Below the pieces are notes generated by a model. The model ran no database searches, had not been told where the DNA came from, and was given only the letters and a program-made list of their open reading frames with translations. From a virus: a stretch of 40,347 nucleotides of DNA. Both the position numbers and the translations under genes were made by a program. How positions within the stretch are numbered: position 1 is the first letter of the stretch; every line of letters starts with the position of its first letter. Shown here piece after piece: positions 1 through 40,347 of the stretch. The stretch is from the UHGV virus genome UHGV-0039399. One strand, 5' to 3'.

Positions 1-64
1 GCACCACAGCACTTGCACCGCCTTTTTATTGGTTTTTTAGGGTTTTGCATAAAAATCACCCCGA

Positions 65-241
65 TTATTTTTGATTTTCTGTTTCGCTCCGCCTTTCGTC
101 GCGTCCGGCCTTTAGCCAATGATCTAAACACTCGTTGCACTCGTTACATTCTCCTTTCTTCGTGTCGCACATGTTGCACATCGCACGCATGACGCTTTCT
201 CTTTCATAGTCGTCATGCCATTGGTAATAATCGAAAGACAT
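65..241 (-). CDS. small Cys-rich protein (58 aa), possible zinc-ribbon
   Basis: Manually found ORF below the 60-aa track cutoff; ATG preceded by AAAGGAGGG RBS; six Cys in CxxC-like spacing (CNMCD...CNECNEC). Confidence 0.35.
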   Translation of the reverse strand: MSFDYYQWHDDYERESVMRAMCNMCDTKKGECNECNECLDHWLKAGRDERRSETENQK

Positions 242-362
242 AGCTCACCCTCCTTTCATGTGACTTTTACGCATTTCAGCGCCACCGGATTTTTAAAGAG
301 CGTTTTATTTTGTTTGCAGTATACAAAACGGATACGTGTAAACAAGAATAAAAGCGCCATTA

Positions 363-378
363 TGTGATATAAATCACA
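363..378. promoter_or_regulatory. perfect 16-bp palindrome TGTGATATAAATCACA (TGTGA-N6-TCACA, CRP-like or operator)
   Basis: Perfect inverted repeat in the intergenic region upstream of the Cys-rich gene; matches the CRP core half-sites with canonical 6-bp spacer. Confidence 0.35.
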
Positions 379-400
379 CAATGACGCCATTTTGTAAATT

Positions 401-1189
401 TCAGTCCGGCAAAACGCGATTGAGCGTATTACGATTGATGGCCCTGTCGTTAGCAAGGAATACAGCACGGGCAAATCCGCGCGGCGTTAGTGAGCGGATC
501 ATCTTAGTGCGTTTCGACTTTCCGCCTAACTTAGCGTGCTGTTTACTGTCTTCCCATTCGTCCGGCATTGGTACAGGACGAAACAGCGGCTGTTTAAATC
601 CGTTGCCGCACCAAATACAAGTTTTCTTCGTGTATGCGTCGCGGGCCGCTATGTATTCAGGGAAAGCAGGATGTTTGTCATCTTCCGGCAGGTAGCCACC
701 GTAAGCGCACGGGTTGAAGATAAAATCAGGTTTACGCCATAGCGTTGACAGTGCGCCCACCGGATTTTCCACCATCCACGGCACGTTGTGCATATCCGCC
801 AGTTTTTCTACCAGTTTTGCGCTATTCGCCGCCTTCACCTGGAAGTCAGGATCTTTTTTCCGTTTATCAGCGAACCAGCGAGCGCCAGACACGGCGAGAT
901 CGTCGCACGGCGGAAAACCCAGGATAATATCAGGCTCCGGGTAAACTGATAATTCAGGCGAGAACATCACCAGGAAATGACTGTCAATCCATACGTTAAC
1001 ATATTCAATATTCGGATGAATGATTTTAACGCCTTCATAATCGCCGTGATTTGCGCCGTCATAGTTGAAGCAATAGCACTTATATCCCGCTTCCGCCCAG
1101 TCTTTAACGGCGTACCCGCTGCCGTCGTACAGCGACCATACAACCCAACTTCTTAGCCAGTTATTTAACCAGTGTTTAGCCTTGCTCAT
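401..1189 (-). CDS. DNA cytosine-5 methyltransferase-like protein
   Basis: 262-aa ORF; motif I-like LYDGSGY, PC-like motif GFPPC and ENV-like motif MVENPVG at spacing resembling C5-MTases. Confidence 0.5.
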   Translation of the reverse strand: MSKAKHWLNNWLRSWVVWSLYDGSGYAVKDWAEAGYKCYCFNYDGANHGDYEGVKIIHPNIEYVNVWIDSHFLVMFSPELSVYPEPDIILGFPPCDDLAVSGARWFADKRKKDPDFQVKAANSAKLVEKLADMHNVPWMVENPVGALSTLWRKPDFIFNPCAYGGYLPEDDKHPAFPEYIAARDAYTKKTCIWCGNGFKQPLFRPVPMPDEWEDSKQHAKLGGKSKRTKMIRSLTPRGFARAVFLANDRAINRNTLNRVLPD

Positions 1190-1689
1190 TTTCTGCCCTC
1201 AAACGTGAAATAGCGGCGCATGATGATAGTGATCACCGTTACCGCCGCCATTTTTGAGATGAATTGCATCGCTGATATTTCCGGCATAAACGCCATAAAC
1301 GATAGCGTGGGGAAAATTAACGCATCCCCGATGGCTGAAGCTATATTTGCAGGCCAGCGCTTCGAATCGAAATCACCAGGCAAAACCCGGTAAACACCAC
1401 CAGAAATAAGCGCACCGGAAACAACCGCGACAAATGACGCTATAGCCACCATTCCGGCATCGTAATTTATCATTACCGTGATTGCGCCAGCGGCGGCGCA
1501 TGTTGTAGCCGACCATTTCAGGCCGCCGTCATATAACAGGAAGTCGCGGATCATCATATTGACACACACAGCGGCTACCGTAGTGATAGGAATTACCCAC
1601 GGGCCGCAATGGTTAACAATCAGGTTGATGATCACGAAAACGGCGACATAAACGCAGGCCAATAACCTGTCAATTGTCACCTTTTTCAT
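1186..1689 (-). CDS. integral membrane protein (multi-TM; function unknown)
   Basis: Highly hydrophobic ORF with several predicted TM helices; start refined to the ATG (MKKVTID) with GAGGT RBS at about -10. Confidence 0.5.
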   Translation of the reverse strand: MKKVTIDRLLACVYVAVFVIINLIVNHCGPWVIPITTVAAVCVNMMIRDFLLYDGGLKWSATTCAAAGAITVMINYDAGMVAIASFVAVVSGALISGGVYRVLPGDFDSKRWPANIASAIGDALIFPTLSFMAFMPEISAMQFISKMAAVTVITIIMRRYFTFEGRK

Positions 1690-2167
1690 TTGGGTCATAC
1701 CTCTTGTCGCGGATAGCTTCAGATCTGTCAAAACTCAAATCAAGCCGAGTTGAAATACAACCACATTGAGGATTAAGCATTGAAGGTGGCAACCCCTTAC
1801 AGCTTGTTATTGCTCCGTCATTTATTATTCCGTCATTAATATTGGCGGCAGTGAACTGATTTTTCTTCAACTCCTCTTCGCGATCATTCAATATTTGCTC
1901 AGCTTTAAGCGCGTTGTAGCTGATTAGGTCAACCAAAGTGTCTTCCGGATCGCTACCATTAGCCAAAATGGCTTCCAAACGCGCCTCCTTAAGACAAATC
2001 AACATATCCCATACATCAAGCGGGGTTAAATTTGCTCCCTTCTTAGCGTTGTATATAGTGGCTATTTTTGGCGCTGATTTTTCTTGTTTTCTGTCGTATC
2101 CGTTTTGTTTACCCCTTTGCTCGATTGTTTCCGCTGCAAGTCGTAGTAAATCTGCTGCATTAGTCAT
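1670..2167 (-). CDS. hypothetical phage early protein
   Basis: ORF with AAGAGGTG RBS before the internal ATG (MTNAADLL); sits in the leftward early operon. Confidence 0.5.
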   Translation of the reverse strand: MTNAADLLRLAAETIEQRGKQNGYDRKQEKSAPKIATIYNAKKGANLTPLDVWDMLICLKEARLEAILANGSDPEDTLVDLISYNALKAEQILNDREEELKKNQFTAANINDGIINDGAITSCKGLPPSMLNPQCGCISTRLDLSFDRSEAIRDKRYDPNEKGDN

Positions 2168-2699
2168 TATCTGCACCTCTTGCATATAGCTCTTTACGTG
2201 TTATGTGAGTAAAAATGCATTCATGTTTGCACCGTGGATGCCAGATCAAAAACAAGCTGCCTTTGTTGTTTCCGCTTACTGGCTTACCCGTCGCAGCATT
2301 GATAAACGCCAGCCGCCCGCGCGTGACCAATCGGCACTCATTTGCCGTCTCAACGCCGTTCATGAACCAGCTAACAGAAATGTCAGCGGGCAACAACATC
2401 ACGCAACCGATGTGATTCCGTTGATGTTCGAGCGCAGCTTTATCAACAAATGGACCAGGATTTGAGTATGGCGGATTCATCCATACATAATCACCAGGCA
2501 TAGCCACCGCTCCCCACGGATAATGCAACGTGTCCATTTCTTCGGTTATATATCGCGGAACTAGCGCGTTTTCCTTATTTGCCGCAACATCAGCGACGAA
2601 TTCGAACTCACGATCCATTCCCTTGAAAACTGGTTTAGGCGTCTGCCACAGGTCTTTAATTTCCTTCGGCGTGTTGCTGCCTCCGAAATCATTTTTCAT
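2160..2699 (-). CDS. phage Dam-type DNA N6-adenine methyltransferase
   Basis: Small MTase with NPPY catalytic motif (YVWMNPPYS); start refined to ATG with GGGGG RBS. Confidence 0.6.
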   Translation of the reverse strand: MKNDFGGSNTPKEIKDLWQTPKPVFKGMDREFEFVADVAANKENALVPRYITEEMDTLHYPWGAVAMPGDYVWMNPPYSNPGPFVDKAALEHQRNHIGCVMLLPADISVSWFMNGVETANECRLVTRGRLAFINAATGKPVSGNNKGSLFLIWHPRCKHECIFTHITRKELYARGADND

Positions 2700-2710
2700 T
2701 ATTGCCCCCA

Positions 2711-2944
2711 CTAAAAATAATCCTGGTCAGTTCCCCATCGGTTATTGAGATACCCCACCAACCATACAAAACGCTCAATGCTGATCAGCGGGGCGACCTT
2801 GCGATAATGCTTTTCTAATATCAGCCGCGTAGCTTTATCGCTGTAGCCGTTCCTTTCTACCTCTGCTTTGCAGGCAGAAAGCGCCGCACGCGCGGCAGTT
2901 TTTACGGCGTTGAATTGCGGCTCTGACAGGTTGAATAAAGCCAT
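2711..2944 (-). CDS. hypothetical protein
   Basis: ORF translationally coupled to the upstream gene (stop-A-ATG); alternative TTG start at 3001. Confidence 0.4.
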   Translation of the reverse strand: MALFNLSEPQFNAVKTAARAALSACKAEVERNGYSDKATRLILEKHYRKVAPLISIERFVWLVGYLNNRWGTDQDYF

Positions 2945-2945
2945 T

Positions 2946-3188
2946 TTATAAATCATCAGTAGAATCAGCGAAAAAGAACCCGATAAATACGCTGGCAGCA
3001 ATAATAATCCTTAACATATAAAGCGCATCATCAGATGATGGCATCTCTGGTAGTTCCCATGTAATAAAAGACACACCGCATAAAATTCCAATAAAAACAG
3101 TTGCTATACATGAAAATACGAAAAAAGAACAGAACAACAAGCCTACGATGAAGTCAACAAATGCACGCATCATTTTAAACGTCCTCAA
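2946..3188 (-). CDS. small membrane protein
   Basis: 80-aa ORF with two hydrophobic segments. Confidence 0.5.
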   Translation of the reverse strand: MRTFKMMRAFVDFIVGLLFCSFFVFSCIATVFIGILCGVSFITWELPEMPSSDDALYMLRIIIAASVFIGFFFADSTDDL

Positions 3189-3378
3189 TCACTCCGCCTT
3201 GCACGCGCTCCTTAATGTCCCACGTATGCGGTTTACATAACTCATGGTAATAATGATCCGGCCTGCTGCCGAAATACCATTTACCTTCCATATAAAAATA
3301 AACGCCCGAAAAAATTCCGGGCGCTGCCTTTGTTGCTGATTCTGGAATTTTCCAGTCTTTGTACTGTTTAAACTTCAT
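3175..3378 (-). CDS. hypothetical protein
   Basis: 67-aa ORF in a tightly packed same-strand array. Confidence 0.45.
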   Translation of the reverse strand: MKFKQYKDWKIPESATKAAPGIFSGVYFYMEGKWYFGSRPDHYYHELCKPHTWDIKERVQGGVIEDV

Positions 3379-3559
3379 ACATTAACACCGCCTTTTTAAG
3401 TGCGCTTAATTCAAAGTGCATAAGACGAAAATGTTGTACACCACCAACAATACTGACCTGATAAATATCACCTACGCAGTTATAGTAATAACAACCAAAT
3501 TGACCGATTCCGGCTAATTTAGCGTTATCCGGTATCATGTATTCGCCAACCTTTTTCAT
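3368..3559 (-). CDS. hypothetical protein
   Basis: 63-aa ORF, overlapping-stop coupling with neighbours. Confidence 0.45.
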   Translation of the reverse strand: MKKVGEYMIPDNAKLAGIGQFGCYYYNCVGDIYQVSIVGGVQHFRLMHFELSALKKAVLMYEV

Positions 3560-3562
3560 AGA

Positions 3563-3655
3563 TCACCTCATATGGTATTCAATAAACCACCTGACAAACA
3601 GGCATAAGGCAATAAAACCCCAGCAAATGCACATGAATAGCAATGAATCGTCCAT
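3563..3655 (-). CDS. small hydrophobic peptide (30 aa)
   Basis: Manually found ORF MDDSLLFMCICWGFIALCLFVRWFIEYHMR with GAGG RBS; its stop lies 3 nt before the next start. Confidence 0.25.
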   Translation of the reverse strand: MDDSLLFMCICWGFIALCLFVRWFIEYHMR

Positions 3656-3657
3656 AG

Positions 3658-3876
3658 TTAAGCCTCGAATAATGCGTAGTCGAATTTTCCCAAATATCTT
3701 TCAAGGCTGACTATCTCAACGCCATCAGCGCACCGCTTCCATACAGACACCTGTTGTTCATTTTCCCGGAAGTGCATATTAGAAAGCACTTCATCTGCTG
3801 GATAGCTTTTCCCGGCGACGTAGGAATCATGTCCCACGCCACCTTCTACGCAATAAAGCATCAATTCGCGTGCCAT
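3658..3876 (-). CDS. hypothetical protein
   Basis: 72-aa ORF; upstream intergenic region carries promoter-like elements and the CAAAACGGAT motif. Confidence 0.5.
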   Translation of the reverse strand: MARELMLYCVEGGVGHDSYVAGKSYPADEVLSNMHFRENEQQVSVWKRCADGVEIVSLERYLGKFDYALFEA

Positions 3877-3975
3877 CTTGTTTCCCTCCGTGCTGTAAAC
3901 CTTTCGATTTCAGTTTACAAAACGGATTTGCGATCACAACACAAAACGTATAGTTATGTAATCGCAATCACAATA

Positions 3976-4596
3976 TTAATGGAGTACGCGCTTTTCAGGT
4001 TCAGGCATTGGCTGTGCCATTTTACGCGCTTCATTAAGCACGCTTATTACCGCCTGCACGCCCAAATCATTCGCACGCATGTTAATATCAACCATTTCGC
4101 CATAAAACATCGGCATGATCGCCCTTACGTCTTCTTCGTTGTGCCCTTCATCAATGCACTTCTGTAGCGCTTTGGCCTCAAATATTTTCTTCATCACGCC
4201 GCGCACAGAATACAGTGCAGCGCTTCCCATATGGTTTTCGTCCAACGGGAAGATAACAGCACTTCCGAACGCCAGAGGATCAAGATCTTCCGGCACTGGC
4301 ACGCGACCATATTCCTCTTCCATGCGTTTCACGAAAGTTAGGCAGAAGACATAACGAGCTACAGCCGTTTTCTCTTCAGCATCCAGAGACACACAGTCGC
4401 GCATCGACGCTTCCATAACAATATCAGCAACCTGCAACGCCAGGTTCAAATCTGCGTCATACGCGCCAGCATCCATATCTTTAATGACTTCGTGATAATC
4501 CTTCGTTTCAACTTCATGATAACTTGCATCTTCAGCGTAACGAGTGATTAACATTCCGTCATTGCCGAGTGAATAAGCAGTTTTGATGTCTTTCAT
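3976..4596 (-). CDS. hypothetical protein (acidic, 206 aa)
   Basis: Long ORF with plausible protein composition; no recognisable motif. Confidence 0.6.
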   Translation of the reverse strand: MKDIKTAYSLGNDGMLITRYAEDASYHEVETKDYHEVIKDMDAGAYDADLNLALQVADIVMEASMRDCVSLDAEEKTAVARYVFCLTFVKRMEEEYGRVPVPEDLDPLAFGSAVIFPLDENHMGSAALYSVRGVMKKIFEAKALQKCIDEGHNEEDVRAIMPMFYGEMVDINMRANDLGVQAVISVLNEARKMAQPMPEPEKRVLH

Positions 4597-4608
4597 GATA
4601 TTTTCCTT

Positions 4609-4941
4609 TTATAGCGGATGATGCCATCTCATTTCAGTTTCTGGATTGAACGGGTGTCCTTCACTTGAAAGGAATAAATCACGCGCCCGGTTTAGCTCTT
4701 CCTGGCTTACTTCAATTTCATCAATCTGACCGAACGATCCAGGCATCATCCGTTTCAAATCAGATAGCGGGCGCATAAGGCCACAGCCACGCAACATCAT
4801 ATCTAACGCGAACTGCCGCCGCCCTGCCGCATCATTAAAGCGCCGCGCATAAGGAACAACCACGATCCGGCGCTCGAACTCAATAAATAGCGATAGCTTG
4901 TTAGTTTCAGCGTCATACGCTTTATGGAATTTAATTCTCAT
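4609..4941 (-). CDS. hypothetical protein
   Basis: 110-aa ORF in the operon array. Confidence 0.55.
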   Translation of the reverse strand: MRIKFHKAYDAETNKLSLFIEFERRIVVVPYARRFNDAAGRRQFALDMMLRGCGLMRPLSDLKRMMPGSFGQIDEIEVSQEELNRARDLFLSSEGHPFNPETEMRWHHPL

Positions 4942-5122
4942 CTAACACCTCGATATATTGCTCAAGATGCCATTGCCCAACCTCTTCGTAATCTTCATCA
5001 AAAATTGTTACCTGTCCCCCTGGCCCAAAATGAAAAGCGGCGGCGATAAATTCATACCCCCACCATGACATTAATTTTTCTCCGCCTTTCAGGTCTTTGA
5101 CCTTCACCAATTTTATAGCCAT
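4931..5122 (-). CDS. hypothetical protein
   Basis: 63-aa ORF overlapping neighbours at both ends. Confidence 0.45.
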   Translation of the reverse strand: MAIKLVKVKDLKGGEKLMSWWGYEFIAAAFHFGPGGQVTIFDEDYEEVGQWHLEQYIEVLDEN

Positions 5123-5415
5123 ACGCCGTACATCCCATTCAGTCCGGCGAACAATTTCCGCCAGTGGTCTTCAACATAAGCCCGGAACGGCTTAACGCGA
5201 ACATTGCGGGCCTTTAGTTCAATAGCATCAAAGTAGCGCGGCTCAATGATTGTTCCATCCAGGTATTTAACGATGATTGGGCGTTCAAGGAATTGGACCG
5301 GAATCGGGTGTTCAATGCTACTATATGCCTTGTTCAGCACAACCAGGCCAGGGTCATCGCGATATGCTGGCAAAACAACAAGATCACCAGCCTTTACATC
5401 CCATGTCATCATCAC
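5113..5415 (-). CDS. hypothetical protein
   Basis: 100-aa ORF. Confidence 0.55.
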   Translation of the reverse strand: MMMTWDVKAGDLVVLPAYRDDPGLVVLNKAYSSIEHPIPVQFLERPIIVKYLDGTIIEPRYFDAIELKARNVRVKPFRAYVEDHWRKLFAGLNGMYGVWL

Positions 5416-5531
5416 AATAGCCCCCTGAAAATAAGGTTAACCAGCGCGGCAAATCCGCCACAGAACACAACCACAAACAGGAAGCAGATAATGCAAAACG
5501 CGACAGTCACAATATCCTTACCGACTTTCAT
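5412..5531 (-). CDS. small hydrophobic membrane peptide (39 aa)
   Basis: Manually found ORF MKVGKDIVTVAFCIICFLFVVVFCGGFAALVNLIFRGLL with GAGG RBS. Confidence 0.35.
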   Translation of the reverse strand: MKVGKDIVTVAFCIICFLFVVVFCGGFAALVNLIFRGLL

Positions 5532-5540
5532 GATTTGGCC

Positions 5541-5654
5541 TCACATGTTAGTAATAAGTTTAATGATCGCTACCGTGATATAAAGAGATACGCTGAGATA
5601 CACAACAGCGACAGACAAGGCCGCAATCAGTGCGGCAATTTTTGCAAGGTTCAT
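5541..5654 (-). CDS. small hydrophobic membrane peptide (37 aa)
   Basis: Manually found ORF MNLAKIAALIAALSVAVVYLSVSLYITVAIIKLITNM; GGAGGGTGG RBS; ATGA overlap with the upstream gene. Confidence 0.35.
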   Translation of the reverse strand: MNLAKIAALIAALSVAVVYLSVSLYITVAIIKLITNM

Positions 5655-5890
5655 TTGCCACCCTCCGCAATAAACTTGTTAAGCCATTTGTTATTAGCAA
5701 GGCGTTCGGCATCTTCGCCGAATGATTTACGGTCGCTAAGTTCCTGGCGAGTAGGCTGAGGCCATTTATCATGCCACCCAGCCGACGTATCGAATTCATA
5801 CATGCCGCCATCAAAATAAATAAGCTCATCACGACCGTCAGGCATTTCCTTATCAACTTCTTTTTCTTCGATCATGGTCTTATACCTCAT
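5651..5890 (-). CDS. hypothetical protein
   Basis: 79-aa ORF. Confidence 0.5.
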   Translation of the reverse strand: MRYKTMIEEKEVDKEMPDGRDELIYFDGGMYEFDTSAGWHDKWPQPTRQELSDRKSFGEDAERLANNKWLNKFIAEGGK

Positions 5891-6168
5891 TAATCGTTAA
5901 TGATCTGGCCCATACGCCCGCGATATTTGCGCATACGCGGATCGACATATTCAGGCCAATGCATATCCGGTTTTCTTTGCAGTGGGTAAAAACTTGCCTG
6001 CCAGTTGTCGAACCATATTTGCTTTGCGTACAGGTCACTAAATCTTTTTGCCATCCGTTCCGCTGCCGTGCCGCATAAAAAAAGCCCGCGATCGATTTGA
6101 TCACGGGCTTCTTTGATAACTTGCTCTTTTGTTCGCGGTGGCGGTGGCGTTTTTAAATAATCAACCAT
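5890..6168 (-). CDS. hypothetical protein
   Basis: 92-aa ORF just downstream of ssb. Confidence 0.5.
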   Translation of the reverse strand: MVDYLKTPPPPRTKEQVIKEARDQIDRGLFLCGTAAERMAKRFSDLYAKQIWFDNWQASFYPLQRKPDMHWPEYVDPRMRKYRGRMGQIIND

Positions 6169-6183
6169 CGCTAACCTATTGAT

Positions 6184-6606
6184 TTAAAAAGGAATATCTT
6201 CGTCGAAATCCATTGGCGGTTCTTTATATCCGCCGCCATTATTCTGCTGTTTTGCAGGCACTTTCTGCTGCTGTCCTTGCTGCTGTCCTTGCTGGTTGCC
6301 AGTCATAAATTCGAACTCATTTACTGCAACTTCAACCGCAGTTCCTTTCGTGCCGTCGTTCCGGTCATATTGCCGGACATCAAGGCGACCGCTTACCACG
6401 ATTTTTCCACCCTTACGAATATGTGGCGCTAATTTTTCCGCACGCTCGCCAAATACCAGGCAAGTGATCCACATAGTCCTTTTATTATCACCGTAGCCAT
6501 TCGTTACAGCTAACGGAAAACTGCCAATCGCTTTACCGTTTTGCGTGTAGCGAACTTCCATATCGTTTCCGATATTACCGCCCAGCGTGATTAAGTTTAA
6601 ACTCAT
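6184..6606 (-). CDS. ssb: single-stranded DNA-binding protein
   Basis: OB-fold-like N-terminus, Gln/Gly-rich linker and acidic C-terminal tail DFDEDIPF typical of SSB. Confidence 0.9.
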   Translation of the reverse strand: MSLNLITLGGNIGNDMEVRYTQNGKAIGSFPLAVTNGYGDNKRTMWITCLVFGERAEKLAPHIRKGGKIVVSGRLDVRQYDRNDGTKGTAVEVAVNEFEFMTGNQQGQQQGQQQKVPAKQQNNGGGYKEPPMDFDEDIPF

Positions 6607-7247
6607 TGATTATTACCCCCGTTAAGCTCATTTAAGCGCAAGTCATAAACATCTTTTGCTTTCTGTTGATGTTCTGAATCTTTAGGCAGTAGCTTCCAGC
6701 ACTTCCCGAATATCTCGCGCAACTTGTTAGCGTCCGGCGCTTTCGCTGCCGCATCACAGAAACGCGCTAACACTTCATCAGGATTTGGCGGCGCTTTCTG
6801 CTGTCGCGGCTGTTGTTTTGGCGGCGCTTTCTGCTGTCGCGGCTGTTGATTTGTCTGTTTCGCATAAGCATCAGTATCAGGATCTTTTGCGTCATCAATA
6901 CAGAACAATCCGTTCAGCGCGTATTTACGAGCGTAACTTGATGTCGCGCCAGTTAACTGGCTTGCGTCCATGCCCTTCTTGCTTTCTTCTTCCCTGGCGT
7001 AAGCCGTCACAGCAATTTCATCTTCACCGTCGCTCAGTGTAGCAGTGGCTTTCACATAATAGCGATTGCCGATCAGGATGATCTCATCGCTAACAGTCAG
7101 CGTTATATTTTGAAGTAGTGGCTTAACCGCCTCCAAAATATCCTCAGCAGATCTGTAATTGTAACCACCGAAATTATTGCGCTGATTTTTCGGCGCGTTC
7201 AACGTTTGTTGAATCGTCCACAGCTTTTTGTGTAACTCTGTTTTCAC
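6603..7247 (-). CDS. erf: Erf-family single-strand annealing recombinase
   Basis: Close match to my recollection of P22 Erf (LNAPKNQ, YRSAEDILEAVKPLL, RYYVKATAT, GATSSYARKY, IDDAKD); start refined to GTG with GAAGGAG RBS. Confidence 0.9.
   Translation of the reverse strand: MKTELHKKLWTIQQTLNAPKNQRNNFGGYNYRSAEDILEAVKPLLQNITLTVSDEIILIGNRYYVKATATLSDGEDEIAVTAYAREEESKKGMDASQLTGATSSYARKYALNGLFCIDDAKDPDTDAYAKQTNQQPRQQKAPPKQQPRQQKAPPNPDEVLARFCDAAAKAPDANKLREIFGKCWKLLPKDSEHQQKAKDVYDLRLNELNGGNNQ
6785..6850. repeat. 33-bp tandem duplication (2 copies) inside erf
   Basis: ttggcggcgctttctgctgtcgcggctgttg repeated in tandem; in-frame, encodes the QQPRQQKAPPK repeat in the Erf linker. Confidence 0.7.
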
Positions 7248-7366
7248 CCTTTGATCTCCTTCGCTGTTAACACTATGTACAAGGCTTTGTTTGCGGCGCT
7301 CCACATTTCGGCATCGTGAAGCATTTCCGCTACCGCAAGTTTGAATTGAAGCGCCTTAATAACCAT
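7244..7366 (-). CDS. small protein (40 aa) upstream of erf
   Basis: Manually found ORF with GGAGGTG RBS; its stop overlaps the erf GTG start. Confidence 0.35.
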   Translation of the reverse strand: MVIKALQFKLAVAEMLHDAEMWSAANKALYIVLTAKEIKG

Positions 7367-7396
7367 AACGTCACCTCCGATTGTTTACGATATGTA

Positions 7397-7687
7397 TTAA
7401 TGATAACGGACTCTGTCTAGCGGAATTTCACCAAGATTGCGCGGTTGCGTTGCGTGGAAGTAGTTTCCGCTTTCATTTTCCGCATACCATTTTACCGCTC
7501 CTTTGCGGCGTTCTTTTTTGCCATCCTGCTTACATCTTTCGTCGCTTGCCATTCGAATGGCTTTTTCAACGTTGTCAGTTTTGTTGATTGCAGGCGATGA
7601 TTTTCTTTCGTTTTCTCTTCTTATTCTTCTGCGTTCCCTGGCATTCAGTTTGCTTTCACATTTGCCGTACATGATTGTAACTGTCAT
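7397..7687 (-). CDS. N-like transcription antiterminator (P22 gene-24-like)
   Basis: N-terminus MTVTIMYGK...NARERRRIRR resembles P22 gp24 as I recall it, with an arginine-rich motif; first gene downstream of the putative PL/nutL; AAGGAG RBS. Confidence 0.75.
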   Translation of the reverse strand: MTVTIMYGKCESKLNARERRRIRRENERKSSPAINKTDNVEKAIRMASDERCKQDGKKERRKGAVKWYAENESGNYFHATQPRNLGEIPLDRVRYH

Positions 7688-7741
7688 AATCTGATCTCCT
7701 TATATCCTTGATGATACTTAAAAAAATCATCTTCGTTAATT

Positions 7742-7779
7742 GCCGCACTTCCAGCGGCTGACCAGATTGTTAAAGAGCA
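7742..7779 (-). promoter_or_regulatory. candidate nutL (boxA TGCTCTTTAACAA plus boxB hairpin GCCGC-TGGAAGT-GCGGC)
   Basis: On the minus strand, an exact rrn-type boxA is followed 6 nt later by a 5-bp-stem hairpin, between the putative PL and the N-like gene. Confidence 0.55.
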
Positions 7780-7821
7780 AGTAAATCTCTTTTCCCTATC
7801 TTGCTTCCTCCTTTTGCTCGC

Positions 7822-7850
7822 AATATACGCCACGTAAAAACACCAGTCAA
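7822..7850 (-). promoter_or_regulatory. candidate PL promoter (-35 TTGACT, 17-bp spacer, -10 TATATT)
   Basis: Near-consensus sigma70 hexamers on the minus strand, upstream of nutL and the N-like gene. Confidence 0.5.
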
Positions 7851-7949
7851 CACATTTTGTATACTTTTTTGTAAAATTTATAAGCCATTGATATTTAAAC
7901 AATAAACATAGCTTTCTGTTTACGTTTTGGTGTTTTTATGGCAAAGAAA

Positions 7950-7967
7950 AGCCGCCACCAGGCGGCT
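7950..7967 (-). terminator. rho-independent terminator downstream of cI
   Basis: Hairpin AGCCGCC-loop-GGCGGCT followed by a U-rich tract on the minus strand, right after the cI stop. Confidence 0.5.
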
Positions 7968-7972
7968 AATGT

Positions 7973-8620
7973 TTATGGCAGGTTTACGATCTTCGCATCA
8001 ACAACCACGCCAATGATTTTTGATTCTGGATTCATAGGGATCGGCGGGTACAACGGATTAAGTGAACGCAAAAGTTTTCTGCCTCCATCAGTAATCAACT
8101 GTTTAAACGTCGGTGTCTGCCCTTCCTCCAGTTGGGCTATAACCAGTTTGCCATCAATAGCTGGCGCGTGCGGGTCAACAAGTATCATAGTACCCGCCGG
8201 GATGCTTAACCCCTGAGGCGCGTTCATTGATTCACCTTTGGCAACCAGCCAGTAACTATCATCTGAACAAATAACGCTAGTCGTAACGTGTGGTAATGTT
8301 GATCGGCGTGTGTCTTCCATATTGTTTGCTGCGTCCTTCCAGTCAACAACCGGGTAACTTCCTAAATCACGAGGTGGCGCTCCCGGCAACGTGTTAGAAA
8401 CAGAATCATCAATGACCATACCATCATGAGTAACAGTGAATTGCCGACGCCCAAGCGCCCGCATGATCCGCGCAATATCTTCAAGATTCGGCTCACGGCG
8501 ACCGTTCAGCCAGTGAGAAAGGCCACCTTTAGTTATCCCCATAAGATCAGCCAATGAATCCTGGCTCATGCCCTGCGCCCGCATGAGTTGTTTTGCTAAG
8601 TCATACCATTTTGTTTTCAT
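7973..8620 (-). CDS. cI: CI-type repressor (HTH plus LexA-like S24 peptidase domain)
   Basis: N-terminal XRE-type HTH (QDSLADLMGITKGGLSHWLNG) and C-terminal autocleavage domain with the GESM serine motif; divergent from the rightward operon. Confidence 0.9.
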   Translation of the reverse strand: MKTKWYDLAKQLMRAQGMSQDSLADLMGITKGGLSHWLNGRREPNLEDIARIMRALGRRQFTVTHDGMVIDDSVSNTLPGAPPRDLGSYPVVDWKDAANNMEDTRRSTLPHVTTSVICSDDSYWLVAKGESMNAPQGLSIPAGTMILVDPHAPAIDGKLVIAQLEEGQTPTFKQLITDGGRKLLRSLNPLYPPIPMNPESKIIGVVVDAKIVNLP

Positions 8621-8925
8621 ATCGCTACCCTATAACCTAAAAAATTTTGATGCAAGTCACAAAATGTATTTTTCAATCCTTGATCTATTAACAACATTCT
8701 GTAAACTTGCTGACAAGGTAAGGCCATAGTTGCAAGGATGCAAGGAAAAAGATAAGGGAAAGCACAAAAGGCAAAAGCCTTAAGCTCTTTAAAAATCCGG
8801 TGGCGCTGCAATGCGTAAAACAAATATCACGCAACGGCGGGATCTGTTAAGCGGTCAATCACTGCTATCTAATGCCAATGGGATGCCCGCCCGCGCGTTC
8901 ACTCTAACCATAGGAGAAAACACGA
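8621..8925. promoter_or_regulatory. immunity-region divergent promoter/operator region (PRM/PR-equivalent)
   Basis: 305-bp AT-rich intergenic region between cI and the first rightward gene; contains TGCAAGG direct repeats and an ACAAAATGT motif also present near PL. Confidence 0.5.
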
Positions 8926-9179
8926 TGAGTATGAACATGATTAGCAAAGCATGGAACGTAAAACTTAACAGCCCGATCCAAAAACTTGTCTTAATTGCGT
9001 TTGCAGAAAAGGCAGACAACAAGGGCCGCGCACACGCTTCACGCGAAGAGATTGCAAAAGTCTGCGAACTGCCACTGCATACTACTGTTGACGCATTAAA
9101 CTCATTAATCCGCAAAGGATTCATTAAACGCGCTGACGAATACGGCGAAATTTATGACATTGCTTTGCCTGAGGAATGA
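8926..9179 (+). CDS. winged-helix DNA-binding protein (first gene of the rightward operon, Cro position)
   Basis: AGGAG RBS 9 nt upstream; predicted wH/HTH segment; the longer 8811 start has a weaker RBS. Confidence 0.5.
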
Positions 9180-9182
9180 TCT

Positions 9183-10100
9183 ATGAAGTGGTTTAAACAT
9201 GATAGCGATGCGAACCGCGACGAAAAACTTCAAAACGTTTTGTTAGATTATGGCCTGGAAGGTTATGGGCTTTATTGGTATTGCCTCGAACTGATAACTT
9301 ATGACGTAGATCAGCACAACCTCAATTTTGACCTTCGACATGATGCCAGAATCATCGCGCGTAACGTCGGATCGACTGAGAAGCGCATTGAGGAAATGAT
9401 GAAATACTTTATCGAAATTGGTCTATTCGAATGTTCTCAGGGGCATATAACTTGTTTAAAGTTATTAAAAAGGCTGGACCAATCAATGACATCTAAAAGC
9501 GCATATAGGGCAGCCATAAACACAGCGAAGGAGCAATTAAAATTAGAAAAGCTAATCAATACAGCGCCAAAGGGTCATGATGAGGTCATGATTGGGTCAT
9601 GTCAGGGTCATGATAGGGTCATGACCGGGTCATGGCAGGGTCATGAATTAGAATTAGAAGAAGAAAGAGAAAAAGAAAAAGAAAAAAACATATTGATCAG
9701 CGATGCTGATCGAAACGCTTTCGAAGACATCTTCTGGCCTGCATACCCACGGAAGGTTAACAAGCAGGCAGCGTTTAAGTCATTCAAAACGAGAGCAAAG
9801 GAATGGGTGAAGGAAAACAAATCAACTGTCCAGGCTTTCGCGGAAATGCTGGTTAAAGATCTTGAGCGCAGGAAAGGTTGGTTCGGTAGCGACAAGTTGC
9901 ACCCAACAACATATCTGAACCAGAAACGCTGGCTTGATGAACCGGAAGGAGGTAACAACCAGGATAGCAATGTTGAAGGTAAGAAGCTGCGCCGCATCGT
10001 CGGGAAGAGTGGTCAGATTTACGAACGAATGTTAACGGATGATGAGTATAACGAATATCTCCGACGGTTCGCGGAGTGGCAGAAATCACAACACGCTTGA
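9183..10100 (+). CDS. replication initiator / replisome organizer (O-like)
   Basis: N-terminal MKWFKHDSDANRDEKL...YGLYWYC domain typical of phage replisome organizers; iteron array embedded in the coding sequence as in lambda O. Confidence 0.75.
   Translation: MKWFKHDSDANRDEKLQNVLLDYGLEGYGLYWYCLELITYDVDQHNLNFDLRHDARIIARNVGSTEKRIEEMMKYFIEIGLFECSQGHITCLKLLKRLDQSMTSKSAYRAAINTAKEQLKLEKLINTAPKGHDEVMIGSCQGHDRVMTGSWQGHELELEEEREKEKEKNILISDADRNAFEDIFWPAYPRKVNKQAAFKSFKTRAKEWVKENKSTVQAFAEMLVKDLERRKGWFGSDKLHPTTYLNQKRWLDEPEGGNNQDSNVEGKKLRRIVGKSGQIYERMLTDDEYNEYLRRFAEWQKSQHA
9573..9649 (+). repeat. seven direct GGTCATG iterons at exact 11-bp phasing
   Basis: GGTCATG starts at 9573, 9584, 9595, 9606, 9617, 9628 and 9639. 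Confidence 0.75.
9573..9713. promoter_or_regulatory. candidate origin of replication (iterons, purine/A-rich tract, GATC-containing palindrome)
   Basis: Iterons are followed by an A/G-rich stretch (9646-9690) and the inverted repeat GATCAGC-gat-GCTGATC with two Dam sites; this mirrors ori-lambda inside gene O. Confidence 0.65.
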
Positions 10101-10233
10101 GTATTCATTAGTGTCAGAAATCGAAAATAACCAACCAAACAAGCCCACCAGCGAGCTAAATTGCATTAGGCGCTACACTTGCATACCTTTAGCTGTTTAG
10201 CTCGTTAGAGAGCGTTTTAGAGAGGATCTAAAA

Positions 10234-10335
10234 ATGGACGGTAAACACGTTTTCGCCCTGTCTTTTGCCATCGCTGCGGCAATCGCCGTTAACGTTGCAT
10301 TGTTCGGCGGTTTGTTCCTTCTTGTCAATCCATAA
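10234..10335 (+). CDS. small hydrophobic peptide (33 aa)
   Basis: Manually found ORF MDGKHVFALSFAIAAAIAVNVALFGGLFLLVNP with AGAGAGGA RBS. Confidence 0.3.
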   Translation: MDGKHVFALSFAIAAAIAVNVALFGGLFLLVNP

Positions 10336-10467
10336 CCTTCATATCAGTCTGTAAATCAAAAATTAGCCACCTGAGAGAGTCTATAACGCAATAAGACACT
10401 GCAACCTGTGCAAACGGGTGTCGCGGTGGGATTTTTGCGTTGTAGCGCGTTTTACGGAGAAATTACA

Positions 10468-11238
10468 ATGTCTGAATTAATGGTGTTTGATAACGTAAAA
10501 ATGACAAGCGCTGAAATTGCTGAGTTGGTCGGAAGTCGCCACGCAGATATTAAACGAAGCATTGAGAGGCTTGTTAAAAATGGCGTTATCCGGCAACCGC
10601 CAACGGCGTTTCTCGAAAGAATCAATAACTTAGGGTTTAAGGTAAAAGATGACGTCTACGTCTTTGAAGGGGAGCAAGGCAAGAGAGATAGTATCATTGT
10701 TGTAGCTCAAAACTGCCCTGAATTTACGGCACGACTTGTTGATCGCTGGCAGGAACTTGAAAACACAGTCCGGCAAAATGCTGTTCCAAATTACGGTAAC
10801 ACGCAGATCGGTAATGTTCTTGCTTTCGCAGAAACAGCAAGTCGAATGCTGAATATGAGCAATTCGGGTAAGCTGGGGATGCTACAGAAAATCGAAAAGG
10901 AATATAATATTCCTCCTATCCTTCCACATTATGCTATCGACGCTCCTGTTGATGCGGTAGACGGATCAAGTCGTGTGACCAAATCACTGACAGCATTGTT
11001 GGAAGAAAATAACGTTGGCATGACTGCGCGGGAGGTTTACCCAATCCTTGAGCGCAAGGGCATTGTTGAACGCAAGTATCGTAAAGCACGATGCGGCGAA
11101 AAAAGATTCTGGAATGTAACTGTGCATGGCCTGCGATACGGCAAAAACATAACCAACCCGTCTAACCAGAGAGAAACGCAGCCACACTTCTATGAATCAA
11201 GATTTAAAGAGTTGTTGAATATTATTTTTTCTGAATGA
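10468..11238 (+). CDS. Rha-family phage regulatory protein
   Basis: N-terminus MTSAEIAELVGSRHADIKRSIERL matches the Rha N-terminal DNA-binding signature; GGAG RBS. Confidence 0.7.
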   Translation: MSELMVFDNVKMTSAEIAELVGSRHADIKRSIERLVKNGVIRQPPTAFLERINNLGFKVKDDVYVFEGEQGKRDSIIVVAQNCPEFTARLVDRWQELENTVRQNAVPNYGNTQIGNVLAFAETASRMLNMSNSGKLGMLQKIEKEYNIPPILPHYAIDAPVDAVDGSSRVTKSLTALLEENNVGMTAREVYPILERKGIVERKYRKARCGEKRFWNVTVHGLRYGKNITNPSNQRETQPHFYESRFKELLNIIFSE

Positions 11239-11271
11239 GTATACATTTTGTGAACCGGAGGAATTAACATT

Positions 11272-12390
11272 ATGTGTCAAAGAAAAATCTCGGATGAGGA
11301 ACTTATCACTGAATATAACAATGGTTTAACGTACAAACAGATCGCTGAAAAGTATGGCATGTCAAAACGCAATGTCGAACGCCTGGGCGCAAAACTGGCG
11401 AAGCGCGGTTTAATATCAACGCGTCGCGCTCCTGGTTTTGGTGTTAATGGCGAGTCGTTGCTAGTCGATAAAAACGGCAATGTTATCATGCGCTGGATTA
11501 AAACAGCCCGTGACCGCGAAGAAATGGAACAGCTAATGGAAGCGGCCCGCGACGCTTTAACGGATGAAATACCACGCGCGGAGGCTGTGCCAGTGCCGGA
11601 AATTGATTTTCAAAAAAGCCTGGCCCTTTATCCGGTGTTTGACCTGCACATCGGGGCGCTTGCTCACAAAGCGGAATGTGGCGAGAGCTACGACACTGGG
11701 ATCGCTGAACGCGTGTTAAATGACTTCTTTGACTACGCCGTTGGCGCTGCCCCTATGAGTGAAAAAGCGGTTCTGCTTCTCGGTGGCGACCTGCTTCACA
11801 CTGACGGATTGTTGCCAGTGACGCCATCAAGCAATCACGTTCTTGATTGCGATAGTCGCTATGCAAAACTTGTTTATGTGGCGATCCGGGCGGTACGTCG
11901 TGCGGTCGGGAAAATGTTGCTGAACCACAAGGATATTGAAATTCAGGTATTATCAGGCAACCACGACCAGTCTGGTATGATTTGGCTACGTGCTGCGCTG
12001 GCGGCTTTTTACGAAGATGAACCACGCGTGACTGTTGATGTGTCACCTACTATCGTACACCACACGCAGTACGGGAAAACATTCCTTGCTTACCACCACG
12101 GGCACACTATCAAAAAACCGGAAAACCTATTGGCTGCTTGCGTGGCTGACTGGCGCGAAGATTTCGGCAAGTCTGCGGCTGTTTACGCCCACTGCGGGCA
12201 CTGGCATCATCAAAGGATGATTGAATCATCGTTGGGCGTTGTTGAGTATCACGGCACGTTAGCTGGCAAGGATGCGTATTCGACTAATGGAGGATGGCGG
12301 TCGCGTCGCCTGGCAGCGGTTATTATTTACAGCCCGGATCATGGTGAAATCGGGCGCTTTGTTTATTACCCTGAATTTTCCATTTTGTAA
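11272..12390 (+). CDS. HTH domain fused to a calcineurin-like metallophosphoesterase
   Basis: N-terminal HTH (LTYKQIAEKYGMSKRNVERL), then phosphoesterase motifs in order: DLH, GGDLLH, SGNHD, HHGH, GHWHH; GGAGG RBS. Confidence 0.6.
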   Translation: MCQRKISDEELITEYNNGLTYKQIAEKYGMSKRNVERLGAKLAKRGLISTRRAPGFGVNGESLLVDKNGNVIMRWIKTARDREEMEQLMEAARDALTDEIPRAEAVPVPEIDFQKSLALYPVFDLHIGALAHKAECGESYDTGIAERVLNDFFDYAVGAAPMSEKAVLLLGGDLLHTDGLLPVTPSSNHVLDCDSRYAKLVYVAIRAVRRAVGKMLLNHKDIEIQVLSGNHDQSGMIWLRAALAAFYEDEPRVTVDVSPTIVHHTQYGKTFLAYHHGHTIKKPENLLAACVADWREDFGKSAAVYAHCGHWHHQRMIESSLGVVEYHGTLAGKDAYSTNGGWRSRRLAAVIIYSPDHGEIGRFVYYPEFSIL

Positions 12391-12428
12391 ACTAAATGCA
12401 ATGCCGTAATGGCTCTGGAGGTGAATAT

Positions 12429-14312
12429 ATGACACCGAAAGAATTGGATTCGTTATTGTGGCAGCAAGTTGAGAAGGTGGCCCGTCACCTCCTGCCTAAC
12501 GGCAAGAAGGATGGGCATGAATGGGTAGCCGGAAATACTAACGGCGACAGCGGTAAGAGTCTGAAGATCAACCTCAACGGGAAAAACAAATGGGCTGATT
12601 TCGCTGAGGGTGAATCGGGCGACCTGCTTGATTTATGGATGTTGTGCCGTGGTATTCCACTCCACATTGCAATGAAGGAAGCTAAAGCATTTTTAGGCAT
12701 CAAGGACGATGATCATCATTTTGTGTCAAAGCAGGATAAGAAGTTTAAAAAGCCTGATCGGGAACACATAAGAAAATACTTATCGAAAGGTGAGCGCCAC
12801 ATTGAGTACCTGGAAGGCCGGGGAATATCAAGGGAGATCATCAAAAAATACGAGGTAACACTGGGTAAGGTTTTTGATGGCAAATCTAATCTTGATGCCC
12901 TGGTTTTTCCTTACAAACGTGACGGTGAACTACTGCAAGTTAAACGAATCGGGATTGATCGCCCTAACGGTAAAAAAATAATAATGGCAGAGGCAGAATG
13001 CGAACCTTGCTTGTATGGATGGAACGGACTGGATGATGGTGTGAGGGCTGTCGTTCTTTGTGAGGGTGAAATTGACTGCCTGTCTTACGCTCAGTATGGG
13101 ATTTCAGCGCTATCAGTGCCGTTTGGTGGAGGTAAGGGAGCAAAACAACAATGGATCGAATTCGAATATCATAATCTCGACAGGTTCGAGGAAATTTATA
13201 TTTCAATGGATAACGATGACGTTGGCAGGGAAGCGACAAGGGAAATAGCTACAAGGCTGGGTGAGCACCGCTGCCGAATGGTTAAGCTACCACGCAAGGA
13301 TATTAACGAATGCCTTACTGATGGCATCCCTGAGGATGAAATATGGAATTGCATCGCTTCGGCTGAATACTTTGATCCTGATGAGTTGTATTCTGCAAGG
13401 GAGTTTTATCAGGACACGATAAACGCTTTCTACGGAAAAGAGCAATACCTTTTTACTTCTCCGTGGGCAAAACTTAATTACAACTTCAAGTTTCGCGGCT
13501 CTGAGTTAACAATACTGAGCGGCTACAACGGCAGCGGTAAGACTGAGATCGTGGGCCATATGGTATTGGAAGCAATAAAACAGGGAGTCAAAACTTGCGT
13601 CGCATCACTTGAGATAAAGCCTGGCATATTGCTTAAGCGCTTAACCAGGCAAGCGACATGCTGCAACCAACCGCCAATGATTGAGATTGATTCAGCATTT
13701 AAACTTTATGATGACCGATTATGGATATTCGGTCTGACAGGGACGGCAAAGGCTGAAAGGCTGCTTGAAATTTTCGAATATGCGAGCAGAAGATACGGCG
13801 TTAAGCTGTTTGTTATTGACAGCCTGATGAAATGCGGGATTGGCGAGGATGACTATAACGGGCAAAAGGCATTCATCGATGCCATTTGTGACTTCAAAAA
13901 CAAAACTGGCGTTCATGTAATTCTCGTGACCCACTCAAGGAAGGGTATCTCTGAAGATACGCCGTCGGGGAAAATGGATGTGAAGGGTAGCGGCTCTGTA
14001 ACCGACCTCACCGATAACCTGTTAATCATCTGGAGGAACAAGAAACGCGAAAGATTGATGGCTGAACTGGCTGACTCGATGATGCCTGCTGATGCAGATC
14101 AACAAAAAATATTGAATGAGGCTAGTTCTTACCTGATTATGGAAAAACAACGAAACGGAGAAGGCTGGGAGGGCAAAATACCTTTAAGCCTTGATCTTAA
14201 TTCGCATCAATTCCTTGAACCAGACACGCCGTCGCCATACAGCTACATAGCCAACATGACAAAAGCAGATTATGACGAAGTGTGGATCAATGAAAACGTA
14301 ACCCTATCGTAA
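12429..14312 (+). CDS. bifunctional DNA primase / replicative helicase (TOPRIM plus DnaB/RecA-like ATPase)
   Basis: TOPRIM motifs (VVLCEGEIDCLS, SMDNDDVGRE) followed by Walker A GYNGSGKTE and Walker B-like VIDSL; GGAGGTG RBS. Confidence 0.85.
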   Translation: MTPKELDSLLWQQVEKVARHLLPNGKKDGHEWVAGNTNGDSGKSLKINLNGKNKWADFAEGESGDLLDLWMLCRGIPLHIAMKEAKAFLGIKDDDHHFVSKQDKKFKKPDREHIRKYLSKGERHIEYLEGRGISREIIKKYEVTLGKVFDGKSNLDALVFPYKRDGELLQVKRIGIDRPNGKKIIMAEAECEPCLYGWNGLDDGVRAVVLCEGEIDCLSYAQYGISALSVPFGGGKGAKQQWIEFEYHNLDRFEEIYISMDNDDVGREATREIATRLGEHRCRMVKLPRKDINECLTDGIPEDEIWNCIASAEYFDPDELYSAREFYQDTINAFYGKEQYLFTSPWAKLNYNFKFRGSELTILSGYNGSGKTEIVGHMVLEAIKQGVKTCVASLEIKPGILLKRLTRQATCCNQPPMIEIDSAFKLYDDRLWIFGLTGTAKAERLLEIFEYASRRYGVKLFVIDSLMKCGIGEDDYNGQKAFIDAICDFKNKTGVHVILVTHSRKGISEDTPSGKMDVKGSGSVTDLTDNLLIIWRNKKRERLMAELADSMMPADADQQKILNEASSYLIMEKQRNGEGWEGKIPLSLDLNSHQFLEPDTPSPYSYIANMTKADYDEVWINENVTLS

Positions 14313-14408
14313 CCGCACAAGTAATTTTTAAATCAATATGAGCAAACGGCTTGCCAGAAAGTTTACCGCTTTCTGGTGGCTGTTATCGCGTTTTAAACGA
14401 GGCCAAAA

Positions 14409-14966
14409 ATGAACGCTGAAATTGAAACAAAAATTATTAATATCCTTGAACTTGACGGCATCGCAACAATGCACCAGTTACGCCAGAAAACAGGGTTATT
14501 GGCTGGGTATGATAAGGACGGAATCATGCCTGAGACAATTAAACACTTAATAAAAAACGGTATCGTCGAGCGCGTGTATACATGTTTTGGACGCCGTCGC
14601 AGACTACTGGGTTATCGTATTAAACAGTTATATGCTGAACGTCGCGAGCGCGTCGCTGCGTTATTTGGTGACTACAGCGTTAAAAAGCGTATGCGCGACA
14701 TTAGCGCGGAAACAGGTATTCCGTGGAATTATCTATCTCGTACTCTGCGTTTAATGGTTATTGATGAAACGCTTTGCGTTGACCCTAACCGACACGGGGT
14801 TAATTTTTACTCTCTGTTTAAACCTGGGCGATTCGGTCACGCTAATGATTTGGCTTTTGACTTTGACAGACGCCTGAACGAATACCGGAAAAATAACGGC
14901 CTGCTACCGGATAAACCAATATTTGAGATCGAAAAACTTAACGGCGAAACGGGGTTGGAATTATGA
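14409..14966 (+). CDS. hypothetical protein (possible winged-helix N-terminus)
   Basis: 185-aa ORF after the primase-helicase. Confidence 0.55.
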   Translation: MNAEIETKIINILELDGIATMHQLRQKTGLLAGYDKDGIMPETIKHLIKNGIVERVYTCFGRRRRLLGYRIKQLYAERRERVAALFGDYSVKKRMRDISAETGIPWNYLSRTLRLMVIDETLCVDPNRHGVNFYSLFKPGRFGHANDLAFDFDRRLNEYRKNNGLLPDKPIFEIEKLNGETGLEL

Positions 14967-15169
14967 GACGGGTAATTTTTTATTCAGTTGAAACGTTTAT
15001 TGACGAATCTCACTTTAAATTCCCATGCGATCCTTGCGGCGCGATGGTTTATACGCCTCCACTAATGCGCAAATACAGGCACGTAAAATTTAACCGGGCT
15101 TTTGTGCCGATTCGTTACGCTTTGCAGGCGTTGCGCGGTGAATTACGAAACACAATGCGGATTGTGTAA
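14963..15169 (+). CDS. hypothetical protein
   Basis: 68-aa ORF with ATGA overlap to the upstream gene. Confidence 0.4.
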   Translation: MRRVIFYSVETFIDESHFKFPCDPCGAMVYTPPLMRKYRHVKFNRAFVPIRYALQALRGELRNTMRIV

Positions 15170-15179
15170 GGTGGCGATC

Positions 15180-15377
15180 ATGAACAGGGAATTGGAATTG
15201 ACAGTTGAAGACTTAAGCACAATTGCGGAATACATGCGCTGCGGCGATCCTGATAAGCCTGTTGTTGTTGATATGAGGTACTTAAAAAGCGCTTTTATGA
15301 CAAGCTCGCGCCTAATTTCTTTGCGGGCGATCATGTATGCGCGGGCACAGTGGAAAAATAGCAACGGTGTATTATGA
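15180..15377 (+). CDS. hypothetical protein
   Basis: Start refined to ATG with AAGGTGG RBS (65 aa); stop overlaps the ninB start. Confidence 0.4.
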   Translation: MNRELELTVEDLSTIAEYMRCGDPDKPVVVDMRYLKSAFMTSSRLISLRAIMYARAQWKNSNGVL

Positions 15378-15805
15378 GGCAAATAAGGTTTGAAATAGTT
15401 AACGACGCCGTAAAAGAAAACGCTATCAGGCAGATAAAGGAGATCCAGCCTGATAGCAAAAGCCCGCTGGTAATTACCATCCAGGAGAAAACCCGGTCGC
15501 TGAGTCAAAATGCGTTGCTTTGGGCGCTGCTGACAGACGTTAGCGATCAGGTTAACTGGTACGGCAAAAAGCTGTCGCCTGAAGATTGGAAAGCGGTATT
15601 TACTGCAGGGCTTAAGAAATATGGCGTTGTCCCTAATCTGGATAAATCAGGGTTTGTTGTGCTGGGTACGTCAACCAGCCGGATGAGTAAAGCAGAATTT
15701 AGCGAATTAATCGAACTGATCTACTCGTTCGGCGCGGAACATGGTGTTCAGTGGTCTGGCGATACGAAGTTAAACGAGGAATTTATAAAACGCTGGGGGC
15801 AATAA
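15374..15805 (+). CDS. ninB: NinB recombination protein
   Basis: Strong similarity to my recollection of lambda NinB (VITIQEK.RSL.QN, VVPNL...GFVVLG.STSRM, AEHGV.WS). Confidence 0.85.
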   Translation: MRQIRFEIVNDAVKENAIRQIKEIQPDSKSPLVITIQEKTRSLSQNALLWALLTDVSDQVNWYGKKLSPEDWKAVFTAGLKKYGVVPNLDKSGFVVLGTSTSRMSKAEFSELIELIYSFGAEHGVQWSGDTKLNEEFIKRWGQ

Positions 15806-15981
15806 TGGTTCGTTACTACATGGCTAAACCTACAGGCATTTTATACAAGATTGATGGCGAATACGTTTATTACTTTCACAATCAGGCGCGTGATTGGCGA
15901 TTGTGTCACGCGCACTTTAAGCACGAAATAGAAAACCACCCTGAATATTTTATCAAAGTTGACAATGTAACGGTGGCGTAA
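15805..15981 (+). CDS. hypothetical nin-region protein
   Basis: 58-aa ORF, TAATG overlap with ninB; GGGGG RBS. Confidence 0.45.
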   Translation: MVRYYMAKPTGILYKIDGEYVYYFHNQARDWRLCHAHFKHEIENHPEYFIKVDNVTVA

Positions 15982-15982
15982 T

Positions 15983-16636
15983 ATGGCAAATAAAACACCT
16001 CGCGCAATAGGAACAATGATCCACAGATTCCGCGTTGATACTCCTCCTTTCGAAGTGACAACGTTTTCGAGTTATTACGATTTTGGTACGGAGTATTACG
16101 CAGGATCTAAGGTTGGCGGCGAATCTTATACGTTGATGGCTAATACGTGGCGCTTTGTGCGCTTCCCTGAAAAGGATGATGACGGTATGAACAAAGAAAG
16201 CGAAATTATTGATGAACTGATCGAAGATGAGCGCCATGATTGCGATATTCAACCAGAAAAAACGGAATGGTTGGCGGGAGAAAAACCTCCGGTTGGTGTG
16301 TGGCTTGATTGCGTGGGTCTTACGAGCGGAACGGTTCTCGATGTCGTTAAATTTAAGTATGTTGGTGATAAATGGGCTATATGTGAAAGCAAGGAAGAAC
16401 CATGTAGCGAGAGGCCGCTATCATGGACAACATGCGCATTCAGGATTCATGTTGGTCCGATAGAAAAGGCGCTTGCCGAAATAGCGTTCGCACTTGCCAC
16501 TAAGGTAATGGGTGAAGACGCGGCAAGCGAGATCGACTTTAGCCGTGACAGTGATTTTACGCGTGACTATCGCAATATGGCGCAAGCTATTATTGATGGA
16601 TGTATCGGACACGTTGAATACACGGGGAAAAGATAA
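15983..16636 (+). CDS. hypothetical protein
   Basis: 217-aa acidic ORF. Confidence 0.6.
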   Translation: MANKTPRAIGTMIHRFRVDTPPFEVTTFSSYYDFGTEYYAGSKVGGESYTLMANTWRFVRFPEKDDDGMNKESEIIDELIEDERHDCDIQPEKTEWLAGEKPPVGVWLDCVGLTSGTVLDVVKFKYVGDKWAICESKEEPCSERPLSWTTCAFRIHVGPIEKALAEIAFALATKVMGEDAASEIDFSRDSDFTRDYRNMAQAIIDGCIGHVEYTGKR

Positions 16637-16854
16637 TGGATAAGATCGGCGCAATACTCATTAATCGCGAGCAAGTGCAAAAAATGTTGGGCGGGCTTAG
16701 TAAGTCGGCGTTTTTTAAACTGGTTAAGAAGTGGAAGGATTCAGGTACTCCATTCCCTGAACCCGTTAAGGGGATGCCAGCATTAAAGCGCGGCGGTTAT
16801 CTTTACCGTTATCAGGATGTTATTTCATTTTGTAAATCAATGGGCTTCATGTAG
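16636..16854 (+). CDS. excisionase-like / AlpA-type small DNA-binding protein
   Basis: 72-aa protein with the excisionase-type HTH pattern (INREQVQKMLGGLSKSAFFKLVKK); adjacent to int, 3' ends overlap by 43 bp. Confidence 0.6.
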   Translation: MDKIGAILINREQVQKMLGGLSKSAFFKLVKKWKDSGTPFPEPVKGMPALKRGGYLYRYQDVISFCKSMGFM

Positions 16855-18011
16855 TAATCAGCCAGTTTATTCATCGCCTCGATTTGCTCCCTCACATAGT
16901 CATACTGATCGTATATAGCAAACATCCCCGCCAGCTTATGACCCAAAACCTTTTCCGCGACATGAGGCGCAACGCCAAGCGCTGAAAGGTTTGTCCTCAC
17001 GGTGCGGCGTAGATCGTGACACGACCACGGCTCGCCGCCCATCCTCATCATTAAATCCCTCGCTGCTGTTTTCGGCACGCTTCTGTCCACCGCAACATCC
17101 CTTCCAGAAAGCACAGGAACGAAGACAAAATCAAAGCTATGTAGATCCATAGCCTCACGCAATAAAGCCACGCTAACGTTCGATAAACCGCGTTTAAACT
17201 CATTCCTGTTCTTACTCAATGCACCAGGAACAGTCCACACGCAGCTATCAAGATCGAAATGCTCGCGCCTTGCGTTTGTCAGTTCGCTTGTCCTGCACCC
17301 GGTAAATATAATCAGCTTCATCAATATCTGGTTCAGTCGCGCCATTTTTGAACTATCTACAAGGCCGATTAGACGGTGGATCTCCTGTATTGACAAAACT
17401 CGCTTGCCTTGCGCTGGTTTTTTGCCTACGTCTTTAACGCACAGCAATGATATATCGTCACGATCCACGCGGCGGCGGCGAATGGCGTATTTTATTACGG
17501 CCTTCATTCTGTTGAGAACTATGCCTGCCTGAACTGGTGCGCCACCATTAGCTACCTTCCTAAAAACTCCCTCCCACATCATAGCGTCCATATCATCTAC
17601 AATATAGCTACCGTATGGTTTTATGACGTGCTTACCTAACATGGACTCAACCTGCTTATAGTTGACCATGTTCCTTGCCTGCGGCGATTCCATGTACTCC
17701 CTTACAATATCCTCAACCGTCGCCCGTGTCGTAACTCTGGAAAGGTGCATTCTTTTTGCTACCGATGGATCTCGTCCTGAGTTTAGTAATTCTTTATGCT
17801 CCGCCACCGCCGCCCGCGCTTCTTTGAGCGTTATTTCTCCGTATGTGCCAATCTTCATCCGTCGAGGCTTGCCGTTGAATCGGTAGCGATACTGGAAAGA
17901 TATAACGCCTCGTGGGCTTATCCTGGCAGACAATCCGCCAGCGTCCGGTAATTCCTCCGGGCCGTCGTACGGCTTGCCGTGAATGTTTCGTAATTTGGTA
18001 TCTGTAAGCAT
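16812..18011 (-). CDS. int: tyrosine site-specific integrase
   Basis: 399 aa; N-terminal arm-binding-type domain; C-terminal catalytic region with HDLRRT...LGH and conserved Tyr context. Confidence 0.95.
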   Translation of the reverse strand: MLTDTKLRNIHGKPYDGPEELPDAGGLSARISPRGVISFQYRYRFNGKPRRMKIGTYGEITLKEARAAVAEHKELLNSGRDPSVAKRMHLSRVTTRATVEDIVREYMESPQARNMVNYKQVESMLGKHVIKPYGSYIVDDMDAMMWEGVFRKVANGGAPVQAGIVLNRMKAVIKYAIRRRRVDRDDISLLCVKDVGKKPAQGKRVLSIQEIHRLIGLVDSSKMARLNQILMKLIIFTGCRTSELTNARREHFDLDSCVWTVPGALSKNRNEFKRGLSNVSVALLREAMDLHSFDFVFVPVLSGRDVAVDRSVPKTAARDLMMRMGGEPWSCHDLRRTVRTNLSALGVAPHVAEKVLGHKLAGMFAIYDQYDYVREQIEAMNKLADYYMKPIDLQNEITS

Positions 18012-18270
18012 GATTTTTGGTCACTATTTGGTACACACATTTTACGCATGGATAGTAACACGATGGGGAACGATATGACACGATAGAATAAATATTTCTT
18101 TTGAAATCAACACGAAACAGTGACGATGTGACACGATATGAAATGATAGAAATGGCGCTACCTACTTATCTTTTGAATGGGTAGCATGGAGAAAAACTAA
18201 TTTGTATTCAACATCTTATGCTTTGCTTTTGTTTTTGATTTATCAATTTGGTCACTATTTGGTACACAAA
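18012..18270. other. candidate attP / int regulatory region
   Basis: Immediately upstream of int: 22-bp perfect direct repeat TTTGGTCACTATTTGGTACACA (18016-18037 and 18247-18268) flanking reiterated TGACACGATA motifs (18074, 18128) and shorter ACGAT repeats. Confidence 0.4.
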
Positions 18271-18295
18271 AAGAAACGAGGCGTTAGCCTCGTTT
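18262..18295 (-). terminator. rho-independent terminator downstream of the tail fiber gene
   Basis: 9-bp stem AAACGAGGC-gtta-GCCTCGTTT followed on the minus strand by CUUUUUGUG. Confidence 0.55.
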
Positions 18296-18324
18296 CGCGC
18301 GGCGATGTTCTGCGCACATCACCT

Positions 18325-20883
18325 TTATTCTTCGCTTCCGGTTAACTGCAGGACAAGCTCTTCAAGTTTTGCGATCCGTTCATCCATGACGGCAATGTTG
18401 GCGCGTAGGCTTGCGTTTTCCTCTTCCAGTTCGGTTACGCGGTTATCTGTTTCGCGTGCCACCTGGACAAGTAAACCAGTCACCGCAGCATAGTCAACAT
18501 TGAGATAACGCGTTTCTTCGCGTAGCTCGTTGCCGTCAGTGGTCGGGCCTTGCAATGCTTCACCGTAATGAGTAAACGATCCTACCGCTTCCGGCAGCGC
18601 TTCCATGACTTCCTGAGCGATAACGCCAGCGTAAGGCAGGCCGTTTTCCTTAAGGGTGTATGTGTACCCGTTCATTTTACGGATTGCTTCGGTAGCGTCA
18701 CCTATAACCTGAATGTTGTCTTTCAGGTCGCGATCTGATGATTGATTGAGCGTAGTGCAATTTACTACGCCGTTAACCTGAAATTTAACCGTGTTATCTG
18801 TATTAAGCTGGCAGAAAAAACCGTAACCCAAGTTACTGCCACTATCTGGATCTATATAACTATATTCCAGAACAGATCCTCGAGTATCGCTACCCCAAAA
18901 CAACATTTCTAAGTTTTTTACTGCTGTTTTTTTTGTTTCGATACTAAAGCGTCTGACGAAATCAGAGTCGTAGATGGAAATTTTTTTTAATGTTGAATCC
19001 CCGTTAAGCACCTTAAGTTTAGGCACTTCTATTTCGTTATTGACAAAGTTGTAGCCAATGGCAGTCCCACCAACTGGCGTTTCCCAATGGTTTTTTTCTA
19101 TGCGCCAGTTGCCGCCGTCAAATATGAAAGCGTAGTCCGGCGCACCTTCAGGTCTGTCAGTCTCATCAAATTTAATTGTTGGGTGTGCGCTCGTCAAAGT
19201 TAATGGATTGCTTACGTTTGACATTAATTTTGCAGTTTTGCCTATAAAAGACCCTTGATTTAAAGCAAAGTCGCCGTCTTCGTTCAATCCTGCATATATG
19301 TTTATATCATTACGCTGTAGGTGAGTTGTTGCCCACGCCTTACCATCACCCCTAAACTCGGTGTAAATGCGCGTTCTTGCTCTTTGCGCTCCTGATGTAT
19401 TGCTGAGTATGCTTTGTAATATGCCTCCGTTAGTGGTTTCATTATCCGAAGAAATTACAAGATTGAGATTTTTAAATTGTGGGCTATCAGCAAAGTCTAG
19501 GGACTGAAATTTCTTCCACGCGCTCCACTCCCAGCCATTTGAAGACTGAATAATGTATTGGCGCATATAAAAAACGCCATTTATAGCATTGTAAGGGAAA
19601 TAAAGCTGAGTGCATCCTGATGCGGTATTCGCGCCGTTTTTTATAACAAGCAATGCACCAGCAGCTGCCAACGGATAGCCACGATCAGTCGTTGCAGCCG
19701 AATTCGTTGTCTGATAATAAAAACCAGAATACTCGCCGGTAAGTGTATTAATGTTGGTTTCACTTAAGGCTGATCTTTTCTCGTGCATAACTTCAAGGTT
19801 TGTGCGCGCTTGCCCTGCATTGCGTCCTGCTGTGCCGCCTTGTGCAATATCTAACGGTTTCCATTGACCGATCTCGCTATCATAAACACCCCATGCACAA
19901 TTATTGCCGATTTCAAAATAAATTTTTCCGTTGCCAGAGTAAAGGCGAGTCTGGCTATCTGCAATTTGCATTAGGCGACTAACCTCATCTTTTCTTGCGT
20001 GCCTTGTCCATTGCGGGCCTGTTGATTCGCTCCACTTATAAGTGTAAGCACTGCCGGTAATATGCCCTATAAAAAGACCAGAAAACGCCGGGACACTACC
20101 TAAAGTCGGGCAAATAAAGCCAGACAAATAGCGCTCACCTGAAGCAATAGAAGGCCACCCGGCAGCCCCTTCCATGATGCGCAGAAAGCCAAGATAGCCT
20201 GATGGGTTTCCTGAAATATCCGGGCAATCTCTTGGGTTTGAGGAAAGACCAATGCTACTCCCTACAATACCTTGCGCCTGGTTACGATAATTTAGCGCAT
20301 CGGCTGCTGATTTTGCTGCATTGGTTTCGCTGGTTGCTGCCGCTGTTTTGCTGTTGCTGGCTGCTGTTTCACTGGCTTTTGCTGCATCCTGTGACGCTTT
20401 TGCTGCGGTTGCTGAGTTCGCTGCTGCTGTTTTTGATGCCGCCGCCGCGTTTTTGTCTGATTCTGTTTTTTGGGCGTTGGCTGTTGATTTCGCTGTTTCT
20501 GCGCGAATGTCGGCAAGAAGTTGTTCCATCTGACCATCACCGCCGAACTCGTTCCACCATTCAACGGCTGTTGCAATCTCTGATTCCTTGCCCTGGTAGT
20601 AACGCAGAGTTTCGGCTACATCCTGGGCAAGCCCATCAACTGAGATCGAGTCAGAAAGCAGAATGCTAAATTTTGTCCCGGCAGCGATTGCAGGGTTAGC
20701 CGCTGGCGTTACTGACAGTTCTGTACCGCTCTTGATTTCGGTGACGGTAAAGATCTGGATAGGGTTGCTGATGGCAATAAGCGTGCAACCAACACGAATG
20801 AGAGAAAGCGGCTCGGAGAAGTTTGTCCCCGTGCCTTTAACAGTGTTGCCATTAACGGCAATTGTTCCAGTTGTGTAAATCAT
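18325..20883 (-). CDS. side tail fiber with C-terminal intramolecular chaperone (S74-type) domain
   Basis: 852 aa; Ala/Ser/Thr-rich fibrous repeats; C-terminus carries the SSDRDLKDNI motif and coiled coil typical of self-cleaving chaperone domains; GGAG RBS. Confidence 0.8.
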   Translation of the reverse strand: MIYTTGTIAVNGNTVKGTGTNFSEPLSLIRVGCTLIAISNPIQIFTVTEIKSGTELSVTPAANPAIAAGTKFSILLSDSISVDGLAQDVAETLRYYQGKESEIATAVEWWNEFGGDGQMEQLLADIRAETAKSTANAQKTESDKNAAAASKTAAANSATAAKASQDAAKASETAASNSKTAAATSETNAAKSAADALNYRNQAQGIVGSSIGLSSNPRDCPDISGNPSGYLGFLRIMEGAAGWPSIASGERYLSGFICPTLGSVPAFSGLFIGHITGSAYTYKWSESTGPQWTRHARKDEVSRLMQIADSQTRLYSGNGKIYFEIGNNCAWGVYDSEIGQWKPLDIAQGGTAGRNAGQARTNLEVMHEKRSALSETNINTLTGEYSGFYYQTTNSAATTDRGYPLAAAGALLVIKNGANTASGCTQLYFPYNAINGVFYMRQYIIQSSNGWEWSAWKKFQSLDFADSPQFKNLNLVISSDNETTNGGILQSILSNTSGAQRARTRIYTEFRGDGKAWATTHLQRNDINIYAGLNEDGDFALNQGSFIGKTAKLMSNVSNPLTLTSAHPTIKFDETDRPEGAPDYAFIFDGGNWRIEKNHWETPVGGTAIGYNFVNNEIEVPKLKVLNGDSTLKKISIYDSDFVRRFSIETKKTAVKNLEMLFWGSDTRGSVLEYSYIDPDSGSNLGYGFFCQLNTDNTVKFQVNGVVNCTTLNQSSDRDLKDNIQVIGDATEAIRKMNGYTYTLKENGLPYAGVIAQEVMEALPEAVGSFTHYGEALQGPTTDGNELREETRYLNVDYAAVTGLLVQVARETDNRVTELEEENASLRANIAVMDERIAKLEELVLQLTGSEE

Positions 20884-20916
20884 CGCAATGACTCCATTAT
20901 GTTAATTAACGGAATA

Positions 20917-20925
20917 ATTCTACCA
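20917..20925 (-). promoter_or_regulatory. candidate extended -10 (TGgTAGAAT) for the tail fiber gene
   Basis: Minus-strand TGGTAGAAT about 30 nt upstream of the start codon, in the divergent intergenic region. Confidence 0.3.
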
Positions 20926-21051
20926 TTTTGTGATCTATGTTGCATTTTCTGTTCACACAAAACGTATTTGTTGATTTATATCAATATACGAAATGTGGTT
21001 TTGTCGGATATTTAAGCCACCGGATGAGCAAGCAAGAATGAGGATTCAAAA

Positions 21052-21300
21052 ATGAAAAACGTGTTCAAAGTGGTTTTGTTCGCTGCGGCTGTAGCTCTTA
21101 CTGGCTGTGCTGTTGACAAAGAGGCTGCATTGCATAACCTGCCGAATAGCGGAGTGATTCCACAAGATGTTGTATATGATGGAAGCGGTCATCTTGTCTA
21201 TGACACTGAAAAACTGCCGTATACTGGGCAATGGTGTCATGAACTCGATCACAACATGCGCCGCATCGGTAGCCCTTCGAACTGTGTAGCTAACTACTAA
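21052..21300 (+). CDS. small lipoprotein, candidate Cor/Llp-like superinfection exclusion protein
   Basis: 82 aa; signal peptide with lipobox LTGC; GAGGA RBS; opposite strand between J and the tail fiber gene, ending in a strong terminator. Confidence 0.6.
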   Translation: MKNVFKVVLFAAAVALTGCAVDKEAALHNLPNSGVIPQDVVYDGSGHLVYDTEKLPYTGQWCHELDHNMRRIGSPSNCVANY

Positions 21301-21304
21301 AAGA

Positions 21305-21335
21305 AAACCCCGCGCGAAGCGGGGTTGTTTTTTTA
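21305..21335. terminator. bidirectional rho-independent terminator (lipoprotein gene / J)
   Basis: CCCCGC-gcgaa-GCGGGG hairpin followed by a T-run on the plus strand and an A-run/U-tract on the minus strand. Confidence 0.7.
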
Positions 21336-24300
21336 TCCTGAGAATGAACCGGAACCGCGCGACACAATGACTGTCGGCGATTGTATATAAGCCCCCTTGC
21401 TATTTTGAGCGGATACCTTAATGGTAACTGTAACGCTCTTGCTAGTTACTGCTGATGAATGCATAACAAGGCGCTCAGTGCCATCTACCATCGAGGCTTT
21501 TGATGAACCGCCGATCGTTATTGTGCAACCACCATAACCTTTAACGTTAGCCATAACACAAACATGTCTGCTATGTGCAGCGTCTGACGTGTCGGTGTAT
21601 GTGATTGTTTTTACTAGCTCACCATCCCTTGTTCTGCTAACGTCAGATCCCGTATACATGTTCGCAACGTCACCGATAAAGGTCTTCGCCTCAAGTGACC
21701 CTGAGAACTTACCGCTGCTGGCATACACGGCCCCCCTTACCGTTACGTTGTTAAGTTCCGCGCTACCGTTTTTGTTGATCATCCAGCCGGAAGACCCTGC
21801 TGCGTAGTTGGTTGACTGTATCTGCTGTGCAATTTTAGCAGTAGTAATGGCTGCATCTGCAATCTTAGCCGTTCCTATTGATGCGTTTTTAATAAACGCT
21901 TCTTTTACATACATTGCGCCGTTAGACACATAGAAAGGCGCTGTATATGTGCCGTTTGCTGCGGTCATTAACACGAAGCGGTCAACGAGGAAAATACACT
22001 GCGATTGAACGTTAGTACCGTTGCCAGTTAAACCAAGTGACATACCTGTTGCGTATTTCATGCCGTTGTTGTCGGTTGCCAGTTTGATGGAGTACGTCGC
22101 ATCGACATTACCCTTGAAGTCGGTTAACGCTTTCGACGTCGTTTGTATCGCTGTTGTGTTCCCGTTAACGGTCACTGTTAGCTGATCGATTTTGTTTGAT
22201 AATGCCTCGTCAGCCGTTGCCATAGCCTGTGACCATTCTGTAATGCTTGAGTTTACAGATTCGAAAGACGCTGAGATCTGGCCGAATTTTTCCGCGCTTG
22301 ATGCCTCATGCGTAGAAAGCGCCGTTGATACCTCAGACACTTTCGAGTTAATCGTACTGGTAAGCGATGAGTTAAGACTATTTATCGCGTCAGTGCGTGC
22401 CTTCGTTTCGTCTGCAATGGCCTTGTCAATACGAGTCACGTTGCTTGTAACCTTGCCATCAAGTGTTGAAATTGACGCATTCACGCCACTGATGGCTTGT
22501 GCTCTGGCACTGGCCTCGTCAGCAATTGCCTGGTCCAGTCTGCTAACTTCGGATTCAGTGTTGCTTTCAAGCGTGTTAATGCTTGCGTTCACGCCACTGA
22601 TTGCCTCGCTGCGTGCGTTTGTCTCGTCAGCGATAGCCTTGTCGAGACGGGAAACGCTGGCGTCGGTTTTCTTGTCTAGATCCGTGATCGATGCTTTTAC
22701 CACGCCAATTGCTTCGGCTGTAGCCTTTTTCTCTTCAGCGATAACACTGTCAATACGATCAATCTGCGCGTTTGTTTCCTTGCGACCTTTCTTGTACTGG
22801 GCCGTAAGGGTAACGCGCGTGTTGGTCTGAGCGATTGAGTTATTAATCAGCGCAATCGAAGCGTTTTGCAGGCTTGCTTTTGTCTGATTTATATCATCGC
22901 TGTTTTTGTCAACGCTATTTTCAATGCTGCCGATCTCCGCGTTAATGCCTGAGATTGCTTCAGCTCTGGCGCTTGATTCGTCTGCAATAGCCTGATCCAA
23001 ACGTTTAACGCTGGCGTTTGTGCTGTTTTCAAGCGTTGTCAAATCAGCATTAACGTCTGTTATTGCTGCGCTTCTTGCCTGCGTCTCGTCAGCGATAGCC
23101 TTGTCGAGACGGGAAACGCTGGCGTCAGTTTTGCTTTCAAGGTTGCTTATTGATGCTTTAACATCGCTCACAGCCTGGGCGCGGGCGCTGGCCTCGTCGG
23201 CAATCGACTGATCAAGGCGTTTAACTTCTGAATTGGTGTTACCTTCAAGTGTGTCAATACTTGCTTTGACTCCGCTGATTGCGTCAGTGCGTGCCTTCGT
23301 TTCGTCGGCGATAGCTTTATCTATGCGCGTTACATTGCTTGTTACCTTGCTATCAAGCGTTGAAATTGACGCATTCACGCCACTGATGGCTTCAGTTCTT
23401 GCGCTGGTTTCGTCTGCTATTGCTTGATCCAGGCGTTTCACGCTGGCGTCAGTTTTCTTGTCTAGCGATGAGACACTCGCGTTAACGTCACTAACTGCCT
23501 GTGTGCGGGCGTTCGTTTCGTCTGCGATGGCCTGATCAAGTCTGTTGACGCTGGCATCGGTTTTCTTGTCTAGATTGCTTATTGATGCGTTAACGCCGTT
23601 GATTGCTTCAGCGCGGGCGCTTGCCTCGTCAGCCACTGCGCGTTCCACGCTGGAAATCTGACCCTTAAGGTTAGAATCCATCGTGTTCATTTCTGCAGTG
23701 ATGGTTTCCAGTGATTCCGCTGTAGCCTTTTTCTCTTCAGCAATAACGTTGTCAATGCGGTCAATTTCAGCCTTCGTCTCTGTCCTGCCTTTCTTGTACT
23801 GAGCAGTGAGAGTAACCCGCGTGTTGGTCTGAGCAAGGGAGTTGTTGATAAGTGCCAACGACGCGTTTTGCAGGCTTGCTTTTGCTTGCGCCAGTTCACT
23901 GCCAACTTTTTCGCTAGATACCTCCAGAGAATCTATTCTTGCCTCATGATGTCCAATATCGTCGGCGTTTTCTCCAACCTTTTTGTAAAGATCTTCCGTC
24001 TCTTTTTTCAGTGTGTCCGTGTCAGCTTTTATGGCCCCTGTTTCTGTGATTAGGCCGTCCGTATCAGTCCTCAATTCGTCAGTGATGTTTATCAGGTTGT
24101 CAGTTTCAACCCTCAAATCGTCAGTGATGTTTGTCAGGTTGTCAGTTGCAGTTTTGAGGTTGTCAGTAGCGTTTTTAAGGTCATTTGTAGCGCTTTCGAT
24201 AAGGTCGGCACGGTCGCCAAGATCTTTAATGTCGCCGATCATGCCCTTGAACTGTTCTGACTCCATGACGTCCTTCATCACGTAGTCGCTGATTTCGTCG

Positions 24301-26711
24301 AAGTTTTCAGTCGGTTTTCCTGATGCCTCAACAAAGTCTGACACACCAAAGGCATTACGCGTGCGCACATAAACGTAATATTTATGGCCCGTGTTCATGC
24401 CGCCAAAAGTCCATTGGTAGCCGCGCCCGGTGAATTGCGCCAGCATGGTTACTTTTGATGGGTCTGTGATCTGGTTTTCACCTGAGTAATAAAACTCGTA
24501 TGCTGTATCAGTGGTCAGGGTTGTTTTGCTGATCGGATATACCGTTGCCTGGAAGACACCGGGAACCCAATTGACTCCAATCGGGGCTGCTGGCGCACCA
24601 ATAACCAGGTCAACAATACTTTCAGCACCCTTCATGCCAGTGTCATTACGCCCGCGAATACCAAGCGTGTAGCTGCCAGCATCCAGGCCATAAAAATCAT
24701 AGCGGTAATTCGTGGTTTCATAAGTTGCCACAATGCGGCCTTCGGTGTTATATACGCGTATTTCAAAGGTCAGGCGATGCGTTGTCGTCTGTGTTTCCCA
24801 TGTTGCGCGGCACTGGACTGTCTCAGAACCAACGTTTAACACCTTCAGATTTTCAATGTTCGGCACGCGGAAGTGATTAAGCGTGTCGTTGTTTACCTCG
24901 AAGATTGCGCCTTCATCAACTACAGCCTGTTTGTGCGGATCGTGCTGTGCAGCCTCAATGGTGTACACGCTGTTATTTTCGGTTTCCGCTACGCTGGTAA
25001 TTCGGCACAGAACAGGTTTTGCTGATTCAGTCGATACAGCAAACACGGTTCCGTTACGAATCCATGCTGGCGCTGACGCAAGGGTAATATTGTTTCCGTT
25101 AACCCCAGTGATCTGATGTTTTTTAAACTTGCCGTCGCTATCCAGTAAGCTGATAGTGTCGCCAGCCGCCACCAGATCAGAATCAACCTTGTCTACAGTT
25201 ATCACTTTCCCGTTATTCGCTACGATGCGACCGCCTAAACGAGCGGCTGCGCGGTTATTGTCGAGTATCTCGATAATATCCCCTGGGGTGAAGTGAATTG
25301 CGTCACGGGCCATTTTAAACGTGAATTTTGAGGGTTCGCGTTTTGCTGTTTCTATCAGCCATTTGCCAGCGCGGTACGCCTGCCCGCGTGACGTGCAACC
25401 GAAAGCCTCCAACGTGGTTTCGTTGTAACCATCGCGGGCGATCAGTTCGTCATCTGCCACGTATTCTTTTGATTGTTCCCAACCGTTTTCAGGGTCAGTC
25501 CATGACACGATAACGGCGTTGTAAGATTCTGCGCGAGCGATACTTGAACGAGTGAACGCGCCATCAACGACGTTTGCATTTGTGATAGTGGCAATTGGAT
25601 CTTGCGGTGCATCAATCATCACCGTAAGGCGCTGCCCGTCCCATAACGCGATACCACGGAACATGCCTGCAATGTTATCCAGCAAGTCGCGGGCGCTCAT
25701 TTGCTCCGTGATGTAAGCGTTAAGCGTCATGCGTGGTTCAAGGCCGCCGTAACCGTCGTTTACCAACTGGTCGCAGTATTGAGAAAGCGTATACAGTGCG
25801 CCGTCATCAACGTCGATGTAACCAGCGTGGCGGGCAAGCCCGAAGCGTTCATTTTTAACCAGATACCGGAAAAGCCACGCAGGGTTGTTGGTGTATGCCT
25901 TTTTGAAGCCACCAAGCCATAAGCCTGAATACGTGCGCGTTTCAGGGTCGTAGTTATCAGGCACATCAACAATCAGACCGCGCATGTGATAGGTGCGTGT
26001 CGGGGTATCAGTATACTGATCGTGGTCAATTACCGCGCCTGCTACAGCGGTGTGAGGATAAGATAAATTATCGTCGATTATCTCGCTGTAACTGCCCCAT
26101 CTGGTGTCATTGCGAAGTAGATCGCTTTTGCTGTCTGGCGTTACGCGACGAACGCGAATATCAAACGGTTTTTCATCCGGCGCCTGGATGATATGCGCTT
26201 CCATGTACTCGCCGCTTTGTTTACCAGGGCCAATTGTAATGCCTTTAACCAGTGACCACGATGTTGAGGATGAAGGCTTAACGTCAACCGCCAGCGTAAC
26301 CGATGTGTTGTATTGATTGCCCTTATCATCTGACTGAACCAAAGCATCAACGCCGAGATTCAGCCTTACGCGGTTAACGTTTGGATCTGAAACGGTTCGG
26401 ATTATTGGCGTATCGTGAGTTACTTTTGCGTTAACAATAACGGTTGATTCAATGGCGTTGAATCCGTTGATTGGTGACTGGTCAGCCGTACCATTACGCC
26501 ACGCCACGCTAACGCCAGGGACTGATGTACCTCCGTTGGCGTCAGTGATTGGGCTGTCATTAAGCATAACGCTGTTTAATGGCGCTTTCTGGTTTACAGG
26601 TCCGTAGATTGGGCCTTCGCTGAGAATGTCCAAAACGCGATAAAACTGTTTATGAAACAGGTTATCGTTTAATAATGTTGGTGTTTTGGCTTTGCCGCCG
26701 CCGCTACTCAT
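21333..26711 (-). CDS. J: central tail fiber / host specificity protein J with expanded coiled-coil stalk
   Basis: 1792 aa; N-terminal region and C-terminal domain align with my recollection of lambda gpJ; a roughly 660-aa repetitive coiled-coil insertion lies between them. Confidence 0.9.
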   Translation of the reverse strand: MSSGGGKAKTPTLLNDNLFHKQFYRVLDILSEGPIYGPVNQKAPLNSVMLNDSPITDANGGTSVPGVSVAWRNGTADQSPINGFNAIESTVIVNAKVTHDTPIIRTVSDPNVNRVRLNLGVDALVQSDDKGNQYNTSVTLAVDVKPSSSTSWSLVKGITIGPGKQSGEYMEAHIIQAPDEKPFDIRVRRVTPDSKSDLLRNDTRWGSYSEIIDDNLSYPHTAVAGAVIDHDQYTDTPTRTYHMRGLIVDVPDNYDPETRTYSGLWLGGFKKAYTNNPAWLFRYLVKNERFGLARHAGYIDVDDGALYTLSQYCDQLVNDGYGGLEPRMTLNAYITEQMSARDLLDNIAGMFRGIALWDGQRLTVMIDAPQDPIATITNANVVDGAFTRSSIARAESYNAVIVSWTDPENGWEQSKEYVADDELIARDGYNETTLEAFGCTSRGQAYRAGKWLIETAKREPSKFTFKMARDAIHFTPGDIIEILDNNRAAARLGGRIVANNGKVITVDKVDSDLVAAGDTISLLDSDGKFKKHQITGVNGNNITLASAPAWIRNGTVFAVSTESAKPVLCRITSVAETENNSVYTIEAAQHDPHKQAVVDEGAIFEVNNDTLNHFRVPNIENLKVLNVGSETVQCRATWETQTTTHRLTFEIRVYNTEGRIVATYETTNYRYDFYGLDAGSYTLGIRGRNDTGMKGAESIVDLVIGAPAAPIGVNWVPGVFQATVYPISKTTLTTDTAYEFYYSGENQITDPSKVTMLAQFTGRGYQWTFGGMNTGHKYYVYVRTRNAFGVSDFVEASGKPTENFDEISDYVMKDVMESEQFKGMIGDIKDLGDRADLIESATNDLKNATDNLKTATDNLTNITDDLRVETDNLINITDELRTDTDGLITETGAIKADTDTLKKETEDLYKKVGENADDIGHHEARIDSLEVSSEKVGSELAQAKASLQNASLALINNSLAQTNTRVTLTAQYKKGRTETKAEIDRIDNVIAEEKKATAESLETITAEMNTMDSNLKGQISSVERAVADEASARAEAINGVNASISNLDKKTDASVNRLDQAIADETNARTQAVSDVNASVSSLDKKTDASVKRLDQAIADETSARTEAISGVNASISTLDSKVTSNVTRIDKAIADETKARTDAISGVKASIDTLEGNTNSEVKRLDQSIADEASARAQAVSDVKASISNLESKTDASVSRLDKAIADETQARSAAITDVNADLTTLENSTNASVKRLDQAIADESSARAEAISGINAEIGSIENSVDKNSDDINQTKASLQNASIALINNSIAQTNTRVTLTAQYKKGRKETNAQIDRIDSVIAEEKKATAEAIGVVKASITDLDKKTDASVSRLDKAIADETNARSEAISGVNASINTLESNTESEVSRLDQAIADEASARAQAISGVNASISTLDGKVTSNVTRIDKAIADETKARTDAINSLNSSLTSTINSKVSEVSTALSTHEASSAEKFGQISASFESVNSSITEWSQAMATADEALSNKIDQLTVTVNGNTTAIQTTSKALTDFKGNVDATYSIKLATDNNGMKYATGMSLGLTGNGTNVQSQCIFLVDRFVLMTAANGTYTAPFYVSNGAMYVKEAFIKNASIGTAKIADAAITTAKIAQQIQSTNYAAGSSGWMINKNGSAELNNVTVRGAVYASSGKFSGSLEAKTFIGDVANMYTGSDVSRTRDGELVKTITYTDTSDAAHSRHVCVMANVKGYGGCTITIGGSSKASMVDGTERLVMHSSAVTSKSVTVTIKVSAQNSKGAYIQSPTVIVSRGSGSFSG
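22190..24200. repeat. in-frame tandem repeats within J (84-bp/28-aa units, acidic heptads, and a duplicated block about 1 kb apart)
   Basis: Repeated protein unit RLDQAIADETxARxEAISGVNASISxLDxKTDASV about 12 times; the anchor KASLQNAS(L/I)ALINNS(L/I)AQTNTRVTLTAQYKKGR occurs twice (DNA near 22880 and 23880). Confidence 0.8.
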
Positions 26712-26725
26712 GGTTTTTTCTCCTG

Positions 26726-27256
26726 TTAACTTACAACGTCCAGGGCGTCTCTGTTGTTGCTTGTGTCTATGCCTAACGACCCGACATTTGAACCTATTTT
26801 CATTTCACCCAACAGGATCGGCACTGGTCTACCCTGGCCTACCTTGTTTTCAACGCTGGTGTATGTGTTGTTAGATATGGTGTTATCTTGTGCGCTTTCT
26901 GCTGATGTTTTTATCTTCATGTTGCGTGACATAAAGATCGAGAATGCAACGCTAACAACCGAAACACCGATCAAAATCCAACCTACAACGCCAATCCCAG
27001 CAATACCACCTTCCACCACTGGCGCAACAATGACTGTGGTTCCGTCCTGGTATTTACTGTTAACCGCTGCGGGCGCGGTATTTTCGTCATAATCTTTCCC
27101 GGCAATTCGTAAGCGCAATGGGGTACTTAAAAACGCCTTTTTGAACTCATGATTCTGCGCAACCAGCAAGCCAAGCCCCTGCGCTGGCGTGTCAACGTTT
27201 AAACACACTTTGCCGTAATATCTTCGAAGATTGCCCGTAAATCTAAACTTGAGCAT
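26726..27256 (-). CDS. I: tail assembly protein I
   Basis: Matches my recollection of lambda gpI (ubiquitin-like N-terminus, hydrophobic Gly-rich middle, PVPILLGEMKIGSNVGS vs lambda LPVLYGEMRVGSRVVS). Confidence 0.85.
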   Translation of the reverse strand: MLKFRFTGNLRRYYGKVCLNVDTPAQGLGLLVAQNHEFKKAFLSTPLRLRIAGKDYDENTAPAAVNSKYQDGTTVIVAPVVEGGIAGIGVVGWILIGVSVVSVAFSIFMSRNMKIKTSAESAQDNTISNNTYTSVENKVGQGRPVPILLGEMKIGSNVGSLGIDTSNNRDALDVVS

Positions 27257-27930
27257 TTGTCAGATCTCCATATTGAATTGGTCTGTCGAACATACGCGGG
27301 CCGCATTTGCTCGCGGCGGCTTAACAGTCCGGCATTGTCATGATGCAAAACAGTGTTATCGCCCAGGTAAATCATCGCGTGGCATGGGTCAGCGCCTTTA
27401 AACGGCTGGCGAATAATCACGTCACCTGGCTGAATGCTTTGCGCGTCAACCATGAAAAACCCGTGCAATGGCAGGTTCTTTATGTACAGGTTTTCCCCAC
27501 GCAGCCACCACCCATCGTGGCGCTCAAAATCAGGTAGATCCACGCCGCAAAGATGGTAGGCGTCACGGAAAAGCGAGTAACAATCTGCTTTCCCATGTTC
27601 AAATTTACGGCCCAACAGGTGCGCCACCGGGCGGAATTTTCTTACCCTGCCGCCGGAACACAAATACCACGGCAGACCGGAAATGACCTGCTGTTGCCGA
27701 TCCCGTGCTGACAATATCAACGAATTGTCAGTATGGGAGTGAAAAACGGCGGTTATAACGCCTAATTCGTCAGCATTGATATAATCGTCAGGCGAGATTT
27801 TAAAACTGTTGTGCGGCGCTTCAGACACGTTAGCGCACGGGTAAAAATAATCATCATCTATCACCAGCCCGCACACTTCCTCGCGAGGGTGGGCTGCGGC
27901 GTAGCGAATCATTTTATTTTCAAGTGCCAT
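27199..27930 (-). CDS. K: tail tip assembly protein K (JAMM/MPN plus NlpC/P60 domains)
   Basis: Strong similarity to lambda gpK as I recall it (HSH metal site, RKFRPVAHLLGRKFEHG, DCYSLFRDAYHL); start refined to ATG 2 nt after the L stop. Confidence 0.9.
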   Translation of the reverse strand: MALENKMIRYAAAHPREEVCGLVIDDDYFYPCANVSEAPHNSFKISPDDYINADELGVITAVFHSHTDNSLILSARDRQQQVISGLPWYLCSGGRVRKFRPVAHLLGRKFEHGKADCYSLFRDAYHLCGVDLPDFERHDGWWLRGENLYIKNLPLHGFFMVDAQSIQPGDVIIRQPFKGADPCHAMIYLGDNTVLHHDNAGLLSRREQMRPAYVRQTNSIWRSDKCSSLDLRAIFEDITAKCV

Positions 27931-27932
27931 AA

Positions 27933-28637
27933 TTAACCCACCTTGCTGGACCCAGGGAAGCACGAAATCGGTAACGAATTAGGGCGTGGGAAACGCAAAC
28001 GGCAACCGCTCAGGCGGTGGCTGCACCTATCCAGCTTCGGATCGCTGGTCGATTCGTCTTTTTCGGTAGCTACAGGGCCGCCGCTGTATCCGCAACCGTC
28101 GCCCCGGTATTGCCACTGGCAAACGTCGGCGAGGATTGTGCGCCCAGGGATAACAGCCTTGTCAGCATCAATTGGCGTTGACAGTTCGTATTGCACATGA
28201 TCTGCCGTTTCTTCGCTCATCGCCTCAATGACGTAAAAAGATACCGCCTCGATAGACGGATCTGCATCCGGGTTGCCATTGGGGAAGTTGACGGCGTCCA
28301 GGTATTTTACTTCCACCTGGCGGCGCGTAACCTTCATCCCTCGCAGGTCGTTAAAGTCGTTGTTCATCCCGGTAATTAGCCCACCAATGTTAGCCACTGC
28401 CATCTGCGGGCGTGAGTAAACGCCTTCATTTTTCATTTCGAAGCCAGTGGCCTCGATTGGGTAGCTGTTGTAAGCCAATCCCTTCCAGATAACAGGGCCG
28501 TAATAGCCATTCGCGCCGGAATGGAAGCGGATAACCTCGCCACCCAGGGGCGTGAGGTCTAATTCAAACAAGTCAATTACCGCGCCGACTCCGGCATCGA
28601 CGGAATCAATAATCATCTCTGTAGGTATGTTGCGCAT
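27933..28637 (-). CDS. L: minor tail protein L
   Basis: Strong similarity to lambda gpL as I recall it (LDAVNF.NGN..ADP, GR..LA..C.W.YRGD.CGYSG, C-terminal Cys cluster). Confidence 0.9.
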   Translation of the reverse strand: MRNIPTEMIIDSVDAGVGAVIDLFELDLTPLGGEVIRFHSGANGYYGPVIWKGLAYNSYPIEATGFEMKNEGVYSRPQMAVANIGGLITGMNNDFNDLRGMKVTRRQVEVKYLDAVNFPNGNPDADPSIEAVSFYVIEAMSEETADHVQYELSTPIDADKAVIPGRTILADVCQWQYRGDGCGYSGGPVATEKDESTSDPKLDRCSHRLSGCRLRFPRPNSLPISCFPGSSKVG

Positions 28638-28690
28638 TTTATCACCTTGTCATTTTGTGATCGCCATCACGCTAAATCATACCAAAACGG

Positions 28691-28718
28691 TTGATAGCGT
28701 TTTTACAATATGTATATT
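28691..28718 (+). promoter_or_regulatory. candidate sigma70 promoter for the L-M cassette (-35 TTGATA, 16-bp spacer, -10 TATATT)
   Basis: Near-consensus hexamers about 20 nt upstream of the first cassette ORF; the CAAAACGGTT motif sits just upstream. Confidence 0.45.
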
Positions 28719-28734
28719 GTACTCAAAAGGAAGC

Positions 28735-28920
28735 ATGGTTAACAAAATGGCGCGGAGGTGTGAGGTGGATGATAAGGTGTGGAGGTTGACGGTATTCCTT
28801 AGTGATGGCAGGGAAATGACTGTGGCCCTGTATAAAGATGAAGGCGAGGCACTTACTGACGCGCTCTTACTCGCTGAAGATGAACGAGTTTTTGGATACA
28901 GGATCGAACCTGTCAAATGA
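28735..28920 (+). CDS. small acidic protein (61 aa), L-M cassette gene 1
   Basis: ORF with AAAGGAAG RBS on the strand opposite the tail operon. Confidence 0.5.
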   Translation: MVNKMARRCEVDDKVWRLTVFLSDGREMTVALYKDEGEALTDALLLAEDERVFGYRIEPVK

Positions 28921-28933
28921 GAGGTTAACAAAA

Positions 28934-29284
28934 ATGCAAAAATACAGTTTAGAGGTCTGGACTGATAAATGTGAATGGGAGCGCATGGGCCTGTTTGATA
29001 CATACGCCGCAGCGCGTGATGAAGGTCGTGAGTTACTTCGCTGTTGGTCTGGCGCTCGTGATTTTGATATTACTCCGGTCCAGGTGCCGGATATGGTGGA
29101 AGAGATGAACCCGAAAGATATTAACTTCAACGTCAATGTTGAATTTTCAGACTCTATGGATCAGGCTTGCCCTGGTGAAATTCACGCAAAAGGTTTTCCG
29201 GCAGACGATCCAGAAGCAAAACGCGAATACGAAAAAGCTGCGAAAGACTTCTGCATTGATAACCTGGGCGCATTCGATAAATAA
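28934..29284 (+). CDS. acidic protein (116 aa), L-M cassette gene 2
   Basis: GAGAGG RBS; start refined from the track ORF 28838-29284; strongly acidic C-terminal half. Confidence 0.55.
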   Translation: MQKYSLEVWTDKCEWERMGLFDTYAAARDEGRELLRCWSGARDFDITPVQVPDMVEEMNPKDINFNVNVEFSDSMDQACPGEIHAKGFPADDPEAKREYEKAAKDFCIDNLGAFDK

Positions 29285-29293
29285 GGGGGACAC

Positions 29294-29542
29294 ATGGGTC
29301 GGCGCAACCACGGCGATTATGTGTACACGCTGAAACAGGCCGCCCGCCTCGTCGGGTATCATGAGCACGAATTTATTGATTTGCTGATTGAGCGCGGGAT
29401 ACTTTACCAGGTCTGTCTGACGCTGTACCCAAAAGCGAAATACCTACAGGAAAAGTTATTTATCATCATGACGGACGAAAACCAGGTAAATCACTCATTC
29501 GTCACTGATAAAGGTGTCAACTATCTGCGTGATAACTTATAG
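29294..29542 (+). CDS. small HTH DNA-binding protein (82 aa), L-M cassette gene 3
   Basis: GGGGG RBS; N-terminal excisionase/MerR-like HTH (YTLKQAARLVGYHEHEFIDLLIERGIL). Confidence 0.55.
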   Translation: MGRRNHGDYVYTLKQAARLVGYHEHEFIDLLIERGILYQVCLTLYPKAKYLQEKLFIIMTDENQVNHSFVTDKGVNYLRDNL

Positions 29543-29551
29543 GCGGCAATT

Positions 29552-29623
29552 ATGGATGAGGTTATCGAGAATGTTTTGGTAGTGGCTGGCGCAATTGCCA
29601 TAGTTTATGCCTTTCTGAGCTAA
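29552..29623 (+). CDS. 23-aa hydrophobic peptide, L-M cassette gene 4
   Basis: Manually found ORF MDEVIENVLVVAGAIAIVYAFLS; very short, tentative. Confidence 0.25.
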   Translation: MDEVIENVLVVAGAIAIVYAFLS

Positions 29624-29634
29624 TGGGGTGGATT

Positions 29635-29772
29635 ATGAAAATCGAAGTTTTAGCATTAATCGCAATGGGCTTGATCGTCTTCGGTGTTCACGCTGCTGGT
29701 TGGGACTGGGCTGCAATAGCAAACAACATGGCGCACGCTCACCCAATGAGCTTGCTGTATATTCACTACTGA
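29635..29772 (+). CDS. 45-aa membrane peptide, L-M cassette gene 5
   Basis: Manually found ORF MKIEVLALIAMGLIVFGVHAAGWDW...; followed immediately by a strong terminator. Confidence 0.35.
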   Translation: MKIEVLALIAMGLIVFGVHAAGWDWAAIANNMAHAHPMSLLYIHY

Positions 29773-29777
29773 CAAGA

Positions 29778-29808
29778 AAAACCCCGCTTCGCGCGGGGTT
29801 GTTTTTAT
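29778..29808 (+). terminator. rho-independent terminator ending the L-M cassette
   Basis: CCCCGC-ttcgc-GCGGGG hairpin plus T-run; same stem and flanks as the terminator at 21305-21335 but with a reverse-complemented loop. Confidence 0.7.
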
Positions 29809-29990
29809 ACGCCATCAACCAAAAATAAAACCTCCTTGCCCTCCCTGGATCTGCACCCGACATACCCGTCACCCATATCATGCAAATACCATATATCGCC
29901 ATTGTCAGCTTTTACAGCAAGGTCGTTGATCTCATAGTCGGCAAATAATGTAAAAGATTCAGTCTTATCAACCACACAAAAACCGTACAT
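29805..29990 (-). CDS. small protein (61 aa) downstream of M
   Basis: ORF with GGTGGGGGG RBS, starting 15 nt after the M stop. Confidence 0.4.
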   Translation of the reverse strand: MYGFCVVDKTESFTLFADYEINDLAVKADNGDIWYLHDMGDGYVGCRSREGKEVLFLVDGV

Positions 29991-30005
29991 AACAACCCCC
30001 CACCG

Positions 30006-30359
30006 TTAGCCAACAACTTGTTCAAACGTTGCGTTTAGCGTGCAAACAGGCCCGTCTTTGGTCATATTCCAGCTACGACAAACGAAAAGCCTTTGCACCC
30101 CGTCGGTCGATGGAGTCCAGTAAAACGCCTCGACCGCGCCGCGCGCCCTTAAAAATGCGTCAACCTGTAGCGCGACATTTCCTGCTGCACCGCATCCTGC
30201 ACTACTTCCTTTGAAAACCAGGGTATAAGTATCAAGTAACGTGTTGATCCCTTTCGCCTGGCGCTGCTCATAACCGTCACCAAGTTTAACGACGGACACG
30301 TTTGGTTCAGTGTTTACGCTGTAGCTTCTTTGCGGCGTCCATTTGAAAACTTCAGGCAT
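30006..30359 (-). CDS. M: minor tail protein M
   Basis: Similar to lambda gpM as I recall it (GDGYEQR vs GDGYSQR; C-terminal FEQVVG vs FEQVVN); start refined to the ATG preceded by a G8 tract. Confidence 0.85.
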   Translation of the reverse strand: MPEVFKWTPQRSYSVNTEPNVSVVKLGDGYEQRQAKGINTLLDTYTLVFKGSSAGCGAAGNVALQVDAFLRARGAVEAFYWTPSTDGVQRLFVCRSWNMTKDGPVCTLNATFEQVVG

Positions 30360-30533
30360 GATCCCCCCCCTCTCATAAGTTACATATTGCATACATCTTT
30401 ACGCGCTTCTACGCGAAAAATGATAACTTCGTCACAAGAATTATACCAAGTTTACGAAATGGCTTCACACAGGACGCAACAAGATGTATACAGAAAGCAA
30501 GAAGAGAAAGCAGTACCAACAAAGGGGGCCAAT

Positions 30534-30689
30534 ATGGAACGCTATGTAGTGGTAATGCTAAACAAAGCATTCGAACAGGTGGAAGTTGCGATTGTGAAGG
30601 GTTTTGATGATGCATTCAAATACGGTCAATTCATGATGAATGCAAAAGAAGATGAATACCGTGATTTCTTCCTGAAAGTGGTCAACTGA
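30534..30689 (+). CDS. small protein (51 aa), M-tape-measure cassette gene 1
   Basis: AAGGGGG RBS; opposite strand to the tail operon; the track's longer ORF 30330-30689 has weaker start context. Confidence 0.45.
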   Translation: MERYVVVMLNKAFEQVEVAIVKGFDDAFKYGQFMMNAKEDEYRDFFLKVVN

Positions 30690-30709
30690 TTGATTGCGCG
30701 GGGTGAGTT

Positions 30710-30964
30710 ATGAAATTGGTGGCGATTGGCAAAAACCTGAAAGCACAGAAAAACGCACAGGAACGGATCATCAAAAAAGGCAAGGCTTTATTAAATTCTT
30801 TCCTGAAAAAAGAGGCCAACCCCAAAAAATTACGCGATGGCTACGGCTATAAATTTGACATCAACCCCGATTGGCGGTTATTCAGCGAAGATTTAAAGAT
30901 GTGGTTAATTATTGACCATCTGGAATACAACCGCCACTGTGGCGTAAAAGGGGCGCATAAATGA
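30710..30964 (+). CDS. basic Lys-rich protein (84 aa), cassette gene 2
   Basis: ORF with GGGGTGAG RBS-like context. Confidence 0.5.
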   Translation: MKLVAIGKNLKAQKNAQERIIKKGKALLNSFLKKEANPKKLRDGYGYKFDINPDWRLFSEDLKMWLIIDHLEYNRHCGVKGAHK

Positions 30965-30972
30965 GGTGAAAT

Positions 30973-31065
30973 ATGGATGACGATAAATTCACCTGGCGGG
31001 AGATCTGGAACATCTGGCAGGTGATGTTTGCTCGCAGCTACATAGCAAGAAACGGCAGGTTGTGA
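30973..31065 (+). CDS. 30-aa peptide, cassette gene 3
   Basis: Manually found ORF with GAGGTGA RBS; tentative. Confidence 0.25.
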   Translation: MDDDKFTWREIWNIWQVMFARSYIARNGRL

Positions 31066-31083
31066 TTTGCGGAGGAAAATAAA

Positions 31084-31254
31084 ATGAAAAACCCGGCAAA
31101 TAAAAGCAATGTAAAACGTATGGCATGGGTGCTAAAATATATGGATAGCAAAGGGGATACATATACATGTCCATTTTTCAGGTATACTGACGCGGTATTT
31201 GCCAGAAGTGTACACGGAGGGAAAATTGAAAGAGGGTATACAAGATTTGAGTAA
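31084..31254 (+). CDS. small protein (56 aa), cassette gene 4
   Basis: Manually found ORF MKNPANKSNVKRMAWVLKYMDSKGDTYTCPFF...; GGAGG RBS. Confidence 0.4.
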   Translation: MKNPANKSNVKRMAWVLKYMDSKGDTYTCPFFRYTDAVFARSVHGGKIERGYTRFE

Positions 31255-31289
31255 ATTTATTCAGTAAATTAATAACATAATGAAGGTTT

Positions 31290-31472
31290 ATGATGATTAT
31301 TCACGAGACTGAAGAATGCAGAAGGATTGATCTTAGTGTTGAAGATGATGGAAGATTATGGATCGTTAGCGACTGCGAGATGATTGTAATAAACAAAAAG
31401 CAAGCTGACGAACTGATAAGAGCATTACAGCTTTATGCAAGCGGCGAATTTAAGAATGATGAAATTGAATAA
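31290..31472 (+). CDS. small acidic protein (60 aa), cassette gene 5
   Basis: ORF with GAAGG RBS, followed by a terminator. Confidence 0.5.
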   Translation: MMIIHETEECRRIDLSVEDDGRLWIVSDCEMIVINKKQADELIRALQLYASGEFKNDEIE

Positions 31473-31475
31473 AGA

Positions 31476-31506
31476 TAACCCCGGCATTGTACCGGGGTTT
31501 TGTTTA
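31476..31506. terminator. rho-independent terminator between the convergent cassette and tape measure gene
   Basis: CCCCGG-cattgta-CCGGGG hairpin followed by TTTTGTTTATTT. Confidence 0.65.
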
Positions 31507-33852
31507 TTTCCTGCGAGGTTGCAACATACCGCCAGGTCGTTGTGATTCCCTTGCCATCATTTTCATTGCTACGCGCTCCATCGTCTGTTCAAGTCTGCGA
31601 CCGTCTTCGTCGCTAAACCCGTTCGTGGTATGGACGTTTATGTTAACGGGCATATTTATGCCGCCACCATTGAAGAGATCACGGCCAGGAATCACCCTAC
31701 CATTCTCGCCAGGAATCATATACTGACGCCCGTTGCTCGTCTGGAATAGCTCAGGAATCCCGTGTTCACCTACGCGATACAGACTACCACCATTAACAGA
31801 ACCACCATTATAACGCCCGCCGCCAAAAATTGACGTTGCCAGCGACATGATCGCAGAAAGCGCCGCAGCACCAGCCGCCGCCCAGCTACCGCCAGTCGAT
31901 GCAGCAGTAGCCGCCGCAGCAGGGGCCGCCGCAGCCGCGATCTCACCCTGGGCAGCAACAGCGCCAGCCGTTGTACTTGCCTGGGTAGCTTTGCTTTGCG
32001 TTTCCATCATCAACTGATCTGCTATCCAGTTAGCGGCAATTTCTGATAGTTTATTGCCAACAGTATTGAGTATGCTGCTTCCCAGGTTGGCGAAAACCTC
32101 ACTTAGCGATTGAGTACCGTTTAGCAGTCCGGTAAGGGCATTACCCATGCCACCTTTCAGGCCGCTGACGCACGCACCAATCAGGCCGTTTGTGTCGCTT
32201 TGCGCCTGCCATTGTTCCCATTTCAGATCTCTGATCTGTTGTTCATATTCCAATAGAGCCTGTTTCTGTTGCGCCTCTGTAGCGCCCAGGTCTATTAGCA
32301 TTTGTTTTCGAACTGCCCATTCATTTTGCGCCTGCTTGATTGGGTCAATTTCTCCCTTAAGCTGGTCCATCGGGCTAACTATGTGGTCCCATTTATCGCG
32401 TAGCTCATCAACCGGGATCTGAGCTAATTCGTCCTTCAGTTCCTTGCCTATCCCTTTCTGCGCGGCCTTGTACTCAAGGAGGGTTATTTTGCCCTGGGCG
32501 AACGCAGCATCAATGGCCTTGCCGTTCTCCAGCGCCTTACGCATGGCTGCGGCGTCCTTGTTGTACTGGTCGGACACTTTTATACCTTCATCACCAAGCC
32601 GATCAGCTTCTGATTTCTTGTCCTTTTTGCCCTTTTTCCCTTTCTTCGGCTTACCAACTGGCTGATCGAATCCCGTGATCTTGCCATCGTCAGCCTCACC
32701 CTGTTTCTGCATAAACTCATCATAGGCGGCTGTGGCTTTTTCTATGTCATTCTTAAATGTCATGAATTTGCCAATGGTAGGGCCAAATTTCTTCTCGTTG
32801 TTGCTGTTTAGCTCTTCCTTGCGTTTGTCAATGATTTCCTTCATCCATTTGTAGCCATCCATTAGCGCCTTGATTGGCGTCACCATTCTGATGATTTCTT
32901 CCGCCACCTCTCCCGCTTTAACAGCAACATCGTCAAACATGTCGATGAACTCGCTACCAGCGGTTTTAAGTGTATTGAAGCAGGTTGCGGCGAATTTTGC
33001 GCCTTTACCTAATCCCTCAACGCCACCAGTGATTAAGTCTATTGCTGACACAACGCCATCTGATATGCCGAAAAGATCGTCTAGCTGTTCGACAAGCCCC
33101 ATTACCTCAACTTTAAGCTCGTTGAAGGCCATGCCGGACGTGCGCGGCAACTGTGCGAACTTCTCGTTCGTTTCCTGCGTGGATGCCTGGATCGCGTTGA
33201 GCATCCTTTCAGCCGTGATCTTACCGTCCAGCATTTCGGCGCGGAATTGACCCATTGATAACCCCATTTGGCGGGCCATTTCCTGTATGATTGTTGGTGT
33301 GTTGTCACGTATTGAGTTAAATTCTTCAGCCTGCAACACGCCAGCATCAATAGCCTGGCGGAACTGGCGCATGGAGTTAGATAGCTGTTCCGCAGACACG
33401 CCGCCCAGGTTGCCTAGTTTTTGCAGCGTGCTGACCAGGTTTAAGACCTGGCCTTCCGTAGCGGATGTATTTTTTAGCGATATAGCAAGCCCTTGCCACA
33501 GGTCGCCAGTGTCCTTGAGGCTTTGGCCTGTCTCTTTTGATATATCTTTCAGTCTGTTGAAAACGCGTTCCGTGGCCTCTGCTTCACCTGTAAGCAGTTT
33601 GATTTTCACGCGAAGCATTTTTGCTTGCTCCGCCATGTCAATAAACTGGCGCACAGCCTCCGCAGCAAGTAACAGATGGATGACCCTGGATAGTGCTTTG
33701 ATTGAAGTCTTAAGCGTATTCACCTGGCGGTCAGCGCGTTTTGCGCCACGCTCGATACTGTCAAAAGCCTGGTCTGCCTGTCGTTGAGCAACGAGAAGTT
33801 GACCAGTTTTTGCATCAACTTCGTAATAGATTGTACCTAAACTACCCGACAT
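31504..33852 (-). CDS. tail tape measure protein
   Basis: 782-aa, largely alpha-helical, Ala/Gln-rich ORF with a Gly-rich C-terminal region, positioned between tail chaperone and M. Confidence 0.9.
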   Translation of the reverse strand: MSGSLGTIYYEVDAKTGQLLVAQRQADQAFDSIERGAKRADRQVNTLKTSIKALSRVIHLLLAAEAVRQFIDMAEQAKMLRVKIKLLTGEAEATERVFNRLKDISKETGQSLKDTGDLWQGLAISLKNTSATEGQVLNLVSTLQKLGNLGGVSAEQLSNSMRQFRQAIDAGVLQAEEFNSIRDNTPTIIQEMARQMGLSMGQFRAEMLDGKITAERMLNAIQASTQETNEKFAQLPRTSGMAFNELKVEVMGLVEQLDDLFGISDGVVSAIDLITGGVEGLGKGAKFAATCFNTLKTAGSEFIDMFDDVAVKAGEVAEEIIRMVTPIKALMDGYKWMKEIIDKRKEELNSNNEKKFGPTIGKFMTFKNDIEKATAAYDEFMQKQGEADDGKITGFDQPVGKPKKGKKGKKDKKSEADRLGDEGIKVSDQYNKDAAAMRKALENGKAIDAAFAQGKITLLEYKAAQKGIGKELKDELAQIPVDELRDKWDHIVSPMDQLKGEIDPIKQAQNEWAVRKQMLIDLGATEAQQKQALLEYEQQIRDLKWEQWQAQSDTNGLIGACVSGLKGGMGNALTGLLNGTQSLSEVFANLGSSILNTVGNKLSEIAANWIADQLMMETQSKATQASTTAGAVAAQGEIAAAAAPAAAATAASTGGSWAAAGAAALSAIMSLATSIFGGGRYNGGSVNGGSLYRVGEHGIPELFQTSNGRQYMIPGENGRVIPGRDLFNGGGINMPVNINVHTTNGFSDEDGRRLEQTMERVAMKMMARESQRPGGMLQPRRK

Positions 33853-33890
33853 GATTTTACCTCACTAAAAAGTGTGATCCAGATCCATAT

Positions 33891-33934
33891 TTTATACAAA
33901 ATGTCTTCACTTCAACGTATACATTTTGTATAAA
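33891..33934. promoter_or_regulatory. perfect 14-bp inverted repeat TTTATACAAAATGT-N16-ACATTTTGTATAAA (candidate operator)
   Basis: Exact inverted repeat in the intergenic region between the tape measure start and the third opposite-strand cassette. Confidence 0.5.
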
Positions 33935-34101
33935 GAAGTCAAAGGAAGAGAGAGAAAAGAAGGTCGAAGGAATAAGGGATTAAGACTTGAGGCACAGCCA
34001 ACCGAAGGAACGAGGGAGGCGAAAACCACTAAAACTAACAGGAAACAGAAAAAGGATTTAAAAGACCGGATGAACCGGAGGAAGCAAAAGAGGATAAGAA
34101 A

Positions 34102-34188
34102 ATGAAAGGCTACTACCGACCCAACGAGCATGAGCATTATGCCGACTTTATCGAAGAAATGCTGAAAGCACTTAAAAACAAGAAATAA
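34102..34188 (+). CDS. 28-aa peptide, tape-measure-chaperone cassette gene 1
   Basis: Manually found ORF MKGYYRPNEHEHYADFIEEMLKALKNKK after a purine-rich leader. Confidence 0.3.
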   Translation: MKGYYRPNEHEHYADFIEEMLKALKNKK

Positions 34189-34201
34189 GCGGGGCGGGTG
34201 A

Positions 34202-34309
34202 ATGGACACAATCAAAACGGTTATAGATGTATATATTACAGCATGGTTAGCATTTAATGTGATGGCTGTGCTGGTGCTGGCAATGACAACCGAAGATAAA
34301 CGCAATTGA
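34202..34309 (+). CDS. 35-aa membrane peptide, cassette gene 2
   Basis: Manually found ORF MDTIKTVIDVYITAWLAFNVMAVLVLAMTTEDKRN. Confidence 0.35.
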   Translation: MDTIKTVIDVYITAWLAFNVMAVLVLAMTTEDKRN

Positions 34310-34319
34310 GAGGTGTATC

Positions 34320-34622
34320 ATGGAACTGGTAATTTGCTTCGTCGGATTCATCGCAACTATGGTTGTAGCTCAGAAAAAACACCTGAATATGCTCCCGGCA
34401 TTCTTTGGTGCGCTGATTTGTTGGCCTGCCGTATTGATTTACGCGCTGTGCGTTAACAAAAAGATGTTCAAACACTACGTTGATGCAGTGACTTTCGTAA
34501 GCATGGAGTTCCCGAACGCAACTGACGTACAGAAAGCACAGGTAGCAACTTACATTTACGATAACGTGTACGATATTCATGACCTGGATGAAGCAAGATG
34601 CCGATTCGCAGCATACAAATAA
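34320..34622 (+). CDS. membrane protein (100 aa; two TM segments plus soluble C-terminus), cassette gene 3
   Basis: GAGAGGTG RBS; hydrophobic N-terminal half; followed by a strong terminator. Confidence 0.6.
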   Translation: MELVICFVGFIATMVVAQKKHLNMLPAFFGALICWPAVLIYALCVNKKMFKHYVDAVTFVSMEFPNATDVQKAQVATYIYDNVYDIHDLDEARCRFAAYK

Positions 34623-34626
34623 AGAT

Positions 34627-34654
34627 AAAGGCCCGGTTAATTCCGGGCTTTTTC
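34627..34654 (+). terminator. rho-independent terminator ending the third cassette
   Basis: GCCCGG-ttaatt-CCGGGC hairpin followed by TTTTTCTTGTTT. Confidence 0.65.
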
Positions 34655-35317
34655 TTGTTTGCGTTTTTTCATCAATTCCAGCACCCTTTTAGCCGCTCCC
34701 ATTTGCTCATCATAATCACGTTTATTTATCTGAACGTTTGGCTTACGTTTCTCGTTTCTTTCGTCTGGCGGCGTTTTAGCGCGTACAGCGGCACGATACC
34801 CGGTCATGGTCATACCCCACGCCTCAGACTCAGACAATCCCAGGTGAGCAACGGCAGAGTAAACATACTCAAGGATGTCGAATGTCTGTTTATAATCGCC
34901 TTCCTGCTCATCGCTAACGTCTTCCTCCGGTCCGTCACCAATTAAACCGTGGAACATGCAGTGTTGCGCCAGTGTGATAACGTCGCTGGTGGGCATTAAT
35001 CCGGGTTTTAGTCTCAACTTACCCGAAGGAGTGAAGCTACATTCGCCCAATAACTGGCCTATTTCGCATTCTGAGCAACATTTCAATATGTGGATGGACG
35101 TTTGCACCAGTTCACCATAACAACGCGCCAGAATGCGATTGCGGAGGTCTGGATCAACTGGCATACGCCGTGGGTATTTGCCACCGTGAACCGTTGCGAA
35201 GTATTCGACCAGTTCCCTGTCACCGCCGATCTTAGCCATTGCAGCAAAGCAGGGATTAAATTCGTAACGTCTGCCATCAACCACAACCGCAAACTGTCCT
35301 GTTCGAACGTGAATCAT
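34637..35317 (-). CDS. putative tail assembly chaperone (G/GT position)
   Basis: 226-aa ORF between the tail tube gene and tape measure; AAGGTG RBS at the refined ATG; assignment by position only. Confidence 0.45.
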   Translation of the reverse strand: MIHVRTGQFAVVVDGRRYEFNPCFAAMAKIGGDRELVEYFATVHGGKYPRRMPVDPDLRNRILARCYGELVQTSIHILKCCSECEIGQLLGECSFTPSGKLRLKPGLMPTSDVITLAQHCMFHGLIGDGPEEDVSDEQEGDYKQTFDILEYVYSAVAHLGLSESEAWGMTMTGYRAAVRAKTPPDERNEKRKPNVQINKRDYDEQMGAAKRVLELMKKRKQEKARN

Positions 35318-35327
35318 AGTTGTCACC

Positions 35328-35356
35328 TTAAAAAATAAAGGGGCCAAGCGGCCCCG
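35328..35356 (-). terminator. rho-independent terminator after the major tail gene (attenuator)
   Basis: GGGGCC-loop-GGCCCC hairpin followed by CUUUAUUUUUU on the minus strand, 17 nt after the tail tube gene stop. Confidence 0.6.
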
Positions 35357-35372
35357 ATGTCAATATTTACTG

Positions 35373-35849
35373 TTACAATACAGGAACGTCACCTACTGTG
35401 ACCTTGCCAGCGCTTTCGCACTCAATTGACCAGGTGGACACATCGTCGTGCGGATCTTCTTCCTTAAAGGAAGTGCAAAGGAACGGACCCTCTGTTACAT
35501 CAAGCGGTGAAACGAGTTTCAACCAGACGTAAGGCTGCGCACCAGTTGTTTCGCCAGGGTTAATAACGTGGCGTTTAAGTGCTTTCTGGTTGTGGATCTC
35601 TTCGGTGCGGGATACGCCGTCGCCGGAGAAGGCAACAGATTTGTAAGTTACCAGTGATTCTTTTGTGTAGTCTGCTGATTTATCAGCGGTGGCGTCTGCG
35701 GTTTCCCATTCTACGGAAAGAGATTTGCCACGCATCATGCCTAACGCTTTATAGTCTTCTTCGTTTGGTTTCGTTTTAGGGCAGGCGATAGCGTAGAATA
35801 CGGCAACGTCACGGCCTAAGAACGAACCTTTTTCACAAGTCTGAGACAT
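35373..35849 (-). CDS. major tail (tube) protein
   Basis: 158-aa ORF in the V position, followed by an attenuator terminator; assignment by position and size. Confidence 0.55.
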   Translation of the reverse strand: MSQTCEKGSFLGRDVAVFYAIACPKTKPNEEDYKALGMMRGKSLSVEWETADATADKSADYTKESLVTYKSVAFSGDGVSRTEEIHNQKALKRHVINPGETTGAQPYVWLKLVSPLDVTEGPFLCTSFKEEDPHDDVSTWSIECESAGKVTVGDVPVL

Positions 35850-35861
35850 GTTAGTTACCTC

Positions 35862-36248
35862 TTATCTAGATATGATGGTTTGGAAAGCTACGGTGAAAAT
35901 AAAGCGCCCTTCTCTCGTCTGCATTGCAGGAATGGCGCCAATTGGTTTCATGTGTGTAATTTTATCAGTTTTGTATTCGGTTATCATACTCTGGCGTATT
36001 GCGTCGGCGAGGTCTTCCACTTCACTGATATTTGCGTCATTGCGTGCTGAAATTACCAGGATGCGGAAATAGTCACGGGTTACTGCTTCTTCACCAGCCG
36101 CGCCGCCGTTTTGCTGTATGACAATGTACCTGTCGTTATTCGAATTGGATCGCTCATTCCAGAAACGGGCCTGCAAAATATAACCTTCGTCGTACCCGTG
36201 GGACTTAATCCAATCCCTTATTTCGTCATATACTTCGCTGCGTTTCAT
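35862..36248 (-). CDS. tail terminator protein (U position)
   Basis: 128-aa ORF immediately upstream of the tail tube gene; positional assignment. Confidence 0.45.
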   Translation of the reverse strand: MKRSEVYDEIRDWIKSHGYDEGYILQARFWNERSNSNNDRYIVIQQNGGAAGEEAVTRDYFRILVISARNDANISEVEDLADAIRQSMITEYKTDKITHMKPIGAIPAMQTREGRFIFTVAFQTIISR

Positions 36249-36718
36249 GATTGTTTCGTCCAGTACCCAAGTTTTATCGTATTCCAGATTTCATTGAAAT
36301 TGTCTGGTTCCTCGAACGCCTTGCGCAAAAATTCTGGTTCCGCGTTTGGGTCCCAATAATAACCCTTCCCAGTACCGCCACCGAACGCAACTACCTGTTT
36401 CGGTCCGAAATCAGAAAGGTTGTTGGTTTTACCAAAATGCTCGCGAGGCTGTCCCATTAATGTCCCCGGCATGTCATGCACCCATTCAGCATAGCGGGCG
36501 GTATATCCAACCCTTAGGCAAAGGCCGTTGCCGCTTTTCTCGACAGTCTGGTACATGCTGTTAATCAAAAAACCCGTATCAACTGGCGTCATTCCAGATG
36601 CAAGGCCGGACGCAACGTTTCCAACAATCCATAGCACTTCATAAGTCTTTTTGTCTGCTATGTTCCTGATTTCTTCCGTCATTTTAATACGGACGCGTCT
36701 GACGCCTTTCAGTGGCAT
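36245..36718 (-). CDS. tail completion / neck protein (Z position)
   Basis: 157-aa ORF; positional assignment in the head-tail joining module. Confidence 0.45.
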   Translation of the reverse strand: MPLKGVRRVRIKMTEEIRNIADKKTYEVLWIVGNVASGLASGMTPVDTGFLINSMYQTVEKSGNGLCLRVGYTARYAEWVHDMPGTLMGQPREHFGKTNNLSDFGPKQVVAFGGGTGKGYYWDPNAEPEFLRKAFEEPDNFNEIWNTIKLGYWTKQS

Positions 36719-36720
36719 AA

Positions 36721-37089
36721 TTAACCTCCTGTGACGATCTTATAATCCGGCGTGTCGTTAAACATGCTCATGTCCCATTCAACGATCCCGGTTATAAAAT
36801 TGGCCCCAGCCGCCAGCGGGTCAGCAATAGCAGTGGTGTCACCAGTGGCAAGCATCCACCCTTTTTCCGGTCGCTGTACTGACTGCATCTTGTAAAGCAG
36901 TTCGGTATATACGGTTATCGTGTTGCTAACCTCATTCCCGTTTGCATCTGTTGCGGTTCCGTCAGTACGCTCCCATGCACAATCAATCAGATATGGAGTT
37001 CCGTATACATCGGAGTTCGTCCAATCGTCACGCGTCACTGGGTAAATGGTGGCTAATGCCTTGTAAGTGAATCGTGATAGCTTACTCAT
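36721..37089 (-). CDS. head-tail joining protein (FII position)
   Basis: 122-aa ORF; positional assignment. Confidence 0.45.
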   Translation of the reverse strand: MSKLSRFTYKALATIYPVTRDDWTNSDVYGTPYLIDCAWERTDGTATDANGNEVSNTITVYTELLYKMQSVQRPEKGWMLATGDTTAIADPLAAGANFITGIVEWDMSMFNDTPDYKIVTGG

Positions 37090-37267
37090 ATCCGTTGCTC
37101 CATTTGATGATTCTCGGATGGGTTTCCGCCACGCGCGGGCAGAGAATTACCCATTCGCCAGCGTCATTGAGATATGCCGCCACCTGTCGCCCGGTGTCAG
37201 TCTTCACCCACACGCGGGTGAACGGCTTCGGCAATAGCGGTTTAGGTAACGTAAGGTCATTCCACAT
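37082..37267 (-). CDS. small hypothetical protein (61 aa)
   Basis: ORF overlapping neighbours within the head-tail joining module. Confidence 0.4.
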   Translation of the reverse strand: MWNDLTLPKPLLPKPFTRVWVKTDTGRQVAAYLNDAGEWVILCPRVAETHPRIIKWSNGYE

Positions 37268-37269
37268 TG

Positions 37270-37656
37270 TTACATCCTCCCGCTTTTACCTATCCACAGC
37301 CCAGCGTGTGCGGTGTTCTGTGGATCTGCCGGAACCAATTCGGCGGTGCAGTGATTCTTGTCTAGGGAGTAAAGCAACGAGTGTGCTGCTTTCCATTTTT
37401 GGTTGAAATCGACATATCGGTATGACTGGCTTGCGCCGTTCGTACCAGTATGCGAGGAAACGTATTTGTTAGCCTGGGTAAGTCCTAACAGGCCAATCAG
37501 GTAAAGTTGAATTAATGTTGCAGTGGAGGTCGGATAGTTGGCATCAAGGCATTCGTTAACGCTGTTTGCCTGCTCCACCAGCAAGGATAAGATAACGTCT
37601 GGCAGGTCAATACCCTGGCTTTCAAGATATTCCCGCGCCTGTTCTGTAGTGACCAT
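37270..37656 (-). CDS. head completion / head-tail connector-type protein
   Basis: Start refined to ATG (MVTTEQ) with GGAG RBS, downstream of the capsid-gene terminator; positional assignment. Confidence 0.45.
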   Translation of the reverse strand: MVTTEQAREYLESQGIDLPDVILSLLVEQANSVNECLDANYPTSTATLIQLYLIGLLGLTQANKYVSSHTGTNGASQSYRYVDFNQKWKAAHSLLYSLDKNHCTAELVPADPQNTAHAGLWIGKSGRM

Positions 37657-37671
37657 TTTGTTTGCTCCACA

Positions 37672-37702
37672 TACAAAAAAAATCCCCGGCATCGCGCCGG
37701 GG
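37672..37702 (-). terminator. rho-independent terminator after the major capsid gene (attenuator)
   Basis: CCCCGGC-atcgc-GCCGGGG hairpin followed on the minus strand by a U8 tract. Confidence 0.7.
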
Positions 37703-37722
37703 AGTTACAGGAAATGCAAGAA

Positions 37723-38772
37723 TTATTGATGACCGTAAACGACGCCGGAACGGCCCAGCATGTCGCAGGTGATTTGTAAACCTTCGGCAGACATGATTTT
37801 GAAATTGTAGTTATCGGTAGGCATGGTGCGAGGAACAGGCACTACGCCAGTAGTCATACCGATCAGCGGGCTGATAACATCACGACGGCGCTGATAAGCA
37901 ATGATTTCGTTGCCAGTCAGTGCGAAGGACTGACGGATTTCACCAACCGGGGCGAACGGCATAACAGTATTGAGCACGCTACCAACGACAGCACCGTTAA
38001 CGATGTGCGGGCGGGCCAGGTTAGCCATGACGTCCGGTGATACCCACATAACATCGTATTTAGCAACGAAGTTATTGCGGGCCAGTACGCCGAACTCGCC
38101 AATGGTGAAGAAGTCGATCAGTTGGTCGAATGTTGCTGTTTTCAGGTCAGTGGTCAACACAAGCTGTTGGGTGTTTTTGTGGTTTTTAATACCCATTGCT
38201 TTATGACCATCAACAACCATGTTTTCATTCCCTTCGAGGTAGAATTTAACACGGCGTTTGTTGAATTTTTTCAGTTTCAGGCGCTGGCTGTCCAGAGCAA
38301 GGTCAATGCCAACAGTGTTTAAGCCATGAGCTAAACGCCAGTTGACACCGTAACCAGCGGTAAACATCGGAATCGGGTCGCCATCGCTGCCGTATTCGGT
38401 GTGGTCATAGCCGTGCGGCGCCTGGCCATCCATAGACATCACGACTTCATCGTTGATGTCACCGGATACGTTGTACATTTTCAGCGTTTTACCGATAGGC
38501 AGTACGGTTTGAACGCCCATAAGGTCGTTGACGATCTCAATACCGATTTCCTCGGTGTTCAGTTCGATGATCTGGTTATCAATTTCTTTCCAGAACTCTT
38601 TCGCGAAGCCACCAACAGCGTTGCAGGCCAACATTTCAGCAGTCATGTTTGCTTTGTTTGCTGCAATCATGGCGTCATGTTGAGCGTTGAAGATATTACG
38701 TTGCGCCCACAGTTCGTTCCAATGGCCCTGCATACGGGCGTTGGTAGCAAGGTTTTCTTTGGTAAAGTACAT
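37723..38772 (-). CDS. major capsid protein
   Basis: 349-aa ORF with AAAAGGGGA RBS, preceded by the decoration and scaffold genes and followed by a strong terminator. Confidence 0.75.
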   Translation of the reverse strand: MYFTKENLATNARMQGHWNELWAQRNIFNAQHDAMIAANKANMTAEMLACNAVGGFAKEFWKEIDNQIIELNTEEIGIEIVNDLMGVQTVLPIGKTLKMYNVSGDINDEVVMSMDGQAPHGYDHTEYGSDGDPIPMFTAGYGVNWRLAHGLNTVGIDLALDSQRLKLKKFNKRRVKFYLEGNENMVVDGHKAMGIKNHKNTQQLVLTTDLKTATFDQLIDFFTIGEFGVLARNNFVAKYDVMWVSPDVMANLARPHIVNGAVVGSVLNTVMPFAPVGEIRQSFALTGNEIIAYQRRRDVISPLIGMTTGVVPVPRTMPTDNYNFKIMSAEGLQITCDMLGRSGVVYGHQ

Positions 38773-38789
38773 GTTTTTCCCCTTTTAAA

Positions 38790-39212
38790 TTAAGCGACGC
38801 GAACGCGGATAAAGTCTTCCGCTTCCAGGGTTACGTCTTCCTGGCAGAATGCAATGATTGGTGCTGAACCGCCGTCCACAGCAGAGGACAATTTAGCGCC
38901 CTCTGCCGCAAGGGCAATGGCTGCGCCTTTGGCATAGGTGGCATTAGGAACACGGAGAGCGAACTCACGCCCCTGTTCCACATAATCGGCTACAACTGTT
39001 GCATTTGCAGCGATTGCATCAGCAATGGTTTTACCTTCATGGAATGCCGGGTTAACAATATATAATTGTTCCTTGCCGACATCGGCAGGCGCTGCTTTAA
39101 CGAATTTACCGCCTTCCAGTTTAACCAGTTCACCCGGTTTTAATTCAGCACCAGCGAGGCGGGTTTCGGTGATGGATTTGCCATCAATATTTACACGACG
39201 AAAACGAAACAT
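38790..39212 (-). CDS. head decoration / stabilisation protein (D position)
   Basis: 140-aa Ala-rich ORF between the scaffold/protease and capsid genes; AAAAGGGGA RBS. Confidence 0.5.
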   Translation of the reverse strand: MFRFRRVNIDGKSITETRLAGAELKPGELVKLEGGKFVKAAPADVGKEQLYIVNPAFHEGKTIADAIAANATVVADYVEQGREFALRVPNATYAKGAAIALAAEGAKLSSAVDGGSAPIIAFCQEDVTLEAEDFIRVRVA

Positions 39213-39228
39213 TGTGATCCCCTTTTAA

Positions 39229-40347
39229 TTAGAAATAAGTGTTAAAGTCTGGTACTTCGCCTTTTTTACCTTCGCTTGCTGCGTTGGTTGCCATCGGCGC
39301 GGCTTTGCCCAGGGATTTAAACATTGCTTCTAGCGCTTCACCACTTAATGCGTTAGCAACAATTTCGCCGTGCACTTTTGCTACTGCGGCGCGTTTTTCT
39401 GCTACTTCCTTATCTGCGTTTGCTGCGATCTCTTCTTTAATCGCTTTCTGATTGGTCTGTAACTCTTCTACGCTTGCCTGTACTGGTTTAAGCGCTTCAG
39501 CGATTGCATTAGCCATATTTGCGGTGATGCTTTCGTTAATTTCTTTCACCAGTTCGGCGCGTTCTTCTTTGGTCAAAGGCATGGGTTCACCCTCCGATTT
39601 ATTGGCCTTAATTTTTTCATTCAGGGAGAAAAGATTAGATAGGTGTTCAGCAAACTGCGTAAACCAGGATTTACTTTCCTCATTGGTTGCAAGCTCGCCA
39701 TTATTGAGAATTATTTTATCAGCCTGTTTTTCATACGTGCAAACTTGAGCACTTTCTTCGTTAGTAGCAATGGTCACTTCTTTGTCTGTGAAGTCCACGA
39801 CGTAGACATAATCTGCATCCTTGAACAGTTCACGCGCCGCTTCTTCCAATTGTTTTTCAAGCGTGCGATAGCTGTTTTCTTTCATTGCCACCGCCATTAA
39901 AGGCTTCGCCTGGTCAGTGTTAACCATCAGGCCAACGCCCTGTTCAGGTGATGCGGCTGGCGGTTCATGCAGTAAGATAGCGTCATGGTCAATCGACATG
40001 ATTTTAACCACGCTGTCAGCGCCCTGTGCCTTCATCTCTTCGGTGGCTGGCATACGCTGGCGATATACGGCAACAGATGACCAGATCGGATCTTTGCTTT
40101 CGCCTTTTTCCAGTGCTTCAAGTCGGCTTAATAATTCGCGGCCTTGTTCTGAATGGCTGGCTGTTTCAACATCCACCCATTTTTCCACATAGACACGATT
40201 GCCGCGTAATTCAACATTTCTGTTCCATGCTCCACAAAAGCCAATATTCAGACCTTCCGGGCTAAATGCTGAAACGAATTCACCGTTAACCGTAGGATGG
40301 CCCAGCGGTGCGAGCGTGCCTTCCAGAGATTGATAATTAGCAATGAT
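39229..40347 (-). CDS. head scaffold / maturation protease-type protein, 5'-truncated at the window edge
   Basis: Reading frame stays open to position 40347 beyond the track's GTG start at 40188; C-terminal region is coiled-coil, acidic and Ala/Glu/Lys-rich like scaffolds. Confidence 0.55.
   Translation of the reverse strand: MIANYQSLEGTLAPLGHPTVNGEFVSAFSPEGLNIGFCGAWNRNVELRGNRVYVEKWVDVETASHSEQGRELLSRLEALEKGESKDPIWSSVAVYRQRMPATEEMKAQGADSVVKIMSIDHDAILLHEPPAASPEQGVGLMVNTDQAKPLMAVAMKENSYRTLEKQLEEAARELFKDADYVYVVDFTDKEVTIATNEESAQVCTYEKQADKIILNNGELATNEESKSWFTQFAEHLSNLFSLNEKIKANKSEGEPMPLTKEERAELVKEINESITANMANAIAEALKPVQASVEELQTNQKAIKEEIAANADKEVAEKRAAVAKVHGEIVANALSGEALEAMFKSLGKAAPMATNAASEGKKGEVPDFNTYF

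Follow-up and report, generated by a model that had tools for sequence, protein, structure and literature searches.

The purine-rich tract at 33935-34101 of the viral DNA analyzed here (genome UHGV-0039399, 40,347 bp, hereafter the window) is, on the reading that we favor with somewhat more than even confidence, the non-coding 5' untranslated leader of a plus-strand moron-type cassette, with a role of the accessibility type. A weak promoter set within an invariant inverted repeat would start transcription at ~33941, and the leader would run 161 nt to a strong Shine-Dalgarno (SD) sequence and a 28-aa gene, behind which come exchangeable cargo genes and a terminator. Because it is nearly all A and G, such a leader could not pair with itself, and the ribosome-binding site (RBS) would therefore be kept open; it would also offer several SD-like landing sites and, being poor in C, would by its composition be a poor target for Rho. 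We infer these effects on translation or Rho from the features described below. The unusual length of the leader is explained by the rare long allele that this phage carries; the tract is then one more moron 5' UTR, extreme in composition and ordinary in other respects. Of greater biological interest is what lies next to it, namely a constant module of promoter, leader, and micro-ORF placed before at least seven cargo sets, adjacent to the tape-measure gene.

Purine composition and coding potential of the tract

The original prediction had pointed to a tract of ~170 bp rich in A and G, and the strand composition check that we ran finds there the strongest purine peak of the window. Positions 33935-34101 (167 nt) are composed of A81 G50 C22 T14, i.e., 78.4% purine, and the maximal-scoring purine segment is 33932-34109 (79%). 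Over all 167-nt windows of the 40,347-bp sequence, the purine content has a mean of 48.3% (sd 6.9%); no peak on either strand is higher than the tract, which exceeds the mean by about 4.5 empirical sd, and the runner-up peak reaches 70%. At the predicted 5' end of the plus-strand transcript, a pure-purine run continues for 23 nt without interruption (33941-33963), the second longest in the window. The longest, of 33 nt (9656-9688), lies on the plus strand inside an ORF at 9183-10100 and directly follows four GGGTCATG iterons (9600-9688 altogether); iterons and purine run resemble, by analogy, an origin of the lambda type, which lies within the gene for the replication initiator.

Purine loading of the mRNA-synonymous strand is known as Szybalski's transcription-direction rule. 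The tract behaves likewise in that its purine excess is on the strand which carries the downstream genes, and other presumed leaders of the same phage are biased alike (cassette 2, 79%; PL-like early leader, 83%; PR-like leader, 72%). It is unlike the purine loading of coding regions in strength: the sense strands of 22 long ORFs of the window average 55% (range 50-60%), far below the 79% of the tract. Purine-rich leaders recur in this phage, and the tract stands out by length and not by kind; it can thus be regarded as the long allele of an ordinary, open, SD-rich 5' UTR.

A mechanical ORF of 59 aa, Lys/Arg-rich and with a TTG start, covers the tract on the plus strand (33926-34105), and an ORF of 132 aa covers it on the minus strand (33907-34305). 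Both frames are open in the window, and three GenBank records (mEp554, mEp044, and mEp010) carry minus-strand CDSs derived from PHANOTATE in the homologous region, so the tract might be thought to encode a protein, either the basic plus-strand peptide or a minus-strand product as annotated in these phages. We find this extremely improbable. All six frames across the tract hold stops in UMNK88, the closest long-form relative, where both ORFs of the window are broken by stops and frameshifts, and an indel of ~91 nt, which is not a multiple of three, shifts the frame; no open frame is conserved in relatives. The annotated minus-strand CDSs differ in length from phage to phage (61, 59, 33, and 39 aa), and they overlap in antisense the small ORF after the tract, whose variation pattern is that of plus-strand coding. 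The tract is non-coding on both strands. Translation of the basic TTG ORF, as had been suggested, is contradicted by the lack of frame conservation and by the position of the TTG, upstream of the predicted transcription start. We also checked the converse possibility, that the tract is simply the antisense of a real minus-strand gene; the 132-aa ORF is the candidate, and it fails on the same interruptions in UMNK88 and on the same frame-shifting indel. As judged from these alignments, the minus-strand "hypothetical proteins" over the region in the mEp554, mEp044, mEp010, and mEp515 records are probably spurious.

What follows the tract is a real gene. The 28-aa ORF (MKGYYRPNEHEHYADFIEEMLKALKNKK) at 34102-34188 on the plus strand is the first gene of the cassette in every relative, and the 28/29-aa ORF of the MKNYYRPNEHEHYADFIEEMLKALKNKK type is under purifying selection in all 39 loci compared, with a nearly invariant peptide: among 24 distinct nucleotide versions, variable sites at codon positions 1/2/3 number 5/3/15 and 6/2/16. 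On this third-position pattern we take the 28/29-aa plus-strand gene to be real. It always lies 10-13 nt upstream of the first cargo gene, with a conserved TAAGCGGGG junction, and no phage outside the mEp021 type was found to carry it. The mEp021 record lacks an annotation of the small ORF, which is overlapped by minus-strand CDSs in the mEp554, mEp044, and mEp010 records; an annotation fix therefore concerns both the probably spurious minus-strand CDSs in several mEp records and the conserved 28-aa plus-strand gene missing from mEp021. A real gene right after the tract, together with a plus-strand terminator that closes the cassette, agrees with the proposal of a non-coding leader before a plus-strand cassette.

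Promoter, leader RNA, and translation signals

The tract was predicted to be preceded by an inverted repeat, which we recovered as a perfect 14-bp pair with arms at 33891-33904 and 33921-33934 (100% complementary, 16 nt apart). The arms, TTTATACAAAATGT, are invariant in an alignment of 17 loci, and the spacer is variable. They enclose a predicted sigma-70-type promoter read from the sequence (33906-33934, plus strand), i.e., TTCACT (33906-33911), 17 nt, and TATAAA (33929-33934), such that the arms flank the -35 and cover the -10 element. The two hexamers score 4/6 and 5/6. In TATAAA the near-universal T at -7 is missing, which is why the site is absent from our promoter-scan list; no other plausible plus-strand promoter lies in the 249-nt intergenic region. 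The pattern TTCAC-N16-TGTATA has exactly two exact matches in the window, one at this promoter and the other at the head of cassette 2 (30464-30490). From the -10 element, transcription is inferred to start at ~33941, which would coincide with the onset of the pure-purine run. The layout shared with cassette 2, the invariant arms, and the real gene and terminator downstream on the same strand all lend support to a putative cassette promoter at this place.

Some further observations were made around the promoter. This promoter layout (AAATGGCTTCAC-N16-TGTATA) is repeated in the second plus-strand cassette, where a leader of 42 nt with 79% purine follows (30464-30534, plus strand). The core of the repeat arms (ACAAAATGT/ACATTTTGT) recurs at 7852-7863 beside the PL-like -35 element, at 8659-8669 in the PR/PRM-like region by the repressor gene, and at 11239-11251 just before a 372-aa ORF at 11272; a DNA-binding protein of the phage or the host may use it as a common operator. 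A CRP-like site, TGTGA-N6-TCCAT (33873-33888), with a TGTGAT half that does not vary among the 17 aligned loci, is centered ~60.5 bp upstream of the predicted start, the spacing of class I CRP-dependent promoters. On the other strand, the tape-measure ATG follows the same candidate site at a distance of 21 nt.

The predicted untranslated leader, counted from the putative start to the base before the ATG, comprises 161 nt (33941-34101, plus strand; 79% purine). Folding of 170 nt gave a minimum free energy (MFE) of -17.5 kcal/mol with z = -0.97 against dinucleotide shuffles, and RNAalifold on 13 short and four long leaders returned only a 4-bp CCGG-N5-CCGG hairpin (34066-34078) with invariant stems and a variable loop. 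None of the predicted pairs covaries (0/4 and 0/19), and no Rfam family matches inside 33935-34101 at E ≤ 10. It had been suggested that the leader is structured, or that the tract is a small RNA. A long non-coding leader with a conserved mini-hairpin would indeed be expected from a structured cis-regulatory RNA or a stand-alone small RNA; still, with such a z-score, no covariation, no Rfam match, and no terminator between the tract and the genes, we give these two ideas next to no chance. Nor does the tract look like a nut site: it contains no boxA (GCTCTTTAACAA-like), and its only 4-bp stem is the CCGG-N5-CCGG hairpin with the variable loop. Elsewhere in the window, a strong leftward promoter, TTGACT-17-TATATT (7850-7822, minus strand), is followed by a purine-rich leader, and in this PL-like leader (7740-7850, minus strand) there are a boxA-like GCTCTTTAACA at 7763-7773 and a GCCGC-N7-GCGGC hairpin at 7741-7757; the region probably corresponds to the nutL that has been described for mEp021. 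The PL-like leader and the tract share an 11-mer GGAGGAAGCAA and a 12-mer ACATTTTGTATA, which is suggestive and, by a rough estimate, borderline unlikely given the composition, and we do not claim homology between the two.

When the first ~300-390 nt of the transcript were folded by partition function, 72% of the leader and 46-48% of the coding part were predicted to be unpaired, and the SD-AUG window is unpaired at 0.95 in the long form of the leader and at 0.92 in the short form. An SD-like GAGGGAGG at 34012-34019 pairs with the anti-SD at a calculated -11.4 kcal/mol and GGAGG at 34077-34081 at -9.5 kcal/mol; the working SD is GAGGA at 34090-34094, 7 nt before the ATG. The ribosome standby model, reportedly that of de Smit and van Duin, offers a known parallel: like standby sites and A-rich, SD-rich leaders, the tract is a long single-stranded stretch upstream of a well-spaced SD, predicted to be 0.92-0.95 unpaired. 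Translation enhancers rich in A and U are bound by S1. Unlike these classical enhancers, the tract is A/G-rich, and its long and short alleles are predicted to be equally open. A translation-enhancing role of the leader is plausible on these folding models, and any such role would do without the full 170 nt, since most relatives lack more than half of it.

The purine motifs may also be read in another way, with the leader as a platform for CsrA (through GGA motifs) or Hfq (through A-R-N repeats), so that the cassette would answer to host physiology or the regulator would be titrated by the long allele. The 161 nt contain 11 GGA where 6.9 ± 1.9 are expected from composition (P = 0.027), and RGGA[T/A] occurs eight times where 3.1 are expected (P = 0.005); one GGA falls within the SD and one at the CCGG hairpin, and six of the seven triplets in the first 21 nt, read from the sequence, are A-R-N. 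In this density (one GGA per ~15 nt, one in the SD), the tract is like the CsrB/CsrC sponges and CsrA-repressed leaders. It is unlike CsrA-binding RNAs in that its GGA motifs lie outside hairpin loops in the predicted folds, that it lacks a terminator of its own, and that it matches neither CsrB/CsrC nor any other Rfam family. The enrichment over composition is modest with several motifs tested, A-R-N triplets are nearly inevitable in an A-rich purine run, and the extra motifs are absent from most relatives. We therefore regard a CsrA or Hfq platform as improbable.

Long and short leader alleles

Homologous loci were gathered from five mEp phages, phage MagusPhagus, eleven Escherichia coli prophages, IMG/VR contigs, and one metagenome contig, with the window counted in the totals, and leader length was counted as the bases that separate the TATAAA hexamer from the ATG. 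Of the 39 loci, 33 have a leader of 76-77 nt and the remaining six one of 167-169 nt, namely the window, UMNK88 (seen twice), and three further loci (L021, L035, and L041), which represent five distinct sequences. Purine content is 76-83% in both size classes. The tract that had been taken for a single leader is thus A/G-rich as described, but it is not one unit: ~91 nt of it (~33947-34037, plus strand) is an indel with no counterpart in most relatives, its boundaries approximate because the flanks are of low complexity. This extra segment, present in six of the 39 loci, carries the SD-like GAGGGAGG with no start codon after it. The proximal leader (34038-34101, plus strand), with the mini-hairpin, GGAGG, and SD, is common to all relatives. 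By this alignment, the leader of the window is a rare long allele, consisting of the common ~70-nt leader and ~91 nt of similar composition.

The extra ~91 nt must be dispensable, as most relatives do without it. It might be neutral filler, and so perhaps might the whole distal leader: an old indel carried along by recombination, whose composition mirrors the leader style of the phage. The piece is missing from 33/39 loci; it shows no structure, ORF, or family match, and the predicted accessibility of the RBS is unchanged by it, as the SD-AUG window is open in both forms. Three different cargo types and both small-ORF variants are found together with it, indicating that the indel assorts independently by recombination. 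Nevertheless, the five long forms all retain the purine content, and among them the extra piece has a mean identity of 89%, no lower than that of the adjoining coding DNA (small ORF, 88%; tape-measure gene start, 86%), the proximal leader and the promoter/repeat region both being at 93%. With an identity about that of coding DNA, the extra 91 nt shows no obvious decay and may have some function, and we find the filler explanation rather unlikely, preferring an open leader that exists in a long and a short allele. These two alleles provide a natural experiment on the effects of polypurine leaders on translation, Rho sensitivity, and convergent transcription.

We looked for a source of the extra piece in several collections. 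A blastn search (distant mode) with 33940-34050 as the query returned the UMNK88 prophage only from 5,426 complete E. coli genomes and nothing from 50,697 phage records. Exact 21-mer scans returned only a UMNK88-derived contig from IMG/VR and, from a set with one genome per species, only a chance match in an unrelated Bacteroidetes MAG. The metagenome scan yielded one further long-form phage. The idea that the extra piece is a diverged tandem duplication of the proximal leader was rejected, as 606/1000 and 275/1000 composition-matched shuffles scored at least as high as the real local alignments; TRF reported only a trivial 9-nt repeat. Substitutions in the leader comprise 16 A/G, five C/T, and six transversions (21:6 transitions to transversions), and the corresponding ratios at third codon positions are 9:6 and 11:5. 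The A<->G excess is only modestly above this third-codon baseline and looks too small to count as a sign of selection for purine status.

The cassette in the tail operon

Over 33700-34700, the window shows 90-94% identity to mEp554, mEp044, mEp010, and mEp021 and 86% to mEp515; on this nucleotide identity, the window is an mEpimmI (mEp021-group) phage of E. coli, a group of Nus-dependent temperate coliphages (PMC11893012). Its tail genes are on the minus strand, including those for the tail tube (35373-35849), a DUF6246/phrog_791 protein (34637-35347, assigned by domain and family match), and the tape measure (31504-33852). The plus-strand cassette sits antisense between the DUF6246 and tape-measure genes and consists, in order, of the tract, the 28-aa ORF, a hydrophobic 35-aa ORF (34202-34309) together with a 100-aa ORF with a hydrophobic N-terminal half (34320-34622), both cargo, and an intrinsic terminator (34627-34652, plus strand). 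The terminator has a 10-pair stem and a T run and is terminator-like on the minus strand as well; terminators are annotated at the homologous spot in the mEp021, mEp010, and mEp515 records.

The cassette is most likely a moron, i.e., an independent accessory transcription unit in a phage operon. It has its own terminator (34627-34652), and its base composition is below that of the flanks: G+C is 0.40-0.46 over 33900-34700, with a minimum of 0.33 at 33800-33949 in the promoter region, and ~0.47-0.55 in the flanking tail genes. Among collinear relatives the flanks are constant and the cargo is variable, and no empty site without the cassette was seen among the relatives compared. For a promoter of its own, the candidate is the TTCACT-17-TATAAA read from the sequence, the one without T at -7 that the promoter scan did not list. 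Gene 15 of HK97 is the reference moron of temperate phages (PMC3594210), and like it, the cassette lies between the tape-measure gene and a gene that follows the one for the tail tube, has its own terminator, a predicted promoter, and a G+C below its neighbors, and in the allele of the window carries small hydrophobic proteins. Unlike the HK97 moron, it is antisense to the tail operon, and it has a constant 5' module (promoter, purine-rich leader, and 28-aa gene) that precedes at least seven alternative cargo sets.

This cargo-swapping hotspot spans 34189-34636 and the same position in the relatives (L001-L042), with at least seven architectures after the constant 5' module: 35+100 aa, as in the window; 138 aa; 119 aa; 165 aa; 138+124 aa; 219 aa (annotated TagO-like) with 124 or 106 aa; 116+35+100 aa; and 116+54+107 aa. 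All of the sets end at the DUF6246 gene. The 28-aa, 35-aa, and 100-aa proteins matched no family in Pfam or PHROG. The cargo proteins would be reasonable candidates for exclusion or defense functions by analogy, because they occupy the same site as the HK97 superinfection-exclusion moron. Within the window, 20 nt of the proximal leader (34069-34088) are 85% complementary to the start of the 100-aa cargo ORF (34333-34352); the mEp554 version of this pairing matches less well by eye and shows no compensating changes.

The position of the cassette raises the question of the opposite strand, where the complement of the tract would be a C/U-rich untranslated stretch on the late mRNA, ~85 nt upstream of the tape-measure start, that could load Rho or bind S1 and so make the tape measure depend on the late antiterminator. 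The minus-strand RNA of 33942-34019 has 29 C and nine G, the third-strongest 78-nt window of C over G on that strand, and there are 44 YC dimers in the whole tract. On the late strand, ~780 nt from the DUF6246 stop to the tape-measure start seem to go untranslated, a promoter scan found no minus-strand promoter between these two genes, and both N-like and Q-like antitermination have been reported for the mEp021 group (PMC11893012). The late transcript is thus like a rut site (~80 nt untranslated, unstructured, and with C well above G) by composition only, as expected from orientation alone. Other top peaks of C over G on the minus strand also fall in the three antisense cassettes, and since sense strands are generally purine-loaded, this property is an expected by-product of cassette orientation. 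Most relatives carry only ~70 nt of the C/U-rich stretch. Furthermore, a Q-modified polymerase ignores Rho, and N-like and Q-like antiterminators would override Rho and terminators alike. A role of the opposite strand is, in our estimation, improbable.

One may go further and consider the promoter, the polypurine leader, and the 28-aa gene as a portable expression platform dedicated to exchangeable accessory cargo, in which the leader is a strand-asymmetric switch: it would be proof against folding and Rho on the cassette mRNA, and its C/U-rich complement on the convergent late tail transcript would load Rho or form a duplex. If this were true, tape-measure expression would be tied to late antitermination, the cassette would be silenced in lytic growth, and the long allele would strengthen the effect. 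We mention this as a quite improbable extension.

The cassette studied here is one of three on the plus strand that break up the minus-strand tail operon (28690-29800, 30400-31500, and 33900-34652). Each of them ends in a hairpin that is terminator-like both ways (29780-29800, 31477-31499, and 34627-34652), so that late transcription must pass three terminators and ~3 kb of antisense untranslated RNA.

Follow-up and report, generated by a model that had tools for sequence, protein, structure and literature searches.

Genes and hairpins of the late operon

The window, that is, the whole stretch of 40,347 nucleotides analysed here (UHGV-0039399), holds, judging by sequence comparison, part of the genome of a temperate coliphage of the mEpimmI group. 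Its DNA identity to the phages mEp021, mEp554, mEp044, mEp010, mEp515 and mEp013 is 81-94%, and it contains an integrase gene. Its late (virion) genes form a single co-directional operon, with the structural genes encoded on the minus strand. Two hairpins followed by U tracts lie on this same strand, one behind the gene of the major capsid protein (T_cap) and the other behind that of the tail tube, or major tail, protein (T_tail), and all the neck and tail genes are located downstream of T_cap (Table 1).

The identity of both genes, as proposed in an earlier note made from the sequence, proved correct. The 349-aa protein aligns over its full length (residues 2-348) with the solved structure of the 'Major capsid protein gp39' (PDB 9ocb_A, E 5e-48), matches Pfam DUF6260 (352 bits) and PHROG 771, and has near-identical homologues named 'major capsid protein' at NCBI; the record of another homologue, ES18 gp9, bears the note 'putative coat protein; present in virion'. 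The gene directly upstream codes for the head decoration protein and thus also precedes T_cap. The 158-aa protein was recognised by Pfam Phage_tail_2 'tail tube protein' (33.3 bits, above the cut-off of 23.8), by PHROG 853 and 1407 'major tail protein' (E 1e-48 and 1e-39) and by PDB 9occ_A (E 2.5e-5), and its relatives are annotated as 'tail tube protein'. Synteny points the same way, the gene being flanked by that of the tail terminator protein, directly upstream, and on the other side by the genes of the chaperone-like DUF6246 protein and the tape measure.

By analogy with other phages the DUF6246 product is probably the tail assembly chaperone: in JBD44 a homologue is found directly ahead of the tape measure gene, and the record of ES18 gp17 mentions a 'possible +1 frameshift at 3' end'. 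We have considered whether the chaperone is extended by frameshifting into the ORFs that separate DUF6246 from the tape measure gene, and discarded the idea, the minus-strand frames there looking non-coding. A plus-strand ORF in this interval, with two transmembrane helices, is plausibly an opposite-strand moron.

Table 1. Position of the genes, hairpins and U tracts discussed in the text.
Feature	Position	Strand	Description and evidence
Head decoration protein gene	38790..39212	minus	140 aa; PHROG 766 'head decoration', E 8e-41
Major capsid protein gene	37723..38772	minus	349 aa; PDB, Pfam, PHROG, named homologues
T_cap hairpin	37683..37703	minus	5'-UCCCCGGCG CGA UGCCGGGGA-3'; annotation of relatives, fold energy, conservation
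T_cap U tract	37675..37682	minus	U8; read directly from sequence
First gene past T_cap	37270..37656	minus	128 aa; DUF7370 / PHROG 786; GGAG ribosome-binding site at 37666-37669
Tail terminator protein gene	35862..36248	minus	128 aa; Pfam Phage_tail_terminator_3, 139 bits
Tail tube (major tail) protein gene	35373..35849	minus	158 aa; Pfam, PHROG, relatives, synteny
T_tail hairpin	35340..35355	minus	5'-GGGGCC GCUU GGCCCC-3'; annotation of relatives, fold energy, stem covariation
T_tail U tract	35330..35339	minus	UUUAUUUUUU; read directly from sequence
First gene past T_tail (DUF6246)	34637..35317	minus	226 aa; Pfam DUF6246, 187 bits
Terminator after DUF6246	34627..34652	bidirectional	also terminates a small convergent ORF of the plus strand
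Terminator after tape measure gene	31477..31499	bidirectional	hairpin/U-tract scan
Terminator within minor-tail region	29780..29800	bidirectional	hairpin/U-tract scan
Terminator after J-like tip gene	21306..21326	bidirectional	21-nt hairpin of 29780-29800, inverted

Anatomy, conservation and recurrence of the two sites

The hairpin of T_cap has a stem of 9 bp (closing G.U pair included; 7 of the 9 are G-C), a loop of 3 nt and a free energy of -16.7 kcal/mol, and its U tract is the best of the window. A spacer of 19 nt separates it from the capsid stop codon (37723-37725), within an intergenic gap of 66 nt, and another 5 nt lie between the U tract and the ribosome-binding site that serves the next gene (ATG at 37656). 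T_tail is smaller, with 6 bp, all of them G-C, a loop of 4 nt and -12.5 kcal/mol; here the hairpin starts 17 nt after the tube stop codon (35373-35375) in a gap of 55 nt, and the U tract adjoins the AAGGUG ribosome-binding site of the DUF6246 gene (ATG at 35317). On the plus strand neither of them qualifies as a terminator, and both are therefore unidirectional. An Rfam scan of positions 33800-39000 at a permissive E-value found no known RNA family, the T_cap hairpin yielding two sub-threshold sRNA matches. Some minimum-energy folds show a long-range pairing between a conserved UUUCC, on the upstream side of T_cap, and the GGAG ribosome-binding site beyond it; we have rejected this interaction because UUUCC changes in several genomes in which GGAG shows no corresponding change.

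In order to assess the chance level we have applied a fixed rule (a hairpin of -10 kcal/mol or better and at least 5 U in 8 nt) to both strands of the window. Eighteen sites passed it, as against 2.6 +/- 1.6 (maximum 7) in 40 dinucleotide-preserving shuffles, an enrichment of about seven-fold.

Both sites are found in every mEpimmI-type genome in which they could be scored (T_cap 55/55, T_tail 53/53). At T_cap the stem is invariant across the 55 genomes, the loop is variable, and the tract keeps 7-9 U in all of them. At T_tail a U-rich tract is likewise kept throughout (UUUCUUUU, UUCCUUUU and UUUUCUUUU are among its variants), and the loops as well as the flanks on both sides are variable. All 120 stem cells of the 20 distinct T_tail sequences are paired, including one compensatory change (C-G to U-A); this covariation concerns a single stem pair, and the support for structural maintenance comes mainly from conservation. 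In both cases, loops and spacers vary among the relatives and the stems remain paired. Nucleotide diversity over hairpin and U tract was 0.025 at T_cap, compared with 0.35 and 0.22 at third codon positions in the genes on either side, and 0.079 at T_tail, compared with 0.39 and 0.31, so that overall the two sites are 4-14 times less diverse than the neighbouring silent sites.

Both sites thus combine a GC-rich, short-loop stem with an adjoining U tract, on the coding strand, in an intergenic position and with the structure kept. By anatomy, strand, placement and conservation they are canonical Rho-independent terminators, for which termination itself is a prediction. The hairpin plus U-tract terminators that the earlier note had placed after the capsid (37672-37702) and tube (35328-35356) genes are hence confirmed on the minus strand, with stems and tracts now delimited exactly. 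The same note had also taken them as support for the capsid and tube assignments, and this part did not hold: four more strong terminators on the coding strand trail genes of non-abundant products (DUF6246, tape measure, the minor-tail block and J), and a terminator therefore does not identify an abundant protein. More generally, a gene trailed by a terminator is not evidence of an abundant product.

Within the mEpimmI group the two sites are an ordinary feature. The orthologous sites are annotated as terminators in six published relatives (mEp021, mEp554, mEp044, mEp010, mEp515 and mEp013), at the same two intergenic positions and with hairpins nearly identical to those of the window; these annotations are computer predictions by independent programs, ARNold having been used for the mEp phages other than mEp021. 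In mEp021 they appear as TERM_7 (T_cap) and TERM_8 (T_tail), with 'score=100' entries, and in mEp554 as T12 and T13; the mEp515 record calls the tail site on the opposite strand. The late operon of the window is punctuated in the manner usual for its phage group, and the importance of this is mostly one of correct annotation.

The position also recurs far outside the group. Of 12 distant phages whose capsid gene is homologous, 8 have a coding-strand terminator within 500 nt past the capsid stop, with unrelated hairpin sequences (binomial P of about 5e-6 against a background of 0.22 per kb, for loci that are not fully independent). In one distant relative, SB28, the neighbourhood includes an anti-repressor gene. 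A terminator after the major tail gene was seen in ES18, S107, SB28 and Mannheimia 3927AP1. The Salmonella phage ES18, whose capsid is 65% identical to that of the window, has putative terminators after gene 10 (one extra small ORF behind the coat gene) and gene 16, and the record of coliphage HK97 places them directly after gp5 and gp12. In both phages, as in the window, a terminator directly after the major tail gene is followed by the chaperone gene, and the hairpin sequences are unrelated to T_cap and T_tail. HK97 is a lambdoid phage, and the lambdoid group uses Q.

Possible roles in late gene expression

The mEpimmI group requires N-like and Q-like proteins (PMC11893012). We have identified gp37 of mEp021 as a Q-family antiterminator (Pfam PF03589, 102.9 bits; PHROG 127, E 3e-78), and its gene, which precedes those of the holin, the terminase and the head, is present in all 7 GenBank members and 84-100% conserved there; both this gene and the late promoter lie outside the present 40-kb partial contig and are known from the relatives. 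From these relatives and from lambda (PMC10695390) we infer that T_cap and T_tail would be under Q control. The tail genes are essential and downstream of the sites, and the group encodes Q, so that termination during lytic growth must be leaky or suppressed.

The sequence points to the following scenario. The nascent hairpin would fold while the U tract is being transcribed, and some polymerases would release the RNA just ahead of the next ribosome-binding site. Given the downstream genes and Q, the two sites would act during lytic growth as leaky steps rather than stops, and mRNA would be expected to fall stepwise, from the head genes to the neck and tube genes and from these to chaperone, tape measure and tip. 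The RNAs that end at the sites would bear a stable 3' hairpin, which should shield the capsid and tube cistrons from 3' exonucleases. A polymerase lacking the Q modification, for example in a lysogen, would be expected to stop efficiently at both. The most likely reading, as far as the sequence can tell, is thus that T_cap and T_tail are leaky attenuators and 3'-end stabilisers at the same time. We regard it as probable that they are genuine Rho-independent terminators of the E. coli RNA polymerase in the late operon, leaky steps that contribute to the output of capsid and tube and do not make up the whole mechanism.

The earlier note had seen in such terminators the way to set the high stoichiometry of the two proteins. 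As a proposed effect this is a plausible but incomplete explanation. A terminator lowers only the genes downstream of it, and the terminase and portal genes (upstream of the capsid gene in the relatives) and the neck genes upstream of the tube gene would be transcribed like capsid and tube, so that termination alone cannot set the stoichiometry; since low-copy upstream genes share the transcription level of capsid and tube, the effect could only be coarse. We have also examined the strength of the ribosome-binding sites as a stoichiometry signal and discarded it, since capsid (-7.8) and tube (-7.1) have unremarkable SD:anti-SD energies (other late genes reach -11.0), which single out neither gene. 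In the searchable literature we found no transcript 3'-end, coverage or in vitro termination data for the mEpimmI group; the study that reports virion mass spectrometry for the group (PMC11893012) neither tested nor discussed its late-operon terminators. Nor did the searchable literature yield, for any Q-dependent phage, a measurement of the share of the capsid and tube excess that is due to termination, RNA stability or translation, and the two canonical unidirectional sites of the mEp phages would make these a clean system for apportioning it.

Protection of the RNA might also be the main role. The Q-modified polymerase would then read through almost completely, the long late transcript would be cut in its AU-rich spacers and the GC hairpins would block 3' exonucleases, so that the capsid and tube segments outlive the rest. 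Intercistronic stabilising hairpins of this kind are known from the mal, pap and puf operons. Apart from the Q-type antitermination of the mEpimmI group, this reading draws on the stable hairpins that lack a usable U tract behind the major tail gene of Midgardsormr38, CobraSix and HK97 (gp12), which hint that the hairpin and not termination may be under selection, and on lambda, where a GC hairpin 3 nt past the capsid gene E has only a weak U tract. What speaks against it is the strict maintenance of the U tract in all the genomes scored for T_cap and T_tail: termination needs this tract, whereas an exonuclease barrier does not. We consider it rather unlikely that stabilisation is the main function, although the roles of stabiliser and terminator are not mutually exclusive.

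Alternatively, the sites could be safety insulators of the lysogenic or early state, which stop unmodified polymerase that has leaked into the operon, have little effect under Q and tune no stoichiometry. The phages are indeed temperate, with the integrase in the window and Q in the relatives, and there are six strong terminators on one operon that needs expression to its end. However, the placement is specific, behind the genes of the two most abundant virion proteins, and recurs in distant relatives including SB28 and HK97, a position that insulation alone does not require and that is shared by the virulent phage T7. A purely insulating role is thus unlikely.

Also unlikely is the possibility that T_cap and T_tail, instead of being simple attenuators, are Q-sensitive switches that work together with a conserved promoter of the extended -10 type inside the operon, TGATAAAAT, which would make of the tube gene and, by analogy, of the decoration-capsid pair semi-autonomous high-output units within the late operon. 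This motif lies at 35967..35959 of the minus strand, some 110 nt ahead of the tube ATG, and does not vary among 53 genomes. We do not claim it as an internal promoter ahead of the tube gene, and statistically it is unconvincing because, at the observed invariance of 23%, a run of five invariant third positions should turn up in about one of every ten genes of such length. Promoter-like sites are fewer in the window (13) than in the shuffles (25.5).

The conserved blocks might, finally, have nothing to do with selection on RNA function, being recombination linkers at the boundaries of the head, neck and tail modules or hitch-hiking with a conserved downstream gene. Capsid alleles (75%-98% identity) are shuffled relative to tail alleles (mEp021 has 75% in the capsid and 96% in the tube, mEp515 93% and 79%), and conservation is also fairly high in the block downstream of T_cap. 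Even so, T_cap is still about 9-fold less diverse than the gene downstream of it is at third positions (0.217), T_tail combines variable flanks and loops with a compensatory change in its stem, and distant phages carry unrelated hairpins at the same position, all of which makes this explanation very improbable. That the hairpins and U runs are functionless chance occurrences is already refuted by the seven-fold enrichment of strong sites, their universal conservation among scorable relatives, the covariation in the T_tail stem and the recurrence in distant phages, there being nothing in its favour except that weak terminator-like patterns are common.

Comparison with known systems

A parallel to leaky termination at T_cap is Tphi of phage T7, which is located directly after the major capsid gene 10 and has essential genes downstream. 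T7 read counts fall behind Tphi, immediately after gene 10 (PMC6938266), and the site has been cited as a model of the inefficient terminators that balance phage gene expression; in phage LUZ7 most of the mapped terminators are leaky and help in this balance (PMC9163698). The likeness has its limits, since T7 is virulent, Tphi acts on the T7 RNA polymerase and gene 10 has dedicated promoters immediately ahead of it, whereas the window would be transcribed by the host polymerase, probably in its Q-modified form, and no internal promoter is established. If the units of Q-sensitive switch and TGATAAAAT considered above were true, they would be the host-polymerase counterpart of the T7 phi10-gene 10-Tphi cassette.

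Lambda makes one long late transcript that depends on the Q antiterminator (PMC10695390). The late operon of the mEp group differs from it in its two canonical unidirectional and four bidirectional terminators; in lambda the hairpin past gene E has a poor U tract, and gene V is followed by no such hairpin. Many siphophages, some with Q-type antitermination among them, have a strong terminator right behind the major capsid gene and frequently a further one behind that of the major tail protein.

Anatomy and conservation of the two terminators

The hairpins with U tracts that an earlier note had described behind the major capsid gene (T_cap) and the tail tube gene (T_tail) are correct in coordinates and strand, as judged from the minus-strand sequence, a consensus terminator scan in which both were among the top matches, and folding (hairpin-only energies of -16.7 kcal/mol for T_cap and -12.5 kcal/mol for T_tail). 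The minus strand is that of the structural genes of the window, and only on this strand do the two sites score as terminators.

Positions of the features discussed in the text
Feature	Position	Strand	Remarks
Major capsid gene	37723..38772	minus	349 aa; stop UAA
T_cap hairpin, UCCCCGGCG-CGA-UGCCGGGGA	37703..37683	minus	19 nt past capsid gene stop
T_cap U tract, U x8	37682..37675	minus	directly after stem
GGAG ribosome-binding site		minus	5 nt past T_cap U tract; next gene ATG at 37656
TGATAAAAT, extended -10-like motif	35959-35987	minus	~110 nt upstream of tube gene ATG
Tail tube gene	35373..35849	minus	158 aa; stop UAA
T_tail hairpin, GGGGCC-GCUU-GGCCCC	35355..35340	minus	17 nt past tube gene stop
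T_tail U-rich tract, UUUAUUUUUU	35339..35330	minus	directly after stem
AAGGUG ribosome-binding site		minus	adjoins T_tail tract; next gene ATG at 35317
DUF6246 gene	34637-35317	minus	226 aa
Terminator after DUF6246 gene	34627-34652	both	closes first island; 34631-34648 under the fixed rule
Terminator after tape measure gene	31477-31499	both	closes second island
Terminator after minor-tail block	29780-29800	both	closes third island; AACCCCGCGCGAAGCGGGGTT
Terminator after J	21306-21326	both	AACCCCGCGCGAAGCGGGGTT, opposite orientation
First small-ORF island	34320-34652	plus	interrupts late minus-strand operon
Second small-ORF island	30330-31499	plus	interrupts late minus-strand operon
Third small-ORF island	28838-29800	plus	interrupts late minus-strand operon
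Integrase gene	16812-18011		directly after J and tail fibre

Seven Escherichia phages of the mEpimmI group (mEp021, mEp554, mEp044, mEp010, mEp515, mEp013 and MagusPhagus), which are temperate, Nus-dependent, non-lambdoid siphophages (PMC11893012), share 81-94% DNA identity with the window region. Both terminators are already on record as predictions, since six of these seven GenBank records annotate them at exactly these positions (that of MagusPhagus has no terminator annotation): in mEp021 as TERM_7 after gene 56 and TERM_8 after gene 61, each with 'score=100', and in the remaining annotated mEp phages as ARNold predictions. They are not discussed in PMC11893012. The window (1-40347) is partial, covering about 40 kb of a genome of about 54 kb, and carries head, tail, J, tail fibre, integrase and early genes; it lacks the stretch that in mEp021 holds the Q, lysis, terminase and portal genes, and the location of the integrase corresponds to a phage (not prophage) gene order.

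We have taken 49 further loci with the capsid protein from IMG/VR, used tblastn to place the gene ends, and compared both intergenic regions. T_cap was found in all 55 scorable genomes, with an identical stem, a tract of 7-9 U and the loop variants GCGAU, GCAAU, AUCAC and AUCGC. T_tail was found in 53 of 53, with seven different loops and with spacers differing in length and sequence; its stem occurs in two forms, GGGGCC/GGCCCC and GGGGCU/AGCCCC, which differ by a compensatory change, and 120/120 stem cells are paired. Nucleotide diversity of hairpin plus U tract was 0.025 for T_cap, versus 0.35 (gene upstream) and 0.22 (gene downstream) at third codon positions, and 0.079 for T_tail, versus 0.39 and 0.31 correspondingly. 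Since only one pair covaries, probably through one event, purifying selection, not covariation, carries the argument. That these are real intrinsic terminators is indicated by their anatomy and by the selection pattern, in which the U tract is strictly preserved.

Identity of the neighbouring genes

The 349 aa protein matches over its full length the solved 'Major capsid protein gp39' (PDB 9ocb_A, E 5e-48), as well as Pfam DUF6260 and PHROG 771. NCBI uses the name major capsid protein for near-identical E. coli proteins, and ES18 gp9 (65% identical) is recorded as a putative coat protein present in virions. The 158 aa protein passes Pfam Phage_tail_2 (tail tube protein) and matches the 'major tail protein' families PHROG 853 (E 1e-48) and PHROG 1407 (E 1e-39); its gene is preceded by that of the tail terminator protein (PF23842) and followed by the DUF6246 and tape measure (PF20155) genes. 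Its single PDB sequence match, 9occ_A, is called 'putative neck whiskers protein', a name that probably goes back to an old label, given the 'fibritin (wac)' note on the major tail protein of SB28. Both assignments of the earlier note are thus right on evidence independent of the terminators (PDB, Pfam, PHROG, synteny). Its use of the terminators as support for them does not hold: on the coding strand, DUF6246, the tape measure, the minor-tail block and J are each followed by a strong terminator as well, so that a terminator is no marker of an abundant product.

The mEp tube protein is short and covers only the first ~155 positions of PHROG 853, while homologues in ES18 (8064-8801), JBD44 (8371-9366), Midgardsormr38 and CobraSix have 245-330 aa, two of them annotated with an Ig domain; by this comparison, a C-terminal domain appears to have been lost in the mEp group. 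The DUF6246 protein, of a family without assigned function in Pfam, occupies the tail assembly chaperone position. Its JBD44 homologue lies directly before the tape measure gene, and the ES18 gp17 record mentions a possible +1 frameshift at the 3' end. The slot between DUF6246 and tape measure genes is variable: in the window it holds the first island, with a 100-aa ORF of two hydrophobic helices, and nothing in the window matches the 139-aa mEp021_63 protein, which is encoded at this place in mEp021.

Proposed role in late transcription

The interpretation in the earlier note is partly supported: the elements and the two gene identities are right. The note had also proposed that the terminators set the high stoichiometry of capsid and tail proteins. 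A terminator, however, lowers only what comes after it. In relatives, the decoration and capsid genes are themselves preceded on their strand by terminase, portal, head-morphogenesis and scaffold-like genes; the tube gene, likewise, comes after the neck genes. Termination can thus produce no more than a coarse staircase, which would descend from head genes to neck and tube, and then to chaperone, tape measure and tip. The four other strong terminators of the coding strand and the Q-type antitermination of relatives limit this reading further. A stoichiometric role is plausible, but putative and incomplete as an explanation.

To reach the essential tail genes, polymerase has to pass up to five terminators and three opposite-strand islands, so read-through must be substantial, which favours leaky, probably Q-modulated attenuators. 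T_cap and T_tail would stop unmodified polymerase, and the capsid and tube messages would have 3' ends made more stable by the hairpins. A Q-family antiterminator gene precedes the late genes in relatives (mEp021 gp37, Pfam PF03589, 102.9 bits; conserved in 7/7 phages), the mEpimmI group requires N-like and Q-like proteins (PMC11893012), the whole 27-gene late transcript of lambda needs Q (PMC10695390), and leaky terminators are common in phages (PMC9163698).

If the hairpins served RNA stability purely, the U-less hairpins of some relatives would fit, but the conserved U tracts of the mEpimmI group would be left unexplained, just as a purely insulating function leaves unexplained the specific, recurrent position. 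The diversity contrast with the flanks, and the unrelated hairpins at the same position in other phages, make a recombination linker or hitch-hiking less likely. Chance occurrence is excluded; 18 sites in the window, both strands together, pass a fixed rule (folding energy of -10 kcal/mol or better for the hairpin, then 5 U or more among the next 8 bases), versus 2.6 +/- 1.6 (maximum 7) in 40 dinucleotide-preserving shuffles. The late strand has six of the 18, every one intergenic.

Two further elements were seen. An identical 21-nt hairpin, AACCCCGCGCGAAGCGGGGTT, recurs 8.5 kb apart and brackets the tail-tip genes (L-, K-, I- and J-like); the two copies have unrelated flanks, indicating either a re-used terminator or convergence. 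Within the tail terminator protein gene, the TGATAAAAT motif could be an internal promoter; it is unchanged in 53 genomes, five consecutive third codon positions included, a conservation that is statistically unconvincing.

The same layout in other phages

The capsid family occurs in 322 phage records, from which we have chosen 12 diverse ones. In eight, a coding-strand terminator lies no more than 500 nt past the capsid stop, in most cases with one small ORF in between; the hairpins include some of unrelated sequence. Against a background of 0.22 per kb the binomial P is about 5e-6, an optimistic value because several loci are related. A terminator follows the major tail gene in ES18, S107, SB28 and Mannheimia 3927AP1, and a stable hairpin without U tract in Midgardsormr38 and CobraSix; JBD44 has neither after this gene, because the genes overlap.

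The layout also matches annotation in other siphophage records. That of ES18 gives putative terminators after genes 10 and 16, and that of HK97 has putative ones directly behind its major head gene and its major tail gene, where we see a hairpin with U4 after gp5 (5192-5213) and one without U tract after gp12 (7443-7462). Lambda has nothing after gene V, and a hairpin of -12.3 kcal/mol with a weak U tract 3 nt past capsid gene E (7163-7180). These two lambdoid phages thus likewise have GC hairpins immediately behind major virion genes. The classic functional analogue of T_cap and T_tail is Tphi of T7, located after gene 10 (PMC6938266).
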